Assembly: GCA_965226885.1 (NCBI GenBank) | Contig: CBDDEL010000013.1 | Coordinates: 160,001 to 224,000 of the forward strand | DNA: 64,000 nucleotides | Source: Opitutales bacterium | GTDB lineage: Bacteria > Verrucomicrobiota > Verrucomicrobiia > Opitutales > UBA2987 | Direction: 5' to 3' | In this document: one piece after another, positions 1-64,000 of the stretch | Position numbering within the stretch: position 1 is the first letter of the stretch | Layout: each line of letters begins with the position of its first letter | The notes under the pieces: model-generated | Database searches by the model: none | What the model was told of the DNA's origin: nothing | Seen by the model: the letters and a program-made list of their open reading frames with translations, nothing else | Program-made: the position numbers and the translations under genes

Positions 1-99
1 TGGATGACGTTGATAAAAAGAGCCGGAAAGAGCAAGTTTTTGCTCGATCCGGCCAAAAAAGGGTTCTATAATTGAGTTAGCGAAAATCAATATAGCTAG

Positions 100-1667
100 C
101 CCGGATATTTCGTAAAAAAAGTATCGTTGATATGCTTAACTGCTGATATACAGCAGGATAGATCAATAATTAAAGCAATATCAGCGATGACAAAGGGTAA
201 ACAATTAAAGCTACAGTTGACAAGGGTAAAAGGCCGCCGTGTGCGGGTTGATTTCAAGGGCGGAGAGGTTACTTCGGATGCCGGACTGCTTTTGATCCGG
301 GAAGTGGATCGGCAGTTGGGCTTGACCGAACGAGCGGCCCGACAGTTAGTGGACAGACGGCAGAAGGGCAAAGTACGCCATGAGGTATTGGGGATGCTGC
401 GGCAGCGCGTTTACGGGCTGGTGGCGGGCTATGAGGATTTGAACGACTTTGATACCCTGCGCCACGATCCATTGTTAGCAAACGGTAACGGGGCGCATTG
501 AAACGTTGGCCAGCGCGCCGACTTTGTGTCGTTTTGAAAACGGGCAGGATCGGCGGGCGGCCTTTGCGGTAAACGAGCTGTTGGTCGAACAGTTCATGGG
601 CTCCTTTGCCGAGGAACCCGAAGAGATCATCCTGGACTTTGACGCCACCGACAATCCGGTGCACGGGCTCCAGGAGGGACGTTTTTTCCACGGTTATTAT
701 GATCATTACTGTTTTCTGCCGCTATATGTTTTTTGCGGTGATCAGCTGCTGGTGGCCTACCTGCGGCCGAGCAAGATCGATGCCAGCAAGCATGCCGGGG
801 CCATCCTCAAATTGCTGGTTAAACGGATTCGCCAAAGCTGGCCCCGTACGCGGATTATTTGGCGCGCCGACAGTGGATTTTGTCGAGACCGGATACTCTC
901 TTGGTGCGACCGCAACGAAGTTAGTTACATCGTGGGGATGGCTCGCAATGCACGCTTGCAGCAAGACGCCCAGCAGTTGCAAAAGCAGGCCAAAGAATGG
1001 TTCGAACTAAGGGGTAAAAAACAACGGTTATTCCAGGACTTCGTCTATGCTGCCGATTCGTGGCGATGGCTGCGGTTGGTCATCCATAAAGCCGAACACA
1101 CCGCACAGGGGTCCAACCCGCGCTTCGTGGTGACGAACCTGCCGGGCGATCCCCAGGAGCTTTACGACAAGGTATACTGTGGCCGCGGTGAAATGGAGAA
1201 CCGAATCAAGGAACAGATGCAATTGTTCAGCGAGCGCACCAGCGCCCATCAATGGTGGGCCAATCAGTGGCGATTGCTCTTGTCGGCGCTGGCCTACACC
1301 TTGATGGAAGCCATGCGCCGGTTAGCCTTAAAAGGGACGAAGTGGGCGCGGGCCCAATGCCACACCCTGCGGCTCAAATTAATCAAGATCGGAGCGGTCA
1401 TCGTGCGCAACACCCGAACGATTCACTTTCACCTAAGTGAGAGTTATCCTTGGGCCAGTCTTTTCAACCATGCGGCCCGCCGATTGGTGCCAACCTAAAG
1501 GGTGCATTGGTGCTGCCCCCGGCACTACCGAACCAATGGGGGAAAGGGGGCAGTGTCTCTACACCCTGAAAAACACCTAAAAATCAAGACGATCTGCTCA
1601 AAATACAAAGAAATCCATCTCCAATAGCAATAACGAGCCAAACTTTACCCTTCATGAAATATCCGGG
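100..1667 (+). mobile_element. IS1380-family element, copy A (transposase frameshifted)
   Basis: Terminal IRs CCCGGATATTTC...GAAATATCCGGG; 4-bp target duplication CTAG at 96-99 and 1668-1671; near-identical to the copy at 33416-34982. Confidence 0.95.
187..1498 (+). pseudogene. IS1380 transposase split into two ORFs by a 1-bp insertion
   Basis: TTGTTAGCAAACGG here versus TTGTTGCAAACGG in the intact copy (extra A at 477); motifs SDAGLLL, LDFDATD, RADSGF, RGEMENRIKE. Could also be a sequencing error. Confidence 0.85.
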
Positions 1668-1671
1668 CTAG

Positions 1672-3356
1672 CCCTTTCTATGAAAAATATAGCCATCCAA
1701 TGCCTCCTGCGTCCAGCTTTAACTGTGGTCGACCGGTGCCTCGATTACGATAACTTCCGCGCCACCATTGATCGAATCGATCGGCTGCTGATCGACTCGG
1801 AGGTGGAATCGCAGGCCATTGAGCTGGCCTTGGAGGGGTGGCCGCCAATGGGTCTAAAGGCCCGGCGGCAGCGGGCCAGTTTTGCCATCAAGGCACTGCG
1901 CATGGATACGCTGGGCCGTCTGCTCGGAGGGATTTCGTTTCGGCATTTGTCGCGGGCTCTGGGCAGCAGCGATCTGTTGGCCGACTTTTGCCGTGTCCGG
2001 CAGATCGATGGCATCAGGGGCATCTCCAAAAGCACCCTGGAGCGGGCCTCGAAGTTTTTCAGCGAAGAGCAGTTGAGGGCCTTGCACCGGACCTTGACTG
2101 AGGTGGTGGGCGATGCCCTTCTGGCCCGGCAGGTGGGATTGGACAAGCCGATTGACACCACCATTTGCCTGATCGACGGCACCTGTTTGGAGGCTAACAT
2201 TCATTGGCCGACGGACTGGGTATTACTCAAGGATGTAGCCGGCACGTTGCTCAAAGCGATCCGGCTGATCCGCGAGAAGGCCGGTGTGCGCCATCGCATG
2301 CCGATCGAACCGGAGCCCTTGGCTCGGCAGATGAATCGGCTGTGCATACAGATGACCCACAGCCGGCGGCGAAAGGACAGCGCGCGGCAGCGCAAGGGTA
2401 TCTTGAGGCAGATGAAAAAGCTGCTCAAACGGATCGGGGAGCATGCCCGCAGTCACCGGGAATTATTGCAAGCCTGCTGGGAGCAAAGCGATTACAGCGA
2501 AAAACAGGTCCAACAGATCCTCGCCCGGATGGAGCGCATGAGCGAGCAAATCCCGGTGGTCATCAAACAGGCGCACGAGCGGATCATTGGCGGCCGCCAG
2601 GTGAAAAACGCAGAGAAAGTCTTGAGTGTTTACGAACTCGATGTGCAGGTGATTGTGCGAGGTAAAGCGGGCCAAGAGGTCGAGTTCGGCAACACCCTGT
2701 TTTTGGGAGAAAGCGTTGAAGGGTACCTGCTGGACTGGAAACTCTACGGCAGCCGAACTCCAAGCGAAAATGAACAAATGCAAGAGAGTTTGCAAAGACA
2801 GAACCGCTTCAACCTGGAAGAACCCATAGCGGCCATGTGCGCGGACCGGGGATTTGCCTCCCAGCGGGCCCGCCGGCAGTTAGCCCAGGAGGGAATCTAC
2901 GACGCGCTCTGTCCACGCGATCCGAAGCAGTTGAAAAACCGGATGGAGGAACCACTGTTCAGACAATTGCAAAAGCGCCGGGCCAGCACCGAAGGGCGGA
3001 TCGGGGTATTGAAGAATCGCTGGCAGGCCGGGCGGTTGCGCAGCAAAGGCTTTGCCAACCGCTCGATCAGCGTAGCCTGGTCGGTACTCTCGCACAACCT
3101 ATGGAAAGTAGCCAAGATGCTGGCCCAGCAAGACGAACTAAAAACCAAAGCGGCGGCCTAGAGAGCGGAAAAGCAAGGACAATACTTTTTCACAGCCGTA
3201 CTGTCGGCTCATACAAAGAAAACCAGGCAACCGGACCCCAAAACCAGTATCCTAACGTCATAGGAGAGCAAAGTTGATACTCTCCCAAATGCAAATACCT
3301 CTAAAATGAGCGCCTATCAAAAGCCCTCGCAAAAATCACCCTTTTGGGACAGCCTC
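1672..3356 (+). mobile_element. IS5-like element (right part; left end probably upstream of IS1380 copy A or outside the window)
   Basis: Transposase followed by IR-like CTTTTGGGACAGCCTC (3341-3356), which directly abuts a truncated IS1380. Confidence 0.6.
1680..3161 (+). CDS. DDE transposase, IS5-like/IS4 superfamily
   Basis: Motifs IDGTCLEANI, RGKAGQEVEFG, ADRGF, RRASTEGRIG. Confidence 0.8.
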   Translation: MKNIAIQCLLRPALTVVDRCLDYDNFRATIDRIDRLLIDSEVESQAIELALEGWPPMGLKARRQRASFAIKALRMDTLGRLLGGISFRHLSRALGSSDLLADFCRVRQIDGIRGISKSTLERASKFFSEEQLRALHRTLTEVVGDALLARQVGLDKPIDTTICLIDGTCLEANIHWPTDWVLLKDVAGTLLKAIRLIREKAGVRHRMPIEPEPLARQMNRLCIQMTHSRRRKDSARQRKGILRQMKKLLKRIGEHARSHRELLQACWEQSDYSEKQVQQILARMERMSEQIPVVIKQAHERIIGGRQVKNAEKVLSVYELDVQVIVRGKAGQEVEFGNTLFLGESVEGYLLDWKLYGSRTPSENEQMQESLQRQNRFNLEEPIAAMCADRGFASQRARRQLAQEGIYDALCPRDPKQLKNRMEEPLFRQLQKRRASTEGRIGVLKNRWQAGRLRSKGFANRSISVAWSVLSHNLWKVAKMLAQQDELKTKAAA

Positions 3357-4183
3357 TAACTAACTTCGTTGCGGTCGCACCAAGAGAGTATCCGGTCTCG
3401 ACAAAATCCACTGTCGGCGCGCCAAATAATCCGCGTACGGGGCCAGCTTTGGCGAATCCGTTTAACCAGCAATTTGAGGATGGCCCCGGCATGCTTGCTG
3501 GCATCGATCTTGCTCGGCCGCAGGTAGGCCACCAGCAGCTGATCACCGCAAAAAACATATAGCGGCAGAAAACAGTAATGATCATAATAACCGTGGAAAA
3601 AACGTCCCTCCTGGAGCCCGTGCACCGGATTGTCGGTGGCGTCAAAGTCCAGGATGATCTCTTCGGGTTCCTCGGCAAAGGAGCCCATGAACTGTTCGAC
3701 CAACAGCTCGTTTACCGCAAAGGCCGCCCGCCGATCCTGCCCGTTTTCAAAACGACACAAAGTCGGCGCGCTGGCCAACGTTTCAATGCGCCCCGTTACC
3801 GTTTGCAACAATGGCTCGTGGCGCAGGGTATCAAAGTCGTTCAAATCCTCATAGCCCGCCACCAGCCCGTAAACGCGCTGCCGCAGCATCCCCAATACCT
3901 CATGGCGTACTTTGCCCTTCTGCCGTTTGTCCACTAACTGTCGGGCCGCTCGTTCGGTCAAGCCCAACTGCCGATCCACTTCCCGGATCAAAAGCAGTCC
4001 GGCATCCGAAGTAACCTCTCCGCCCTTGAAATCAACCCGCACACGGCGGCCTTTTACCCTTGTCAACTGTAGCTTTAATTATTTACCTTTTGTCATCGCT
4101 GATATTGCTTTAATTATTGATCTATCCTGCTGTATATCAGCAGTTAAGCATATCAACGATACTTTTTTTACGAAATATCCGGG
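3357..4183 (-). mobile_element. IS1380 5' half (copy B), truncated, with an early nonsense codon
   Basis: Left IR ends at 4183, followed by TTAA; transposase breaks at ...RNEVS; CAA>TAA change at 4081 (codon 6). Confidence 0.92.
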
Positions 4184-4702
4184 TTAATCATTAACGATGC
4201 GGTTAAGTCTATCAATATCGGCAAGTCGGCAAGAATCGGCAAGAATGTATTCAAGGAATTTGTGCCATTTTTGATTCCGGGTAAAGGCTACATGGCCAAC
4301 CAGGATTATCTTTGGGCGAGCACATCGTTTTTACATATATTCATGTATCTTCTTCGTGACAGTTTTTCCTATGTATATCAGGTTGCTCATTCTTCTATGG
4401 TCATTTTTCGATGTATAAATGAGGTTTCATATGATTTGGAATCATTATCGAAATTGAAAATCGATATGGATCTTATAAACGAAACTTTTGATTGGAGCGA
4501 ATACACCATGAAAGATGTGGACCCACGTTTATTGTATCTTTGTCGCGCCTTCGCATTTCATATAACAGGTTTCAAAGACCACGCAAAATATTATTACCGG
4601 AAAAATAAATTGTATGAAGAAGGGTCCAATCAATTCTACAATATTCAACTGAAGATGCTCCAACAAAGGTGGGCTGACGATTTTTTGCAACCATCCAATT
4701 AG
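4184..4702 (+). pseudogene. 3' remnant of an AT-rich gene of unknown function, truncated by IS1380
   Basis: Reading frame is open without a stop from the IS boundary (4184) through ORF 4262-4702; low GC. Confidence 0.5.
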
Positions 4703-4805
4703 GGTAGGCGGGGAGGGAGAGAATATTTTGTGGGCTTTATCTGCGGAATGCGAATGTAGAAATTAAAAATGTAAATAACAAAGGGACTTGACCTCTGGGC
4801 ACCGC

Positions 4806-5086
4806 AAGTTGGCGAACAGAACTTGCAGGCAAAATGTGCTGGTCAGACCGGTATAGCCAACGCTCTTGTTTTGGCAATATTTCCATTTTCCGGAATTTGA
4901 AAAAAAAGATGCCGCTGGAGGCGAAGGGCATTTTATCATCCAGGCTGATAGAGTCGGGAATAGAGAGAACATCGAAAAGATCTCCAAATTGGAAGTTGGC
5001 GAACGGAACCTGCGGGCAAAATGTGCTGGTCAGACCGGTATGGCCAATGCTCTTTTTTTGGCAATATTTTCATTTGCCGGAATTTG
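4806..5086 (+). repeat. Two imperfect direct repeats of about 94 bp (4806-4899 and 4993-5086), each carrying an operator-like motif
   Basis: AAGTTGGCGAAC...GCAAAATGTGCTGGTCAGACCGGTAT...GGCAATATTT...CCGGAATTTG occurs twice, 187 bp apart. Confidence 0.9.
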
Positions 5087-5175
5087 CAGAAAGACATTGC
5101 CGGGACTGTGGGATTTTTTTTCTGCGCTGATGAAGTCAGGATTGGAAAAAAACAAAAAGTTAACGAAATAGGGCG

Positions 5176-5228
5176 TTGACAAACCTATTTTGCTGCGCAA
5201 ATTAAACTGGTCATACCGGTAAGACCAG
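5176..5228 (+). promoter_or_regulatory. Promoter (-35 TTGACA) with adjacent FadR/GntR-type palindromic operator
   Basis: TTGACA at 5176-5181; CTGGTCATACCGGTAAGACCAG (5207-5228) is a 20/22 palindrome built from GGT-N-ACC units typical of FadR-subfamily sites; directly upstream of the GntR gene. Confidence 0.7.
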
Positions 5229-5297
5229 CTTTGTTTTTGACCTGTTTTCCTTTTCTTTATTATTTGGCGAATCTTTTTTTCTTGGAGGGGTTGATTA

Positions 5298-6002
5298 ATG
5301 ATTTATACTCGACAGAAATCTTCTATTGCACGGGAAACTTTCGATTTCATTGCGGATCGAATTCGGGGGGGTCGCTATGCCCCGGGCGACAAGTTGCCGG
5401 GGGAGCGGTCGTTGGCCAGGCAACTGAGGGTGGGCCGCAATTCCGTGCGGGAGGCCATCCGGCGGCTGGAAACGGCTGGATTGCTGGAAACCCGGCAGGG
5501 GTTGGGATCTTTTGTCAAAGATCCTAGCGGGGAAATCCTGCAAACTGCCTTGATTTCCAATTTTCTGACCGATACGGCCATTCAGGAAAAACTGTTCGAT
5601 CTTCGCCTCATTATTGAAGTTGAGGCCACCGTCAGGGCAGTTCAATGTATCACGCCCGAGCAATTGCAGGATTTACGCCGTTTTCATGAATTGGTGGAAA
5701 AGTGCAGCGCCCGCGGCGATATCGATGGAATGATCGTGGCCGATTTTGAGTTTCACCGCCAGCTTTTGGTGGCCACGGGCAATGATATTTTGGTCAACCT
5801 GATGGATGGCATTATGGACCTGTTGCGGGAGATGCGGCGGGTGGGGGCTGAAATACCGGAATTGCTTTCGGAAAGAATATCGAGCCATCGAGCCATTATC
5901 AAGGCCATTGAAAATGGAGACGGTGAGGCAGCCCGCAGAGCCATGAAAGAACATCTCGAAGGTGTATTCAAAAGGGTAAAATCAATCCGGGAAGATAAAT
6001 GA
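5298..6002 (+). CDS. GntR family (FadR subfamily) transcriptional regulator
   Basis: wHTH PGDKLPGERSLARQLRVGRNSVREA; FCD domain with D-x-x-FH, GN, H-x-x-I, M-x-x-H. Confidence 0.95.
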   Translation: MIYTRQKSSIARETFDFIADRIRGGRYAPGDKLPGERSLARQLRVGRNSVREAIRRLETAGLLETRQGLGSFVKDPSGEILQTALISNFLTDTAIQEKLFDLRLIIEVEATVRAVQCITPEQLQDLRRFHELVEKCSARGDIDGMIVADFEFHRQLLVATGNDILVNLMDGIMDLLREMRRVGAEIPELLSERISSHRAIIKAIENGDGEAARRAMKEHLEGVFKRVKSIREDK

Positions 6003-6024
6003 CCGATGGCGAGGCGATTTGCTG

Positions 6025-6912
6025 ATGAGGGCGTTTGAATACTTCGAGCCCGCTACTTTGTTGGAAGCGGCGGCATTGCTTGAGCGCTATAACGGGCGGG
6101 CCAGCATCCTGGCCGGCGGAACCGATTTGCTGGTTGAAATCAAGGAGCGGATTCGGCTGCCGGACATTGTTATCAACATCAAAAAAGTTCCCGGCCTCGA
6201 CTATTTAAGCTACGATTCCGAAAAGGGTTTGAAGATCGGGTCTCTGGCTACCCTGCGGGAGGTGGAGGTATCCCCTTTGGTGAAGGAAAAATACGCCGGC
6301 CTCTACCGGGCGGCCAGGGAATTGGGGTCGATCCAGGTGCGTAACCGGGCCACCGTGGCGGGAAACATTTGCCGGGCCTCGCCATCGGCCGACACCCTGC
6401 CGCCTTTGATCGCCGATAACGCTGTCATACAAACATTCTGTCCCAATGGGTCGCGGTCGGTTCCTTTGGAAAACTTTTTTACCGGTCCCGGGAAAACGAT
6501 CCTTGGGGAAGGGGAAATATTAACCGAAATCACGGTTCCCAGCCCACCGCCCCATACGGGCAAGGTTTACCTAAAACTGGGCCGCCGGGCGGCCATGGAA
6601 CTGGCCACTGTGGGGGTGGCCGTCAACCTAACGGTGAAGGGGAAACTCTGCCGCCAGGTATGCATCGTATTGGGAGCGGTGGCCCCGACGCCCCTGCGCG
6701 CGACCGAGGCTGAGAACGTCTTATTGGGTAAGGAATTAACGGATGAAGCGCTGGAAAAGGCGGCCCAGTGTGCCCGCCACCAAAGCCGGCCCATCTCCGA
6801 TGTGCGTGGCAGCGCGGATTATAGGCGGGAAATGGTGGGGGTCTTAACCCGTCGAGCCCTCCGCATGGCTTGGACGGCGGCGGAAAATGATAATTTGGAT
6901 AAATCGTCATGA
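6025..6912 (+). CDS. Xanthine-oxidase-family molybdoenzyme, FAD-binding subunit (CoxM/XdhB-like)
   Basis: LAGGTDL, QVRNRATVAGNIC.ASP.AD, PISDVRGSADYR. Confidence 0.95.
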   Translation: MRAFEYFEPATLLEAAALLERYNGRASILAGGTDLLVEIKERIRLPDIVINIKKVPGLDYLSYDSEKGLKIGSLATLREVEVSPLVKEKYAGLYRAARELGSIQVRNRATVAGNICRASPSADTLPPLIADNAVIQTFCPNGSRSVPLENFFTGPGKTILGEGEILTEITVPSPPPHTGKVYLKLGRRAAMELATVGVAVNLTVKGKLCRQVCIVLGAVAPTPLRATEAENVLLGKELTDEALEKAAQCARHQSRPISDVRGSADYRREMVGVLTRRALRMAWTAAENDNLDKSS

Positions 6913-7394
6913 AGCACATTGTTTCAACAACGATTAACGGAGAGCGACGCGAATTGGCCATTGAGCCGTTCCGCAGTTTGCTCGACGTATTGCGCAACGA
7001 AGCGGAACTAACTGGTTCTAAAAAAGGCTGCGATGTGGGCGACTGTGGAGCCTGCACCGTAATTCTTGACGGGAAGACGGTAAATTCATGCCTCGTTCTG
7101 GGGGTGGAGATCGACGGGCTCGAGTTGACGACAATTGAAGGGTTGGCCGATGAGACTGCGCCGGGCGCCCCATTGCATCCTCTACAGGAGAGCCTTCTCC
7201 AGCATGGGGGGGCGCAGTGCGGGTTTTGCACTCCGGGGATTCTCATGGCGGCCAAGACATTGCTCGATGAAAATCCGCACCCGACCGAAGAAGAGGCGCG
7301 CTTTGCCATTGCGGGCAATCTCTGCCGCTGCACGGGCTACACCAAAATCATTGATGCCATCGTAAATACCCCAGTTGCGGAGGCTACTCCATGA
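6909..7394 (+). CDS. Xanthine-oxidase-family 2x[2Fe-2S] subunit (CoxS-like)
   Basis: GCDVGDCGACTV...SC, QCGFCTPG, GNLCRCTGY; 4-bp overlap with upstream gene. Confidence 0.96.
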   Translation: MKHIVSTTINGERRELAIEPFRSLLDVLRNEAELTGSKKGCDVGDCGACTVILDGKTVNSCLVLGVEIDGLELTTIEGLADETAPGAPLHPLQESLLQHGGAQCGFCTPGILMAAKTLLDENPHPTEEEARFAIAGNLCRCTGYTKIIDAIVNTPVAEATP

Positions 7395-9715
7395 CGCCCA
7401 CAACCGTATTGGAAGCCAAACCTCCCAGTTTGCCCGTTGAGCAGGCAACGGGGGACGGCCTGTCCGTGGTTCACACCAGCCCGCCTCGAATCGACGGGTT
7501 GGAGAAAGTTACCGGTTCGGCTCTCTATGCGGCGGATTACACTCTGCCGGGAATGCTTTATGGAAAAATTCTGCGTAGCGAACAGGCCCATGCCAGGATT
7601 CTAAAAATCGATAAAAGCAAAGCCCTCGCTCTGGAGGGTGTGAAGGCAGTCATCACGCACGAGGACACGCCGAAAGTCCTGCACCCCGGGGCTCCGGCTC
7701 CACGAGTCGGACAACTCGTTGCCGATCAATACGTTCTGGCGGGAAAAGCCCGCTATGCGGGCGACGGCATCGCGGCCGTGGCGGCCACGACCGAGGAAAT
7801 CGCGGAGGAAGCACTCCAATTGTTACAGGTCGATTACGAACCACTCCCGGCTGTTTTCGATACCAATGAGGCCATGAAACCGAATGCTCCCAGCATTCAC
7901 GGCACGGCGGGAAACTTGGTTGGGCCGCCCTTCATCATCGAGCGGGGCGATGTCGAAAAAGGATTTGCCGAGGCGGAAACGATTTTTGAAGCCTATTATG
8001 AAACCGGAAGGCCGGTTCCCTGCTACATGGAGCCCAATGCCTGTCTCTGCCGGTTCGATCGCGGTGGCAAACTGACCATCTGGAGTTCGACCCAGTGCGC
8101 TTTCATGGTCAGGGGCATCTTGAGCCAGGTGCTGGACATTCCAGCCCACGATGTGCGAGTCATTGTCGAGCACATGGGCGGAGGTTTCGGGGCCAAGCAG
8201 GACCTTTACCAGCACGAATTCGTTTGCGCCATCCTGGCTCGTGAGACCCGCCGACCGGTCAAAATGGAATATACCCGCAAGGAAAGTTTTCTGGGCGGCC
8301 GCACCCGGCATCCCACCCGGATTTACCTGAAACAAGGCTTGGCCAAAGACGGCACGCTGACCGCCAGGGAAGCCCGCTACGTTTCCGATACCGGCGGTTA
8401 TGCTTCCCATGGCCTGGGGATCACCGCGGTGGGCTGCCTCGATATCGCCTCCCTTTACCGGTGCGAGGAACACCTTAAAATTGAAGGAATCTCCGTTTAT
8501 ACAAACAACCCCATTTCCGGGGCTTATAGGGGTTTCGGGGCGGTGCAGTCCTATTTTGCCCTGGAAACCCAAATCGACGAAATGGCGGCGGCGCGGGGCG
8601 AAGACCCGATCGATTTCAGGCTCAGGAATGTTGTTGGAGATGGCGACCTGAGCCCTTCCGAGCACAAGATCCGGGGCGATGGTTTGGCCGCTTGTTTGAA
8701 AAGGGGAGTCGTGGAAACGAATTGGCATGAACGTAAGAAATCTGCACTGCCGGGGCATGGATACCTCAGGCGAGGTTGGGGTGTGGCGACCGAGATGCAC
8801 AGCAGCGGCGCCTATCCGGACATCGTTGAGCAGTCCAATGCGGTCGCTAAAATGAACGAGGACGGCACCCTGAACCTCTTGATCGGAATGGCCGATCTGG
8901 GCACCGGAACCCGCACCATGGCGGCTCAAATTGCGGCCGAGGTTTTGGGTGTGCCGCTCGAGGATATAAGCGTGATCGATGGCGATACCGATGTGGCACC
9001 CTTCGATATCGGGGCCTATGCCAGCCGCACCACCTTTGTGGGGGGCGGGGCGGTCCTCAAGGCGGCCAAACATCTTAAACGGCAGTTGTTGGAATTGGCC
9101 TCGAAGAGGATGAATGTCCCCTGGGAAGAAATAATCTTGGGCGGAGGCCGGGCATTTGTGAAGCGCTCGCCCGATCGAGGAATGGCAATCAGAGACCTGG
9201 TGGCGGGAGAGGGTGGACGCCCGCCCCGGACCCTCATCGGCCAGGGAAACAACGAGCCCACCGTGGCCTACTCTTTCGGGGCCCATTTCGCGGAGGTGGA
9301 AGTGGACATTGAAACGGGGCAAATCCGGGTTTTGCAGGTGGTGGCGGTCCATGAAATCGGCCGGGCGATCAACCCTATTGCCGTGGCCGGTCAAATCGAA
9401 GGCGGCATACAGCAGGGATTCGGGCATGCCCTGACCGAAGATTTTATTATCGATAAAAAAACGGGACGGGCCTTGAATCCGAGTTTCGTCGATTACAAGA
9501 TGCCCCTGGCTCTGGACATGCCCAAAATAAAAACCATCATTCTGGAGGAATATCCCGACCCCGGCGGACCGTTCGGAGCCAAAGGCATCGGGGAAGACCC
9601 CATCATCCCTATCGGCCCGGCCATTGGCAACGCCGTTTACGACGCCACCGGGGTCCGCATGAGGGAACTTCCCATCACACCGGAAAAATTTCTTAAGGCG
9701 TTGGCAAAAATCTAA
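7391..9715 (+). CDS. Xanthine-oxidase-family molybdopterin-binding subunit, substrate unknown
   Basis: MGGGFGAK, AYRGFG, GAYASRT, GQIEGG, AKGIGE; 4-bp overlap with upstream gene. Confidence 0.95.
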   Translation: MTPTTVLEAKPPSLPVEQATGDGLSVVHTSPPRIDGLEKVTGSALYAADYTLPGMLYGKILRSEQAHARILKIDKSKALALEGVKAVITHEDTPKVLHPGAPAPRVGQLVADQYVLAGKARYAGDGIAAVAATTEEIAEEALQLLQVDYEPLPAVFDTNEAMKPNAPSIHGTAGNLVGPPFIIERGDVEKGFAEAETIFEAYYETGRPVPCYMEPNACLCRFDRGGKLTIWSSTQCAFMVRGILSQVLDIPAHDVRVIVEHMGGGFGAKQDLYQHEFVCAILARETRRPVKMEYTRKESFLGGRTRHPTRIYLKQGLAKDGTLTAREARYVSDTGGYASHGLGITAVGCLDIASLYRCEEHLKIEGISVYTNNPISGAYRGFGAVQSYFALETQIDEMAAARGEDPIDFRLRNVVGDGDLSPSEHKIRGDGLAACLKRGVVETNWHERKKSALPGHGYLRRGWGVATEMHSSGAYPDIVEQSNAVAKMNEDGTLNLLIGMADLGTGTRTMAAQIAAEVLGVPLEDISVIDGDTDVAPFDIGAYASRTTFVGGGAVLKAAKHLKRQLLELASKRMNVPWEEIILGGGRAFVKRSPDRGMAIRDLVAGEGGRPPRTLIGQGNNEPTVAYSFGAHFAEVEVDIETGQIRVLQVVAVHEIGRAINPIAVAGQIEGGIQQGFGHALTEDFIIDKKTGRALNPSFVDYKMPLALDMPKIKTIILEEYPDPGGPFGAKGIGEDPIIPIGPAIGNAVYDATGVRMRELPITPEKFLKALAKI

Positions 9716-9745
9716 TAATCCATACAAAAAGACTGAAATAAATTT

Positions 9746-10627
9746 ATGAAACCACCCATTATTGATTGTTTAACCCATATCAGCCGGGGGGCTGATGATG
9801 TTGTCGGATGGGGGCCACGGTTTTTGGCCGAGGACCTGATCGCGCAAATGGACGCTCCCCGGAAAATTCTAGGCGAATCCGCCCGAATCGACCAATCAAT
9901 CGTTTTTCCCGCCCTTGGGGAGACGGTTCCCACCTCCGAATTATCTTTCGGGGAGCAACACGAATATGTGCTCGCAAGTGTGCGCAAATACCCCGACCGG
10001 CTGATAGGAGGGGCCATCATCCACGCCCGGCTGTGGAACGACGATGTGGCTGGCCAACTGGAGTCGATGGTGCGGGAGGATAATTTCCGGATGCTTTATA
10101 TTCATCCATCCTTTCATAAATACTGGCTGCCAATTTCCACTCCCAGCGAGAGCGAGGGGTCGAAGCAGTTGCTCTATCCGGTATTCGAGTTTGCCCGCAA
10201 GTGGTCGTTGCCGGTTTTATTGCATACCGGCGAGCCTCCCTATGGATTGCCCGCGACTGTTGAATTCGTGGCCGGTGAATTTCCCGATGTGAGCATGATC
10301 ATCGCCCACATGGGGACCCAGGGGGTGGTTTACACCCTGGAGTCCCTGCTGGTGGCCCAGAATCACCCCAATGTTTTGCTGGAAACCAGTTTTACGCAAT
10401 GCCACATGCTCATTGAGAGCGTTCATTCGCTGGGCTCCGAGCGGGTGCTGTTCGGCAGCAATTGCCCACCCATGGAGCCGACCCAGCAGCTTATGACGGT
10501 GGAGGAGTCCCTCACCCTGGCCCCGCCCATTGGCATGAGTCTCTCTTTTGACAACACCCGCAAAGTGCTCGGCGGGAATCTTGCCGGGCTGATCCAAAAA
10601 ACCGATACGGCAGTAGCCCAACATTAG
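9746..10627 (+). CDS. Amidohydrolase_2-family protein, degenerate metal site
   Basis: TIM-barrel motifs HTGEPP, IIAHMG, RVLFGS; HxH is LTH and the strand-8 Asp is Asn. Confidence 0.85.
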   Translation: MKPPIIDCLTHISRGADDVVGWGPRFLAEDLIAQMDAPRKILGESARIDQSIVFPALGETVPTSELSFGEQHEYVLASVRKYPDRLIGGAIIHARLWNDDVAGQLESMVREDNFRMLYIHPSFHKYWLPISTPSESEGSKQLLYPVFEFARKWSLPVLLHTGEPPYGLPATVEFVAGEFPDVSMIIAHMGTQGVVYTLESLLVAQNHPNVLLETSFTQCHMLIESVHSLGSERVLFGSNCPPMEPTQQLMTVEESLTLAPPIGMSLSFDNTRKVLGGNLAGLIQKTDTAVAQH

Positions 10628-10642
10628 GAAATATTTTTTATC

Positions 10643-11521
10643 ATGTCTCGTATAATTATAGATTCGCACAACCACATTATTAACCACCGGGAGCCCGTCT
10701 GGGGCTGGGGGCCGCGTTTTACAGGGGACGACCTCATCGCCACCATGGACCGGGACTACGATGTCATGGGGGAAATACGGCACGTTGCAAAAGCCGTTAC
10801 TATGGGATCGCTGGGGATCACCGCACTGGGCGACTACACGATGGCGGAAGCGCATCAATATGTTCGCCAGTGCGTGCAGGAACATTCCGATCGCCTTTAC
10901 CTGAACGCCGTTTACAATCCCCGAATCTGGAGCGTCGATGAGTTGAACCAGGTGGACCAGTGGGTCGAGGATTCCAACCTGGTCATGCTCAAACTGCACC
11001 CGACGATGCACAATTTCCTGTTGCCCATGGGTAATCCTTATCCTGGCCGGGAGACCACCAAACTGGTTTTTCCCCTTTTTGAGAAAGCCCGCCAGTTGGG
11101 AGTGCCGGTCATGATCCACATGGGCGAGCCGCCCCACTCCAACCCCTCATCCATCGATCCGATTGCCCAGGAATTTCCCGATGTGCCGATCATCATTGCC
11201 CATTCGGGAGCGAATAACGAAATCAGCTACGCACTGGCGGCGACCATCGTGGCGCGGCACAACGACAATGTCTTTTTAGGCACCAGTTGGGTGCAGCCGT
11301 TGGATCTGAGCGAGATGTATTACGCCGTTGGGCCGAGCAAAATCATTTTTGAGAGCGATTGTGCGCCGCAATCGATGGGCCACCAGATGCGCCAGGTGAT
11401 CAACCTGCACCTGCCTCCGCCCCTGGGTGTGGGCGCCTCTGCCGATGAGGTTTATGAAATGATCGGGGGCAACATCGCCCGTTTGTGCAAAATCCCGGTG
11501 GGAGAGCCCGTTGGGGCCTGA
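10643..11521 (+). CDS. Amidohydrolase_2-family protein, intact metal site
   Basis: IDSHNH, KLHP, HMGEPP, IIAHSG, IFESD; clear paralog of the upstream gene. Confidence 0.9.
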   Translation: MSRIIIDSHNHIINHREPVWGWGPRFTGDDLIATMDRDYDVMGEIRHVAKAVTMGSLGITALGDYTMAEAHQYVRQCVQEHSDRLYLNAVYNPRIWSVDELNQVDQWVEDSNLVMLKLHPTMHNFLLPMGNPYPGRETTKLVFPLFEKARQLGVPVMIHMGEPPHSNPSSIDPIAQEFPDVPIIIAHSGANNEISYALAATIVARHNDNVFLGTSWVQPLDLSEMYYAVGPSKIIFESDCAPQSMGHQMRQVINLHLPPPLGVGASADEVYEMIGGNIARLCKIPVGEPVGA

Positions 11522-11531
11522 GTTTATAATT

Positions 11532-12536
11532 GTGAAAAAAGACTTTTGGCAGTCAGGCTTCCTGTTCTTGGCAAGCTTCCTCTTGATGGCCTTGGCCGGA
11601 GGGTGCTCCGGCGGGGTTGAAAAGAAAGGCGATGCCGATGTTTTCATGGTCGGTTTGCTTAGCCCGGGACCCGTCAACGGGCAAGGCTGGACACAGATTG
11701 CCTATGAGGCTCTACTAAAGATTGAGAAAGAATTGGGGGCGCAAATCAGCTATGTGGAGGTGGAGCAATCGCCGGCCTTGTTCGAGCGGGCCTTTCGCGA
11801 TTATGCCAGCCAGGGTTATCAGATGGTCCTCGGTCACGGTTTTGAATTTCAGGATTCGGCCCTCACGGTGGCGAAAGATTTTCCCGACACCTGGTTCTTC
11901 ATTTCCAGCAGCAAAATTCGGGAGGGCAATGTCATTGGGGTGGACACCGATTCGAGCCAGCCCTTTTACCTGATGGGAATCATAGCGGCCAAAATGGGCA
12001 AAGCCGCCGGGCTGATCGGGGGGGTGGAAATACCGCCCATCACCAACGCATTTATCGGATTCACCAATGGGGTTCGCAGCATCGACCCCTCTTTTCCCAT
12101 CAGCACCACTTATTTGGGCAGTTGGACCGATGCCGCGGCAGCCAAGGAAGCGGCCTTCAGCATGATAGGGGAGGGGGCCGATTTTATCATACCGGACGCC
12201 GATGCTGCTGGTTCCGGCGTTTACCAGGCCCTTAAGGAGACCGGCCCCGGCTATTGGTCTTTCGGAATCTACAACGATTTCACCTCACAGGCCCCGGACA
12301 ATATGATCGGCAACTATTTCAACGATTACGGGCAAGGTTTGGTCAATATTGCCCGGCAGGTGCAGGAGGGTAGTTTTGCGATTGAATCGAATATCGTATT
12401 CGGGGTTAAGGACGAAGACGTGATCTGGGTTGAGTTTGAAGAGGGCAGGGTGCCTGCCGATGTGTTGGAACTGGTGGAAGCCGCCAGGCAGGAGATCATT
12501 GCCGGTAAAATCGATACCTTGGCGCCCAACCATTGA
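11532..12536 (+). CDS. BMP/PnrA-family ABC substrate-binding lipoprotein (nucleoside/purine-type)
   Basis: Signal peptide with lipobox LAGGC; GHGFEF, YLGSWTDAAAAKEAA, GADFI. Confidence 0.9.
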   Translation: MKKDFWQSGFLFLASFLLMALAGGCSGGVEKKGDADVFMVGLLSPGPVNGQGWTQIAYEALLKIEKELGAQISYVEVEQSPALFERAFRDYASQGYQMVLGHGFEFQDSALTVAKDFPDTWFFISSSKIREGNVIGVDTDSSQPFYLMGIIAAKMGKAAGLIGGVEIPPITNAFIGFTNGVRSIDPSFPISTTYLGSWTDAAAAKEAAFSMIGEGADFIIPDADAAGSGVYQALKETGPGYWSFGIYNDFTSQAPDNMIGNYFNDYGQGLVNIARQVQEGSFAIESNIVFGVKDEDVIWVEFEEGRVPADVLELVEAARQEIIAGKIDTLAPNH

Positions 12537-13663
12537 AAAGGGAAACTGTGGACGCCAGGGATGCGGAAAGTGCACAGGATATGCCGTCAAATCAGCCGGA
12601 ACCAAAAAATTTTCCCCCTCCGATTAAGATCCTGCGTTCTGCCGGGCGAATCGTTGCTCTGCCCACGGCTGCCGTGGGCATTGCGTTGGCGGCAGGAGCG
12701 ATCCTGCTCTTGTCGGCGGGATTTTCTCCACTCAAGGCCTACGGGGTGATGGGGTATGGGGCTTTCGGTACGGTCAACAACCTGGCGGAGACGCTTCTCA
12801 AATCTACGCCCTTGATCTTGATCGGTTCGGGGCTGGCGGTGGCCTTTCGCAGCGGCATGTGGAATATAGGGGCCGAAGGCCAACTCTATGCCGGAGCGGT
12901 GGCGGCCACTCTGGCGGGGACTGTTTTTTCGGATCTGCCCGCAGTCCTCCTGGTTCCTTTGGTTTTGATTTCCGGTATGGCCGGCGGCGCTGTGTGGGGC
13001 GGACTGGCCGGATTTTTCAAGGTGCGGTTCGGCGCCAGCGAAATAGTCACCACCATCATGCTCAATTTCCTGGCCATCATTGCCACCAGCTATTTGGTGA
13101 CCGGGCCGATGATTGAGGAAGTGGGTAAATTTCCGCAAACGGCACAAATCGCGGAAGCGGCCCGGCTTCCCCGCATCTTGTTGCCGACCCGCCTCCATAT
13201 TGGTTTCATCCTGGCCTTGGCCGTCTCCCTGGCGACCTATGTGCTGCTTTTCAAGTCCAGCCGCGGCTATGCCCTGCGCACCGTTGGGATAAGCCCGGAT
13301 GCGGCGCGCTATGCCGGCATCAATGTGGGCGCGGGCCTCCTCACCGCCATGGCTATCAGCGGCGGGGCGGCGGGATTGGCCGGGGCCGTAGAAATAACCG
13401 GTTTAACCTATCGGCTTTATCAGGAGATTTCTCCCGGTTACGGTTTTGACGGGATCGCCGTCGCCCTTTTGGCCAACAACAATCCCCTGGGGGTCATCTT
13501 CACTGGTATTCTCTTTGGGGCCTTGCGCTCCGGTTCCGAAGTCATGCAGATGAATGCCCAGGTGCCCGCCGTCCTGGTTTCCGTCATCCAGGGGGCGGTT
13601 TTGCTTTCGGCGGCAGCTTTCGGAGTATTTCGAATCACCGTGGCGGATCCACATAAGGAGTAG
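12533..13663 (+). CDS. ABC permease, nucleoside (NupB/YufP-like) type
   Basis: NIGAEGQ, EIVTTIMLN, GYGFDGIAVALL; multi-TM. Confidence 0.93.
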   Translation: MKRETVDARDAESAQDMPSNQPEPKNFPPPIKILRSAGRIVALPTAAVGIALAAGAILLLSAGFSPLKAYGVMGYGAFGTVNNLAETLLKSTPLILIGSGLAVAFRSGMWNIGAEGQLYAGAVAATLAGTVFSDLPAVLLVPLVLISGMAGGAVWGGLAGFFKVRFGASEIVTTIMLNFLAIIATSYLVTGPMIEEVGKFPQTAQIAEAARLPRILLPTRLHIGFILALAVSLATYVLLFKSSRGYALRTVGISPDAARYAGINVGAGLLTAMAISGGAAGLAGAVEITGLTYRLYQEISPGYGFDGIAVALLANNNPLGVIFTGILFGALRSGSEVMQMNAQVPAVLVSVIQGAVLLSAAAFGVFRITVADPHKE

Positions 13664-13669
13664 TTGAAA

Positions 13670-14608
13670 ATGGAACCGCTGGCCATAATTGCATTTCTCG
13701 CTGCGGTGCTGGGGGCTGCCTGGAGGCTGGCCACTCCTTTCATCTATACATCGTTGGGAGAAGTATTTTCAGAGCGGGCCGGAGTATTGAATATCGGGCT
13801 CGAGGGCGTCATGCTGATCGGAGCTTTCAACGCATTTGCCATCGCCTTTTTTACGGGCAGCCCTTTTCTCGGTCTGGCGGCCGCTTTGGCCGCCGGATTG
13901 CTCTGCGGGCTGCTCTTCGCATTTTTGACCGTAACCGTGCGGGCCAACCAAATCGTGGTGGGGGCAGCCTTCAACCTGGCCGGTCTCGGTTTGACCAGTT
14001 TTCTTTACCGGTCCGTGTTTTCCGGGCGCATGGAGACGGCCCGGGAATACGTTTCCTTCGTTCCCATCGAAATACCATTCTTAAGCCGTTTGCCATTTTT
14101 CGGTGAAATTTTCTTTCGGCAAAATTTGATCGTTTACGCCACCCCGCTGGTGGTTTTGGCGGGCGCCTTCATCCTTTACCGGACCGCCTTCGGCCTCTCC
14201 CTCAGGGCCGTCGGAGAACACCCGCGAACGGTCGATGCGGCGGGATTGAAAGTGAGCTTGATCCGCTATTGTGGTGTTTTAACCGGTTGCGGATTGGCGG
14301 CCATGGGTGGCGCTTATTTGACAATTGCTCACACTAACCAGTTTAACGAGGGCATCACCTCGGGCCGTGGATTTATTGCCCTGGCGGTGGTCGTTATCGG
14401 ACGTTGGTCTCCCTGGGGCGCATTCTTCGTTTCCCTTTTGTTTGGATTTTTTTACGCCCTTCAATTGAGGCTGCAAGCGGTCTCCTCCATAACGATACCC
14501 TACCAGTTTCTGCAAGCCTTGCCCTACCTGCTGACTTTGCTTGTATTCGTCGTTCTGCGCAAACGAACCGCCCCGCCCGCCGCGCTGGGCGTTCCCTACA
14601 AATCATGA
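13670..14608 (+). CDS. ABC permease, nucleoside (NupC/YufQ-like) type
   Basis: SERAGVLNIGLEG, LRAVGEHP, GRGFIALA, LPYLLT. Confidence 0.93.
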   Translation: MEPLAIIAFLAAVLGAAWRLATPFIYTSLGEVFSERAGVLNIGLEGVMLIGAFNAFAIAFFTGSPFLGLAAALAAGLLCGLLFAFLTVTVRANQIVVGAAFNLAGLGLTSFLYRSVFSGRMETAREYVSFVPIEIPFLSRLPFFGEIFFRQNLIVYATPLVVLAGAFILYRTAFGLSLRAVGEHPRTVDAAGLKVSLIRYCGVLTGCGLAAMGGAYLTIAHTNQFNEGITSGRGFIALAVVVIGRWSPWGAFFVSLLFGFFYALQLRLQAVSSITIPYQFLQALPYLLTLLVFVVLRKRTAPPAALGVPYKS

Positions 14609-14631
14609 CTTGAAATTGTGGCACAGTCGTT

Positions 14632-16164
14632 ATGAGTGAAGTTTTTCTCAAATTGGATAAAATCGTCAAAAGTTTTCCCGGTGTAAAGGCTAACCGCGGG
14701 ATCAGCCTGGAAGTCGGGAAAGGGAAAATTCATGCTTTGCTGGGTGAAAACGGCGCCGGCAAGACGGTTCTTATGAGCATCGTCTATGGGCTCCACCAAC
14801 CCGATTCCGGGAGCATTGTTTATCGCGGCGAACCTGTTGCCATCCATTCTCCCAAAGACGCCATCAAAAGAGGCATCGGCATGGTCCATCAACACTTTAT
14901 GCTGGTTCCAACCCTGACGGTGGCGGAAAATATCGTTCTGGGACAATACCCGCCCTGGAAGGTTTTGCGGGAAATGGGTAAAGTGGAATCGAGAATCGAG
15001 GAGTTGAGCCAGAAATTCGGGCTGAAAATCGATCCTCGCGCTCCCGTGCATCGTCTTTCGGTGGGGGAACAGCAAAGGGTGGAAATTTTGAAGGCTCTTT
15101 ATCAGGGCGTGGACCTGCTCATTCTCGATGAACCGACGGCCGTGCTTACCCCTCAGGAAACGGATGGGCTTTTGAACTTTTTGAAAGAAATGACTGGGCG
15201 CGGATTGACCGTTATTTTCATCACCCACAAGCTGGACGAGGTTATGCGGGCGAGCGACCGGGTAACGGTATTGCGCGACGGCCGGGAGGTTGCCATGGTG
15301 CAAACGGCGGAAACCAATCCGCGCGCGCTGGCCCGGCTTATGGTGGGGCGGGAGGTTTTTCTGGAACCTCCGTCGAGAGAGGGAACGGTGGGTAAAAATA
15401 TCCTTTCGGTGAAAAACCTGACGGTCAACGACGAGCGGGGTTTGCCGGCTGTAAGGGATATAACTTTTGAGGTGAAAAGCGGGGAAATCGTTGGCATTGC
15501 CGGGGTGTCCGGGAATGGACAGAGTGAACTGGCCTTGGCTCTAGCCGGATTGAGGCCCGTTTCAAGCGGCCAAATTTATTTTCTCGACACCCCGGCGACT
15601 AACCTGCTTCCGCGAAAATTGAGCCGCCTGGGGCTCGCCCATGTGCCCGAAGACCGGCACAAAATGGGAATCGTGCTGCCTTTCACGGTGGCGGAAAATT
15701 TTATTTTGCACGATTTCGGCGATCCGCCATTTGCCCGGAACGGATTTTTGCGTTCGGGGTTAATTCGCCGCCACGCCAGGAAGCTGGCCCAAAAATATGC
15801 CGTTCGCCATAGCGCGGTGGATCAGGAGATCGGCCAGCTTTCGGGCGGAAACCAGCAGAAGGTGGTCGTTGCTAGGGAATTGCAGCGCAGCCCGCGTCTC
15901 CTGTTGGTCAACGAGCCGACCCGAGGGATCGATATCGGGGCCACCGAATTTGTCCGCCGGCAAATAGCGGCGGCCCGCGATGCAGGATCGGCCGTGCTGC
16001 TTATATCTTCGGACTTGGAGGAATTGTTTGCCCTCAGCGACCGTTTACTCATTTTTTATGAAGGAAAAATTGTCGGCCAAACCCCCGCAAATAACGAACT
16101 TATCGAGGAAATCGGTTTGATGATGGCGGGCCATAAAATCGAAAATTATGCGCCTGAAAACTGA
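14632..16164 (+). CDS. ABC ATPase with two NBDs (CUT2/NupA-like)
   Basis: GENGAGKT, GMVHQHF, LILDEPT, LSGGNQQK. Confidence 0.95.
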   Translation: MSEVFLKLDKIVKSFPGVKANRGISLEVGKGKIHALLGENGAGKTVLMSIVYGLHQPDSGSIVYRGEPVAIHSPKDAIKRGIGMVHQHFMLVPTLTVAENIVLGQYPPWKVLREMGKVESRIEELSQKFGLKIDPRAPVHRLSVGEQQRVEILKALYQGVDLLILDEPTAVLTPQETDGLLNFLKEMTGRGLTVIFITHKLDEVMRASDRVTVLRDGREVAMVQTAETNPRALARLMVGREVFLEPPSREGTVGKNILSVKNLTVNDERGLPAVRDITFEVKSGEIVGIAGVSGNGQSELALALAGLRPVSSGQIYFLDTPATNLLPRKLSRLGLAHVPEDRHKMGIVLPFTVAENFILHDFGDPPFARNGFLRSGLIRRHARKLAQKYAVRHSAVDQEIGQLSGGNQQKVVVARELQRSPRLLLVNEPTRGIDIGATEFVRRQIAAARDAGSAVLLISSDLEELFALSDRLLIFYEGKIVGQTPANNELIEEIGLMMAGHKIENYAPEN

Positions 16165-16230
16165 AATCGGCTTTATTTTGTTCTCTTGCTCCTGGCCATT
16201 AAACAAGCTACTAATTGGATTAGCTTAGAC

Positions 16231-16824
16231 GTGAAACGATTAATTATAGGCATTACCGGCGCCAGCGGCGTTATTTATGGAATTCGTTTATTGGAAATTT
16301 TGCGGGAAACGCAAGAGGTGCATACCCACCTTGCCATTAGCAATGCCGGTAAGCGCACCATTCTCCTGGAAACGGATTTTTCAATTGCCGGGGTGGAAGC
16401 GCTGGCCGACGAAGTAATTGCCATTGGCGACATCGCCGCCAACATCTGCTCCGGCTCTTTTAAGACCTACGGCATGATTGTGGCGCCCTGCTCGATTCAT
16501 TCCCTTTCCGGAATCGCTCATTCCGTGTGCGATAATCTGATCCTCAGGGCGGCCGATGTGGTCTTGAAAGACAGGCGGAAATTACTTCTTTTAGTGCGCG
16601 AAACACCCTTGCACCGGGGTCATATTGAACTAATGGAGCGTGCCGCCAAATTGGGGGCCATCATCATGCCGCCGGTTCCCGCCTTTTATCATCGTCCGAA
16701 AAAGTTGGACGATATCATCAACCAAACGGCCAACCGCGCACTAGACCTGATGGATATCGAATTGGATGAGGATTTGTATGAACGCTGGCAAGGCCCTGGG
16801 CAGTCACAAGAACCTAAAAGTTAA
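16231..16824 (+). CDS. ubiX: Flavin prenyltransferase
   Basis: IGITGASG, SGSF, APCS, RAADV.LK.RR, RETP, PAFY. Confidence 0.95.
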   Translation: MKRLIIGITGASGVIYGIRLLEILRETQEVHTHLAISNAGKRTILLETDFSIAGVEALADEVIAIGDIAANICSGSFKTYGMIVAPCSIHSLSGIAHSVCDNLILRAADVVLKDRRKLLLLVRETPLHRGHIELMERAAKLGAIIMPPVPAFYHRPKKLDDIINQTANRALDLMDIELDEDLYERWQGPGQSQEPKS

Positions 16825-16838
16825 AGGAAGATTGATCG

Positions 16839-18191
16839 ATGGCATCACTGAGAACTTTTCTCGAAACTCTTTCCGAAGATGAGATACTGCGCTTCGAAGA
16901 GCCGATGGAACTGGATTATACTCCGACCGCGCTGGCTCTGGAATTGGGGAAAGAGCAGAAATTTCCCATGCTTTGGTTTGAGCAGCCCAATGGCTTCGAT
17001 ATGCCGGTAGTGGCCAATATTTTTGCTAACAGAGACCGCATTGCCCGTATCGCCGGGGCGCCTGATGCGGCCAGTTTCAACGAAACCTGGCTGCGGGCGG
17101 AAAATAATCCCGTTTCGCCTCGTCTTGTCGATTCCGGTCCCGCCCAGGAGTTGGTTTTCATCGGCGACGAGGTGGATGTGCGGACGCTTCCCATCAGCCG
17201 CCATTTTCAGGCCGACGCCGGGCGCTACATCGGCTCCGGCATATTGATCTGCAAAGACCCTGACACAGGCGTGCGCAACCTCAGCTACCAGCGTTTGCAG
17301 TTGAAGGGCAAAGACCGCTTTGGGGCCAGCTTGCACTCCAGGGCCCATATATGGGATCACTTGATTCGCTCGCAGAAACGGGGCAAAAATCTTGAGGTGG
17401 CGGTGGTTATCGGGGCGCATCCGGCTATTTATCTGGCGGCCGCCGCCAAGGTGGCCATGGAGGTGGATGAGCTGGACATTGCGGGCGGGCTTTTGGGGAA
17501 ACCGGTCGATCTCGTAAAATGCCGCACTATCGATATAGAGGTTCCAGCCGAGGCCGAGATCGTCATCGAGGGCGAATTGCTGGCCGATGCGAGTGAGGAC
17601 GAGGGCCCCTACGGTGAATACACCGGCTACTCAACTTACCGATCAACCCGCAATGTATTCGTCGTCAAGGCGGTCACCCGGCGAGAGAAACCGATTTATC
17701 TGGACATCATTCCGGGTAATTCGAGCGAACATCTATTGCTTGGCCGCTGTGCCAAGGAAGCGCATGTATTCAATCGGCTGAAGGAGGTCGTGGCGGGGGT
17801 CAAGGCCATTAATTACCCCAAGTCGGGAACTCATTTTCACGCCTACATCTCCCTCCAAAAAGGGGCCGAGGGGCAGGCCCGGCACGCCATCATGCTTTTG
17901 TTCGGTTTGGATTCCTATCTGAAACTAGTCATCGCCGTCGATGAGGACATCGATATTTACAACGTGGAGGATATTCTCTGGGCTTTGGCTACCCGATTTC
18001 AGGCCGACACCGATTTGTTTGTCGTGCCCAAAGTATTTTGCAATCGACTCGACCCTTCCGCCGTCGATGGCATGTCCGCCAAGTTGGGCATTGACGCGAC
18101 GCTGCCGCCAGATTTCGAGGCGGAGCGAATCGCTCTTCCCGCGGAGGCATTGGAGAGGGCTCGTTCGGCTTTGGCGAAATTGCTGGTTTGA
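16839..18191 (+). CDS. UbiD-family prFMN-dependent (de)carboxylase
   Basis: RNLSYQRLQ, VPAEAEIVIEG, EGPYGEYTGY, VDEDID, WALATR, LDPS, KLGIDAT. Confidence 0.95.
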   Translation: MASLRTFLETLSEDEILRFEEPMELDYTPTALALELGKEQKFPMLWFEQPNGFDMPVVANIFANRDRIARIAGAPDAASFNETWLRAENNPVSPRLVDSGPAQELVFIGDEVDVRTLPISRHFQADAGRYIGSGILICKDPDTGVRNLSYQRLQLKGKDRFGASLHSRAHIWDHLIRSQKRGKNLEVAVVIGAHPAIYLAAAAKVAMEVDELDIAGGLLGKPVDLVKCRTIDIEVPAEAEIVIEGELLADASEDEGPYGEYTGYSTYRSTRNVFVVKAVTRREKPIYLDIIPGNSSEHLLLGRCAKEAHVFNRLKEVVAGVKAINYPKSGTHFHAYISLQKGAEGQARHAIMLLFGLDSYLKLVIAVDEDIDIYNVEDILWALATRFQADTDLFVVPKVFCNRLDPSAVDGMSAKLGIDATLPPDFEAERIALPAEALERARSALAKLLV

Positions 18192-18199
18192 GGACCTAA

Positions 18200-19766
18200 C
18201 CCGGATATTTCATGAAGGGTAAAGTTTGGCTCGTTATTGCTATTGGAGATGGATTTCTTTGTATTTTGGGCGGATCGTCTTGATTTTGAGGTGTTTTTCA
18301 GGGTGTAGAGACACTTCCCCCTTTCCCCCATTGGTTCGGTAGCGCCGGGGGCAGCGCCAATGCGCCCTTTAGGTTGGCACCAACCGGCGGGCCGCATGGT
18401 TGAAAAGACTGGCCCATGGATAACTTTCACTTAGGTGAAAGTGAATCGTTCGGGTGTTGCGCACGATTACCGCTCCGATCTTGATTAATTTTAGCCGTAG
18501 ACTGTGGCATTGGAGACGCGCCCACTTCGTCCCTTTTAATGCGAACCGGCGCAAGGCTTCCATCAAGGTGTAGGCCAGCCCCGACAAGAGCAATCGCCAC
18601 TGGTTGGCCCACCATTTATGCGCGCTGGTGCGTTCGCTGAACAATTGCATCTGTTCCTTGATCCGGTTCTCCATCTCACCGCGGCCACAGTATACTTTGT
18701 CGTAAAGCTCTTGGGGATCGCCCTGCAGGTTCGTCACCACGAAGCGCGGGTTGGACCCCTGTGCGGTGTGTTCGGCTTTGTGGATGATAAGGCGTTGGCG
18801 CCGCCACGATTTTGCCCCATACTCGAAGTGCTGAAACAGCCGTTGCTTTTTGCCGCTACCCTCGAACCATTGTTTGGCTTGCTCCTGCAACTGCCGGGCC
18901 GCTTGCTGCAAGCGTGCATGGCGGGCCGTTCCCACTATAAAATAAACCTCGTTGCGCTCGCACCACGAGAGAATCCGATCCCGGCAGAATCCGCTGTCGG
19001 CACGCCAAATAATCCGCGTATGGGGCCAGCTTTGGCGAATCCGTTTAACCAGCAATTTGAGGATGGCCCCGGCATGCTTGCTCGCATCGATCTTGCTGGG
19101 CCGCAGGTAGGCCACCAGAAGCTGATCGCCGCAAAAAACATACAGCGGCAAAAAACAGTAATGATCATAATAACCGTGGAAAAAACGTCCCTCCTGGAGC
19201 CCGTGCACCGGATTGTCGGTGGCGTCAAAGTCCAGGATGATCTCTTCGGGTTCCTCGGCAAAGGATCCGATGAACTGTTCGACCAGCAACTCGTTCAGGG
19301 CAAAGGCTGCCCGCCGATCCTGCCCGTTTTCAAAACGACACAAAGTCGGCGCGCTGGCCAACGCTTCAGTGCGCCCCGTTACCGTTTGCAACAAAGGATC
19401 GCGGCGCAGGGTGTCAAAGTCGTTCAAATCCTCATAGCCCGCCCCCAGCCCGTAAACGCGCTGCCGGATCATGGCCAGCATCTCATGGCGCACTTTGCCC
19501 TTCTGCCGTTTGTCTACTAATTGCCGGGCCGCTTGCTCGGTCAAGCCCAACCGCCGATCCACTTCCCGGATCAAAAGCAGCCCGGCATCCGAAGTAACCT
19601 CACCGCCCTTAAAATCAACCCGCACACGGCGGCCTTTTACCCTTGTCAACTGTAGTTCTAATTGTTTACTTTTTGTCATCGCTGATATTGCTTTAATGTT
19701 TAATCTATCCTGCTGTATATCAGCAGATAAGCATATCAGCGATACTTTTTTTATGAAATTTCCGGG
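18200..19766 (-). mobile_element. IS1380-family element, diverged isoform (copy C)
   Basis: IRs CCCGGATATTTC / GAAATTTCCGGG; TSD CTAA at 18196-18199 and 19767-19770; many substitutions relative to copies A and E. Confidence 0.95.
18369..19679 (-). CDS. IS1380 transposase (intact ORF)
   Basis: 436-aa ORF colinear with the other copies. Confidence 0.95.
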   Translation of the reverse strand: MTKSKQLELQLTRVKGRRVRVDFKGGEVTSDAGLLLIREVDRRLGLTEQAARQLVDKRQKGKVRHEMLAMIRQRVYGLGAGYEDLNDFDTLRRDPLLQTVTGRTEALASAPTLCRFENGQDRRAAFALNELLVEQFIGSFAEEPEEIILDFDATDNPVHGLQEGRFFHGYYDHYCFLPLYVFCGDQLLVAYLRPSKIDASKHAGAILKLLVKRIRQSWPHTRIIWRADSGFCRDRILSWCERNEVYFIVGTARHARLQQAARQLQEQAKQWFEGSGKKQRLFQHFEYGAKSWRRQRLIIHKAEHTAQGSNPRFVVTNLQGDPQELYDKVYCGRGEMENRIKEQMQLFSERTSAHKWWANQWRLLLSGLAYTLMEALRRFALKGTKWARLQCHSLRLKLIKIGAVIVRNTRTIHFHLSESYPWASLFNHAARRLVPT

Positions 19767-20714
19767 CTAAGGGACAATCCGAGTGCCCGTTTCTCCGATT
19801 AGGGCGCGCTCGATATTTTCCGGATCGGTAATAATGGCCTCTTTGCCGCCTCGTTCCAGAAAATGGATGGCGGCTTCAATTTTCGGGGCCATGCTGCCGC
19901 CGGCGAAATGAATCCCTTCGGCCAGGTATTGTTTAGCCTCGGCCAGGGTCATGCGGTCGATCCACTGCTGGTTCGGTTTGCCGAAATGCAAGGCCACTTT
20001 TTCCACCGCGGTGCTGACAATAAAGAGTTCAGCGCCGATTTCATTGGCCAAGAGCGCGCTGGCGTGGTCCTTGTCAATGACGGCGGCCACCCCTTGGAGG
20101 TAGCCATCTTCATTCGCCACCACGGGGATGCCTCCACCTCCAGCCGCAATTACCACGAAACCATCCTCAATGAGTTTTTTAATGGCCTCCACTTCGACGA
20201 TACGGATGGGTTTGGGGGAGGCTACTACCCGCCGCCAACCCCGCCCGGCGTCCTCCATCACATGCCATCCGTCCAACTCCCGGCGTCTCTCCGCAATCTC
20301 TTTGTCCATGAATGAACCGATGGGTTTGGAGGGGGTTTGAAAACCGGGATCGTCGCGCGATACTTCCACTTGGGTTACCACCGTGACGGCTTTTTTATCC
20401 AGACCGAATTCCTTGAATTCATTGTATAGGTTTTGCTGGAGAGAGTAGCCGATGGAGCCCTGGGAATTGGCACCGCACACCTCCAGGGGCACTTCGTGCA
20501 ATTCATGCAACGACAGCTCCGAACGCCGCAGCATGAAACCTACCTGAGGGCCGTTGCCGTGGGCGATGACCACATCCCATCCATCCTTGATCATGGAAAC
20601 GATATGATCGCAGGTCTCCTTGGCTGCGATGTATTGATCCCTTACGGTTTGGTGAAATTTATCTTTGATCAGCGAATTTCCACCGATCGCCACAACGGCG
20701 ATTTTTTTGGCCAT
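19767..20714 (-). CDS. arcC: Carbamate kinase
   Basis: VAIGGNSL, HGNGPQVG, KPIG, EDAGRGWRRVVASP, GGGGIPV, AVIDKD, GSMAPK. Confidence 0.95.
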   Translation of the reverse strand: MAKKIAVVAIGGNSLIKDKFHQTVRDQYIAAKETCDHIVSMIKDGWDVVIAHGNGPQVGFMLRRSELSLHELHEVPLEVCGANSQGSIGYSLQQNLYNEFKEFGLDKKAVTVVTQVEVSRDDPGFQTPSKPIGSFMDKEIAERRRELDGWHVMEDAGRGWRRVVASPKPIRIVEVEAIKKLIEDGFVVIAAGGGGIPVVANEDGYLQGVAAVIDKDHASALLANEIGAELFIVSTAVEKVALHFGKPNQQWIDRMTLAEAKQYLAEGIHFAGGSMAPKIEAAIHFLERGGKEAIITDPENIERALIGETGTRIVP

Positions 20715-20845
20715 AATTGCCTCCTTTTATCCTGTCATTGGCATTGAACAACTAATAAACAGAATGATCGGACATTTGCTCTGGTCCCGTGTTAGGGGGA
20801 AGAGCAAAATTCCAATCCTTCCAAGTCCAGCGAATTTTACCCTGA

Positions 20846-21823
20846 CTAATTCATGGTCAGGGCCATTACCGCCTTTTGCGCGTGCAGTCGATTCTCCGCC
20901 TGGTCGAAAACGACTGATTGAGGCCCATCGATGACGCTGTCGCTAACTTCCACGTTTCTGTCTGCAGGGAGAGGATGCATGTAAATAGCGTCCGGGTCGG
21001 CCATGGCCATACGACGCTCGTCCGTGATCCAGTCCTTATATTTGTCGATGATGCGGGCGCCTTCTTCATCATCGGTGGTGGTGTTCATGGCACCCCAGCT
21101 TTTCGCATAGACGATATCGCTTCCCTTAATGCCAGCTTCAAAATCGTCCATCACTTCCAGGCTGCCGCGGTGTTTGCGGGCGTTTTCCTGGGCTTGTTCG
21201 ACGATGTGGGGCATGAGATTGAACTCGGGCGGGTGCACCAGGCGCACGTTCATGCCGTAGCGGGTCAAGAGCAGGATGAGGCTTTGCGGTACGCTCATCG
21301 GTTTTTGATAACTGGCCGCGTAGGCCCAGCTAACCGTGATCGTTTTACCCCGGGGATCGCCCTTCTTTTCCATGATCGTTTGCAGGTCTGCCAGAATCTG
21401 GAAGGGGTGATAGGTTTCGCACTGCATATTTAGTACCGGCACCCGGCAGGCTTCGGCCGCCCAGCGCAGGTATTGCGTGCCCACACCCCAATCGCAGTGG
21501 CGAATGGCCAACCCATCGGTGTAGCGGCCCAGGATTTCGCCGATTTCCCTTGTCCCGTCGCCATGGGAGATCTGGGTGGACGAACTGGCCAAAAACATGC
21601 CATGACCGCCAAGCTGGGCCATCCCCGCTTCGAAAGAAGACCGGGTCCGCGTGCTGGAGAAAAAGAAGAGCATAGTCAGCACCTTGTCCCTCAGATAGGC
21701 ATGAGGCAGCCCCAGGGCTCTTTTCCTTTTCAGGTCTACCGCCACGTCCATGACTGTATCGATTTCTTCTTTAGTCCATTCCTGTGTCGTGATCATGTCA
21801 CGACCTCTTAAATAAGTCTGCAT
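20846..21823 (-). CDS. YgeW-like (knotted-type) carbamoyltransferase, probably catabolic
   Basis: STRTR and HPFQ carbamoyl-phosphate motifs; SWAYAASYQKPMSVPQ, YAKSWG and HPLPADR resemble YgeW/AOTCase rather than ArgF. Confidence 0.8.
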   Translation of the reverse strand: MQTYLRGRDMITTQEWTKEEIDTVMDVAVDLKRKRALGLPHAYLRDKVLTMLFFFSSTRTRSSFEAGMAQLGGHGMFLASSSTQISHGDGTREIGEILGRYTDGLAIRHCDWGVGTQYLRWAAEACRVPVLNMQCETYHPFQILADLQTIMEKKGDPRGKTITVSWAYAASYQKPMSVPQSLILLLTRYGMNVRLVHPPEFNLMPHIVEQAQENARKHRGSLEVMDDFEAGIKGSDIVYAKSWGAMNTTTDDEEGARIIDKYKDWITDERRMAMADPDAIYMHPLPADRNVEVSDSVIDGPQSVVFDQAENRLHAQKAVMALTMN

Positions 21824-21845
21824 CAGTTTAGTCCTATGTTATTTT

Positions 21846-21876
21846 AAAAAATCAAAGACGGCTTTCGCCGCCTCCT
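21846..21876 (-). terminator. Hairpin plus U-tract between pyrC and the carbamoyltransferase gene
   Basis: Minus strand AGGAGGCGGC-GAAA-GCCGTCTTT-GATTTTTT. Confidence 0.5.
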
Positions 21877-21995
21877 TTCTGAAAAGAAAATCCTGTTTAT
21901 GACAAAGAAATCAAAGCAAGCCAATTAATTTCACTAATATTTAAGAAAACCACTACCGTGATTGAAAAATGGAGCCTCTTTGGCGGCCTTGTTTT

Positions 21996-23324
21996 TCATG
22001 CCCCGCGGAGCGGCAGCCGTGATTCAGCTGGTTGTTCGGCAGGGGACAGGCTCCACACAGTCTTTCCGGCCACTACGGTGTGGATAACCTTGCCCTTGAG
22101 CTTTTGTCCGTTCCAGGGGGAATTGGCCGAGCGGCTCTGGTAGTCTTCAGGGTTTGCCGTCCATTCCAGATTGGGATCAAAAATCGTAATGTCGGCATCG
22201 GCGCCGGGACTGAGCGCACCTTTGTCCAGTTTTAAAACAGCCGCCGGTTTATGGGTGAGAAGAGACAGGAGAAAAGACAGGTCGCAGTGACCGCCTTGCA
22301 CCAGGGTTTGCAGGCAGACCGCAAGCGCTGTTTCCAGGCCGATAATGCCAAATGGAGCGTAATCGAATTCGCGATCTTTTTCGTAATCGGTATGTGGGGC
22401 GTGATCGGTCGCAATACAGTCCAGGGTGCCGTCGAGCAAGCCGCCGATGAGCGCCTGGCGATCCTCCTCCGTACGCAGGGGTGGATTCATCTTGAAATTC
22501 ACATCGTAAGTTTTCAGGCCATCATCCGTTAGCGAAATATGATGCGGTGAAGCCTCCGCCGTGATGCGGATGCCCCGCTGCTTGGCCCGCCGGATGACAT
22601 CGACCGCATAGGCGGAGGTGATGTGCTGCAAATGAATGTGAGCGCCGCTGTAGGCCGAAAGGATGACATCCCGCGATACGATAATGTCCTCACCTGAATT
22701 GGGCCAGCCACGCAGGCCGTAGCGGATCGAGTTTACCCCTTCGTTCATGACGCCTCCTTCGGTCAAGGCTGCATCCTGGCAATGATCCATCACACAGAGA
22801 TCGAACATTTTGGCATACTCGACCGCCCGCCGCATTAATTCCGTATTTTGCACACAATCGCCGTCGTCCGTGATTGCGATTACGCCGGCTCGCTGTAGAG
22901 AACCGGTGGGGGCCAGCAGCTTGCCCTCGCGCCTGACCGTAATGCAGCCCGTCGGGTAAACATTGACTACCGCCTCGCGTGCGATGGCGTCCTTGATGTA
23001 CTGGATGGTTCCGGCATTGTCGGCCGGGGGCGAGGTATTGGGCATGCAGACGACTGTGGTGAACCCGCCGGCGGCTGCGGCGCGGGTCCCGCTGCCAATA
23101 TTTTCCTTGTGAGTTTGTCCCGGTTCCCTCAGGTGGACATGGATATCGACAAACCCCGGGCAGACGACCAGCCCACCCGCATCGACACGCCGGGCCGATT
23201 GCTTCTGTTCCTCGCTCAGTTCCGCCACAATTTTCCCCTCAACCGCGAAGACATCCCCGGTTTCATCCCTATTGTTTGCCGGATCGATGACCCGCCCGCC
23301 GCTTATCCAAAGTATGTCGCTCAT
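21996..23324 (-). CDS. pyrC: Dihydroorotase
   Basis: DIHVHLREPG, MPNT, KMNPPLR, ATDHAPH, APFGIIGLET; follows pyrB. Confidence 0.95.
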   Translation of the reverse strand: MSDILWISGGRVIDPANNRDETGDVFAVEGKIVAELSEEQKQSARRVDAGGLVVCPGFVDIHVHLREPGQTHKENIGSGTRAAAAGGFTTVVCMPNTSPPADNAGTIQYIKDAIAREAVVNVYPTGCITVRREGKLLAPTGSLQRAGVIAITDDGDCVQNTELMRRAVEYAKMFDLCVMDHCQDAALTEGGVMNEGVNSIRYGLRGWPNSGEDIIVSRDVILSAYSGAHIHLQHITSAYAVDVIRRAKQRGIRITAEASPHHISLTDDGLKTYDVNFKMNPPLRTEEDRQALIGGLLDGTLDCIATDHAPHTDYEKDREFDYAPFGIIGLETALAVCLQTLVQGGHCDLSFLLSLLTHKPAAVLKLDKGALSPGADADITIFDPNLEWTANPEDYQSRSANSPWNGQKLKGKVIHTVVAGKTVWSLSPAEQPAESRLPLRGA

Positions 23325-23334
23325 ATTATATTAA

Positions 23335-24297
23335 TTAAATTACCTCTTCACTGCTTACCGGATGCACCGCACTGGCGCACAGGTAGAGAACCGCCATGCG
23401 GCAGACGATGCCGTTGGTGACTTGCTCAAGGATGACGGAGTTGTCCGAATCGGCCAGTTTGGAGTCGATTTCCACTCCGCGGTTGATGGGTCCCGGGTGC
23501 ATGATGATGGTCCCCGGCTTGAGCCACGAGGCTCGCATGGCATTGAGGCCGAACATGCTCGTGTATTCCCCCAGAGATGGAAAATGGGTGGAGGTTTGCC
23601 GCTCGTGCTGGATGCGCAAAAGCATGAGGGCATCGGTGTCGATCAAGGCGCTCTTGAGGTCGTGGGAGACTTCCACCCCCATGGCGCTGAAATACTCCGG
23701 CACCAGTGTGGAGGGACCCACCAGGGTCACCTTGGCGCCAAGTTTCTGCATCGCCAAAATATTGGACCGGGCCACCCGGCTGAACAGGATGTCCCCCAGA
23801 ATGGTCACTTTTTTTCCCGTAAAATCACTGCCCCAGCGTTCCCGTAGGGTAAAGCAGTCCAGCAGCGCCTGGGTGGGGTGGGCATGGGCGCCGTCTCCCG
23901 CATTGATAACCGGAATGTCGATAATTTTACTCAGGTAATAAGAAGAACCGGCGGCGGAGTGGCGCATGACAAGCAAATCGGCATCCAGAGCGACGATGTT
24001 GCGGGCCGTATCGCGCAGCGTTTCCCCCTTCACCAGGCTGCTCGCCGAGGCCGCAATGAAGATGCTATCGGCGCTCAGCCGTGAAGCCGCGATTTCAAAA
24101 GATACCCGTGTCCGTGTGCTCGGTTCCATGAACAGGTTGACCACGGTTTTCCCCCTTAATGACGGCAATTTTTTCTGCGATCTGCCAAGCGTTTGCTTGA
24201 ATGAGGAGGCCAGTTTGAATATGGTTTCCAACTCATCCGGCGTGACATCCTCGATAGAGATAAAGTCTTTATGCGTCCAGCTACTGCTCAAAATCAT
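23335..24297 (-). CDS. pyrB: Aspartate carbamoyltransferase catalytic subunit
   Basis: STRTR, KGETL, NAGDG.HAHPTQ, SRVARS, RIQHER, HPGPINRG. Confidence 0.97.
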   Translation of the reverse strand: MILSSSWTHKDFISIEDVTPDELETIFKLASSFKQTLGRSQKKLPSLRGKTVVNLFMEPSTRTRVSFEIAASRLSADSIFIAASASSLVKGETLRDTARNIVALDADLLVMRHSAAGSSYYLSKIIDIPVINAGDGAHAHPTQALLDCFTLRERWGSDFTGKKVTILGDILFSRVARSNILAMQKLGAKVTLVGPSTLVPEYFSAMGVEVSHDLKSALIDTDALMLLRIQHERQTSTHFPSLGEYTSMFGLNAMRASWLKPGTIIMHPGPINRGVEIDSKLADSDNSVILEQVTNGIVCRMAVLYLCASAVHPVSSEEVI

Positions 24298-24830
24298 GTT
24301 CCGTAAATCGTTAAAAAATTTTCACCAGCCTCATCGGCCTGCATGGAAAGCACCACCTTTTGTTCCGGTGTCGTCATCTCTGTAAAACCAATATAATCGG
24401 GTTGGATGGGCAGGCGCCGGTTGCCGCGGTCGCACAGGATCGCCAACTCCACCAGGGCCGGGCGGCCCTGGTCGAAAATTTCATTGAGGGCGGCCCGCGC
24501 GGTGCGCCCCGTAAAGAGCACATCATCGACCAGGATAACCGTAGCCCCTTCGATATCGAAAGGCAGCTCCGTGCGCTCGGTTGGGTTCGGTATCGGCTTG
24601 CGCCCGATATCGTCGCGGTGAAAGGCCACATTGACCGTGCCATGGGCGACGGGACGACTCAAATTGTCCGATAGACCCTGCGCAATCCGATGGCCGAGGG
24701 CGATCCCACCGTCTGCAATACTGGCCACAACCAGTTTTTCGGTCTCACGGTGGCGTTTGCAGATGGCTTGGACGAGGCTTTCGACAGCCTCCTGAATTTC
24801 CACGCTCTCAATCCGCTTAACTTCCTTCAT
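24294..24830 (-). CDS. pyrR: PyrR regulator / uracil phosphoribosyltransferase
   Basis: FHRDD, LVDDVLFTGRTARAAL, DRG.R.LPI.PDY.G; start taken at MKEVKR. Confidence 0.9.
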   Translation of the reverse strand: MKEVKRIESVEIQEAVESLVQAICKRHRETEKLVVASIADGGIALGHRIAQGLSDNLSRPVAHGTVNVAFHRDDIGRKPIPNPTERTELPFDIEGATVILVDDVLFTGRTARAALNEIFDQGRPALVELAILCDRGNRRLPIQPDYIGFTEMTTPEQKVVLSMQADEAGENFLTIYGT

Positions 24831-25128
24831 CAATTCGGCGGCAGATAATTGGGAGATATTATTCTCCAGCGCAATAGGATTTTCAAAAATTTTATTCACA
24901 GCTAAATTTACCCACAAAATCAGTTCCTCAGCACCGCCCCCCATCGCCCCCCATGGCATGGGCGATCCGTTTCAAGCCACACCATACCATAAATTCCCAA
25001 AACCGTCAATGGATAGGTTGGCTCCGTTTGATGCGTTTGAATAAACTTCAAAAAAAATACCAAAAACCACCAAATTGCGCCAAAATGTCCCACCAAAAAC
25101 AAATCCCCTTACCGCTCCCTCGCATTTT

Positions 25129-25930
25129 GGTAGTGTATAAAAAAAGAATGTTATTTTGTATTTTTAGCTGTACAAATAGCGTTAGGCAGTTTATTCTTAG
25201 TGCATGGTTACTAAAATTATTAATTGTCGGCACTGTGGAAGTGAAAATATCATTAAATTTGGCAAGACGCCCAACCATAAACAGCGCTACCGCTGCCATG
25301 ATTGTGGTAAACAAAGCCGCGAAAACCCCACAGTGAAATACACCGAAGAGCAAAAAGAAATGATCCTTCGAGTCTATCAGGAACGCAGCAGTCTACGCGG
25401 TTTACAGCGCGCCTTCGGGGTGAGTCCCAACACCGTTTTGAGTTGGTTAAAAAAAACGACAATCGCTGCGACCGCTCAAAAGCACGATTCTTGCGGCCCG
25501 CCGCCATGATGTCATTGAACTGGACGAACTGTGGTCTTTTGTGGGGCGCAAGAGCGATGCCCAATGGGTTTGGATCGCTCTTTGCCGACGCACCCGTCAA
25601 ATCCTCTCCTATGCCATTGGGCCTCGGGATTGGTATCGTTGCCGGGAACTTTACGAGCGTCTGCCACGGGCCTACAAAAGATGTGCCACCTACAGCGACT
25701 TTTGGAGCACTTATGATGAAGTCTTTCCTCATAACCGATCCGTGGGAAAAGAAACCGGTGAAACGGCCCATGTGGAACGATGGAACAATACCCTGCGCCA
25801 ACGACTGGGTCGTCTCACACGCAAAACCCTCTCCTTTTCCAAGCTTAAGAGTATGCATGAAACCTGTCTGAGACTTTTCATTCATCAATATAATCAAGAA
25901 TTAGCCACCATTCCTACTTAATACACTACC
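25129..25930 (+). mobile_element. IS1-family element, copy 1 (802 bp; insA 25204-25509, insB frame about 25451-25921)
   Basis: IR GGTAGTGTAT...ATACACTACC; 8-bp TSD CGCATTTT; InsA zinc ribbon CRHC...CHDC plus HTH; InsB ELDELWSFV, SDFW, HVERWNNTLR. Confidence 0.95.
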
Positions 25931-26225
25931 CGCATTTTTTGGTGGAATGAGCTGTTCTCAACACGTTTATTCAATAATCCCTCGGTATATAATCCCTTTT
26001 TAATTTCCCTACCGATTTGATCGAAAATAACAAAGGATAAGATTGCCAGATCACATTGAAAGCAGAAAAATGGATCGATATATAAGAAAGTAGCGATTTC
26101 CTACGATTATGAATGTTCATAGGGGAAAAATCGTCTAATCTCAAAGAGGTGTGTAAACGCCGGGGAAAAACCGGTACGGTAAAGAGGGCGCTTTAAAACC
26201 GGTACGCTTATCCTAGAAAGGAGGA

Positions 26226-27731
26226 GTGTATCGAGATATGAAGCAATGGACAAGAGTGCGGCACAAAGTGCTGCGGGACAAGCAGAGCAAGCGCTCTGTA
26301 ATGCGAGAAGAGGGACTGCACTGGGAGACCCTGGGAAAGATGCTGGCCTATTCCCAGCCGCCGGGATACCGGCGCAAGAAGAGGCGAGAGCGCAAGATCG
26401 ATCCGTATGTGGGCTGGATCGAGGAGGTGCTCAAAGCGGACCGGAACGTGCCCAAGAAGCAGCGCCATACGGCCAAACGGATCTACCAGCGTTTGGGTCG
26501 GGAGAAGGGCTACCAAGGGGGCTACACGGCGGTCAAGGAGGTGGTGGCCGAGCTGCGAGCGAGGCGGCGGGAAGTGTTCGTGCCGCTGGAGCACCGCCCC
26601 GGGGAGGGACAGGTGGACTTCGGTCATGCCCTGGTGAAGGAGGCGGGGCAATTGCGTAGGCGGCCATTTTTTGCCATGAGCCTGCCCTACAGCGATGCCT
26701 TTTTCGTGCAGGTGTTCGAACGGGAGTGCACGGAGAGCTTCTGGGAGGGGCACCTGCGAGCTTTTGAGTTTTTCGGGGCGGTGCCCCGGCGCATCAGCTA
26801 TGACAACTCGAAGGTGGCGGTGGGTAAGATTATCGGTTCGCGTGAACGCAAGCTGACCGACGGGTTTCTGCAGCTACAGAGCCATTACCTGTTCGAGGAA
26901 CACTTCTGTCTGCCCGCCCGGCCCAACGAGAAGGGCGTGGTCGAGGGGATCGTGCGTTATGCCCGGGCCAACTTCCTGGTACCGGTACCGCAGGTTCGGG
27001 ACCTGGAGGAACTCAACGCAAAGCTGTTGGAGGCATGTGAGCGGGACATGGAGCGTAAATTACGCGGGAAAAGGGCGGTGAAAAAGGAACTGCTGGCCGA
27101 GGAGCGCGCCGTCATGCTGGCGTTGCCGCCCATACCCTTTGAAGCGAGCCGCAAACGCTCGACCTGCGTCAGCAGCCTCTCGCTGGTGCGCTTCGAGTGC
27201 AACGACTATTCGGTGCCGGTGCGCTGCGCCCACCATCCGGTGGTGGTGGAAGGGTCCTGTCGGCAGGTGGTGATCTTCTGTGGGGGCCAAGAGGTGGCCC
27301 GGCACCGCCGCATTTGGGATAAAGAGCAAGTCTCTTTCGAGCCGGTGCACTACCTGGCTTTGCTGGAGAAAAAACCGGGCGCTTTGGACTTCGCCCGCCC
27401 ACTCTCGGGCTGGCAGTTGCCGCAGTGCCTGCAGGTCCTCAGACGCCGGCTCGAAAGCCAATGCGGGGGCGAAGGCACCCGGGAGTATATCCGGGTGCTG
27501 CGGCTGTTGGAGAAACACCCCATGGCGGCCTTGCAGCAGGCCGTCGTCTCGGCCCTGCGGGGGGGGGGACTGACTCGTGAGGCCATCGCCCAGTATCTCT
27601 ATCCTCAGGAAGACTACGGGAGCAGAACCTTCCGGCTGGACGGCCATCCACACCTGCGTCACGTCCGTGTGGCCGCCCCTGACCTCGGTGCCTACAGCGA
27701 ACTGCTCAAGATTCCAGGAGGGGCTTTATGA
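26226..27731 (+). CDS. istA: IS21 transposase
   Basis: QVDFG, YDN, NEKGVVE, NDYSVP. Confidence 0.95.
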   Translation: MYRDMKQWTRVRHKVLRDKQSKRSVMREEGLHWETLGKMLAYSQPPGYRRKKRRERKIDPYVGWIEEVLKADRNVPKKQRHTAKRIYQRLGREKGYQGGYTAVKEVVAELRARRREVFVPLEHRPGEGQVDFGHALVKEAGQLRRRPFFAMSLPYSDAFFVQVFERECTESFWEGHLRAFEFFGAVPRRISYDNSKVAVGKIIGSRERKLTDGFLQLQSHYLFEEHFCLPARPNEKGVVEGIVRYARANFLVPVPQVRDLEELNAKLLEACERDMERKLRGKRAVKKELLAEERAVMLALPPIPFEASRKRSTCVSSLSLVRFECNDYSVPVRCAHHPVVVEGSCRQVVIFCGGQEVARHRRIWDKEQVSFEPVHYLALLEKKPGALDFARPLSGWQLPQCLQVLRRRLESQCGGEGTREYIRVLRLLEKHPMAALQQAVVSALRGGGLTREAIAQYLYPQEDYGSRTFRLDGHPHLRHVRVAAPDLGAYSELLKIPGGAL

Positions 27732-28495
27732 AGGAAGAAAAAAACCAGCTGCTGTTACACCATCACCTCAAGAAACTGAAGTTGCCCACCATCCTGCGCG
27801 AATGGCCGGCGGTGGCCGCGGCTTGTTCCCGGGACCGGCTCGATTACGCCGCCTTTTTGTTGCATCTGGTCGAACGGGAGCTCATTGAACGCGAACAGCG
27901 GGCCGCCCAGCGGCGGATCAGAAACGCCCGTTTCCCCGTGCTCAAGACCCTCGAGAGCTTCGCCTTTGAAGCGCAGCCCTCGATCAACGAAGCGCTCATC
28001 CGAGAGCTCATGCGCGGGGAGTATGTCGACCAGCGCGAAAACGTGCTGCTCCTCGGTAACGCCGGTACCGGTAAAACGCACCTGGCCACCGCCCTGGGCT
28101 TTGCCGCCTGTGCCCAGGGCCGGCGGATCCGTTTCTTCGGGGTCACCGCCCTGGTTACCCATATGCTCGAGCAACGCGACAACCACGACCTGCAGCGCTT
28201 CATGAAGCAACTCGAAAGGCTCGACCTACTCATCCTCGACGAACTCGGTTACGTCCCTTTTTCCAAGACCGGTTCCGAACTGCTCTTCGACGTGGTCAGC
28301 CGCGCTTACGAGCGCACCAGTCTCATCGTCACCACCAACCTGCCCTTTGAGAACTGGATCGAAGTGCTCGGTTCCGAACGGCTCACCGGAGCTCTGCTGG
28401 ACCGACTCACCCATCGGGTGCATATCCTCGAAGCCAACGGGCAAAGCTACCGCTTGCGCGATGCTCGACGCCGTCGCCGTGGCACAAAACAATAA
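27728..28495 (+). CDS. istB: IS21 AAA+ helper ATPase
   Basis: GNAGTGKTHLA, LLILDELGY, TTNLPF, ALLDRLTH. Confidence 0.96.
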   Translation: MKEEKNQLLLHHHLKKLKLPTILREWPAVAAACSRDRLDYAAFLLHLVERELIEREQRAAQRRIRNARFPVLKTLESFAFEAQPSINEALIRELMRGEYVDQRENVLLLGNAGTGKTHLATALGFAACAQGRRIRFFGVTALVTHMLEQRDNHDLQRFMKQLERLDLLILDELGYVPFSKTGSELLFDVVSRAYERTSLIVTTNLPFENWIEVLGSERLTGALLDRLTHRVHILEANGQSYRLRDARRRRRGTKQ

Positions 28496-28668
28496 ACGCC
28501 TTGGGCCCGGCTCGTCGGCCTCCGGCCTCCTCACCGACCCCAAGCCAATCCCCAAAACCAACTCCCAAACCCTAAACCTTGACGTACCTGCAATTACTAA
28601 CCTAAACCTTATTCCAAGCGTACCGGTTTTACCCCGACCCCCGTACCGGTTTCATCCCGGCGTTTACA

Positions 28669-28856
28669 GTAGGCATAATGCGGCTATTATCGTTAGTATT
28701 GCTGCTTGGTCCGCCTTTCTTTGTTCCATGGATTACAAATATACGGTGAGGGATGAACAGAGGACTCTCAGGAAACTTTTCCTTTAGCATCTTATTATGC
28801 TTTCGATAGTCGCTCGCTGCTTTTCCGAAATCTACTTTCATTTTTTTGGTCATCAT
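28669..28856 (-). pseudogene. Probable internally deleted class I SAM-methyltransferase remnant
   Basis: N-terminal-like VDFGKAASDYRKH joined directly to C-terminal-like LKEKFPESPLFIPHRIFVI; family assignment from recalled similarity only. Confidence 0.4.
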
Positions 28857-29005
28857 ATTGCAGGCTGCCTCTACGCAGCCCGTGATTGAGTATCCATAAA
28901 ATTTTGGCCTAATTTTGCAAGTAAGTTTGTAGTCCTTGGGCGAAGAAGAGGATTTTTCTGTTTCCCAAAATTCAAATCCTATCTCAAAGATCAGGGGTTT
29001 TATTC

Positions 29006-30172
29006 TTAACGTTTGTTGGCTTTGAAGAGGAGCCTGAGGCCGAGGGTTTGGAAGAGGAGGTTGGGGAGCCAGATGAGGAGGTCGGGGCGCAGGGCGGGTT
29101 CATTTTCCAGCCATCCGACCATGATGATGAGGAAATAGTAGGTCATGGCCAGGACGAGGGCCAGGGCGACGTTGGCGTAGGTCTCCCGGCGGCCCACGCG
29201 CACTCCCAGGGGTATGCCGATCATGGCCAGGGACAACACGGAAAAGGCCATGGCAAAATTTTTCTGGATGCGCAGTTGTATCTTTATTTTTTCCTTTTTG
29301 GTTTTTTGTATTTCCTCCGGCGGCGTTTCCGGGATTCGCTGAAGCCGTTCCAGTTCCTCCGCGTAGGTGTTTTTGCGTTCCAGCAAAGTGGTGAGGTTGA
29401 GGGCGGCAAGGCTCACGTACTGGCGCTTGCAGCCCAAAAGCCGATCCAGCGGCAGCCGCAGCCGGGTTTCCCGGAATGAAGCGGTGGGGCGGATGGCTTG
29501 CATGTCCTCGGGCCGGTTTTCGCTGCGCAGTTCCGCGGTGGCGTTTTTCAATGTGAGGATGAGCGTGTCGGTTGCCTCCTCGTAGTCGAATCGCCCCGAT
29601 TGGGCGCGCAGAATGCGCAGGGCGCGATACTCGTCATCCAACTCCCAAATCCACAAGTCGCTCAGTTCACGGCCTTCCTTGGAGTTCACGTAGAGAACGT
29701 AGCCGGGGAAATCTTTGATGAAAGTTCGCTCGACGATGAAACGCAGCGGATCTTCGCGGACCAGGTTATTGAGGATGCTTTTAAAATGAGCCCTGGCCTC
29801 CGGGGCGTAGCGGTTGTTGATGACCAGAGAGAGGAACACACCGATCAGGGCGACCGCGAAAAGGGAGGCCGACAACCTCCAGAGCGATATACCGGCCGAT
29901 TTGAAAGCGATAATTTCCCGCCCCGCCGACAGTCTGCCCAAAACCATCAGAATGCCGGTCAAAATACCCAGAGGCAGGGCATAGGAAACGACATAAGGGA
30001 TCAAGAGAAGGAGCAGGTCGGCAAACATCCCGCCGGTCAACCGGCCGGCAGCGAGCAGGCCGATGATCTCCTTCAAGGCGTTTCCGGCCAGCAAGACAAA
30101 TACGAACAGGCCAACAGCCGAGACCGAACAAAGAATGACGGATTGGAAAATGTAGCGATGGATCAGTTTCAA
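29006..30172 (-). CDS. LptF/LptG-family LPS export permease
   Basis: LIHRYIF, ALPLGIL.GIL..LGRLSA.REIIA.KSAGIS, periplasmic domain, IGIPLG; 3+3 TM layout. Confidence 0.92.
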   Translation of the reverse strand: MKLIHRYIFQSVILCSVSAVGLFVFVLLAGNALKEIIGLLAAGRLTGGMFADLLLLLIPYVVSYALPLGILTGILMVLGRLSAGREIIAFKSAGISLWRLSASLFAVALIGVFLSLVINNRYAPEARAHFKSILNNLVREDPLRFIVERTFIKDFPGYVLYVNSKEGRELSDLWIWELDDEYRALRILRAQSGRFDYEEATDTLILTLKNATAELRSENRPEDMQAIRPTASFRETRLRLPLDRLLGCKRQYVSLAALNLTTLLERKNTYAEELERLQRIPETPPEEIQKTKKEKIKIQLRIQKNFAMAFSVLSLAMIGIPLGVRVGRRETYANVALALVLAMTYYFLIIMVGWLENEPALRPDLLIWLPNLLFQTLGLRLLFKANKR

Positions 30173-30304
30173 ACTTGAAGCCGGGGCTGGTTGTTCATTA
30201 GAACTTTGGACAATCTAAAATTTTAAGAGAACGGGTTAATTGCTTAATCAGGATTGACCGACAAAACAAGCCTTCACCTTCTAAACGCATTTGCGCCAAT
30301 CGCC

Positions 30305-30739
30305 ATGAAAATCTCCATCGGTTCCGACCACGCCGGATATGAATACAAGGAAGCTATTAAAATAATGCTTTCAAAATTGGGCCACGAGGTGGTGGATTTC
30401 GGGACCGGGAGCCCTGAATCGGTCGATTACCCGAAATTTATCCGGCCCGCGGCGGAGGCGGTGGCCAATGGCGATTGCGAAAGGGGGATCGTCCTGGGCG
30501 GTTCGGGAAATGGGGAGGCCATGTGCGCCAACCGGCTGCGGTCCATTCGATGCGCCTTATGCTGGAATGAGGAATCCGCCAGGCTCTCCCGCCGGCATAA
30601 CAATGCCAATATGCTTTCCCTTGGCGAGCGCATGATGGACCTCGATACCGCCCTGGCCATCGTCCGCGTTTGGCTCGACACGGAGTTTGAAGGCGGCCGG
30701 CACGTGGGCCGCATCGCCTTGCTCGATGAAAATAGCTAG
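30305..30739 (+). CDS. rpiB: Ribose-5-phosphate isomerase B
   Basis: IGSDHAG, VDYP, GGSGNGE, HNNAN, FEGGRH. Confidence 0.95.
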   Translation: MKISIGSDHAGYEYKEAIKIMLSKLGHEVVDFGTGSPESVDYPKFIRPAAEAVANGDCERGIVLGGSGNGEAMCANRLRSIRCALCWNEESARLSRRHNNANMLSLGERMMDLDTALAIVRVWLDTEFEGGRHVGRIALLDENS

Positions 30740-31381
30740 AGGACGATGATGAAGTTGGCGAGGCGGAGCAAACGCTCAGCCCAACGCTTTTTGTAATCGA
30801 TGGCCATGCCCAGGTCGTAGACCTCAATTCCTTCGCCGGCCAGTCCTGCGATCATTTCCAATTGGGCCAAATTACCCGGACTACAGGCAGCATAATGGCC
30901 GTCATAACCCATTTGGAAACCCCGGTAGGTTTTTCCCAGGATGCCACCGGCGGTATAGGCGATATCGGCGCCTTCGGTATTTTGCCCGAATACGACCCTC
31001 AGGCAGCCTTTGGCGGCCGCTCTTTGAAAAAGTTCCCGGTAAAAATGGCGATGGTCCTGGAGCAGAAATACGCTCTCTCCCGCTTCCTGTTTCCAGGATA
31101 GCTTTTCTATCTTCAGGATACGATCGAAGATCGAATCACCATCCGATCCTGCTGCGATATATTGGAAGCGAAGCCCGGCTTTTTCGGCCTTTCGTTTAAT
31201 CGATCTCGTGGCAGCCCTGAAATGAGCGCTGCGGCGGCTCAGGTATCCATTGAGCCCGCCTTCGAGAGACGCTTGCAAGCAATCGATGCCGGGAAAAGAC
31301 CATTGCTGCCGAAATTTCTCCCGCTGGTTTCGGATCAGGCCGTGCAGGGGAGAGAACATTGGAATGCCGCTTAAAATCAGG
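30736..31381 (-). pseudogene. GNAT acetyltransferase (Acetyltransf_6-like), probably 5'-truncated by IS1
   Basis: GYDGHYAACSPGNL, YDLG...YKKRWA; N-terminal part is short and abuts an IS1 end without a TSD. Confidence 0.65.
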
Positions 31382-32183
31382 GGTAGTGTATTAAGTAGGA
31401 ATGGTGGCTAATTCTTGATTATATTGATGAATGAAAAGTCTCAGACAGGTTTCATGCATACTCTTAAGCTTGGAAAAGGAGAGGGTTTTGCGTGTGAAAC
31501 GACCCAGTCGTTGGCGCAGGGTATTGTTCCATCGTTCCACATGGGCCGTTTCACCGGTTTCTTTTCCCACGGATCGGTTATGAGGAAAGACTTCATCATA
31601 AGTGCTCCAAAAGTCGCTGTAGGTGGCACATCTTTTGTAGGCCCGTGGCAGACGCTCGTAAAGTTCCCGGCAACGATACCAATCCCGAGGCCCAATGGCA
31701 TAGGAGAGAATTTGACGGGTGCGTCGGCAAAGAGCGATCCAAACCCATTGGGCATCGCTCTTGCGCCCCACAAAAGACCACAGTTCGTCCAGTTCAATGA
31801 CATCATGGCGGCGGGCCGCAAGAATCGTGCTTTTGAGCGGTCGCAGCGATTGTCGTTTTTTTTAACCAACTCAAAACGGTGTTGGGACTCACCCCGAAGG
31901 CGCGCTGTAAACCGCGTAGACTGCTGCGTTCCTGATAGACTCGAAGGATCATTTCTTTTTGCTCTTCGGTGTATTTCACTGTGGGGTTTTCGCGGCTTTG
32001 TTTACCACAATCATGGCAGCGGTAGCGCTGTTTATGGTTGGGCGTCTTGCCAAATTTAATGATATTTTCACTTCCACAGTGCCGACAATTAATAATTTTA
32101 GTAACCATGCACTAAGAATAAACTGCCTAACGCTATTTGTACAGCTAAAAATACAAAATAACATTCTTTTTTTATACACTACC
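31382..32183 (-). mobile_element. IS1-family element, copy 2
   Basis: Same IRs and 802-bp length as copy 1; flanks do not match each other (no TSD). Confidence 0.95.
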
Positions 32184-32415
32184 AGTCTATGAATCTTATG
32201 TAGATATGGTTCCTGCTCAATGGACTGCAATCAAAGTCGTGGTATCCGGCCTGCAGGCGCAGCTTTTTGTTAATGGCGCGGAACAGCCATGCCTAATCGT
32301 AAACGATTTGAAACTCGGAGACACGAGAGGAAAGATTGCTCTTTGGACATCCCGGTCAACCGTGGCTCATTTCAGAAACCTCGTCGTTCAATCGACAACG
32401 GAATGGGAGCAATGA
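32184..32415 (+). pseudogene. C-terminal fragment of a beta-sandwich (DUF1080-like) protein, truncated by IS1
   Basis: Frame open from the IS end: VYESYVDMVPAQWTAIKVVVSG...PCLIVNDLKLG...AHFRNL. Confidence 0.55.
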
Positions 32416-32668
32416 ATTTGTTTTTCAGATACTTCAGTACGGTTATCCTGTGGCTTCTTGCCGCAAATGGTTTACAGTCCGCGGAAAATTTAAAGCAAAT
32501 TTCGTTCTTCGATAATTTTGAGAACGGCTTGGGAAAATGGGATCTTAATAACCCGGCCAAGCTGCCTATTATCGAATCCGGAGATGAGGAACACGGCAAG
32601 GTCCTGGCCCTCTACCCCGGTGGGCATAATGTGCATGCGCTGATAAAAAATTCGGACCGATGGACTAA
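32412..32668 (+). pseudogene. N-terminal fragment of a secreted protein, truncated by IS1380
   Basis: Signal peptide MNLFFRYFSTVILWLLAANGLQSA, then FFDNFENGLGKW; ATG overlaps the upstream stop; frame runs into the IS. Confidence 0.6.
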
Positions 32669-33415
32669 CCCGGATATTTCATGAAGGGTAAAGTTTGGCT
32701 CGTTATTGCTATTGGAGATGGATTTCTTTGTATTTTGAGCAGATCGTCTTGATTTTTAGGTGTTTTTCAGGGTGTAGAGACACTGCCCCCTTTCCCCCAT
32801 TGGTTCGGTAGTGCCGGGGGCAGCACCAATGCACCCTTTAGGTTGGCACCAATCGGCGGGCCGCATGGTTGAAAAGACTGGCCCAAGGATAACTCTCACT
32901 TAGGTGAAAGTGAATCGTTCGGGTGTTGCGCACGATGACCGCTCCGATCTTGATTAATTTGAGCCGCAGGGTGTGGCATTGGGCCCGCGCCCACTTCGTC
33001 CCTTTTAAGGCTAACCGGCGCATGGCTTCCATCAAGGTGTAGGCCAGCGCCGACAAGAGCAATCGCCACTGATTGGCCCACCATTGATGGGCGCTGGTGC
33101 GCTCGCTGAACAATTGCATCTGTTCCTTGATTCGGTTCTCCATTTCACCGCGGCCACAGTATACCTTGTCGTAAAGCTCCTGGGGATCGCCCGGCAGGTT
33201 CGTCACCACGAAGCGCGGGTTGGACCCCTGTGCGGTGTGTTCGGCTTTATGGATGACCAACCGCAGCCATCGCCACGAATCGGCAGCATAGACGAAGTCC
33301 TGGAATAACCGTTGTTTTTTACCCCTTAGTTCGAACCATTCTTTGGCCTGCTTTTGCAACTGCTGGGCGTCTTGCTGCAAGCGTGCATTGCGAGCCATCC
33401 CCACGATGTAACTAA
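32669..33415 (-). mobile_element. IS1380 3' half (copy D)
   Basis: Right IR at 32669 preceded by CTAA; transposase fragment begins at VSYIVGMAR; interrupted at CTAA by copy E. Confidence 0.92.
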
Positions 33416-34982
33416 CCCGGATATTTCGTAAAAAAAGTATCGTTGATATGCTTAACTGCTGATATACAGCAGGATAGATCAATAATTAAAGCAATATCAG
33501 CGATGACAAAAGGTAAACAATTAAAGCTACAGTTGACAAGGGTAAAAGGCCGCCGTGTGCGGGTTGATTTCAAGGGCGGAGAGGTTACTTCGGATGCCGG
33601 ACTGCTTTTGATCCGGGAAGTGGTTCGGCAGTTGGGCTTGACCGAACGAGCGGCCCGACAGTTAGTGGACAAACGGCAGAAGGGCAAAGTACGCCATGAG
33701 GTATTGGGGATGCTGCGGCAGCGCGTTTACGGGCTGGTGGCGGGCTATGAGGATTTGAACGACTTTGATACCCTGCGCCACGATCCATTGTTGCAAACGG
33801 TAACGGGGCGCATTGAAACGTTGGCCAGCGCGCCGACTTTGTGTCGTTTTGAAAACGGGCAGGATCGGCGGGCGGCCTTTGCGGTAAACGAGCTGTTGGT
33901 CGAACAGTTCATGGGCTCCTTTGCCGAGGAACCCGAAGAGATCATCCTGGACTTTGACGCCACCGACAATCCGGTGCACGGGCTCCAGGAGGGACGTTTT
34001 TTCCACGGTTATTATGATCATTACTGTCTTCTGCCGCTATATGTTTTTTGCGGTGATCAGCTGCTGGTGGCCTACCTGCGGCCGAGCAAGATCGATGCCA
34101 GCAAGCATGCCGGGGCCATCCTCAAATTGCTGGTTAAACGGATTCGCCAAAGCTGGCCCCGTAAGCGGATTATTTGGCGCGCCGACAGTGGATTTTGTCG
34201 AGACCGGATACTCTCTTGGTGCGACCGCAACGAAGTTAGTTACATCGTGGGGATGGCTCGCAATGCACGCTTGCAGCAAGACGCCCAGCAGTTGCAAAAG
34301 CAGGCCAAAGAATGGTTCGAACTAAGGGGTAAAAAACAACGGTTATTCCAGGACTTCGTCTATGCTGCCGATTCGTGGCGATGGCTGCGGTTGGTCATCC
34401 ATAAAGCCGAACACACCGCACAGGGGTCCAACCCGCGCTTCGTGGTGACGAACCTGCCGGGCGATCCCCAGGAGCTTTACGACAAGGTATACTGTGGCCG
34501 CGGTGAAATGGAGAACCGAATCAAGGAACAGATGCAATTGTTCAGCGAGCGCACCAGCGCCCATCAATGGTGGGCCAATCAGTGGCGATTGCTCTTGTCG
34601 GCGCTGGCCTACACCTTGATGGAAGCCATGCGCCGGTTAGCCTTAAAAGGGACGAAGTGGGCGCGGGCCCAATGCCACACCCTGCGGCTCAAATTAATCA
34701 AGATCGGAGCGGTCATCGTGCGCAACACCCGAACGATTCACTTTCACCTAAGTGAGAGTTATCCTTGGGCCAGTCTTTTCAACCATGCGGCCCGCCGATT
34801 GGTGCCAACCTAAAGGGTGCATTGGTGCTGCCCCCGGCACTACCGAACCAATGGGGGAAAGGGGGCAGTGTCTCTACACCCTGAAAAACACCTAAAAATC
34901 AAGACGATCTGCTCAAAATACAAAGAAATCCATCTCCAATAGCAATAACGAGCCAAACTTTACCCTTCATGAAATATCCGGG
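33416..34982 (+). mobile_element. IS1380-family element, intact (copy E)
   Basis: Both IRs present; CTAA on both sides (33412-33415 and 34983-34986). Confidence 0.96.
33503..34813 (+). CDS. IS1380 transposase (intact)
   Basis: 436 aa from MTKGKQ; full motif set. Confidence 0.95.
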   Translation: MTKGKQLKLQLTRVKGRRVRVDFKGGEVTSDAGLLLIREVVRQLGLTERAARQLVDKRQKGKVRHEVLGMLRQRVYGLVAGYEDLNDFDTLRHDPLLQTVTGRIETLASAPTLCRFENGQDRRAAFAVNELLVEQFMGSFAEEPEEIILDFDATDNPVHGLQEGRFFHGYYDHYCLLPLYVFCGDQLLVAYLRPSKIDASKHAGAILKLLVKRIRQSWPRKRIIWRADSGFCRDRILSWCDRNEVSYIVGMARNARLQQDAQQLQKQAKEWFELRGKKQRLFQDFVYAADSWRWLRLVIHKAEHTAQGSNPRFVVTNLPGDPQELYDKVYCGRGEMENRIKEQMQLFSERTSAHQWWANQWRLLLSALAYTLMEAMRRLALKGTKWARAQCHTLRLKLIKIGAVIVRNTRTIHFHLSESYPWASLFNHAARRLVPT

Positions 34983-35268
34983 CTAAGTCAAACTTTTCCG
35001 AAAAAATCGACATAACCTTTATACTTTATCAGGATTCAGGAATCGACAATCCTGATTTCTGTCTCTTGTATCCTATCGATCGCAATCCGCCTGTTAGCAC
35101 AAATATTGTCGAAAAACAAAAAACAATCCTGCTCTTAATCTTTAAATTAATTAGAAATTGAAATGCCAATTATAAAGGGAGTCGAATTTCGTCAGTTTTC
35201 AGCCAATCATCTTAATGCCAAGCGAAATTGGCTGGTGGTAAAACTTAATACCGACGATCCCAATCTCT

Positions 35269-36070
35269 GGTAGTGTATAAAAAAAGAATGTTATTTTGTA
35301 TTTTTAGCTGTACAAATAGCGTTAGGCAGTTTATTTTTAGTGCATGGTTACTAAAATTATTAATTGTCGGCACTGTGGAAGTGAAAATATCATTAAATTT
35401 GGCAAGACGCCCAACCATAAACAGCGCTACCGCTGCCATGATTGTGGTAAACAAAGCCGCGAAAACCCCACAGTGAAATACACCGAAGAGCAAAAAGAAA
35501 TGATCCTTCGAGTCTATCAGGAACGCAGCAGTCTACGCGGTTTACAGCGCGCCTTCGGGGTGAGTCCCAACACCGTTTTGAGTTGGTTAAAAAAAACGAC
35601 AATCGCTGCGACCGCTCAAAAGCACGATTCTTGCGGCCCGCCGCCATGATGTCATTGAACTGGACGAACTGTGGTCTTTTGTGGGGCGCAAGAGCGATGC
35701 CCAATGGGTTTGGATCGCTCTTTGCCGACGCACCCGTCAAATCCTCTCCTATGCCATTGGGCCTCGGGATTGGTATCGTTGCCGGGAACTTTACGAGCGT
35801 CTGCCACGGGCCTACAAAAGATGTGCCACCTACAGCGACTTTTGGAGCACTTATGATGAAGTCTTTCCTCATAACCGATCCGTGGGAAAAGAAACCGGTG
35901 AAACGGCCCATGTGGAACGATGGAACAATACCCTGCGCCAACGACTGGGTCGTTTCACACGCAAAACCCTCTCCTTTTCCAAGCTTAAGAGTATGCATGA
36001 AACCTGTCTGAGACTTTTCATTCATCAATATAATCAAGAATTAGCCACCATTCCTACTTAATACACTACC
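35269..36070 (+). mobile_element. IS1-family element, copy 3
   Basis: Same IRs and 802-bp length; no TSD. Confidence 0.95.
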
Positions 36071-36071
36071 G

Positions 36072-37130
36072 GAGTGGGTATTGCTTCTGACTGGCTGGCA
36101 AATTCTCGGCCTGGCCGCTGCCATCGTCTTTTCATTCACACGCCAGGGATTCCATGCCTTTTCCTACTATTTATCCCTGGTCCTCGTATTCACCAATCTG
36201 GCTGCTCTGGCTTTCAGTATTTTACTGATCCTCGATTCCGCTTTTTTTGAAAAATGGTTGAAAAAAGGAATCCTGAGGATAGCCGCCAATGGCATCATTG
36301 TTCTCGCCGTATTATTGTTTGCCAGGGAAATAGCGCCCCGGATTGTAGGCATGGTCTGTCCCATGGGCATCCAGCATTCGGTTGATAAAGGACATATAGC
36401 CTTTGCCTTGGCCAACCTGGCCGTCATTGCCATCAGTGTGTTGGCCTCCGTCCTGGTTTATTTGCAAGCCCGTTTGCGTAATGAGCTGGAGAAAGAAGTC
36501 GGGGAAAATGAGCGCCTCAAGCGGCTTCAGGTGGAAACACGGTTCGCCGCCCTTCAATCCAAGGTGAACCCGCATTTCCTCTTTAACACCCTCAACACAG
36601 TGGTGGACCTCGTCTATAAACAACCGGCTCAGGTAGAGGAGATTATCCTCAATTTGGCAGGCATTTACCGCAAAGTACTGGCCCACCCCGACCATGAGTT
36701 GACCTCCCTTAAAGAGGAGATCGAGCTGGTCAATAATTATTTGCTGGTGGAAAAAGCGCGCATGGGATCCCGTCTTCGTTTCGAAGTCGATGTGGACGAC
36801 TCACTGCAATCCTGGCAGATCCCGCAGATGGCCCTTCAAATATTGGTGGAAAACGCAATCCTGCATGGGTTGAGCAAGAAAAAGGAAGGGGGCCATATCC
36901 ACATATCCGCAAAAAATCATGGGGATACCCTATTGTTAACCGTTCGCGATGACGGGTCTGGTTTGAACAGTTTGCATGCAGGCAATGGCATGGCCCTTGG
37001 CAACCTCCGTGAACGCCTGAAACTTCTCTACAAGGAAGGGGCTGAATTTCATCTCAAGGAAAATTCCGATTCCACCGGGGGAGCAGAAGCCATTCTTGAA
37101 ATTCCTCGTGCAAGACATAGACATAGTTGA
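36072..37130 (+). CDS. LytS/YehU-type sensor histidine kinase, probably 5'-truncated by IS1
   Basis: LQSKVNPHFLFNTLN, LQILVENAILHG, VRDDGSG, GMALGNLRERL; frame open back to the IS end. Confidence 0.85.
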   Translation, partial: EWVLLLTGWQILGLAAAIVFSFTRQGFHAFSYYLSLVLVFTNLAALAFSILLILDSAFFEKWLKKGILRIAANGIIVLAVLLFAREIAPRIVGMVCPMGIQHSVDKGHIAFALANLAVIAISVLASVLVYLQARLRNELEKEVGENERLKRLQVETRFAALQSKVNPHFLFNTLNTVVDLVYKQPAQVEEIILNLAGIYRKVLAHPDHELTSLKEEIELVNNYLLVEKARMGSRLRFEVDVDDSLQSWQIPQMALQILVENAILHGLSKKKEGGHIHISAKNHGDTLLLTVRDDGSGLNSLHAGNGMALGNLRERLKLLYKEGAEFHLKENSDSTGGAEAILEIPRARHRHS

Positions 37131-37458
37131 CACTGTAATCGTCGAGGACGAAACGCCTTCCCTCGAACGTTTGAAGGATCAGTTGGGAAATTTTCCACAA
37201 ATTCGCATTGTGGGAGAAGCCCTTGATGGCGAAGGCGCCGTAGCGACCATCGACCGGTTGCGGCCCGAGTTGGTTTTTCTCGATATCGAATTGCCGGAAT
37301 TTAACGGATTCGAGGTGCTTAATCGAATTTCCTGCTCTCCCATGGTGGTTTTTGTAACCGCCTTTAACGAATACGCGCTCAAGGCATTCGAGGAAAATAT
37401 TTGCCCCCCATGGGGGGCAACGAGAAAACAAAACCCTTTACCAAAACAAGCCGCCTGA
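37108..37458 (+). pseudogene. LytTR-type response regulator truncated in the receiver domain and fused to an IS3 tail
   Basis: IVEDE, LVFLDIELP..NGFEV, VFVTAFNEYALKAFEEN, then ICPPWGATRKQNPLPKQAA identical to the IS3 OrfB C-terminus. Confidence 0.9.
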
Positions 37459-37521
37459 CACACTAATCAATAAACAATGAATATAAGAGAATCCCGTGTC
37501 CAACAAATCCAGTACACGTCA
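37386..37521 (+). mobile_element. Orphan right end (136 bp) of the IS3 element
   Basis: Matches 50224-50359, including the right IR TGTCCAACAAATCCAGTACACGTCA. Confidence 0.93.
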
Positions 37522-37565
37522 CTGCGCAAAAAACTTCTATTTTGACACTTTCCCTTCCCATGGCT

Positions 37566-39989
37566 TTATCCATCACCTGGGCCGGGGATTTTCACTTTTC
37601 TTAACCACACCTCGGCTACCTGGCAGCCCCGGCCATTACCACCCAGTCCGCTCTGCCGTCGCCAGCTCAAGGTCAAAACACCGCCCGTGGTGGCCTCTCG
37701 CGGAATGGCAAATTCAAGACGGCGAAATGGAACCGGCTTCTCGATTAAAGGATGGATTTCAAATTGATCGTTGGCCGTCAGCCGGATATTCTTGTCGGGG
37801 CTGTCCCCGGCATAGACAACCTGCAAGAGGTATTGTGCCTCGGGGTCGAGGTCGGTGTATCGCATTTGCACGGGGGTATCGTATTTCGTTTCGGCATAAC
37901 GCCACCAGTATATCGGGTAATCAATAAACTCCGCTTCTCGCTCTCCGAATCCGGCCAATGAAGATCGCAGGAGCATGGGATCGTTTTCGACGCCCGCCCC
38001 GCGGAGCAGGTGCGGCTGCCGGGTTAAGTTGCCAAGCTCGTCGTAAAACCCACCCGATCCTGGGTTGGTGTGGTTTAGCAATTCATCAATACCCGCCAAT
38101 CGTTCTTCCTCCGAGAGAATGCCAATCTCGGCAAATCGACGCTTTAGCCAAAGCCGGTTGTTAAGAGGAAGATCGATGGAGTCCAGGTTGGCGCCGCGAT
38201 GAATTTCTGTCGCCTGATACTTCTCGATACTAAGCTGCATGCCGATACTGTGAAACAGATCGTCGGCCAATGCAAATACCCGATCCCGCCAGTCTGTCGA
38301 TACCGGTTCCGATTCTACCCGGTCGAGAATAACTTCCGCCGCGGCCAGGGCTTTCATCGAATTTCCTCGTTCCGCTTTGCCAAGCGCATCAAAAGCAAAT
38401 TCCTCCAGAGAAGTTTCGTGTATTAATCGGCTGCGAAGGTAAGCATCATAATAAGCGCGATAAAGAGCCATTTGGAAACGCCAGTTGGATCGCACTGCCG
38501 CCGGAGCCGACCGCTCCATGGATTGAAATTGCTTTAACGTTGTGTAAACTTCCTCGTTCTGCAAAAGGGGGCCGTTCCAGTTGCTTTCCAGGGCCATCAA
38601 ACCCTGGGAAAAATCGTCCTCGTAGTCCTCTCCGATAAAATAACGGCTGTACTCCTTCAGGATTTCGTAGGCGGACGCATTAGGATTCCAGCCCAGGCTG
38701 CTGTAGATAAATTTATTCACATCATCGTTGACGCCGTCGGAATAAGTAATGAATCCCACTGAATCCAGGGCGTGAAGATCCATGATGCGTTTATACGCCT
38801 GAGGGCGCGGATTAATGGATTCACGCCCTTCGGTTAAAGCAAAGGCCATGTCCCAATCCTGGATGGGGTACTGGCATTGCCGCATATGGGCGATATCCGG
38901 GTAAAGCCGCAGGTCATATCGGGACGGCGTTTTATCCCGCAATTCCTTGACCGATACTCTCACATGCGGGCCATAGACAACCCCTCTCAGCCACTCCGGT
39001 TCTTCCCTCAGAAGCTCGAAAAATTCTTCCAGCTTCTCCGCACCGAAATGCTGGGGGGAAACCCACATCCCGGCATCGGGATGGTGACGGCGCAGAACTT
39101 CAGCCTGTTTTTCCAGAAAAGCCAATAGATGTATGGGCCGGGTATGGCCGGGATCTCCTCCGGGAACAAAAACCCCGTCCAGGCGCTGCATCCGGCTGAA
39201 AATTTCTTCCGATTCCTGCAATGCGAGTCGAACCGTCGCAGGGTCGGAATAATCCTCAAAATGAGCCGGATACCATAACCAGGTATCGAGATCGTAATCG
39301 TCCAGTAGGCGGGATAATTGAACCAGCATTTCCTTTGTGGGGAGGGGGAAATGAGGGCTGGTGTCTTTGTCGCCGGATAACGGCGGGATCAATTCAATGG
39401 CATTGGTGCCGAATACGACCAAATCCCGAATATACTGCTCCCACCTGGGCAACGACCAGGCGTCATAGGTATTCGACTTTGACCGGTAGCCGATCTGGTG
39501 CCCGCGCATTGCATAAGCCGGAGCGGAAATTTCCCTGATTTGGCCGGAAATCTCTATCTGGCCCTCGGACATGGATAAGAGCCGGAGCAGCCGCCCAACG
39601 CCAAAAAGGACTCCCCTCAAATCGCTTCCCGCCACCACCACCAGTCCGACCGCTCCATTTTGAGCAATACTGCCGATCCGATAGCCTTCGGGAGCTGGTG
39701 TTTCACGATCCTCCAGCCACTCGGCAAGCGGGTTAAAAGGTAATTTTTGCAATAATTTACTTTCACTCTGCCCGATGGCGATTACGGGCCGGTCGGGAGG
39801 AGGCCATTTTTCTGCGGTTGGCAATCGTATGCCGGTTCGCTTTTCCACTTCATCGACCAGCATTTCAACGGCCTTGTCTTGCGCGCGGTTTTCGCCGATT
39901 TCGGCCACAATGACCGCATGGCTCAAATCCAGCGCCGCCGCCTGCGCAATCGGAGTAAATAGCAAAAAAACAAGTAATGTTTTTTTCAT
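37566..39989 (-). CDS. Large secreted protein with GH20/GH67-N-like domain, possible glycoside hydrolase
   Basis: Signal peptide; APEGYRI...VVAGSDLRGVLFGVGRLLR...P...RG pattern typical of hexosaminidase/glucuronidase N-domains. Confidence 0.6.
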   Translation of the reverse strand: MKKTLLVFLLFTPIAQAAALDLSHAVIVAEIGENRAQDKAVEMLVDEVEKRTGIRLPTAEKWPPPDRPVIAIGQSESKLLQKLPFNPLAEWLEDRETPAPEGYRIGSIAQNGAVGLVVVAGSDLRGVLFGVGRLLRLLSMSEGQIEISGQIREISAPAYAMRGHQIGYRSKSNTYDAWSLPRWEQYIRDLVVFGTNAIELIPPLSGDKDTSPHFPLPTKEMLVQLSRLLDDYDLDTWLWYPAHFEDYSDPATVRLALQESEEIFSRMQRLDGVFVPGGDPGHTRPIHLLAFLEKQAEVLRRHHPDAGMWVSPQHFGAEKLEEFFELLREEPEWLRGVVYGPHVRVSVKELRDKTPSRYDLRLYPDIAHMRQCQYPIQDWDMAFALTEGRESINPRPQAYKRIMDLHALDSVGFITYSDGVNDDVNKFIYSSLGWNPNASAYEILKEYSRYFIGEDYEDDFSQGLMALESNWNGPLLQNEEVYTTLKQFQSMERSAPAAVRSNWRFQMALYRAYYDAYLRSRLIHETSLEEFAFDALGKAERGNSMKALAAAEVILDRVESEPVSTDWRDRVFALADDLFHSIGMQLSIEKYQATEIHRGANLDSIDLPLNNRLWLKRRFAEIGILSEEERLAGIDELLNHTNPGSGGFYDELGNLTRQPHLLRGAGVENDPMLLRSSLAGFGEREAEFIDYPIYWWRYAETKYDTPVQMRYTDLDPEAQYLLQVVYAGDSPDKNIRLTANDQFEIHPLIEKPVPFRRLEFAIPREATTGGVLTLSWRRQSGLGGNGRGCQVAEVWLRKVKIPGPGDG

Positions 39990-39992
39990 AAT

Positions 39993-42350
39993 TTAAATTG
40001 GCCAGAAAAAGGGAAGGGTGAGCATAACGACGACGAAGGTAACGAGGGAAAGGGGAACTCCCAGCTTCAGGTAGTCGATGAACCTATAACCGCCGGGGCC
40101 CATGACAAGGATGTTGGCCGGGTGAGAGATGGGACTGGTGAAACTGGCCGATGCCGCCACGGCGATAGCCATCATTCCAGCGTAGGGGGAAATGCCCATA
40201 TCGGCACAGGTTTTCAGAACAATGGGCGCCATCAGTACGACCAGGGCGGAGGTGGGAATTACGGTGGTGGCAATCGCCGTTACCAGATACAGCCCCATAA
40301 GGACTGGCCAGCGCCCGAAATCACCAAGGGCGGCCACCATTCCCCCAGCCAGATATTCCGCCGCCCCGCTTTGGTGCATGGCCAAGCCCAGAGGCAGCAT
40401 CCCGGCAATGAGGAAAACCGCCCTCCACTCGATGGCCTGGTAGGCTTCCTCCATTTTCAGACAGCCCGTTAAAACCATCATAGCCGCTCCGCAAACCGCC
40501 GCCAGGGAGATCGGCAAATAGCCCGCCAAAACGGGAATCAACACCGCCATCATGATGATCGCTGCCAGGGGTCCCTTGGCTGTATCCACGGCCGGTCTTT
40601 CACGCCGGGTGAGGATGAGAAAATCCGGCTCCTCAGCCAGTCGATCCAGTTTCTCCCCTGGGCCCATGAGTAATAGGGCGTCGCCGAAACGCAGTGCAAT
40701 ATCGCGCAAGTTCGACCGGCGGGGTTTACCCTCGCGCCAAATAGCCAGAATTTGCAGGCCGTATTTTTCCCGGAAATGTAGGCTCCGGGGGGTTTTTCCG
40801 GCGAGATTGGACCGGGGCGCCAGAACGGCCTCAATCATGCCCGCTTTTTCCGAATCGAGGTCCCTCAATTCCACAGAAGTTTCCCCTTCGATTTTCAATT
40901 CCTGGAGACCGCGCAGAATTTTCAAATCCACGGGCCGGCCGTGGATCGTCAATAGATCGCCCGCCTGCAATTTTTCCTCCGGCCCCGGCAGCAATTTCTT
41001 TTCACCATCCCGCGCAATAGCCAGCACTCTTAACCCGAATGCGTCGCCCAGGCGGCTTTCGGCCAGAGTCTTGCCCGCCAGAAAAGATTCTTCGGGCACC
41101 GCCACCTCGAATATTCTTTGGGCAAAACTTTGCACCTTTCCCAGATCGGATTCCGTCGCTTCCTGAAAGTTCTCGAAATCGGAGGAAGCCTCTTCCAGTA
41201 GGTCCAGTTTTTCCCTCGGGCCATGCAAAAGCAGCCGGTCTCCCCCTTGCAGGCGCGGGTCTTGCATTCCCTGTCTTGCCGATCCGGCTTTTTTCCGAAT
41301 CAAGAGCACATTTACTCCGAAGCGATTCCTGAAATCCGTTTCCGCCAGGGTCTTGCCGGTGAGCGATGACTCGGGTTTGAGGAATGCCTGGGCCAGAGAC
41401 AGATTTCCGGCCAGCAGGTCGCGAGGATCGCCCGGCATGGGATCGATCGCGAATTCCCGCCAACCCTGCAATTCGTCAAGCCTCTCCATACGGCCCTGGG
41501 CCACCAATCGGTCACCGGCCCTGAAGACGGTTGCCGGTTCGGGCGCCAGCCGGGTGCGCCCGTCACGCACCAAGGCGATCACATGCAGCCCCAGAGCGGA
41601 ACCCAAACGGCTCTCGGCCAAAGTGTTTCCGGCCAGCAAAGAATCCCTTTCCAGGCGCAATACAAAGGTAATGTCCCCGAGCGCATATTGTTCCCGCAGC
41701 GATTCCGGCGACCCTTTGAAAGAATCGGCTTCAGGGTCCACCTTGGGCAGGAAATGGCGGCCTACAAAAGCCACAAAGAGGATGCCGGCAACCATTACGC
41801 AAAGACCCACCGGCGTGTAATCGAAAAGACCGAAGGGGGCCATCTCTGCGTCTCGCAGCGCCGTGCTAACGAGGAGATTGGGCGGTGTGCCGATCAAAGT
41901 GGTGAGACCGCCCAGGAGAGTCCCGAATGCCAGGGGCATGAGCAGGCGGGAGGGTGGCCGGCCTGTTTTTCGGGCAATATCCATGACAACCGGAAGGAGG
42001 AGGGCGGCAACCCCGATATTGTTCATAAAAGCGGATAAACCGCCACCCGCCACCATGATCACGATGATCGTGCGCGCTTCGCTCGTTCCAGTCAGACGCA
42101 GAATCATTTTACCGATTTGGTCGGCCACACCGGTCCGGCTGAGTCCCTCGCTAAGAATGAACATGGCCCAAATGGCCACCACGGCCGGATTGCTGAACCC
42201 AGAAAAAGCCTCCTCCGGACTGACCAGGCCGGTCAAAGCGAGCGATCCCAAAACCAGTAAAGCGACCAGGTCCATGCGAATGAGCTCGGTCAGGAAAAGA
42301 ATGAGCGATACGACCAAAATGGCCAACACTCCAGCAATCTCCAAAGTCAT
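39993..42350 (-). CDS. SLC13/DASS-family permease with multiple TrkA-C (RCK_C) domains
   Basis: SAFMNN, TLIGTPPN, FTSPISHPAN..VMGPGGYRF.DY; four repeats of the L.G.TL.E......GD.L pattern. Confidence 0.92.
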   Translation of the reverse strand: MTLEIAGVLAILVVSLILFLTELIRMDLVALLVLGSLALTGLVSPEEAFSGFSNPAVVAIWAMFILSEGLSRTGVADQIGKMILRLTGTSEARTIIVIMVAGGGLSAFMNNIGVAALLLPVVMDIARKTGRPPSRLLMPLAFGTLLGGLTTLIGTPPNLLVSTALRDAEMAPFGLFDYTPVGLCVMVAGILFVAFVGRHFLPKVDPEADSFKGSPESLREQYALGDITFVLRLERDSLLAGNTLAESRLGSALGLHVIALVRDGRTRLAPEPATVFRAGDRLVAQGRMERLDELQGWREFAIDPMPGDPRDLLAGNLSLAQAFLKPESSLTGKTLAETDFRNRFGVNVLLIRKKAGSARQGMQDPRLQGGDRLLLHGPREKLDLLEEASSDFENFQEATESDLGKVQSFAQRIFEVAVPEESFLAGKTLAESRLGDAFGLRVLAIARDGEKKLLPGPEEKLQAGDLLTIHGRPVDLKILRGLQELKIEGETSVELRDLDSEKAGMIEAVLAPRSNLAGKTPRSLHFREKYGLQILAIWREGKPRRSNLRDIALRFGDALLLMGPGEKLDRLAEEPDFLILTRRERPAVDTAKGPLAAIIMMAVLIPVLAGYLPISLAAVCGAAMMVLTGCLKMEEAYQAIEWRAVFLIAGMLPLGLAMHQSGAAEYLAGGMVAALGDFGRWPVLMGLYLVTAIATTVIPTSALVVLMAPIVLKTCADMGISPYAGMMAIAVAASASFTSPISHPANILVMGPGGYRFIDYLKLGVPLSLVTFVVVMLTLPFFWPI

Positions 42351-42405
42351 AAAAAAGTTTTCAAGTTGGATTTCTCACTCCCGAAAGCCCTTTATTTATA
42401 ATTTC

Positions 42406-42714
42406 CTATCGAACGAACTCAGGGTGCTTGACTTCCGCTTCGATACGCTTCCCGAATCGCTCCTCCGCCACTTCCAAATCGTGTTCGGACTGGAGACCAA
42501 GCCAGAACCCGGCAGTCGTGCCAAAATATTTGGAGAATCGCAAAGCAGTTTCAGCCGTTATCGAGCGTCTCCCCTTAACGATTTCCGTGATGCGAGACTG
42601 CGGCATTCCCGAATCCTGCGCCAATCGATATTGCGACAGGCCCATGGGCTTGAGAAACTCCTCCAACAAAATCTCACCGGGATGAATTAATGGTAATTTC
42701 TTCTGCTTTTTCAT
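42406..42714 (-). CDS. higA: HigA antitoxin
   Basis: IHPGEILLEEFL, RRSITAETALR, FWLGLQ. Confidence 0.95.
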   Translation of the reverse strand: MKKQKKLPLIHPGEILLEEFLKPMGLSQYRLAQDSGMPQSRITEIVKGRRSITAETALRFSKYFGTTAGFWLGLQSEHDLEVAEERFGKRIEAEVKHPEFVR

Positions 42715-42732
42715 TGTTTAGGTTGTTTTTAA

Positions 42733-43014
42733 TTAATGATAATCGACAATTTCAACATCATAGGCATCGCCTGATTTCCATCGGAAGCATATCCGCCACT
42801 GATCGTTAATCCGAATACTCAATTGTCCCTTTCTGTTCCCTTTGAGACGTTCCAATTGATTCGCTGGAGGTATTCTAATATCCTGAAGTTCTTTGGCCTG
42901 ATTGAGCATTCTTAGCTTTCGGCGTGCCACTTTCTGAACATTAAGAGGTAGTTTTCGAGAAACCTCCCGCAGGTAAAGGCGCTCTGTTTCCCTGTGCCGA
43001 AAACTACGAATCAT
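42733..43014 (-). CDS. higB: HigB (RelE-like) toxin
   Basis: MIRSF, PPANQLERLKG, SIRINDQWRICF.W, EIVDYH; toxin upstream of antitoxin. Confidence 0.95.
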   Translation of the reverse strand: MIRSFRHRETERLYLREVSRKLPLNVQKVARRKLRMLNQAKELQDIRIPPANQLERLKGNRKGQLSIRINDQWRICFRWKSGDAYDVEIVDYH

Positions 43015-43105
43015 CGGTTTAAAAAATGCCTCGCTCCACTACATACGTCAAGCGTAATATTTCCATCTTTCGTAAGTATCCGCCTAATCGTCGCAATTTC
43101 CCTCT

Positions 43106-43516
43106 TCACGCCAGGTGGGGTGGGCGGCCGTCAATGGTGGCTTTGGACCGTTTTTTCTTCTTTTTCTTTGGGATGGTTCCCATGCGGGGGTCGTGGTTGA
43201 GGATGAGTTCCACCAATTGCCGGGTGATGGCCTCGAAGCGGTCGTCCGTTTCCGGCAGGTAGAGCCATTTGGGTAATATTTCATGGGGCTCCAGTTCCGG
43301 GAACTGGGCCAAAAGGGATTCGTGATGCTCCCGCTCGGTGGTCACGAGAATGCCCCTCCAGGGCTCTTCGCGGGCCGAGAGAACGAGCACAATCTTGCCG
43401 TCGAAATAACACCCCACCGATCCGAACATCGGTTTGGCCAGAAAAGAAGGCTTTCCCGCCAGAGGCTCCACCATCCAGAAATAAGGGTGCGATTTAAGTT
43501 TCATTTTCCCCGACAT
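43106..43516 (-). CDS. Hypothetical protein, TfoX-N-like
   Basis: KPMFG....YFDGK, EEPWRGILV, H.ILPKWLYLPE, DPRMG. Confidence 0.6.
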   Translation of the reverse strand: MSGKMKLKSHPYFWMVEPLAGKPSFLAKPMFGSVGCYFDGKIVLVLSAREEPWRGILVTTEREHHESLLAQFPELEPHEILPKWLYLPETDDRFEAITRQLVELILNHDPRMGTIPKKKKKKRSKATIDGRPPHLA

Positions 43517-43565
43517 GTTATATTTAGGGTAGTCTTTTGGCAATGCCAATGGATGAGGGATAATC

Positions 43566-44573
43566 ATGTTTATAGACGAAGTGACAGTGAAACTGAAATC
43601 AGGGGACGGCGGCAGCGGGTGCGTCAGCTTTCGCCGCGAACGGCATCGGCCCAAGGGCGGACCGGACGGCGGCAACGGCGGCAAGGGGGGCGACGTGATC
43701 TTGGTCTGCAACGAAAATAAGGGGGATTTAGTCCAATATAAATTCAAACCCCATGCCCATGCGGAAAATGGCCAGCCCGGTCGGGGAGGCGATAAAGACG
43801 GCCGAGGCGGCGCGGATATCCTACTCCCGGTACCGCCCGGTACGGTTGTTTTGAGCAAAAGCACAGGAAAAGTGGTGACTGAAATGATCCGCCATGAAGA
43901 GTCTGTCGTATTGCTCCAAGGCGGCCGAGGCGGCCTGGGTAACATGCGCTTCAAGTCATCCATCAATCGGACGCCGCGACAATCGACTCCGGGCCAGCTA
44001 GGACAGGGGGGAGTTTTTCAATTCGTTCTGAAGATCATCGCCGATGTCGGATTAGTGGGCTTGCCCAATGCCGGAAAATCCAGCCTGACCGGCCTCATCA
44101 CCCGCGCCCATCCCAAGACTGCGGCCTATCCCTTTACGACGTTGCATCCCAATGTGGGGGTGGTCGAAATCCCGGAAGAGTACGCCAGATTTCTGATGGC
44201 CGACATTCCCGGACTGGTGGCGGGCGCTCATACCGGCAAAGGCCTAGGACACCGCTTTCTAAGACATATCGAACGGTGCCCGCTGCATTTGTTCATCATC
44301 GACATGGCCGGTGTGGACGGCCGGGACCCGACCGATGATTACGAGCAGCTCCTGCGGGAACTCGACCATTACAACCCGCAGCTTTTACAAAAATCCCATC
44401 TTGTGGCGGCCAATAAAATGGATTTGGCGGAAGCTCCAGCGAATTTGAAATTATTTATGAAAAAGCATACCGAGACCAATGCCCTGCCCATTTCCTGCCT
44501 GCTCCAATCCGGGATTGAGGACTTGAAAATAAAGCTCTACAGACGACTGCAATCGGAGGCCGCCAAGCCCTGA
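43566..44573 (+). CDS. obgE: GTPase Obg
   Basis: MFIDEV, GGPDGGNGGKGG, GLPNAGKSS, YPFTTL.P, DIPG, NKMD. Confidence 0.97.
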   Translation: MFIDEVTVKLKSGDGGSGCVSFRRERHRPKGGPDGGNGGKGGDVILVCNENKGDLVQYKFKPHAHAENGQPGRGGDKDGRGGADILLPVPPGTVVLSKSTGKVVTEMIRHEESVVLLQGGRGGLGNMRFKSSINRTPRQSTPGQLGQGGVFQFVLKIIADVGLVGLPNAGKSSLTGLITRAHPKTAAYPFTTLHPNVGVVEIPEEYARFLMADIPGLVAGAHTGKGLGHRFLRHIERCPLHLFIIDMAGVDGRDPTDDYEQLLRELDHYNPQLLQKSHLVAANKMDLAEAPANLKLFMKKHTETNALPISCLLQSGIEDLKIKLYRRLQSEAAKP

Positions 44574-44760
44574 AATATCAATTATTTTAACAGGATCATT
44601 TCCCAGCGTTGACGGCAGGGAATAGCATTTTAAGAGCTCAAATTAAGGATGTTTCAGGGTTGATTTGTTTTCGTTCAGGTATTATCTTGCTGGCCGATTA
44701 ATTGTTCTGAAAGACAAGTTTTCAGAATTTCAAGGGGACCAGGGGCCAGGGGAATAATAA

Positions 44761-46002
44761 ATGTCAAAAAACATCCTCATAGTGGATGACGACGCTGATT
44801 TTAACAGCTTGTTAACCGATGTTTTCCTTCAGACCGATTATAACGCGGTTTCTGTGCTGGACCCACGCCAAGCCGTCGAACTTTTCAGCCGGAACCATTT
44901 CGATCTGGTCATCAGCGATTATATGATGCCGCAAATGACTGGGGTGGAGTTTATCCGCGCCATCCGGAAAATTCGGGACGATGTGCCGGTCGTTCTGGTG
45001 TCGGGATTTCTTGAAAAAAGCGTGATCGAGGAATTACTGGCGGAAGAGGTTAAAGGCATATTCCTCAAGCCTTTGAACATTTTCTCACTCTTGAATGATT
45101 CACTGTTATTTATCGAGGATCCACCCACGCCCGATTTTTCATCGGAAAAAACGGCGGAATTTTGCCGCCAGGACCTGATCTGGCAAATGCGATCCTTTCC
45201 CTGCAAGACAGCCGCCAGCCTGGATTTTGCCGGCCAATTGTATGCCAGCAGAAATTTTCAATCGGCCCTTCTGCTGGAGGGCGAGAAAGGTAGCCAATTT
45301 AAAAGAATCTGCCGGGACCTGGACAATTTCAGCCACCCGGATGAAGAACGATTTTACTACCTCGAAGCGGGCACCATAGCGACCGAAAATTTAAAGAAAG
45401 ACCTTCAGAAACTAGGCGCTAGATCAAGCGGGCGCATCACCCTCGTCGCCTTGCAAACGGAAAGACTTCGGAAGGAGGAAAGGACACTCATTTGCGACCT
45501 CGCTCATAAAGAAAAACCTTTTGAAGACCTGTCCGGCCAATATCGATTTGTTTTTTGTCTGACCCGGAATTTGGAAGACCTCCATGAGGAGGGGCATATA
45601 GATGAGCAGTTTTATTGCTTTCTGTCTTCGACAAAATCAAAAATCGTTATCCCTCCACTCCGCCATTGCCGGGAGGACATATTTTTCCTGGGACAACAAA
45701 TATTGAAAGAGGAAGCGGAAAAAACCCGGATGCCCAGGCCGCCCATGATCGAAGGAGCCGCCATTGATTACCTCAAAAACAAAAATTGGCCGGGTAATTT
45801 CGCCGAGTTGCAGGAATTGTTGCAATTAACCTTAAAAATGGGCAATTCGCTCCTGCTCGAAGTGGATGATTTCCGCAAAGCCCAGGAATTCAAAGACCTG
45901 CATCCAAAAAATGTAGCCATTGAAAACTTGCAGGATTATGTTAAAAAAACAAAGAAAAATACACCGGCACGGTTTATAATCTCTTGCAGGAGGATTCCGT
46001 AG
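44761..46002 (+). CDS. Response regulator with degenerate sigma54-activator (NtrC-like) AAA+ domain
   Basis: Intact receiver (VDDD, SDYMMP, KP); PPLR..REDI and WPGN..EL kept; Walker A degenerate, no GAFTGA. Confidence 0.8.
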   Translation: MSKNILIVDDDADFNSLLTDVFLQTDYNAVSVLDPRQAVELFSRNHFDLVISDYMMPQMTGVEFIRAIRKIRDDVPVVLVSGFLEKSVIEELLAEEVKGIFLKPLNIFSLLNDSLLFIEDPPTPDFSSEKTAEFCRQDLIWQMRSFPCKTAASLDFAGQLYASRNFQSALLLEGEKGSQFKRICRDLDNFSHPDEERFYYLEAGTIATENLKKDLQKLGARSSGRITLVALQTERLRKEERTLICDLAHKEKPFEDLSGQYRFVFCLTRNLEDLHEEGHIDEQFYCFLSSTKSKIVIPPLRHCREDIFFLGQQILKEEAEKTRMPRPPMIEGAAIDYLKNKNWPGNFAELQELLQLTLKMGNSLLLEVDDFRKAQEFKDLHPKNVAIENLQDYVKKTKKNTPARFIISCRRIP

Positions 46003-46096
46003 AAACAGATGACGAACCCGGAATAAATACTCAAACGGCACCAAAAATCCTTCCCAAAAAGAAAGCATCGGCGCCCAAGGTTTGAATCAATCCAGC

Positions 46097-46906
46097 TTAA
46101 CCCAAATCCTCATCACCGATATTCATATCGTCCTCGATTCCAATATCATCGAAACCCATATCCTCGAAACCGGATTCGTCCATCCCGGTGTCAAGAGCGG
46201 CGCTCTCCTCCAAGGCGGATTCATCCGCGCCTGCCGCCGCCATTTCCTCACCCTCTCCGGCGCCTCCCGCAAATCGACGGTGAAGGTGGAGAAAATACCT
46301 GAATTGACGAAATTCTTCCGGTAAAAAAACCTCGAGATTCTGGTGCAATTCCGAGTCGTCCATTGCCTTCCACTGCACTTGCAGGATTTGGGGATGTTTC
46401 TCCGGCTCCGTTTGGATAAAAAGAGGGCAATCGACGCAGTGGGAGCCGCTGATGCGCTTTTTGCAATAATCCAGGATCTGCCGCCGGTATTCGCCCACCT
46501 CATTGGCCGTGCAATAGCTCAGCCGGCAATTGGCAAATTCCGGCTGCAAAAGCGCTGCCAGGAGATAATTCCCCACATGGGCCAGCTCGAATTCAGCCTC
46601 TGAATCATCGAGCCGATCAAGCAACTCGGTGATCAATTCCGTTTTCCGATCGACATCAAGGCTCTGGGGCTCCCCCTTTTCACCCTTGGGCAAAGACCCT
46701 GAAATCCCCTCCTCATTCGCTAGTTCCCAGAGGACGCCGGCATAGTGCTCCACCGTATCGGGATCGATCGCGGCCAGACCATTTTTGGCGCAAAAACTAT
46801 CGACAATGGGAGTGACGAGGGCCGCAAAAGCCTCGCTTTCAACCTCATTGTGCTGTTCCAGAAAACCCAGGTAAGCCTCCCTGGTCAAATTAGAGTATTC
46901 GAACAT
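46097..46906 (-). CDS. Hypothetical protein with Cys motifs and acidic C-terminal tail
   Basis: 269-aa ORF with purine-rich RBS; CRLSYC, RISGSHCVDCP; D/E-rich tail. Confidence 0.75.
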   Translation of the reverse strand: MFEYSNLTREAYLGFLEQHNEVESEAFAALVTPIVDSFCAKNGLAAIDPDTVEHYAGVLWELANEEGISGSLPKGEKGEPQSLDVDRKTELITELLDRLDDSEAEFELAHVGNYLLAALLQPEFANCRLSYCTANEVGEYRRQILDYCKKRISGSHCVDCPLFIQTEPEKHPQILQVQWKAMDDSELHQNLEVFLPEEFRQFRYFLHLHRRFAGGAGEGEEMAAAGADESALEESAALDTGMDESGFEDMGFDDIGIEDDMNIGDEDLG

Positions 46907-47067
46907 AACCTCGCTCTCCCCCTCAAGCTCTCAAGCCAAGAGCGGGCATGAACAAGAACAAAACTTGCGAAAGCCAGGCCGCAATGTCAACTATTCACCA
47001 CAAAACGAACGCAAAGCCACCCGACCCGCGCCCAGGTCCGATATAACACCCCGCCGGATAAATCACA

Positions 47068-48688
47068 TCACCGCACGGGCGGATGAAATTCCCACTCCTT
47101 GGTGCGAAAATTATAGAATACCCGAACCGTGTCGGCGCTGGACATGTTTAGGCGAAAATGCAGCCACGTATCGTCGCTCTGTCGATACATCATGGGATAG
47201 ATGGTCTCGCTCGTCCACATGAACCCCAAGACCGGTTCCCACAGCCAGATGTCGAAGGGGTCGAGCCCGTAAATGCGCAGCCAGCCATGATCGAAAAAAT
47301 AAATCCACGGGTAATAATCGTCTCGGTAATCTCTAAACGCCCCGGTAGTGTATTAAGTAGGAATGGTGGCTAATTCTTGATTATATTGATGAATGAAAAT
47401 CTTGATTATATTGATGAATGAAAAGTCTCAGACAGGTTTCATGCATACTCTTAAGCTTGGAAAAGGAGAGGGTTTTGCGTGTGAAACGACCCAGTCGTTG
47501 GCGCAGGGTATTGTTCCATCGTTCCACATGGGCCGTTTCACCGGTTTCTTTTCCCACGGATCGGTTATGAGGAAAGACTTCATCATAAGTGCTCCAAAAG
47601 TCGCTGTAGGTGGCACATCTTTTGTAGGCCCGTGGCAGACGCTCGTAAAGTTCCCGGCAACGATACCAATCCCGAGGCCCAATGGCATAGGAGAGGATTT
47701 GACGGGTGCGTCGGCAAAGAGCGATCCAAACCCATTGGGCATCGCTCTTGCGCCCCACAAAAGACCACAGTTCGTCCAGTTCAATGACATCATGGCGGCG
47801 GGCCGCAAGAATCGTGCTTTTGAGCGGTCGCAGCGATTGTCGTTTTTTTTAACCAACTCAAAACGGTGTTGGGACTCACCCCGAAGGCGCGCTGTAAACC
47901 GCGTAGACTGCTGCGTTCCTGATAGACTCGAAGGATCATTTCCTTTTGCTCTTCGGTGTATTTCACTGTGGGGTTTTCGCGGCTTTGTTTACCACAATCA
48001 TGGCAGCGGTAGCGCTGTTTATGGTTGGGCGTCTTGCCAAATTTAATGATATTTTCACTTCCACAGTGCCGACAATTAATAATTTTAGTAACCATGCACT
48101 AAGAATAAACTGCCTAACGCTATTTGTACAGCTAAAAATACAAAATAACATTCTTTTTTTATACACTACCAACGCCCCAAAGGCACGCTTCCACCCATCG
48201 CTGAGAAAATATATTGGTTGAATGGGCAGTTCACCGATTATGGTGTAACCAACGAATCCAATTAATCCCTGCGTATTTTTGATCCATCCGTCCGGATTTG
48301 CTTCAACGAAAGATGGTCTTCCATCAAGTATTGTGAGGACCCCTTCGGCAAAAGTAACGAGGGAAATGACCGACCAGGACCAGGCGGGAGCATTCTCCAG
48401 CAGGTAATTGCGGTTGATGGGACTGGACCATGGCGCAATGGCAGCGACCACAATCATTATTGGCGGCGTTTCATCACCGATGATGCTTCGGGCAAATTCG
48501 ATCTGTTCCTGGTCCGCGATAGGCACGACATACGATTGCATTGTTTGAGGATCATCAGGCGTCCGGTTCGGTTCGCCTACGACAAAATACCGAGGCCTGT
48601 CTGCCTGCGCTTCAGACAGCAGGAGTAGCGCCATGGCTGCCGTTATCATTAAAATCTTGATTACCAAACCTGTCCTTTTTGATTTCAT
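47068..48688 (-). pseudogene. Secreted protein split by IS1 copy 4
   Basis: Removing the IS and one TSD restores one frame: signal peptide ... GWKRAFGA|FRDYRDDYYPWIYFFDHGWLRIY...EWEFHPPVR-stop. Confidence 0.85.
47344..48170 (-). mobile_element. IS1-family element, copy 4, with an internal 25-bp tandem duplication
   Basis: IRs present; 8-bp TSD AACGCCCC (47336-47343 and 48171-48178); TCTTGATTATATTGATGAATGAAAA twice at 47375-47424. Confidence 0.95.
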
Positions 48689-49034
48689 TTTTTCAAGCAT
48701 CTGGTTTTGAATCTTTGAGGGATTATGGTGTCTACGGCGGGGAGCCATTGGTCCCCGAAATTTCAATTTCCTCTCATTGCTCCGTGCTGTAGTTATAAAA
48801 ATCACGGTCCTCGGTTTGCGGATTATCATTATATTCAAGCCACACTGCATCGTTGCCCCGTCAGAAAAATCAAATCACGGCACCGGCGGATGAAACTCCC
48901 ATTCCTTGGTGCGAAAAATTAGTTTCCGGTAATTTCCTCAATGGCTTTGAATTCCTTATCGGCAAATGAGTAATATTTCTCGGTGAGTTCGGTTGTCCAA
49001 AGCCAGCCGTGTTCTTCTGAAAACAGGTAAAAGC

Positions 49035-50359
49035 TGATGTGCACTGGAAAAAGTGGACACGAGATTCTCCTAAATGGAGAATCGAAGCATGGGAAGAAGA
49101 CGCAGTATAGAGTTCAAAAATGAGGCAGTTCAACTGATGATACTCGATGGTCTGAGCGCCACCGAGGTATCGACCAAACTTGGGGTCAACACCAACCAAT
49201 TGTATAGGTGGAAGAGGCTCTATCTGGACGATCAGCAGGGCGAAGCCACCTCAAAGCGACAGAGCAGTCCGAAGGAGATGGCGGCCGAGATAGATCGTCT
49301 TCGCAAAGAGCTGCGCCGCTCGGAGCGGATCAACCAGATACTAAAAAAAACGGTGGGCTACTTTGCCAAGGACGAACAATGAAGTACCAGTTTGTCAAAG
49401 ACAACGAGGGGCGCTTCAAGATCGAGGAAATATGCTCGGCGATGGGGATTTGTCGCAGTGGCTATTACTGCTGGAGGCACCGAGCGCCCTCGGCCCGGCG
49501 GATCGAGGACGAGGGAATCAAGGGGGCGATCCTGAAGGTACACAAAGAGGCCAAGGGCCGCTATGGGCATCGGCCAATGCACCGCCATCTGAAGGATGAT
49601 GAGGGCATCGATTGCGGCCGTGACCGGGCTCTGCGTCTGATGCGTGAAATGGGAATCAAAAGCACCCAGAGTAAACGCTTTAAGCCATTAAAAACCAACA
49701 GTAACCATCCCTATGGTTACAGCCCCAATGTGCTTAAAAAGCATGGCCAGCCGACCCATATCGACGAGGTCTGGGTGGCGGACACGACCTACCTACGGAC
49801 CCTGGCCGGTTGGATGTACTTGGCCACGGTGATGGACCTGTTCAGCCGACGCCTGCTGGGCTGGAGCGTTTCCAACCACAACGACGCGAAGCTGGTTGGC
49901 AAGGCCCTCAAAGCCGCGGCCATGACCCGCGGCACACTGCGCACCGGGATTATTCATCACAGCGATCGGGGCAGCCCCTACGCCAGCGACGACTATCAGA
50001 GGCTGGTCTCTGAACTAGGCATGAAGCCGAGCATGAGCGCCCAAGGCAACTGCTACGACAACGCGGCCATGGAATCGTTCTACGGCCGCTTCAAGACCAG
50101 CACGATTCGAGGCCGCCACTTTGCCGACGAGCGCGAACTGCGATCAACTGTCTTCGAATACGTGGAAATCTTCTACAACCGATATCGCAAACATTCCTCT
50201 CTGAGTTACCAAAGCCCAGTCCAATTCGAGGAAAATATTTGCCCCCCATGGGGGGCAACGAGAAAACAAAACCCTTTACCAAAACAAGCCGCCTGACACA
50301 CTAATCAATAAACAATGAATATAAGAGAATCCCGTGTCCAACAAATCCAGTACACGTCA
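49035..50359 (+). mobile_element. IS3-family element (orfA 49089-49382, orfB 49379-50296)
   Basis: Imperfect 25-bp IRs with TG...CA ends; HTH OrfA; OrfB WVADTTY, HHSDRGS, CYDNAAMESF; A8C -1 slippery site near 49343. Confidence 0.95.
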
Positions 50360-50760
50360 GTACACGTCAAACCTATCCATTGACGTTTTGTTGATTTTAT
50401 GGTAATGTGATCGCTTCACCTGCATTAACCTAACCTTCAGGTGTAACACTGAGATTTTATTAAACCGCTAATGAACACGAATGGACGCGAATGTTGATTG
50501 AACAATCGAGGCTTGGGCTTTTTTTGGGGGAATTATATTATCCCCTATTGATTCATAAGCCCAAGGATTACTTAAATGAATGATTCTAACCTATTTTATG
50601 GAGTGAGTGCCTTTGGAGGGCATTTTAAAACTTTTGGACGTGCAGGTGCAGGCAGGATGCCGGTGGCCGGGAGGACGAGAATACCGCTTGACCCAAGGCG
50701 CTTGTATCCGTTTCCTATTCATTTGCAGGCTGCGATTTATTATTGGAAGGATTGAATACT

Positions 50761-51714
50761 ATGGATGTTTTATTAGCACAACCGCGGGGATTTTGCGCTG
50801 GGGTAGTTCGGGCAATTGATATTGTCGAGACCACCCTGGATATTTATGGCCCGCCCGTTTACGTGTTGCATGAAATTGTGCATAACCAATGGGTGTTGAA
50901 GGATTTACAATCCAAGGGGGCGATTTTCGTTGAGGAGTTGGAGGAAGTTCCCAATGGGGCCAATATCATTTTCAGCGCCCATGGGGTGGCCCACAGCAGG
51001 GTGGAAAGAGCGAAGGAGAGGAATTTGCACATTATCGACGCCACCTGCCCTCTGGTCACAAAAGTGCATTTGCAGGTGGCCCGGCACTCGCGGGCCGCGC
51101 GGGAGGTAATCCTCATCGGCCATGCCGGGCATGTGGAAGTCAATGGCACCCTGGGGCAGTACAACAAGGAATTCGGCGGAGAAATTTACCTGGTGCAAAA
51201 TGTGGAAGATGTGGCCAATCTGGAGGTGCAAAACCCCGACGAGTTGGCCTTCGTTACCCAGACTACCCTATCGGTGGACGATACCATGCAAACCATCGAC
51301 GCCCTCAAGAGGCGCTTCCCGAAGATTGTCGGTCCCCGCAACAACGATATTTGCTATGCCACCCAGAACCGTCAAAACGCGGTCCGGCAATTCACCGGAA
51401 ATGTCGATTTGCTATTGGTGGTGGGGGCGCGCAACAGTTCCAACTCGAACCGCCTGAGAGAACTTGGCGAACACCAGGGTCTGGAAGCGCACCTGGTGCA
51501 GGATGCGGACGACCTCGACCCCGCCTGGTTCCATCCAAGCATTCGGGTAGGTCTTACGGCGGGGGCCTCCGCCCCGGAAGTACTGGTCCAAGGAGTGCTT
51601 GAAAAACTGCAGGAATTCGGTATTAAAAGCGTGGAAGAAATGGGTGCCGAACCGGAATCCGTGTCTTTTCCTTTGCCCAAGGAGTTGAAGGCCAGAGTGG
51701 TCGAAACAACTTGA
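50761..51714 (+). CDS. ispH: 4-hydroxy-3-methylbut-2-enyl diphosphate reductase
   Basis: [51 protein letters not shown]. Confidence 0.97.
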
Positions 51715-51748
51715 TAATCTAAGAGTAACCAGTAAGGACTAATAAATC

Positions 51749-52867
51749 ATGGCCATTCCTATACGCCAACAAGCCGCCGTCGGGCGCTATATCCTGGGTC
51801 AGAAATTGCGCGGGGTAAAACGCTACCCTCTGGTGCTTATGCTGGAGCCGCTTTTTCGCTGCAACCTGGCCTGCGCCGGTTGTGGGAAAATCGACTACCC
51901 GGATGAAATCCTCAACCAACGCATGAGCAAGGAGGATTGCCTTTCCGCCATCGACGAATGCGGGGCGCCCATCGTTTCCATCGCCGGGGGCGAACCCCTC
52001 GTGCACAAGGAAATGCCGGAAATCGTGGAGGGTTTCGTGAAAAAGAAGAAATACGTTTACCTCTGCACCAATGCCCTCCTTTTGCAGAGGAAAATGAAGG
52101 ATTACACGCCATCGATTTTTCTCACGTTTTCCATTCACCTCGACGGCAATGAGCTTCGCCACGACACCTCGGTCTGCCAGAAAGGGGTATTCGACAAAGC
52201 AGTGGAGGCGATCCGTATGGCTGTGGACAAAGGATTCCGGGTGAACGTCAACTGCACCCTGTTTCAGGGCGAAGATGCGGTAGAGGTGGCTGAGTTTTTC
52301 GATTACGCTACCAGCCTGGGGGTGGAAGGCATTACGGTATCTCCCGGTTTCAGCTATGACCACGCCCCGCAACAGGAAGTATTTCTGCAAAGAAGCGCCA
52401 GCAAGAGGCTCTTCCGCAGGATTTTCGAACGCGGCAAAAACAAAAAGTGGCCCCTCAACCACTCGACCCTTTATCTCGATTTTTTGGCCGGTAACCAGAC
52501 CTATCAATGCACGCCCTGGGGCAACCCCACGCGCAACCTCTTCGGCTGGCAACGGCCCTGTTATCTGCTCGTGGACGAAGGTTATGCCCCCACCTTCAAA
52601 AGCCTCATCGAGGAGACCGATTGGAGTAAATACGGAACCGGCAACAACCCCAAATGCGCCAATTGCATGGCCCACTGCGGTTACGAGGCCACGGCCGTCA
52701 ACGACACCTTCGCTCACCCCTTGAAAGCTTTTCAGAAATTTATCCAGGGCCCGGGAACGGATGGTCCCATGGCGCCGGAACTGCCCATCGCCTACGCGCA
52801 AGATAAATCTCCGGCCACCCCGGCGGGACTTCCGGTGGAAACGAGCGGCGCCGCTAAATCCACCTAG
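51749..52867 (+). CDS. hpnH: Adenosylhopane synthase (radical SAM)
   Basis: YPLVLMLEPLFRCNLACAGCGKI, CTPWGNPT, WQRPCYL, CANCMAHCGYE. Confidence 0.95.
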   Translation: MAIPIRQQAAVGRYILGQKLRGVKRYPLVLMLEPLFRCNLACAGCGKIDYPDEILNQRMSKEDCLSAIDECGAPIVSIAGGEPLVHKEMPEIVEGFVKKKKYVYLCTNALLLQRKMKDYTPSIFLTFSIHLDGNELRHDTSVCQKGVFDKAVEAIRMAVDKGFRVNVNCTLFQGEDAVEVAEFFDYATSLGVEGITVSPGFSYDHAPQQEVFLQRSASKRLFRRIFERGKNKKWPLNHSTLYLDFLAGNQTYQCTPWGNPTRNLFGWQRPCYLLVDEGYAPTFKSLIEETDWSKYGTGNNPKCANCMAHCGYEATAVNDTFAHPLKAFQKFIQGPGTDGPMAPELPIAYAQDKSPATPAGLPVETSGAAKST

Positions 52868-52883
52868 GCAGGGCAAGTCAAAG

Positions 52884-54020
52884 ATGATCGCCCAGACCTG
52901 GGATGTTCTTCTGACAACCCTCGCTGGGTTATCGGCGCTCATCTGGCTCATTATTGTGTTTCTGCCCTGGAAGCCGTGGCGGAACAGGGAAGTTTTAGAA
53001 GCGGATGCCTCCTCCCGTGCCATAGACCTGTCCGATTTAACCGTTCTCATCCCGGCCCGCAATGAAGAGGACGTCATCGAACGAACCGTCCGCTCGGTTC
53101 TACGGCAAGGCGGTGGGTTGCGGATACTTTTGGTCAATGACGATTCGACCGATCAAACGGCGCAATTGGCCCAAGCGGCGGGGGGCGTGTCATTGAGAGT
53201 AATTGCCGGCGCCCCTCTTCCTCCCGGCTGGTCGGGCAAATTATGGGCACTGGAACAAGGCTGGACCGAGATCGGCACGGAATACCTCATGCTGCTGGAT
53301 GCCGACATCGAACTACAGGAGGGAATCGTCTCCGCGTTGTTGAAAAAACTTACGGAACAAGAACGACCATTCGTTTCTCTAATGGCTATGCCCTCAATGG
53401 AGGGATGGTGGGAGAAACTTTTTATGCCCGCTTTTGTTTATTTCTTTAAATTGCTTTATCCATTCCATCTGTCCAATGCAGCCACCTCCAAAATGGCGGC
53501 GGCGGCCGGCGGATGCATTTTTATGAAAACCGCAATCCTCAAAACAATCGGGGGGTTTGAACCGATCAAGGATGCCCTTATCGACGACTGCGCCCTGGCT
53601 AAGCGAGTCAAGGAGGCCGGTTTTGCCACTTGGATTGGTTTGTCGCGGTCGGTTCGCAGCATTCGACCCTATGAAAACATTGGCCAAATTTGGAACATGG
53701 TGGCGCGGACTGCTTTCACTCAATTGCGCTATTCGGTAATTCTCTTGATGGGCTGCACATTGCTAATGGGGTTGGTGTTTGGGGTTCCCGCCTGGTTCCC
53801 TTTTCTGGGGCTTGGTTCAGCTGGGTATTTTGCCCTTTTCGCGTTTGCCGGGATGGTTGTCACCTATTTGCCCACTCTCTTATTCTACCACAGATCCCCG
53901 GTATGGGCTCTCTGCCTTCCCTTGACGGCGGCCCTTTTTCTGAGCATGACCTGGAATTCCGCTTTTCGCTACTGGAAAGGCGAGCGCTCCCGCTGGAAAA
54001 ATCGCACTTATTATAATTAG
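52884..54020 (+). CDS. hpnB: Hopanoid-associated GT2 glycosyltransferase
   Basis: IPARNE, LPPGWSGKLWAL, LLDADI, AAAAGGC, LIDDC, WNMVARTAFTQL; hpn context. Confidence 0.85.
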   Translation: MIAQTWDVLLTTLAGLSALIWLIIVFLPWKPWRNREVLEADASSRAIDLSDLTVLIPARNEEDVIERTVRSVLRQGGGLRILLVNDDSTDQTAQLAQAAGGVSLRVIAGAPLPPGWSGKLWALEQGWTEIGTEYLMLLDADIELQEGIVSALLKKLTEQERPFVSLMAMPSMEGWWEKLFMPAFVYFFKLLYPFHLSNAATSKMAAAAGGCIFMKTAILKTIGGFEPIKDALIDDCALAKRVKEAGFATWIGLSRSVRSIRPYENIGQIWNMVARTAFTQLRYSVILLMGCTLLMGLVFGVPAWFPFLGLGSAGYFALFAFAGMVVTYLPTLLFYHRSPVWALCLPLTAALFLSMTWNSAFRYWKGERSRWKNRTYYN

Positions 54021-54038
54021 AATTGAAGAAAACTCATC

Positions 54039-54707
54039 ATGGTTACTATTAAAAATAGAGCGACCGGCATAAAACCGGTTTGGAATTCCATAATCCTCCT
54101 TGCCATTCTGGCCAATACCCCGGTGGCATTCAGCGAGGAGGAGCCTCGGGCCATAGTCGAAAGGCTACAAAACGGCCTCATCGAATCCATGAAAGGTGGT
54201 GCCGAAATCGGATTTAGCGGTCGATACCAAATTCTCCAAACTATAGTTTTGGATACGCACCGGCTGAAATCGATAGCGCGTGTTGCCATCGGGCGCTATT
54301 GGAGAGATCTCAGCGAAGAAGAACAACATTCCTATTTGAAATTGTTTTCCCGTTTGAGCGTTTCCGGTTATGCCTCACGATTTTGGAAATTCCAGGGCGA
54401 ACATTTTGAAATTATTTCCGAGGAAACCCTGAAACGCGGGCAAATCGTCATAAAGTCTGACCTTTACCTGAAAGACGAAGAAACGATTCGGCTGAGTTAT
54501 ATTCTCAGCGAAGTCGGCGGAGACTGGAAAATCATCAATGTTATTGCCAAAGGGATCAGTGACCTGGCCATCAAACGGGCGGAATATACGAGCATCATGT
54601 CCAAGAACGGGTTCGATACATTGCTGGACAGAATTTCCAAAAATCTTGAGAAACTTGAAAAAAAACACATCGAAGATGAAACCGAGGCACAGAGCACGGC
54701 GCTTTGA
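54039..54707 (+). CDS. hpnM: HpnM/MlaC-family periplasmic lipid-binding protein
   Basis: Signal peptide; GRYW, WKIINV.A.GISDLA.KRAEY; hpn context. Confidence 0.75.
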   Translation: MVTIKNRATGIKPVWNSIILLAILANTPVAFSEEEPRAIVERLQNGLIESMKGGAEIGFSGRYQILQTIVLDTHRLKSIARVAIGRYWRDLSEEEQHSYLKLFSRLSVSGYASRFWKFQGEHFEIISEETLKRGQIVIKSDLYLKDEETIRLSYILSEVGGDWKIINVIAKGISDLAIKRAEYTSIMSKNGFDTLLDRISKNLEKLEKKHIEDETEAQSTAL

Positions 54708-54777
54708 TCCTCATTTCAGGTAATCTTTTTTTCTACTGAGTATCAATAGTTGCCGCCTATTTGATTAAATAAACGCA

Positions 54778-55590
54778 ATGATTATAAAACTACTCAGATT
54801 CGATTATAAATTTGAAAAACAGAATAGTTTTCAATCACGAATAATATCCATCGCCGTGGGGGGGCTGGTTCTAATATTTTCGGGCTGCGTCGGTCCCCGG
54901 CAGGGCGCCACACCGGGCGATCCGTTCGAGAAGTGGAACCGATCCTTTCATTCCCTCAATCACAAACTCGATACCGTCCTGCTCGAACCGGTGGCCGCAA
55001 CTTATGCTAAAACGGTCCCCGCTCCGGTGCAGAAAGGTGTGACTAATTTTTTTAACAATTTAGGTGAACTCAATGTCATCCTTAACGATTTGCTACAGGG
55101 AAAATTCGAAGACGGCCTGGACGATTTTGGCCGGTTCGCGGTAAACTCAACCATCGGGCTGGGAGGCATATTGGATGTGGCCACTCCCATGGGATTGCCC
55201 CGGCATGAAGAAGATTTCGGGCAGACTCTGGCCGTTTGGGGCTTTGGAGAAGGCGCCTACCTGGTCCTGCCTATTCTGGGACCCGGCACAATACGCGATG
55301 AGCCCGGCCGCTTCGTCTCCTCAGCCACTAATATTTTATTCTACATAAACGTAAAAGCGATCACCTTTCCCCTCGGTATCCTCGGCACGATTAACAAGCG
55401 GGCGAGTCTGATCGATGCCATCAAGGAAGTGGACGAGTCCGCCGTGGATCGATATATATTTGTCCGCGAAGCTTTCCTAGGTGATCGAAATTATCATATT
55501 TATGATGGCAACCCCCCGCTGGAGGATTTATTTGAAGACGAGTTCGATTTCGAATTCGAGGAGGAGATGGCGGAAGATGAATCGGAATAG
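54778..55590 (+). CDS. mlaA: VacJ/MlaA lipoprotein
   Basis: Lipobox FSGC; DPFEKWNR, NFFNNL, NSTIGLGG, EDFGQTL, YLVLPILGP. Confidence 0.93.
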   Translation: MIIKLLRFDYKFEKQNSFQSRIISIAVGGLVLIFSGCVGPRQGATPGDPFEKWNRSFHSLNHKLDTVLLEPVAATYAKTVPAPVQKGVTNFFNNLGELNVILNDLLQGKFEDGLDDFGRFAVNSTIGLGGILDVATPMGLPRHEEDFGQTLAVWGFGEGAYLVLPILGPGTIRDEPGRFVSSATNILFYINVKAITFPLGILGTINKRASLIDAIKEVDESAVDRYIFVREAFLGDRNYHIYDGNPPLEDLFEDEFDFEFEEEMAEDESE

Positions 55591-55712
55591 CGCTCCCTCA
55601 ACGGTTTCTCTGTTATAGTGCACATATGGATTGCGCCCAACCAGCCAACTATTTTAGGCCATGGACGGGCTTTTGATTGACCTATGAGGCCGCTCGGTTC
55701 TTTTTCTCCGGT

Positions 55713-56528
55713 ATGCGAATCAATCATTTACCGCAAAAAATTATTTATATCCCCCTTGTGGTTTCCTTGCTGTTGATGGGTCTTGCCTGCTCAAAAAAAG
55801 AAGAGTCGTCAACGGAAGGCAAAATGGAGGTGGCAACTCCCCCACCTCCATCTGAACCAAAAACTGAAGCTCCCGATAGGGCGGAGGCGGAACAAAAAGC
55901 GTTGCGGGCTCTCGGCTACCAATTCGGCCGGGAAGTCAGTTTGAACGTAGGATTAACGGAGGACCAAATGGTAGCCATCTTCGAGGGAATGCGCCGGCAG
56001 GCTGCCGGAAAGGCGCCCCCCGCCAATTTTGAGAAACAGTTGGCGGCTGCGAAAAAAATTATGCTGCCGAAAATCGAGGCTTATTCTAAAAATCAACAAA
56101 AGGAGGAGGGAGAAATGTCGATGCCCAATATCGAGGCTGGAAAGGCTTATATAGCCGAACTTGAGAAATCGGAAAATTTGAAAAAAACGGCCAGTGGACT
56201 CTATTACAAAATGGTCCGGGAAGGCGACGGCGACAACCCCGAGGCAACCGATACGGTCAAAGTCCACTACCATGGAACCCTTATCGACGGCACCGAGTTT
56301 GACAGCTCCTACAGTCGCAATAAGCCAGCCACCTTCCCCCTCAACCGTGTCATCGCGGGCTGGACCGAAGGCCTTCAATTGGTGCGGGAAGGAGGAGAGA
56401 TCATGCTCTACATTCCCTCCGATCTGGGCTACGGCAATCAGCCGCGGGGCGGGGTTATAAAGGCGGGCGACACTTTGGTTTTCCGAGTGGAACTTCTCGA
56501 AATCGTGACCCGAGGGGAAGGTTCCTGA
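55713..56528 (+). CDS. FKBP-type peptidyl-prolyl isomerase (lipoprotein)
   Basis: Lipobox GLAC; TASGLYY, VHYHGTLIDGTEFDSSY, VIAGWTEGLQL. Confidence 0.93.
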   Translation: MRINHLPQKIIYIPLVVSLLLMGLACSKKEESSTEGKMEVATPPPPSEPKTEAPDRAEAEQKALRALGYQFGREVSLNVGLTEDQMVAIFEGMRRQAAGKAPPANFEKQLAAAKKIMLPKIEAYSKNQQKEEGEMSMPNIEAGKAYIAELEKSENLKKTASGLYYKMVREGDGDNPEATDTVKVHYHGTLIDGTEFDSSYSRNKPATFPLNRVIAGWTEGLQLVREGGEIMLYIPSDLGYGNQPRGGVIKAGDTLVFRVELLEIVTRGEGS

Positions 56529-56592
56529 AAAATTGAGCTTCTAAACGGCGCAGCCTGACCTGCCATGGGCAAGTTATTCTCGCCAGTCATCA

Positions 56593-57465
56593 ATGCCATC
56601 AGGCGCAGTTGGAATTGTCACCCGCACAAAAGACCGCCCGCTAATGCTCGGACGGGCCCTGGAAAGCGTTCTCAATCAGACTTTTTCAGATTGGGCTTTG
56701 GTCGTGGTGAACGACGGGGGCGAACCCGAACCGGTAAATGAGGTCCTCGACCAATTTCGGAGCGCTCTGGCCGATCGTTGCCAACTGATTTCACTGGACG
56801 CGTCCGGCGGCATGGAAGCGGCCTCCAACAAGGCCATCGCCAACCTGCAATGCAAATACCTGATCATCCACGACGACGATGACAGTTGGGAGCCGGATTT
56901 TTTAAAAGCGACGGCCGGATTCATGGAGGCGCCACGCCCTCCCAAGACCAAAGGCGTAATGACCCACTCATTCCTGGTTGAAGAGAAGGTCGAAAACGGA
57001 AAAATCCGCATTCAAAAAAAATACCCGCACAACGACTGGATCCGCGACATCAACTTTTTCGAAATGCTAGCCGATAACTGCTTCCCCCCCATTTCCTTTC
57101 TATTCGAAAGGGAAGCCTATGGAAAAGTCGGACCTTTCAACGAGGAACTGCCGGTTCTGGGAGACTGGGAATTCAATGTCCGTTTTTTGCGGCATTTCGA
57201 TATCGGGGTGATTCCTCAAATTCTGGCCAACTACCACCACCGCCGAAATGACCGGCGATCCGCTTATGGCAACAGCGTCCACGCGCATAGGGACCGGCTG
57301 AAATATTACGACAACCAACTGCGCAACCAGTGGTTGCGGGAGGACTTCGATGCGGGCCGCTACGGGTTGGGCACGGCCGCCGGATTGGCCCGCTCCCAAT
57401 GGAAAATCCGCCGGTTGCTGAAGAAGAGCCAACGCAGTATCTGGAGCCGTCTGTTCAATATTTAG
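56593..57465 (+). CDS. Glycosyltransferase family 2
   Basis: TRTKDRP, VVNDGG, HDDDDSW, LGDWEF. Confidence 0.9.
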   Translation: MPSGAVGIVTRTKDRPLMLGRALESVLNQTFSDWALVVVNDGGEPEPVNEVLDQFRSALADRCQLISLDASGGMEAASNKAIANLQCKYLIIHDDDDSWEPDFLKATAGFMEAPRPPKTKGVMTHSFLVEEKVENGKIRIQKKYPHNDWIRDINFFEMLADNCFPPISFLFEREAYGKVGPFNEELPVLGDWEFNVRFLRHFDIGVIPQILANYHHRRNDRRSAYGNSVHAHRDRLKYYDNQLRNQWLREDFDAGRYGLGTAAGLARSQWKIRRLLKKSQRSIWSRLFNI

Positions 57466-57486
57466 CCCGACCCCGTTGGCCATTGG

Positions 57487-58704
57487 CTAAAAAAGCCGCC
57501 GCTCCCATCGATTGTGGGCCCAGATGGGCGTCATCGACTTCATTAAGGAAACGGATTTGCGGTACCTATCGGTTATAGGCAGGACTTTTGCTAAACCGCT
57601 TAAAAATTGATCGTAACGGCTTTCCAGGGAATCCATTTGCATTCCAGCCATCATTTTTTGTGATTTTTCAAAAAATTGCTCTTGTCTCTGGCTAGACCAA
57701 TCGTTGGCTGCGCAGAGGGTTTGCAACAAGCTCTCAATATTGCCCGGTCGATAAAGCAAGGTAGGGTCCATTCGTGCAAGAAAATCACGCCCCCCGTAAA
57801 AGTCGGGATAAAGAGGGACAACACCGCCAGCGAGCGCTTCCAGCAAGGCAATGGGGAGCCCTTCGTAATCGCTGAAAAATACCATGAACTTCCAGCGGTT
57901 GAGGATTTTCCAATAATCGTCGCCCTCTTTCCAGCCGTGAAAATGAACATTTTCCCTTTCCGCCAAAGCTTCCCGGAGCCAGTTTTCATCGGGGCCCGCG
58001 CCCAGAATTTCAAAAATAGCGCCAGGCAGTTTTTGATCCAGTATTTCGAGGAATGAGGGAATTCGGTCGATCCTTTTTTGTTTTTTAACCAAACGCCCTG
58101 CAAAACCGATTACCACCTTTTGGCGTAGTTGACAGCCCTGCCTGCCAATCCAGTCAGGAGCCTTTATTATGTGCGGGAAATAGGCCAAACGGGATTCGTC
58201 CCAATGGGGAAGGATTTGGCGAGTCATTGCCATCATCTCCTCGTTTACAAAAATGAAACCATCGGCGAAGCGGGCATAATAACGGATAAATTTTTCCACC
58301 CGAGGGTAGCTGGAATGGATAAAACCTATGCGAAATTCCGCCGGATCCAGGTCGGCCCATAAATCCAAACCCCAGCAATTATGATAGAGCGACGCTTCGG
58401 CGCCTAGGCGGGTGTGAACTTTATCCGCATACAAACGCCTTAACCCGCCAATAGTTTGATGGGGTGCCCCATCCAGGCATACCTGCCGGGCGGTGTCTTT
58501 TTCATCTCCCAGTAGAAACGAAACAAAAAAAGCTTGGCGGCCGGATTCCCGCAGGTGGGAGCGCATGACGGCCTCCATGCCGCCGCCGCAATGAAGCCGT
58601 TTGGCGTGGTGCAAAAACCGGACCGATTCTTTCAATTGGCCCATTTCATCCATTTGTATAATTTCCAAAAGCTGCCCGTCATAATGGGCCAAATTACCCA
58701 ACAT
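57487..58704 (-). CDS. Glycosyltransferase family 4 (GT-B); start codon uncertain
   Basis: GGGME, FAGRL...QKR, SDYEGLPIALLEALAGG. Confidence 0.85.
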   Translation of the reverse strand: MLGNLAHYDGQLLEIIQMDEMGQLKESVRFLHHAKRLHCGGGMEAVMRSHLRESGRQAFFVSFLLGDEKDTARQVCLDGAPHQTIGGLRRLYADKVHTRLGAEASLYHNCWGLDLWADLDPAEFRIGFIHSSYPRVEKFIRYYARFADGFIFVNEEMMAMTRQILPHWDESRLAYFPHIIKAPDWIGRQGCQLRQKVVIGFAGRLVKKQKRIDRIPSFLEILDQKLPGAIFEILGAGPDENWLREALAERENVHFHGWKEGDDYWKILNRWKFMVFFSDYEGLPIALLEALAGGVVPLYPDFYGGRDFLARMDPTLLYRPGNIESLLQTLCAANDWSSQRQEQFFEKSQKMMAGMQMDSLESRYDQFLSGLAKVLPITDRYRKSVSLMKSMTPIWAHNRWERRLF

Positions 58705-58802
58705 TCACAAGGGATAAATAGGGTCGGGGATCCCCCGAAAAAAAACCGGAAAATGGTATGGAAAAAATACCTCTAGATGTAGTGACGAAATGGAATTGGC
58801 GT

Positions 58803-59591
58803 TTATCTCTTTTCCGCCAGCAGGCTCACCAAATGGATGGTGAAGAGGGCGGCTTGGCGGGCGGCGATTTGGCCTAGTTTTCGGTAGTGGACTCCGGGGT
58901 CGGGTTGGGCCGAGTTGCTACCGCTGCGGATGATTAGATGAGGCACTTTCAGGTGATGGCAGACCTGGCCCACAGCGGAGCTTTCCATCTCCATGAGGTC
59001 ACATCCCAGTTTTTTTCGGATATCTTCAATTCGTTCAGTGGTAACGCCAAAAAAATCGCTCGAACAAACGGAACCTACCAGAACTTTTGGTCGATAGCTC
59101 TGGTCGCCCACTTTCACCTCGCCGGTAGTGTAGCTTTTGGCCGCTTTTTTAGCCAGCTTCAATAAACCCGGGTCGGCACTGAAAAAATAATGGGTCATGG
59201 AACCTTTGATCGGTCCCCGCACTTTTCGATAAACCACCCCGTCCTCGGTTAAACTTCCGGCGCAATGGTGGATGGATTTTTTTGCAATGATGACGTCTCC
59301 GGTGCGCAATTCCTGGTTTATGCGCGCACCCGATCCGGTGAAAATCAGTTCCTTGGGTTGGAACCGGGCGATGAAGAGGGCCGCGCACATGGCCGAATTG
59401 GTGATGCCCACCCCGGTCGTTGCCACCACCACGGGATGGCCGTGAAGCCGCCCTTGATGGCATGGAAATCCGTCCGAAAGGCCCGATTGGGTCATTTTCA
59501 TCAAAGCCTCAATGGGGACGGTTTCAGAAGGCATGGCCCCCAAAATCAAGGTTGGTTGGATCCGTTTTCGAGTTTTCGTTATTTTCCCCAT
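58803..59591 (-). CDS. MTA/SAH-nucleosidase (PNP_UDP) family protein
   Basis: ILGAMPSE, TGVG..N.A, IFTG, GDVII, EMESSAVGQVC, IRSGSN. Confidence 0.85.
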   Translation of the reverse strand: MGKITKTRKRIQPTLILGAMPSETVPIEALMKMTQSGLSDGFPCHQGRLHGHPVVVATTGVGITNSAMCAALFIARFQPKELIFTGSGARINQELRTGDVIIAKKSIHHCAGSLTEDGVVYRKVRGPIKGSMTHYFFSADPGLLKLAKKAAKSYTTGEVKVGDQSYRPKVLVGSVCSSDFFGVTTERIEDIRKKLGCDLMEMESSAVGQVCHHLKVPHLIIRSGSNSAQPDPGVHYRKLGQIAARQAALFTIHLVSLLAEKR

Positions 59592-59773
59592 ATTGGAATA
59601 AAAACTAACAGAACCTGACTTTCTGCGTCAAGAGACACATTCACGGGGTTTAATACGGCTGTGCCAATGGATGCGGCGAGGAATATAGTTATGGGCGGAG
59701 GCTTCCAACCATTCATGTAATCTTGTTGACCTTTCGGGTTCTGAAATAATTTTTAACAGCCTTCACCTACGGA

Positions 59774-62410
59774 ATGATGAAAAAGCTGGAAGATATTTTG
59801 CGCCGATTTCTGGAAATGTGGATCGGCATCGTTTTGCGTTGGCCGGGCACAGTTCTGGCTCTTTCCGTGTTGTTGAGCGTTTTCGTTTACCACTATACGG
59901 CCAACAACCTAAAGATAAACACCAATACCGGCGACATGATCTCTGCGGAGCTGCCGTTCCGCAAAACTTACGCCCATTATCAGGAAGTTTTTCCCCAATA
60001 CCCGGACGGTCTGGCCATCGCGGTGGAAGCCGACACGCCGGAATTCGCCCAGGAAGGTGCCCGAATATTGTCCCGGCGGTTGCAGGCGGACACGGCCCAT
60101 TTCATGAATACCTATCTGCCTCGGGGAGGGAAATTCCTGGAGGAAAATGGTCTCATGTTTCTCTCCCTGGATAAACTGGAGGACCTGACCGACAACCTGG
60201 CCAAAGCGCAGCCACTGCTGGCCTCCCTCCATCGCGACCCGAGCTTGCGCGGGCTCCTCGATATGCTGGAAATCGGCATTGAGGTGTTAGCGGAGGACGA
60301 AGATTTGAATCTCGATCCGGTCTTTGCCAGAATCAATGAAGCATTCCAGGCCAATCTCGAGGACAGGCCCTTCTATCTCTCCTGGCAGGAGGTGATGGGC
60401 GACAAGGATGCCAGCGCGGAAGATCGCCGCCGCCTGGTTTTGACGCAGGCCGTTTTCGATTACAATCAACTCCTTCCGGCATCCAAAATTTTGGAAAAAA
60501 TCCACTCCATCGGCAGAGAACTGGATAAGGACGGCTCGAAGGGCATTCGGGTGCGGGTGACGGGCGGGGCCGCCCTCGGCCATGATGAGTTAAACAGCCT
60601 CATATCCGGCTCGACCGCTGCCGGGGCGGCCTCTTTAGCCCTCGTCCTGATCACGCTATCGATCGGTTTGCGTTCCATAGGGCTGGTGGGCGCTACATTT
60701 ACAATCCTCCTCATGGGCATTCTTTTCACTTCCGGTTTCGCCGCCTTGTCCATCGGATACCTGAACCTGATTTCAATTGCCTTCGCCATTCTTTATATCG
60801 GCATGGGGGTTGATTACGCCATCCACATCTGCTTGCGCTACCTCGCTTTTCTCCATCAGGGGCTTTCCCGGCACGAAGCCTTGAAGGCCAGCGTGCTCGA
60901 TATCGGCCCATCCATCTTTCTTTGCACTCTCTCCACTTCGATCGGGTTTTTCGCCTTTGTTCCCACCGATTACGCGGGCGTTTCCGAACTCGGACTGATC
61001 TCCGGCGCCGGCATGTTTATCAGCCTGTTTGTCAGCCTGACAGTGCTGCCTGCGATTCTCAAACTCTTGCCGGCTCCGAAGGCGACAAAGCTGGGTGTAC
61101 CGCTGATGGGCAAACTGCTGGAACCGTTGAAAACCCTCCCCACCCGCCATGCAAGTCCGATTCGCCTGCTCAGTTATGTATTTCTGTTCGTAGCTATTTT
61201 TGCGCTGCCCAATATTGTTTTTGATTACGATCCGCTTAAACTTCGCGATCCGACGGCCGAATCGATCGCCTTGGTCCAGGATATCATCGAAACGACGGGG
61301 AAACATCCCAGCACCATCATTGTTCTGGCCAAAGACGATGCCACCGCCCGTAGTTGGGCCGAAGAAATCGAGAACTTGAGCACCGTGGACAAGGTGGTGT
61401 CCATTCATAAATTCGTGCCCGATGAGCAGGAGGAAAAAAATTACCTGGTCGAAGACATCGACCTCATTTTAGGACCTCAAATGTTCGAATCCCCCCAAGA
61501 CGAACCGCCCGCTTATGAGGAACAAATTTTAAAAATCCGCAGTTTTCTGGCCACCCTGGAGGAAAATCCGAAAGGCGCCGAACGTTCAAAAGAGTTGGCC
61601 CGCACCGGCCAATTATTGAAAAAATTGCTGGAAACCCTGGAAAATGATAATTCCGAAAAAAGCGTTGCACGCGTGACGAACCTGGAAAACAGCCTGATGG
61701 CCACACTTCCCGTCTCCTTGGACACCCTGGAGACCTCGTTATCATCCGCTCCATTCACGAGGGATGATTTGCCGGAAGATCTATACCGGCGATGGGTCAG
61801 CGATGAGGGCGACTACCGCTTGCAGGTTTTTCCCCTTGAAAACATCAGCGATAACGATGCTCTCAAGCGATTCGTGAGCGAAGTGCGGACCATCTCCGTT
61901 GGGGCCACCGCTGGTCCGGTATTCATTCTCGAAGCGGGCAAAGCCATCATAGGCTCCTTTAAGAAGGCTTTTATCAGCGCGATCATTCTCATCGCCCTGC
62001 TCCTAGTGCTCGTTTTCCGAAACTTCCGCGACCCAATCTTCGTCCTTTTTCCGTTGGTAGTAGCCGGAACCCTGACTGGTGCAGCCACCGTGCTTCTCGA
62101 TATGCCGTTTAACTTTGCCAACATCATCGCTCTGCCCCTTTTGCTCGGTCTAGGGGTGGATAATGGTGTGCACATGGTTCATCGTCTCAGAAAACCGGTT
62201 CCGGAAAGCGCCACCTTGCTCCATACGAGCACGGCCAGGGGCATCTTTTTCAGCGCCTTGACTACTATTTTCAGTTTCGGCACACTTGGATTTTTATCTC
62301 ACCGGGGAACCGCCAGTATGGGCCAGCTCCTCACTTTGGGCGTGGCGCTCACTTTGCTTGTTACCCTGCTTGTATTGCCGGCCTTTTTGAAAAAGCCTAA
62401 ACGCGCTTAG
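59774..62410 (+). CDS. hpnN: Hopanoid-associated MMPL/RND transporter
   Basis: Two RND repeats; LNLISIAFAILYIGMGVDYAIH, FVPTDYAGVSELG, NFANIIALPLLLGLGVD, HRGTASMG. Confidence 0.9.
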   Translation: MMKKLEDILRRFLEMWIGIVLRWPGTVLALSVLLSVFVYHYTANNLKINTNTGDMISAELPFRKTYAHYQEVFPQYPDGLAIAVEADTPEFAQEGARILSRRLQADTAHFMNTYLPRGGKFLEENGLMFLSLDKLEDLTDNLAKAQPLLASLHRDPSLRGLLDMLEIGIEVLAEDEDLNLDPVFARINEAFQANLEDRPFYLSWQEVMGDKDASAEDRRRLVLTQAVFDYNQLLPASKILEKIHSIGRELDKDGSKGIRVRVTGGAALGHDELNSLISGSTAAGAASLALVLITLSIGLRSIGLVGATFTILLMGILFTSGFAALSIGYLNLISIAFAILYIGMGVDYAIHICLRYLAFLHQGLSRHEALKASVLDIGPSIFLCTLSTSIGFFAFVPTDYAGVSELGLISGAGMFISLFVSLTVLPAILKLLPAPKATKLGVPLMGKLLEPLKTLPTRHASPIRLLSYVFLFVAIFALPNIVFDYDPLKLRDPTAESIALVQDIIETTGKHPSTIIVLAKDDATARSWAEEIENLSTVDKVVSIHKFVPDEQEEKNYLVEDIDLILGPQMFESPQDEPPAYEEQILKIRSFLATLEENPKGAERSKELARTGQLLKKLLETLENDNSEKSVARVTNLENSLMATLPVSLDTLETSLSSAPFTRDDLPEDLYRRWVSDEGDYRLQVFPLENISDNDALKRFVSEVRTISVGATAGPVFILEAGKAIIGSFKKAFISAIILIALLLVLVFRNFRDPIFVLFPLVVAGTLTGAATVLLDMPFNFANIIALPLLLGLGVDNGVHMVHRLRKPVPESATLLHTSTARGIFFSALTTIFSFGTLGFLSHRGTASMGQLLTLGVALTLLVTLLVLPAFLKKPKRA

Positions 62411-62430
62411 AGCCTAAAACGGATCCATCA

Positions 62431-63417
62431 ATGGAAATTCTCGTCACAGGCGCCACAGGATTTGTCGGTTCCGCCGTCCTGCGCCTTTTATTGCAGGAAG
62501 GTCACAGCATGCGCGCCCTGGCCCGCGAAGGAAGCGACCGCAGAAACCTCAATGATCTCTCAGTAAAAATCGTCATCGGAGATCTTAATGACCGCGCGTC
62601 CCTCGATTCCGCCCTCCGCGGCTGCCAGGCGCTTTACCATGTGGCCGCCGATTATAGGTTATGGGTCCCCAAACCGGAGGAAATTTACAAAAACAACGTC
62701 GAAGGCACGCGCAATATCATGCAGGCCGCCGCCCAGGCTGGAGTCGGGCGTATAGTTTACACCAGCAGCGTGGCCGCCCTCGGCCTGCACTCCGATGGGA
62801 CTCCGGCTGACGAATTGACGCCCGTCTTCATCGACCATATGATCGGACATTACAAACGCTCCAAATTCCTGGCCGAGGAGGTCGTGCGGAAAATGGCGGT
62901 AGAAGAAGGATTGCCCGTCGTCATCGTCAATCCCTCCACTCCTGTCGGGCCGCGGGATATTAAACCAACCCCCACCGGCCGATTGATCCAGGATGCGGTT
63001 GGAGGAAAAATGGCCGCTTATGTCGATACCGGCCTCAACATCGTCCATGTCGATGATGTCGCCGCAGGGCATTTGCTGGCCTTTAAAAAAGGTGAAATCG
63101 GAGAGCGCTACATACTCGGTTCCGAAAACATGACGTTGCGGGAAATCTTAGGAGAAATCGCCCGCCTCGCAGGTAGGACGCCGCCGCACATTCGACTGCC
63201 CCACAACCTCGTTTTGCCCATTGCCTTTGCCATGGAAACTTGGGCCCGAATAACCGGTTGGTATGAACCCCAGGCCACCGTTGACAGCGTTCGAATGTCC
63301 AAAAAGAAAATGTTCTTTAGCATCGAAAAAGCCCGTCAAAAACTTGGTTACGAACCTCGCCCCGCCAATGAAGCTCTCCAAGCCGCCGTCAGTTGGTTTC
63401 AAGAGCAGCCCTCTTAA
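62431..63417 (+). CDS. hpnA: Hopanoid-associated NAD-dependent sugar epimerase
   Basis: VTGATGFVG, HVAADYRLW, YKRSK, GPRDIKPTPTG, YVDTGLN. Confidence 0.92.
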   Translation: MEILVTGATGFVGSAVLRLLLQEGHSMRALAREGSDRRNLNDLSVKIVIGDLNDRASLDSALRGCQALYHVAADYRLWVPKPEEIYKNNVEGTRNIMQAAAQAGVGRIVYTSSVAALGLHSDGTPADELTPVFIDHMIGHYKRSKFLAEEVVRKMAVEEGLPVVIVNPSTPVGPRDIKPTPTGRLIQDAVGGKMAAYVDTGLNIVHVDDVAAGHLLAFKKGEIGERYILGSENMTLREILGEIARLAGRTPPHIRLPHNLVLPIAFAMETWARITGWYEPQATVDSVRMSKKKMFFSIEKARQKLGYEPRPANEALQAAVSWFQEQPS

Positions 63418-63455
63418 ATCAATCAGTAAGGCAAATGCGGCCACCCTTACTGAAA

Positions 63456-64000
63456 TTAGAAACTGACCGGGTCTTGCTTGATGAATATCTGTTCCTGGAA
63501 AATGGGGCGGGGCCAACCGCGGAAGTTGTTTTCCACACTGCATTCAACAGGAACATTGCCAAGCCGGGTGTTCGCGCCCCAGATTCTGTAAGCGGCGCCG
63601 ATAACAATGGCCGGAATATTTTCGGTCTGCAGATCCCGAACCCGCACCATGGCTTCGCGTCGCTCATCGGGATTGACAGAGAAAAAGGCCTTCTTCATCT
63701 GAGCGGTTGCCTCCATTAACCATTTCGGACTTTCCTTGGAAGCATTACGATGCCAAAATGGTTGGTTGGGCGCCCAAGTCACCCAATGGTGAGGGGCGTC
63801 CAATGGATCGGCGGCTGCCCGCTGAAGGCTGGCAGCTATTTCGAATTCTCCATTCAGCTTGCGGGGAAAAAGGATTTCTTCTTCTCCAGGGTTCAGGTGG
63901 ACGCGGATTCCGATGTCTTTCCAATGGTCGGCGACCAGTTCGCAAAAATCCAGAAGTGCAGAGTTGTTGATGACATCGATTACTACCTCGAAAGGGGAGC
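63456..64000 (-). CDS. ABC substrate-binding protein family 5, C-terminal part (cut by window edge)
   Basis: Frame open from the window end: ELVADHWKDIGIRV...NPDERRE...LGNVP...EQIFIK. Confidence 0.75.
   Translation of the reverse strand, partial: SPFEVVIDVINNSALLDFCELVADHWKDIGIRVHLNPGEEEILFPRKLNGEFEIAASLQRAAADPLDAPHHWVTWAPNQPFWHRNASKESPKWLMEATAQMKKAFFSVNPDERREAMVRVRDLQTENIPAIVIGAAYRIWGANTRLGNVPVECSVENNFRGWPRPIFQEQIFIKQDPVSF

What the first reader, a model, noticed from the sequence alone, without database searches (positions are those of the whole stretch)
5298..18191. Self-contained N-heterocycle catabolic operon: Mo-hydroxylase, paired amidohydrolases, BMP nucleoside importer and UbiX/UbiD (candidate pteridine/lumazine ring-contraction pathway)
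Seen: 12 co-oriented genes, mostly overlapping or under about 70 bp apart, behind one GntR gene and promoter. Known: xanthine-oxidase-family enzymes hydroxylate N-heterocycles, BMP/NupABC importers carry nucleosides and purines, and UbiD with UbiX decarboxylates (hetero)aromatic acids. Classical bacterial pteridine catabolism oxidises lumazines to tetrahydroxypteridine, rearranges it to xanthine-8-carboxylate (EC 5.5.1.3) and decarboxylates that to xanthine. Inference: this gene set maps one-to-one onto oxidise, ring-open/reclose, decarboxylate. I recall a similar lumazine-degradation cluster in a betaproteobacterium but cannot verify it here, so novelty may be limited to the lineage and the transporter. 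Alternative substrates are pyridine-, pyrazine- or furan-carboxylates or modified purines.
Basis: partly seen in the sequence, partly recalled or inferred. Interest (0 to 1): 0.88.

Follow-up and report, generated by a model that had tools for sequence, protein, structure and literature searches.

The report
Pteridine-to-purine breakdown operon, anaerobe-type variant
This 12-gene operon of an Opitutales bacterium is most likely a divergent version of the lumazine/pterin-to-xanthine pathway described in Cupriavidus in 2025, so the chemistry is probably known, but here it has a different importer, a separately evolved ring-contracting enzyme pair and no metal chaperone.

Summary
In detail: 12 co-oriented genes (5298-18191), gaps 30 bp or less. 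It matches a pathway published in 2025 (Cupriavidus sp. LA-1 cluster I, PMC12391406).

- **Hydroxylase:** the three Mo-hydroxylase subunits are 58-60% identical to those of a Cupriavidus campinensis cluster-I-like locus. That enzyme nests inside the window's clade.
- **Decarboxylase system:** UbiX is 50% and UbiD 42-44% identical to the proteobacterial ones.
- **Amidohydrolases:** the two Amidohydro_2 genes repeat the catalytic-plus-degenerate design of the isomerase, but are only 28-32% identical and arose by a separate duplication.
- **Differences:** no LA1_0143-type GTPase in window or genome, no deaminase in the operon, and a BMP-type ABC importer instead of NCS2 permeases.

The module is co-conserved in 27 loci from Opitutales, Chloroflexota and Desulfobacterota MAGs. 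In Opitutales it was found in 1 of 89 genera sampled. The flanking IS elements are later insertions.

The scan has already met the proteobacterial version on other DNA.

Verdict: a new variant of a known kind, of moderate interest. Substrate (lumazine or pterin) and product (xanthine or guanine) are untested.

The parts
4806..5097 (+). Two 105-nt direct repeats (4806-4910 and 4993-5097, 89% alike). Each carries one copy of CTGGTCAGACCGGT and may be an auxiliary GntR site.
5176..5228 (+). Candidate control region: a -35-like TTGACA (5176-5181), then the 22-nt palindrome CTGGTCATACCGGTAAGACCAG (5207-5228), a candidate GntR/FCD operator.
   Evidence: Sequence. Conserved in L005 and L006. The motif CTGGTCNNACCGGT occurs 4 times without mismatch, all within 4839-5228; the search, which allowed up to 1 mismatch, gave 5 matches against 0.22 expected in the whole window. 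No full sigma-70 promoter was called. Function is inferred.
5298..6002 (+). GntR-family regulator with an FCD ligand domain.
   Evidence: Pfam PF00392 and PF07729. Homologues at 48-92% in 15 of 27 related loci.
6019..6912 (+). FAD subunit of the LuDH-type molybdenum hydroxylase.
   Evidence: Pfam. 59% identical to the C. campinensis cluster-I-like locus L036.
6909..7394 (+). [2Fe-2S] subunit of the LuDH-type hydroxylase.
   Evidence: Pfam. 60% identical to L036.
7391..9715 (+). Molybdopterin (large) subunit of the LuDH-type hydroxylase.
   Evidence: Pfam. 58% identity and 879 bits to L036. The Cupriavidus enzyme nests inside the window-type clade (SH-aLRT 99). The genome's own four paralogues are only 26-38% identical.
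9746..10627 (+). AhA: Amidohydro_2 paralogue with a degenerate metal site (Leu9, His11, Asn239). Inferred non-catalytic partner, analogous to DHLI alpha.
   Evidence: In the column analysis, position 9 is L/I/V in 27/27 and position 239 is N in 27/27. 37% identical to AhB. Predicted to bind AhB.
10643..11521 (+). AhB: Amidohydro_2 paralogue with an intact HxH...D site. Inferred catalytic subunit of a ring-contracting isomerase, analogous to DHLI beta.
   Evidence: H9, H11 and D239 are present in 28/28. 28-30% identical to proteobacterial DHLI subunits.
11511..12536 (+). BMP-family substrate-binding protein of the ABC importer.
   Evidence: Pfam PF02608. Best solved relatives are 7x0r 'Lbp' at 104 bits, 3s99 at 99 and the atrazine-binding protein 6pi5 at 98.6; TmpC scores 53.
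12533..14608 (+). Two ABC permease genes (12533-13663 and 13664-14608).
   Evidence: Pfam PF02653. Co-conserved with the BMP gene.
14632..16164 (+). Double ABC ATPase.
   Evidence: Pfam PF00005, two stretches.
16186..16824 (+). UbiX flavin prenyltransferase, which makes prFMN.
   Evidence: NCBIfam NF004685 258.7 bits against a cut-off of 188. 50% identical to L036.
16839..18191 (+). UbiD-family prFMN decarboxylase. Inferred purine-8-carboxylate decarboxylase.
   Evidence: Pfam. 42-44% identical to XCDC-type enzymes and 36-38% to hmf-cluster HmfF-type. It is the only UbiD in the genome.
18192..19800 (-). IS1380 element inserted between the operon and the carbamate kinase gene. Not part of the pathway.
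   Evidence: NCBIfam NF033539 404 bits. The relative L005 has no IS at this position.
97..4187 (.). Upstream IS block: an IS1380 copy at 97-1671, an ISNCY-like transposase at 1680-3161 and a truncated IS1380 at 3362-4187. It lies between ftsQAZ and the operon.

Best explanation
The operon takes up an oxidised pteridine, most likely lumazine or hydroxylumazines, and converts it to a purine without needing O2.

1. The BMP-type ABC importer brings the heterocycle in.
2. The three-subunit LuDH-type molybdenum hydroxylase adds water-derived oxygen at C7 and C6, giving 6,7-dihydroxylumazine.
3. A heteromer of AhB (intact Zn-type HxH...D site) and AhA (degenerate site) attacks the C7 amide and recloses N8 onto C6. 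This contracts the pyrazinedione ring to an imidazole and gives xanthine-8-carboxylate.
4. UbiD, loaded with prFMN made by UbiX, removes the carboxylate to give xanthine.
5. Xanthine then enters the genome's separate xanthine dehydrogenase routes or salvage.
6. The GntR/FCD protein probably represses the operon from the palindrome at 5207-5228 until a pathway compound binds it.

Shown here: gene content, orthology of the hydroxylase, co-conservation of the module, and the metal-site pattern of the pair. Inferred: every substrate and product, the heteromer, and the regulation.
For: - **The pathway and its enzymes are characterised** in Cupriavidus sp. LA-1 (PMC12391406, Results and Discussion read).
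- **Hydroxylase:** the FAD, FeS and Mo subunits are 59, 60 and 58% identical to those of C. campinensis locus L036. By that call's match positions, L036 holds the two amidohydrolase genes, UbiD, the three hydroxylase subunits and UbiX in that order, fitting LA-1's locus-tag order reversed. In the large-subunit tree the Cupriavidus enzyme sits inside the window-type clade (16 rows, SH-aLRT 99). The genome's four other XOR-family paralogues (26-38%) and HmfA (28%) lie outside.
- **Amidohydrolase pair:** of 72,556 plasmid records, the best tblastn hits of AhB are 107 records, 99 covering at least 80% of the query, with two adjacent places in every listed row. The two whose annotation I read are cluster-I-like loci.
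- **Metal site:** AhB keeps H9, H11 and D239 in 28/28 sequences. AhA has L/I/V9 and N239 in 27/27. This matches the published catalytic-beta / non-catalytic-alpha design.
- **Heteromer:** predicted AhA-AhB complex ipSAE 0.64, best of 3 controls 0.00. The mark was reached by 116 of 157 solved complexes and 2 of 215 mismatched pairs. Contacts agree in at least 96% between runs and partner pLDDT is at least 89.
- **Fusion:** a natural fusion of a catalytic and a degenerate domain exists in this sequence neighbourhood (P0126).
- **UbiD:** 42-44% identical to XCDC-type against 36-38% to hmf-cluster HmfF-type. It is the genome's only UbiD.
- **Deaminase link:** homologues 39% identical to the Caballeronia cluster's PDA-like protein lie in related loci L010 (just after UbiD) and L015 (upstream of GntR). 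The genome has one on another contig.
- **Purine and folate genes in related loci:** IMPDH lies inside 4 related clusters, 5-formyl-THF cyclo-ligase is in L015 and thymidylate synthase in L010.
- **Co-conservation:** 27 loci across three phyla.
- **Downstream routes:** the genome holds an XdhAB-type enzyme with XdhC and a selenium-dependent XDH.
Against: - **No biochemistry.**
- **The pair is not orthologous to DHLI.** AhA and AhB are only 28-32% identical to DHLI alpha/beta, and each hits both subunits about equally.
- **Separate duplication.** In the tree the proteobacterial alpha and beta are sisters, apart from AhA and AhB (a quick tree with long branches).
- **DHLI is not the nearest subfamily.** In an exhaustive profile search, DHLI-type sequences score 144-163 bits against the AhB profile. 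About eight full-length representative clusters of unknown function score higher.
- **The chaperone is missing.** The paper says the LA1_0143-type GTPase always accompanies DHLI-beta. It was not found in the window or in 27 related loci. The 96%-complete genome gives only a 23-bit CobW match.
- **The UbiD is ambiguous.** Its best solved relative is the furandicarboxylate decarboxylase HmfF at 327 bits. My UbiD tree has too few outgroups to resolve it.
- **No deaminase and no NCS2 permease in the operon.**
- **The complex prediction has limits.** A pass for two paralogues of one family may only copy a homodimer interface, and I did not test homodimers.
Confidence: 0.7

Rival explanations
1. The enzyme logic is the same, but the substrate and product differ. 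The module takes pterins directly (6,7-dihydroxypterin to guanine-8-carboxylate to guanine) or another fused pyrazinedione. The divergent AhA/AhB and UbiD would reflect that changed specificity.
For: - The hydroxylase is well conserved (58%), while the isomerase-like pair (28-32%) and UbiD (42-44%) are much more divergent.
- LA-1 LuDH accepts both pterins and lumazines, whereas LA-1 DHLI rejects 6,7-dihydroxypterin. A changed isomerase is therefore where a changed substrate would show.
- The operon holds no deaminase.
- IMPDH genes lie inside 4 related clusters.
- MtmB-like and corrinoid genes lie inside clusters L014 and L025, and a corrinoid-protein gene alone lies beside L009's. This hints that some variants handle methylated compounds.
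Against: - PDA-like deaminases lie in related loci L010 and L015 and elsewhere in this genome. That fits funnelling of pterins into lumazines, as in LA-1.
- No direct evidence exists for any substrate.
Confidence: 0.2
2. The operon is a furan-type or other heteroaromatic-carboxylate pathway (hmf-like, picolinate or nicotinate-like). UbiD would act first on a dicarboxylate and the Mo enzyme would hydroxylate the product.
For: - The nearest solved structure of the UbiD is HmfF, 6h6v, at 327 bits.
- Mo hydroxylase plus UbiD/UbiX is also the make-up of hmf clusters.
- From established knowledge, the Amidohydro_2 family contains decarboxylases of aromatic acids.
Against: - A genuine hmf-cluster HmfF scores 445 bits to 6h6v and is only 36-38% identical to the window's UbiD.
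- HmfA-type large subunits are about 1000 aa and 28% identical.
- The operon has no CoA ligase and no enoyl-CoA hydratase.
- The Mo enzyme is in the LuDH group.
- The importer is BMP-type rather than a carboxylate transporter.
Confidence: 0.04
3. The operon is an ordinary purine catabolic operon. The Mo enzyme would be a xanthine dehydrogenase, and the amidohydrolases and UbiD would act on purine-ring breakdown products.
For: - The best NCBIfam models are XdhA, XdhB and XdhC of the E. coli type.
- The importer is BMP-type.
- Carbamate kinase and an OTCase-like gene lie nearby.
Against: - All three Xdh equivalog scores are below their cut-offs: 670 against 780, 221 against 310, and 173 against 217.
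- The genome has separate XdhAB+XdhC and Se-dependent XDH loci.
- LA-1 LuDH does not oxidise xanthine.
- From my own knowledge, no UbiD step is known in purine catabolism.
Confidence: 0.05

Closest known systems
Lumazine/pterin degradation cluster I of Cupriavidus sp. LA-1 (LuDH LA1_0145-0147, DHLI alpha/beta LA1_0152/0151, XCDC LA1_0150, UbiX LA1_0144; Doi, Maeda and Takaya 2025, PMC12391406). Its look-alikes on proteobacterial replicons are L001, L002 and L036.
   Same: - A three-subunit Mo hydroxylase of the same orthologous group (58-60%).
- Two adjacent Amidohydro_2 genes, degenerate first and catalytic second.
- A UbiD and a UbiX, plus a dedicated importer and regulator.
- The same three-step logic.
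   Different: - The amidohydrolase pair is a different clade (28-32%, separate duplication).
- No LA1_0143-type GTPase and no pterin deaminase in the operon.
- A BMP ABC importer instead of nucleobase:cation symporters.
- A GntR/FCD regulator instead of the LysR-type genes annotated in L001 and L002.
- The hosts are Opitutales, Chloroflexota and Desulfobacterota MAGs, which the paper's main text does not name. Its Supplementary Figs 18 and 20 are PDFs that I could not read.
hmf cluster for furandicarboxylate/furoate (HmfFG + HmfABCDE), seen here in Paraburkholderia aromaticivorans pBN1 (L037) and Dinoroseobacter shibae pDSHI01 (L038).
   Same: A UbiD/UbiX pair next to a three-subunit Mo hydroxylase. 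The UbiD lies in the same broad branch, since HmfF is its nearest solved structure.
   Different: - The UbiD is 36-38% identical.
- The large subunit is 28% identical and about 250 aa shorter.
- No CoA ligase or hydratase here.
- The amidohydrolase pair and the BMP importer are absent from hmf clusters.
Tetrahydroxypteridine cycloisomerase activity (EC 5.5.1.3) and xanthine-8-carboxylate decarboxylation. The paper cites these as activities reported long before the genes were known. The link to Alcaligenes in the 1960s is from my recollection.
   Same: The chemistry proposed for AhA/AhB and UbiD.
   Different: These were enzyme activities without sequences, so no comparison is possible.
E. coli-type xanthine dehydrogenase XdhABC (NCBIfam NF043082, NF043083, NF043084).
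   Same: The best-scoring curated models for all three subunits. Same subunit architecture.
   Different: All three scores are below the equivalog cut-offs. The characterised relative LuDH does not oxidise xanthine.

Membership tests
Lumazine/pterin degradation cluster I (Cupriavidus LA-1 type) | Three-subunit LuDH-type molybdenum hydroxylase | tested here: met
   59, 60 and 58% identity to the three subunits in C. campinensis locus L036. That enzyme nests inside the window-type clade with SH-aLRT 99. L036 stands in for LA-1 itself, whose sequence I did not hold.
Lumazine/pterin degradation cluster I (Cupriavidus LA-1 type) | Two adjacent Amidohydro_2 genes, one with an intact HxH...D metal site and one degenerate | tested here: met
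   AhB has H9, H11 and D239 in 28/28. AhA has L/I/V9 and N239 in 27/27. The two are adjacent in 27/27 loci.
Lumazine/pterin degradation cluster I (Cupriavidus LA-1 type) | Orthology of the pair to DHLI alpha and beta | tested here: not met
   28-32% identity, with each window protein hitting both subunits alike. Proteobacterial alpha and beta are sisters, apart from AhA and AhB. About eight other representative clusters score closer to the AhB profile than DHLI does.
Lumazine/pterin degradation cluster I (Cupriavidus LA-1 type) | XCDC-type UbiD decarboxylase with UbiX | tested here: inconclusive
   UbiX is present (50%). The UbiD is 42-44% identical to XCDC-type and 36-38% to HmfF-type. The tree does not resolve the branching.
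Lumazine/pterin degradation cluster I (Cupriavidus LA-1 type) | LA1_0143-type GTP-binding chaperone accompanying DHLI-beta ('always', per the paper) | tested here: not met
   tblastn with the Caballeronia GTPase found nothing in the window or in 27 loci at E <= 1e-5. PF02492 in the own genome gives only 23.2 bits over 47 positions.
Lumazine/pterin degradation cluster I (Cupriavidus LA-1 type) | Pterin deaminase in the cluster | tested here: not met
   None in the operon. A 39%-identical homologue lies on contig C14 and is 8-oxoguanine-deaminase-like, 505 bits against a cut-off of 532. Related loci L010 and L015 have one close by.
Lumazine/pterin degradation cluster I (Cupriavidus LA-1 type) | Conversion of lumazine to xanthine via 6,7-dihydroxylumazine and xanthine-8-carboxylate | not testable with these tools
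   Needs enzyme assays.
hmf furan pathway (HmfFG + HmfABCDE) | HmfF-type UbiD | tested here: not met
   The window UbiD scores 327 bits to HmfF 6h6v, against 445 bits for a UbiD from a genuine hmf cluster. It is 36% identical to that UbiD.
hmf furan pathway (HmfFG + HmfABCDE) | HmfA-type large subunit, furoyl-CoA ligase HmfD and hydratase HmfE | tested here: not met
   28% identity to HmfA-type. The 12 genes contain no AMP-binding or enoyl-CoA hydratase domain.
Quinone-biosynthesis UbiD (ubiquinone/menaquinone) | Score above the NCBIfam equivalog cut-off | tested here: not met
   NF008175 179.5 against 788. TIGR03701 224.3 against 495.9.
Xanthine dehydrogenase XdhABC | Scores above the equivalog cut-offs | tested here: not met
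   670.2 against 780, 220.7 against 310, and 172.7 against 217.

The most novel reading that the evidence does not exclude
This is an oxygen-independent pteridine-to-purine module of anaerobe-rich lineages. Its ring-contracting enzyme evolved its catalytic-plus-dead-subunit design independently of the proteobacterial isomerase and works without a COG0523-type metallochaperone. It may take pterins directly and release guanine rather than xanthine, turning folate- and pigment-derived pteridines into a purine source.
Probability: 0.25. Interest if true: 0.65.

Novelty: new variant of a known kind. Interest (0 to 1): 0.45.

Why it matters
The pteridine-to-xanthine route got its genes only in 2025, and only in aerobic soil Proteobacteria, with look-alikes in Actinomycetota.

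If this module does the same job, it extends the pathway to Verrucomicrobiota, Chloroflexota and sulfate-reducer lineages. Every step uses water, not O2. Folate, pterin and lumazine residues could then be recycled to purines in anoxic sediments and guts.

It would also give a second, independently derived example of a catalytic amidohydrolase that needs a dead paralogue. That example lacks the metallochaperone, which makes it a useful contrast for working out how the ring contraction works.

If instead the substrate differs, the divergent pair and the UbiD mark where the specificity changed.

Tried and rejected
- **Riboswitch:** I followed a lead from earlier scan notes on the rhizobial version. 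There was no Rfam match at E <= 0.1 in window 1-26000, and none at gathering score in 7 of the 27 related loci.
- **Composite transposon:** the IS1380 copies flank the operon, but ftsQAZ upstream and carbamate kinase/OTCase-like downstream are syntenic with L005, which lacks the IS elements. The IS elements are therefore secondary insertions.
- **Promoter and terminator scan:** counts are no higher than in shuffles.
- **UbiD tree:** with only XCDC-type and HmfF-type outgroups it is effectively a four-way star and decides nothing.
- **The HmfF structure sequence** could not be put in a tree, because PDB chains are not stored sequences. I compared bit scores instead.
- **PDB by sequence for AhB:** one weak hit only, 3cjp at E 5.6e-4.
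- **The name 'Lbp' of 7x0r** could not be traced; 0 papers were found.
- **Supplementary distribution figures** of PMC12391406 are PDFs and were not readable.
- **Literature:** searches for the pathway terms found only that paper as directly relevant. No paper in the library describes the BMP / no-chaperone variant. Subscription journals are not covered.
- **Careful tree:** the amidohydrolase tree did not finish in time, so the quick tree was used.

Full report
**Observation**

From those coordinates, four junctions overlap by 4-11 bp and the other seven gaps are 0-30 bp.

Pfam and NCBIfam name them in order:
- a GntR/FCD regulator;
- the FAD, [2Fe-2S] and molybdopterin subunits of a xanthine-oxidase-family hydroxylase;
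- two Amidohydro_2 proteins (here AhA, 9746-10627, and AhB, 10643-11521);
- a BMP-family binding protein, two permeases and a double ATPase;
- UbiX and UbiD.

The gene set is therefore as described. The 'one promoter' is not verified. A consensus scan gives no more promoter- or terminator-like sites than shuffles do.

**Upstream of gntR**

There is a TTGACA at 5176-5181 followed by a 22-nt palindrome at 5207-5228. Both are conserved in two of the three Opitutales relatives aligned. The core CTGGTCNNACCGGT occurs four times without mismatch, all within 4839-5228. The search, which allowed one mismatch, gave 5 matches in the whole window against 0.22 expected. I read this as a candidate GntR operator with two auxiliary sites in 105-nt direct repeats. 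This is an inference.

**Where it sits**

The window is contig C13:160001-224000 of a 5.48-Mb, 96%-complete genome. The nearest named relatives of the operon are four 'Opitutales bacterium' MAGs, at 92-98% for AhB.

IS1380 copies and an ISNCY-like element lie on both sides. The chromosomal position is nevertheless conserved. ftsQ-ftsA-ftsZ lie just upstream of the window, and carbamate kinase plus an OTCase-like gene lie downstream, as in relative L005, which has no IS there. The IS elements are later insertions, not a composite transposon.

Within the order, AhB was found in 4 of 151 genomes searched, G000 included. That is 1 of 89 genera. The operon's proteins are nearest to Chloroflexota sequences. 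This pattern suggests that the ancestor of this genus acquired the operon by transfer. That is an inference.

**What it matches**

A literature search found Doi, Maeda and Takaya 2025 (PMC12391406). I read its outline, Results and Discussion, and searched its text.

In Cupriavidus sp. LA-1, cluster I encodes:
- a three-subunit NAD+-dependent lumazine dehydrogenase (LuDH), which uses water-derived oxygen and does not oxidise xanthine;
- a 6,7-dihydroxylumazine isomerase (DHLI), which is an alpha2beta2 complex of two Amidohydro_2 paralogues, where only beta keeps the Zn-binding histidines;
- a UbiD-type xanthine-8-carboxylate decarboxylase (XCDC) with UbiX;
- a pterin deaminase, a GTP-binding helper (LA1_0143) said always to accompany DHLI-beta, two nucleobase-type transporters and two regulators.

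**Test of orthology: locating the proteobacterial version**

I did not hold LA-1's sequence, so I located the proteobacterial version by search. tblastn of AhB against 72,556 plasmid and chromid records gave 107 records, all below 60% identity. Of these, 99 covered at least 80% of the query. Every listed row showed two adjacent places.

The two annotated regions I opened were Paracoccus L001 and Caballeronia L002. Both show amidohydrolase, amidohydrolase, UbiD, UbiX, GTP-binding protein and NCS2 permease. Caballeronia adds a two-subunit Mo enzyme and a further amidohydrolase. This matches the paper's description of the cluster in those lineages.

A Cupriavidus campinensis chromid locus (L036) has no annotation. 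By the match positions it holds the two amidohydrolase genes, UbiD, the three hydroxylase subunits and UbiX in that order, which fits LA-1's locus-tag order reversed.

**Test of orthology: identities**

Against L036 the window's proteins are:

| Protein | Identity to L036 |
|---|---|
| FAD subunit | 59% |
| FeS subunit | 60% |
| Mo subunit | 58% (879 bits) |
| UbiX | 50% |
| UbiD | 43% |
| AhA, AhB | 28-32%, to both amidohydrolases alike |

In a large-subunit tree the Cupriavidus enzyme falls inside the window-type clade (16 rows, SH-aLRT 99). The genome's four other XOR-family large subunits (26-38%) and HmfA-type subunits (28%) lie outside. The hydroxylase is thus a member of the LuDH group. 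That is the firmest result here.

**The amidohydrolase pair**

AhA and AhB are 37% identical to each other.
- *Metal site.* Across the family, AhB keeps H9, H11 and D239 in 28 of 28 sequences. AhA has Leu/Ile/Val at 9 and Asn at 239 in 27 of 27, and keeps H11. One partner is therefore intact and one degenerate, as in DHLI, and in the same gene order. The substitutions differ, however: the proteobacterial alpha has S and Y at the two His positions and keeps the Asp.
- *Tree.* A quick tree with long branches (the careful search did not finish) puts proteobacterial alpha and beta as sisters, apart from the AhA and AhB clades. This points to separate duplications.
- *Exhaustive search.* A profile search of 1.84 billion representatives found 26 with E <= 1e-30. 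Scored against the AhB profile, DHLI-type sequences reach 144-163 bits. About eight full-length representative clusters of unknown function score higher.
- *Fusion.* One of those, P0126, is a natural fusion of an intact and a degenerate domain.
- *Complex prediction.* It supports AhA-AhB binding with ipSAE 0.64, and the best of 3 controls scored 0.00. The mark was reached by 116 of 157 solved complexes and 2 of 215 mismatched pairs. The runs agree in at least 96% of contacts and partner pLDDT is at least 89. The pass may reflect a homodimer-like interface of the family, and I did not test homodimers.

I conclude that the pair works like DHLI but is not a DHLI orthologue.

**The decarboxylase**

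- *Solved structures.* The best solved relative of the UbiD is HmfF 6h6v at 327 bits. One search confirms that the entry is HmfF. The same is true of the Caballeronia XCDC-type protein, at 226 bits. A UbiD from a genuine hmfFG-hmfABCDE cluster (L037) scores 445 bits.
- *Identities.* The window's UbiD is 42-44% identical to XCDC-type and 36-38% to hmf-cluster enzymes.
- *Limits.* My tree has too few outgroups to decide the branching.
- *Other roles.* It is the only UbiD in the genome and is far below the quinone-pathway cut-offs.

HmfF-likeness therefore does not refute the reading, but the UbiD alone does not prove it.

**What is missing or replaced**

- *Helper GTPase.* No LA1_0143-type GTPase was found in the window or in any of 27 related loci. 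The genome gives only a 23-bit CobW match.
- *Deaminase and permease.* The operon has no pterin deaminase and no NCS2 permease.
- *Importer.* It is BMP-type instead. Its nearest solved relatives are 7x0r 'Lbp', 3s99 and the atrazine-binding protein 6pi5, at 99-104 bits. The nucleoside binder TmpC scores 53. That 3s99 and 6pi5 bind free purine bases, and that TmpC binds nucleosides, is my recollection, not a tool result.
- *Riboswitch.* None was found.

**Co-conservation and context**

I examined 27 loci with an AhB homologue of 46% identity or more. They come from Opitutales, many Chloroflexota, one Desulfarculaceae MAG and one Desulfohalobiaceae MAG. One search gives these counts:

| Feature | Loci |
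|---|---|
| AhA-AhB adjacent | 27 of 27 |
| UbiD present | 21 of 27 |
| GntR homologue | 15 |
| BMP at 50% or more | 15 |
| UbiX | 6 |

Five of the six loci without UbiD end near the pair, and only L008 has full flanks. An LuDH-type large subunit at 50% or more appears in 16 loci. Two further loci hold fragments seen by Pfam.

Other genes in these loci are:
- PDA-like deaminases in L010 and L015, 39% identical to the Caballeronia one;
- IMPDH inside the cluster in L021, L022, L023 and L030;
- 5-formyl-THF cyclo-ligase (L015) and thymidylate synthase (L010);
- MtmB-like methyltransferases with corrinoid proteins (L014, L025), and a corrinoid-protein gene alone in L009;
- a proteobacterial-DHLI-like third paralogue next to AhA in L020/L029.

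The own genome has a PDA-like gene on C14 that is 8-oxoguanine-deaminase-like, 505 bits against a cut-off of 532. It also has an XdhAB-type enzyme with XdhC, and a selenium-dependent XDH with YgeY and a YgfK-like gene. So a deaminase candidate and xanthine-consuming enzymes exist elsewhere in the genome.

**Mechanism proposed**

The steps are import, two water-dependent hydroxylations, ring contraction by AhB supported by AhA, prFMN-dependent decarboxylation to a purine, and control by GntR. None of them needs O2 (for LuDH; the others by their chemistry). The host lineages include sulfate-reducer families, which are anaerobes by established knowledge. I put 0.7 on a pteridine-to-purine function.

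The main rival, at 0.2, keeps the logic but changes the substrate, for example pterins going straight to guanine. The reasons are:
- the isomerase and decarboxylase are much more diverged than the hydroxylase;
- LA-1's DHLI refuses 6,7-dihydroxypterin;
- the operon has no deaminase.

Furan-type and ordinary purine readings are unlikely, for the reasons given under the rival explanations.

**Novelty**

The pathway is published, and this scan has already met its proteobacterial form on other genomes. New here are:
- the lineages;
- the ABC importer;
- the absence of the chaperone that the paper calls characteristic;
- the separately derived heteromeric amidohydrolase.

The paper's main text does not mention Chloroflexota, Verrucomicrobiota, anaerobes or ABC transporters. 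Its supplementary distribution figures could not be read.

Verdict: a new variant of a known kind, interest 0.45.

Noticed in passing
window 19767-24959 (- strand); L015:5131-6123; L019:9307-10299: pyrR-pyrB-pyrC is followed by an OTCase-like gene that scores below every NCBIfam cut-off (best 260.9 against 306) and by carbamate kinase. OTCase-like genes 45-47% identical to it sit in the cluster loci of two Chloroflexota lineages, L015 (just after AhB) and L019. A link to the pathway is possible but untested.
   Followed up: partly
L014:2652-13306; L025:5695-7801; L009:3457-4134: MtmB-family methyltransferase genes and corrinoid-protein genes lie inside variant clusters L014 (four MtmB paralogues, two corrinoid proteins) and L025 (one of each). 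L009 has a corrinoid-protein gene only. Where a UbiD is present (L014, L025) it is the roughly 50% subclade. This hints at methylated substrates.
   Followed up: no
L020:1340-2245 and L029:3-944: One Chloroflexia MAG has a third amidohydrolase next to AhA-AhB. It groups with the proteobacterial DHLI subunits and, in L020, keeps the HxH motif.
   Followed up: partly
L021:9025-10482; L022:12413-13873; L023:12247-13716; L030:3579-5036: An IMP dehydrogenase gene with CBS domains follows UbiD in four Chloroflexota loci, and lies between UbiD and the BMP gene in three of them (L022, L023, L030). This ties the module to purine nucleotide metabolism.
   Followed up: no
protein P0126 (545 aa, from the representative search): A natural fusion of two Amidohydro_2 domains of this neighbourhood. 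The first has HxH and Asp. The second has the second His and the Asp replaced.
   Followed up: partly
window 97-1671, 3362-4187, 18192-19800, 32662-33404, 33413-34989; also 1680-3161 and 26226-28495: Five IS1380 pieces (90-93% alike), an ISNCY-like element and an IS21 pair lie in 64 kb. The same elements recur at other loci of the genome (C14, C17, C11). The genome is IS-rich.
   Followed up: partly
G000:C12:311000-329000 (L052): A selenium-dependent xanthine dehydrogenase (928 bits against a cut-off of 830) lies with YgeY and a YgfK-like gene. This is the gene set known from anaerobic purine degraders. The genome has five XOR-family large subunits in all.
   Followed up: partly
window 37566-39989 (- strand): An 807-aa ORF without any Pfam match lies next to a CitMHS/TrkA-C transporter gene.
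   Followed up: no
window 42406-43014 (- strand): A HigB-like toxin gene and an HTH antitoxin gene form a pair.
   Followed up: no
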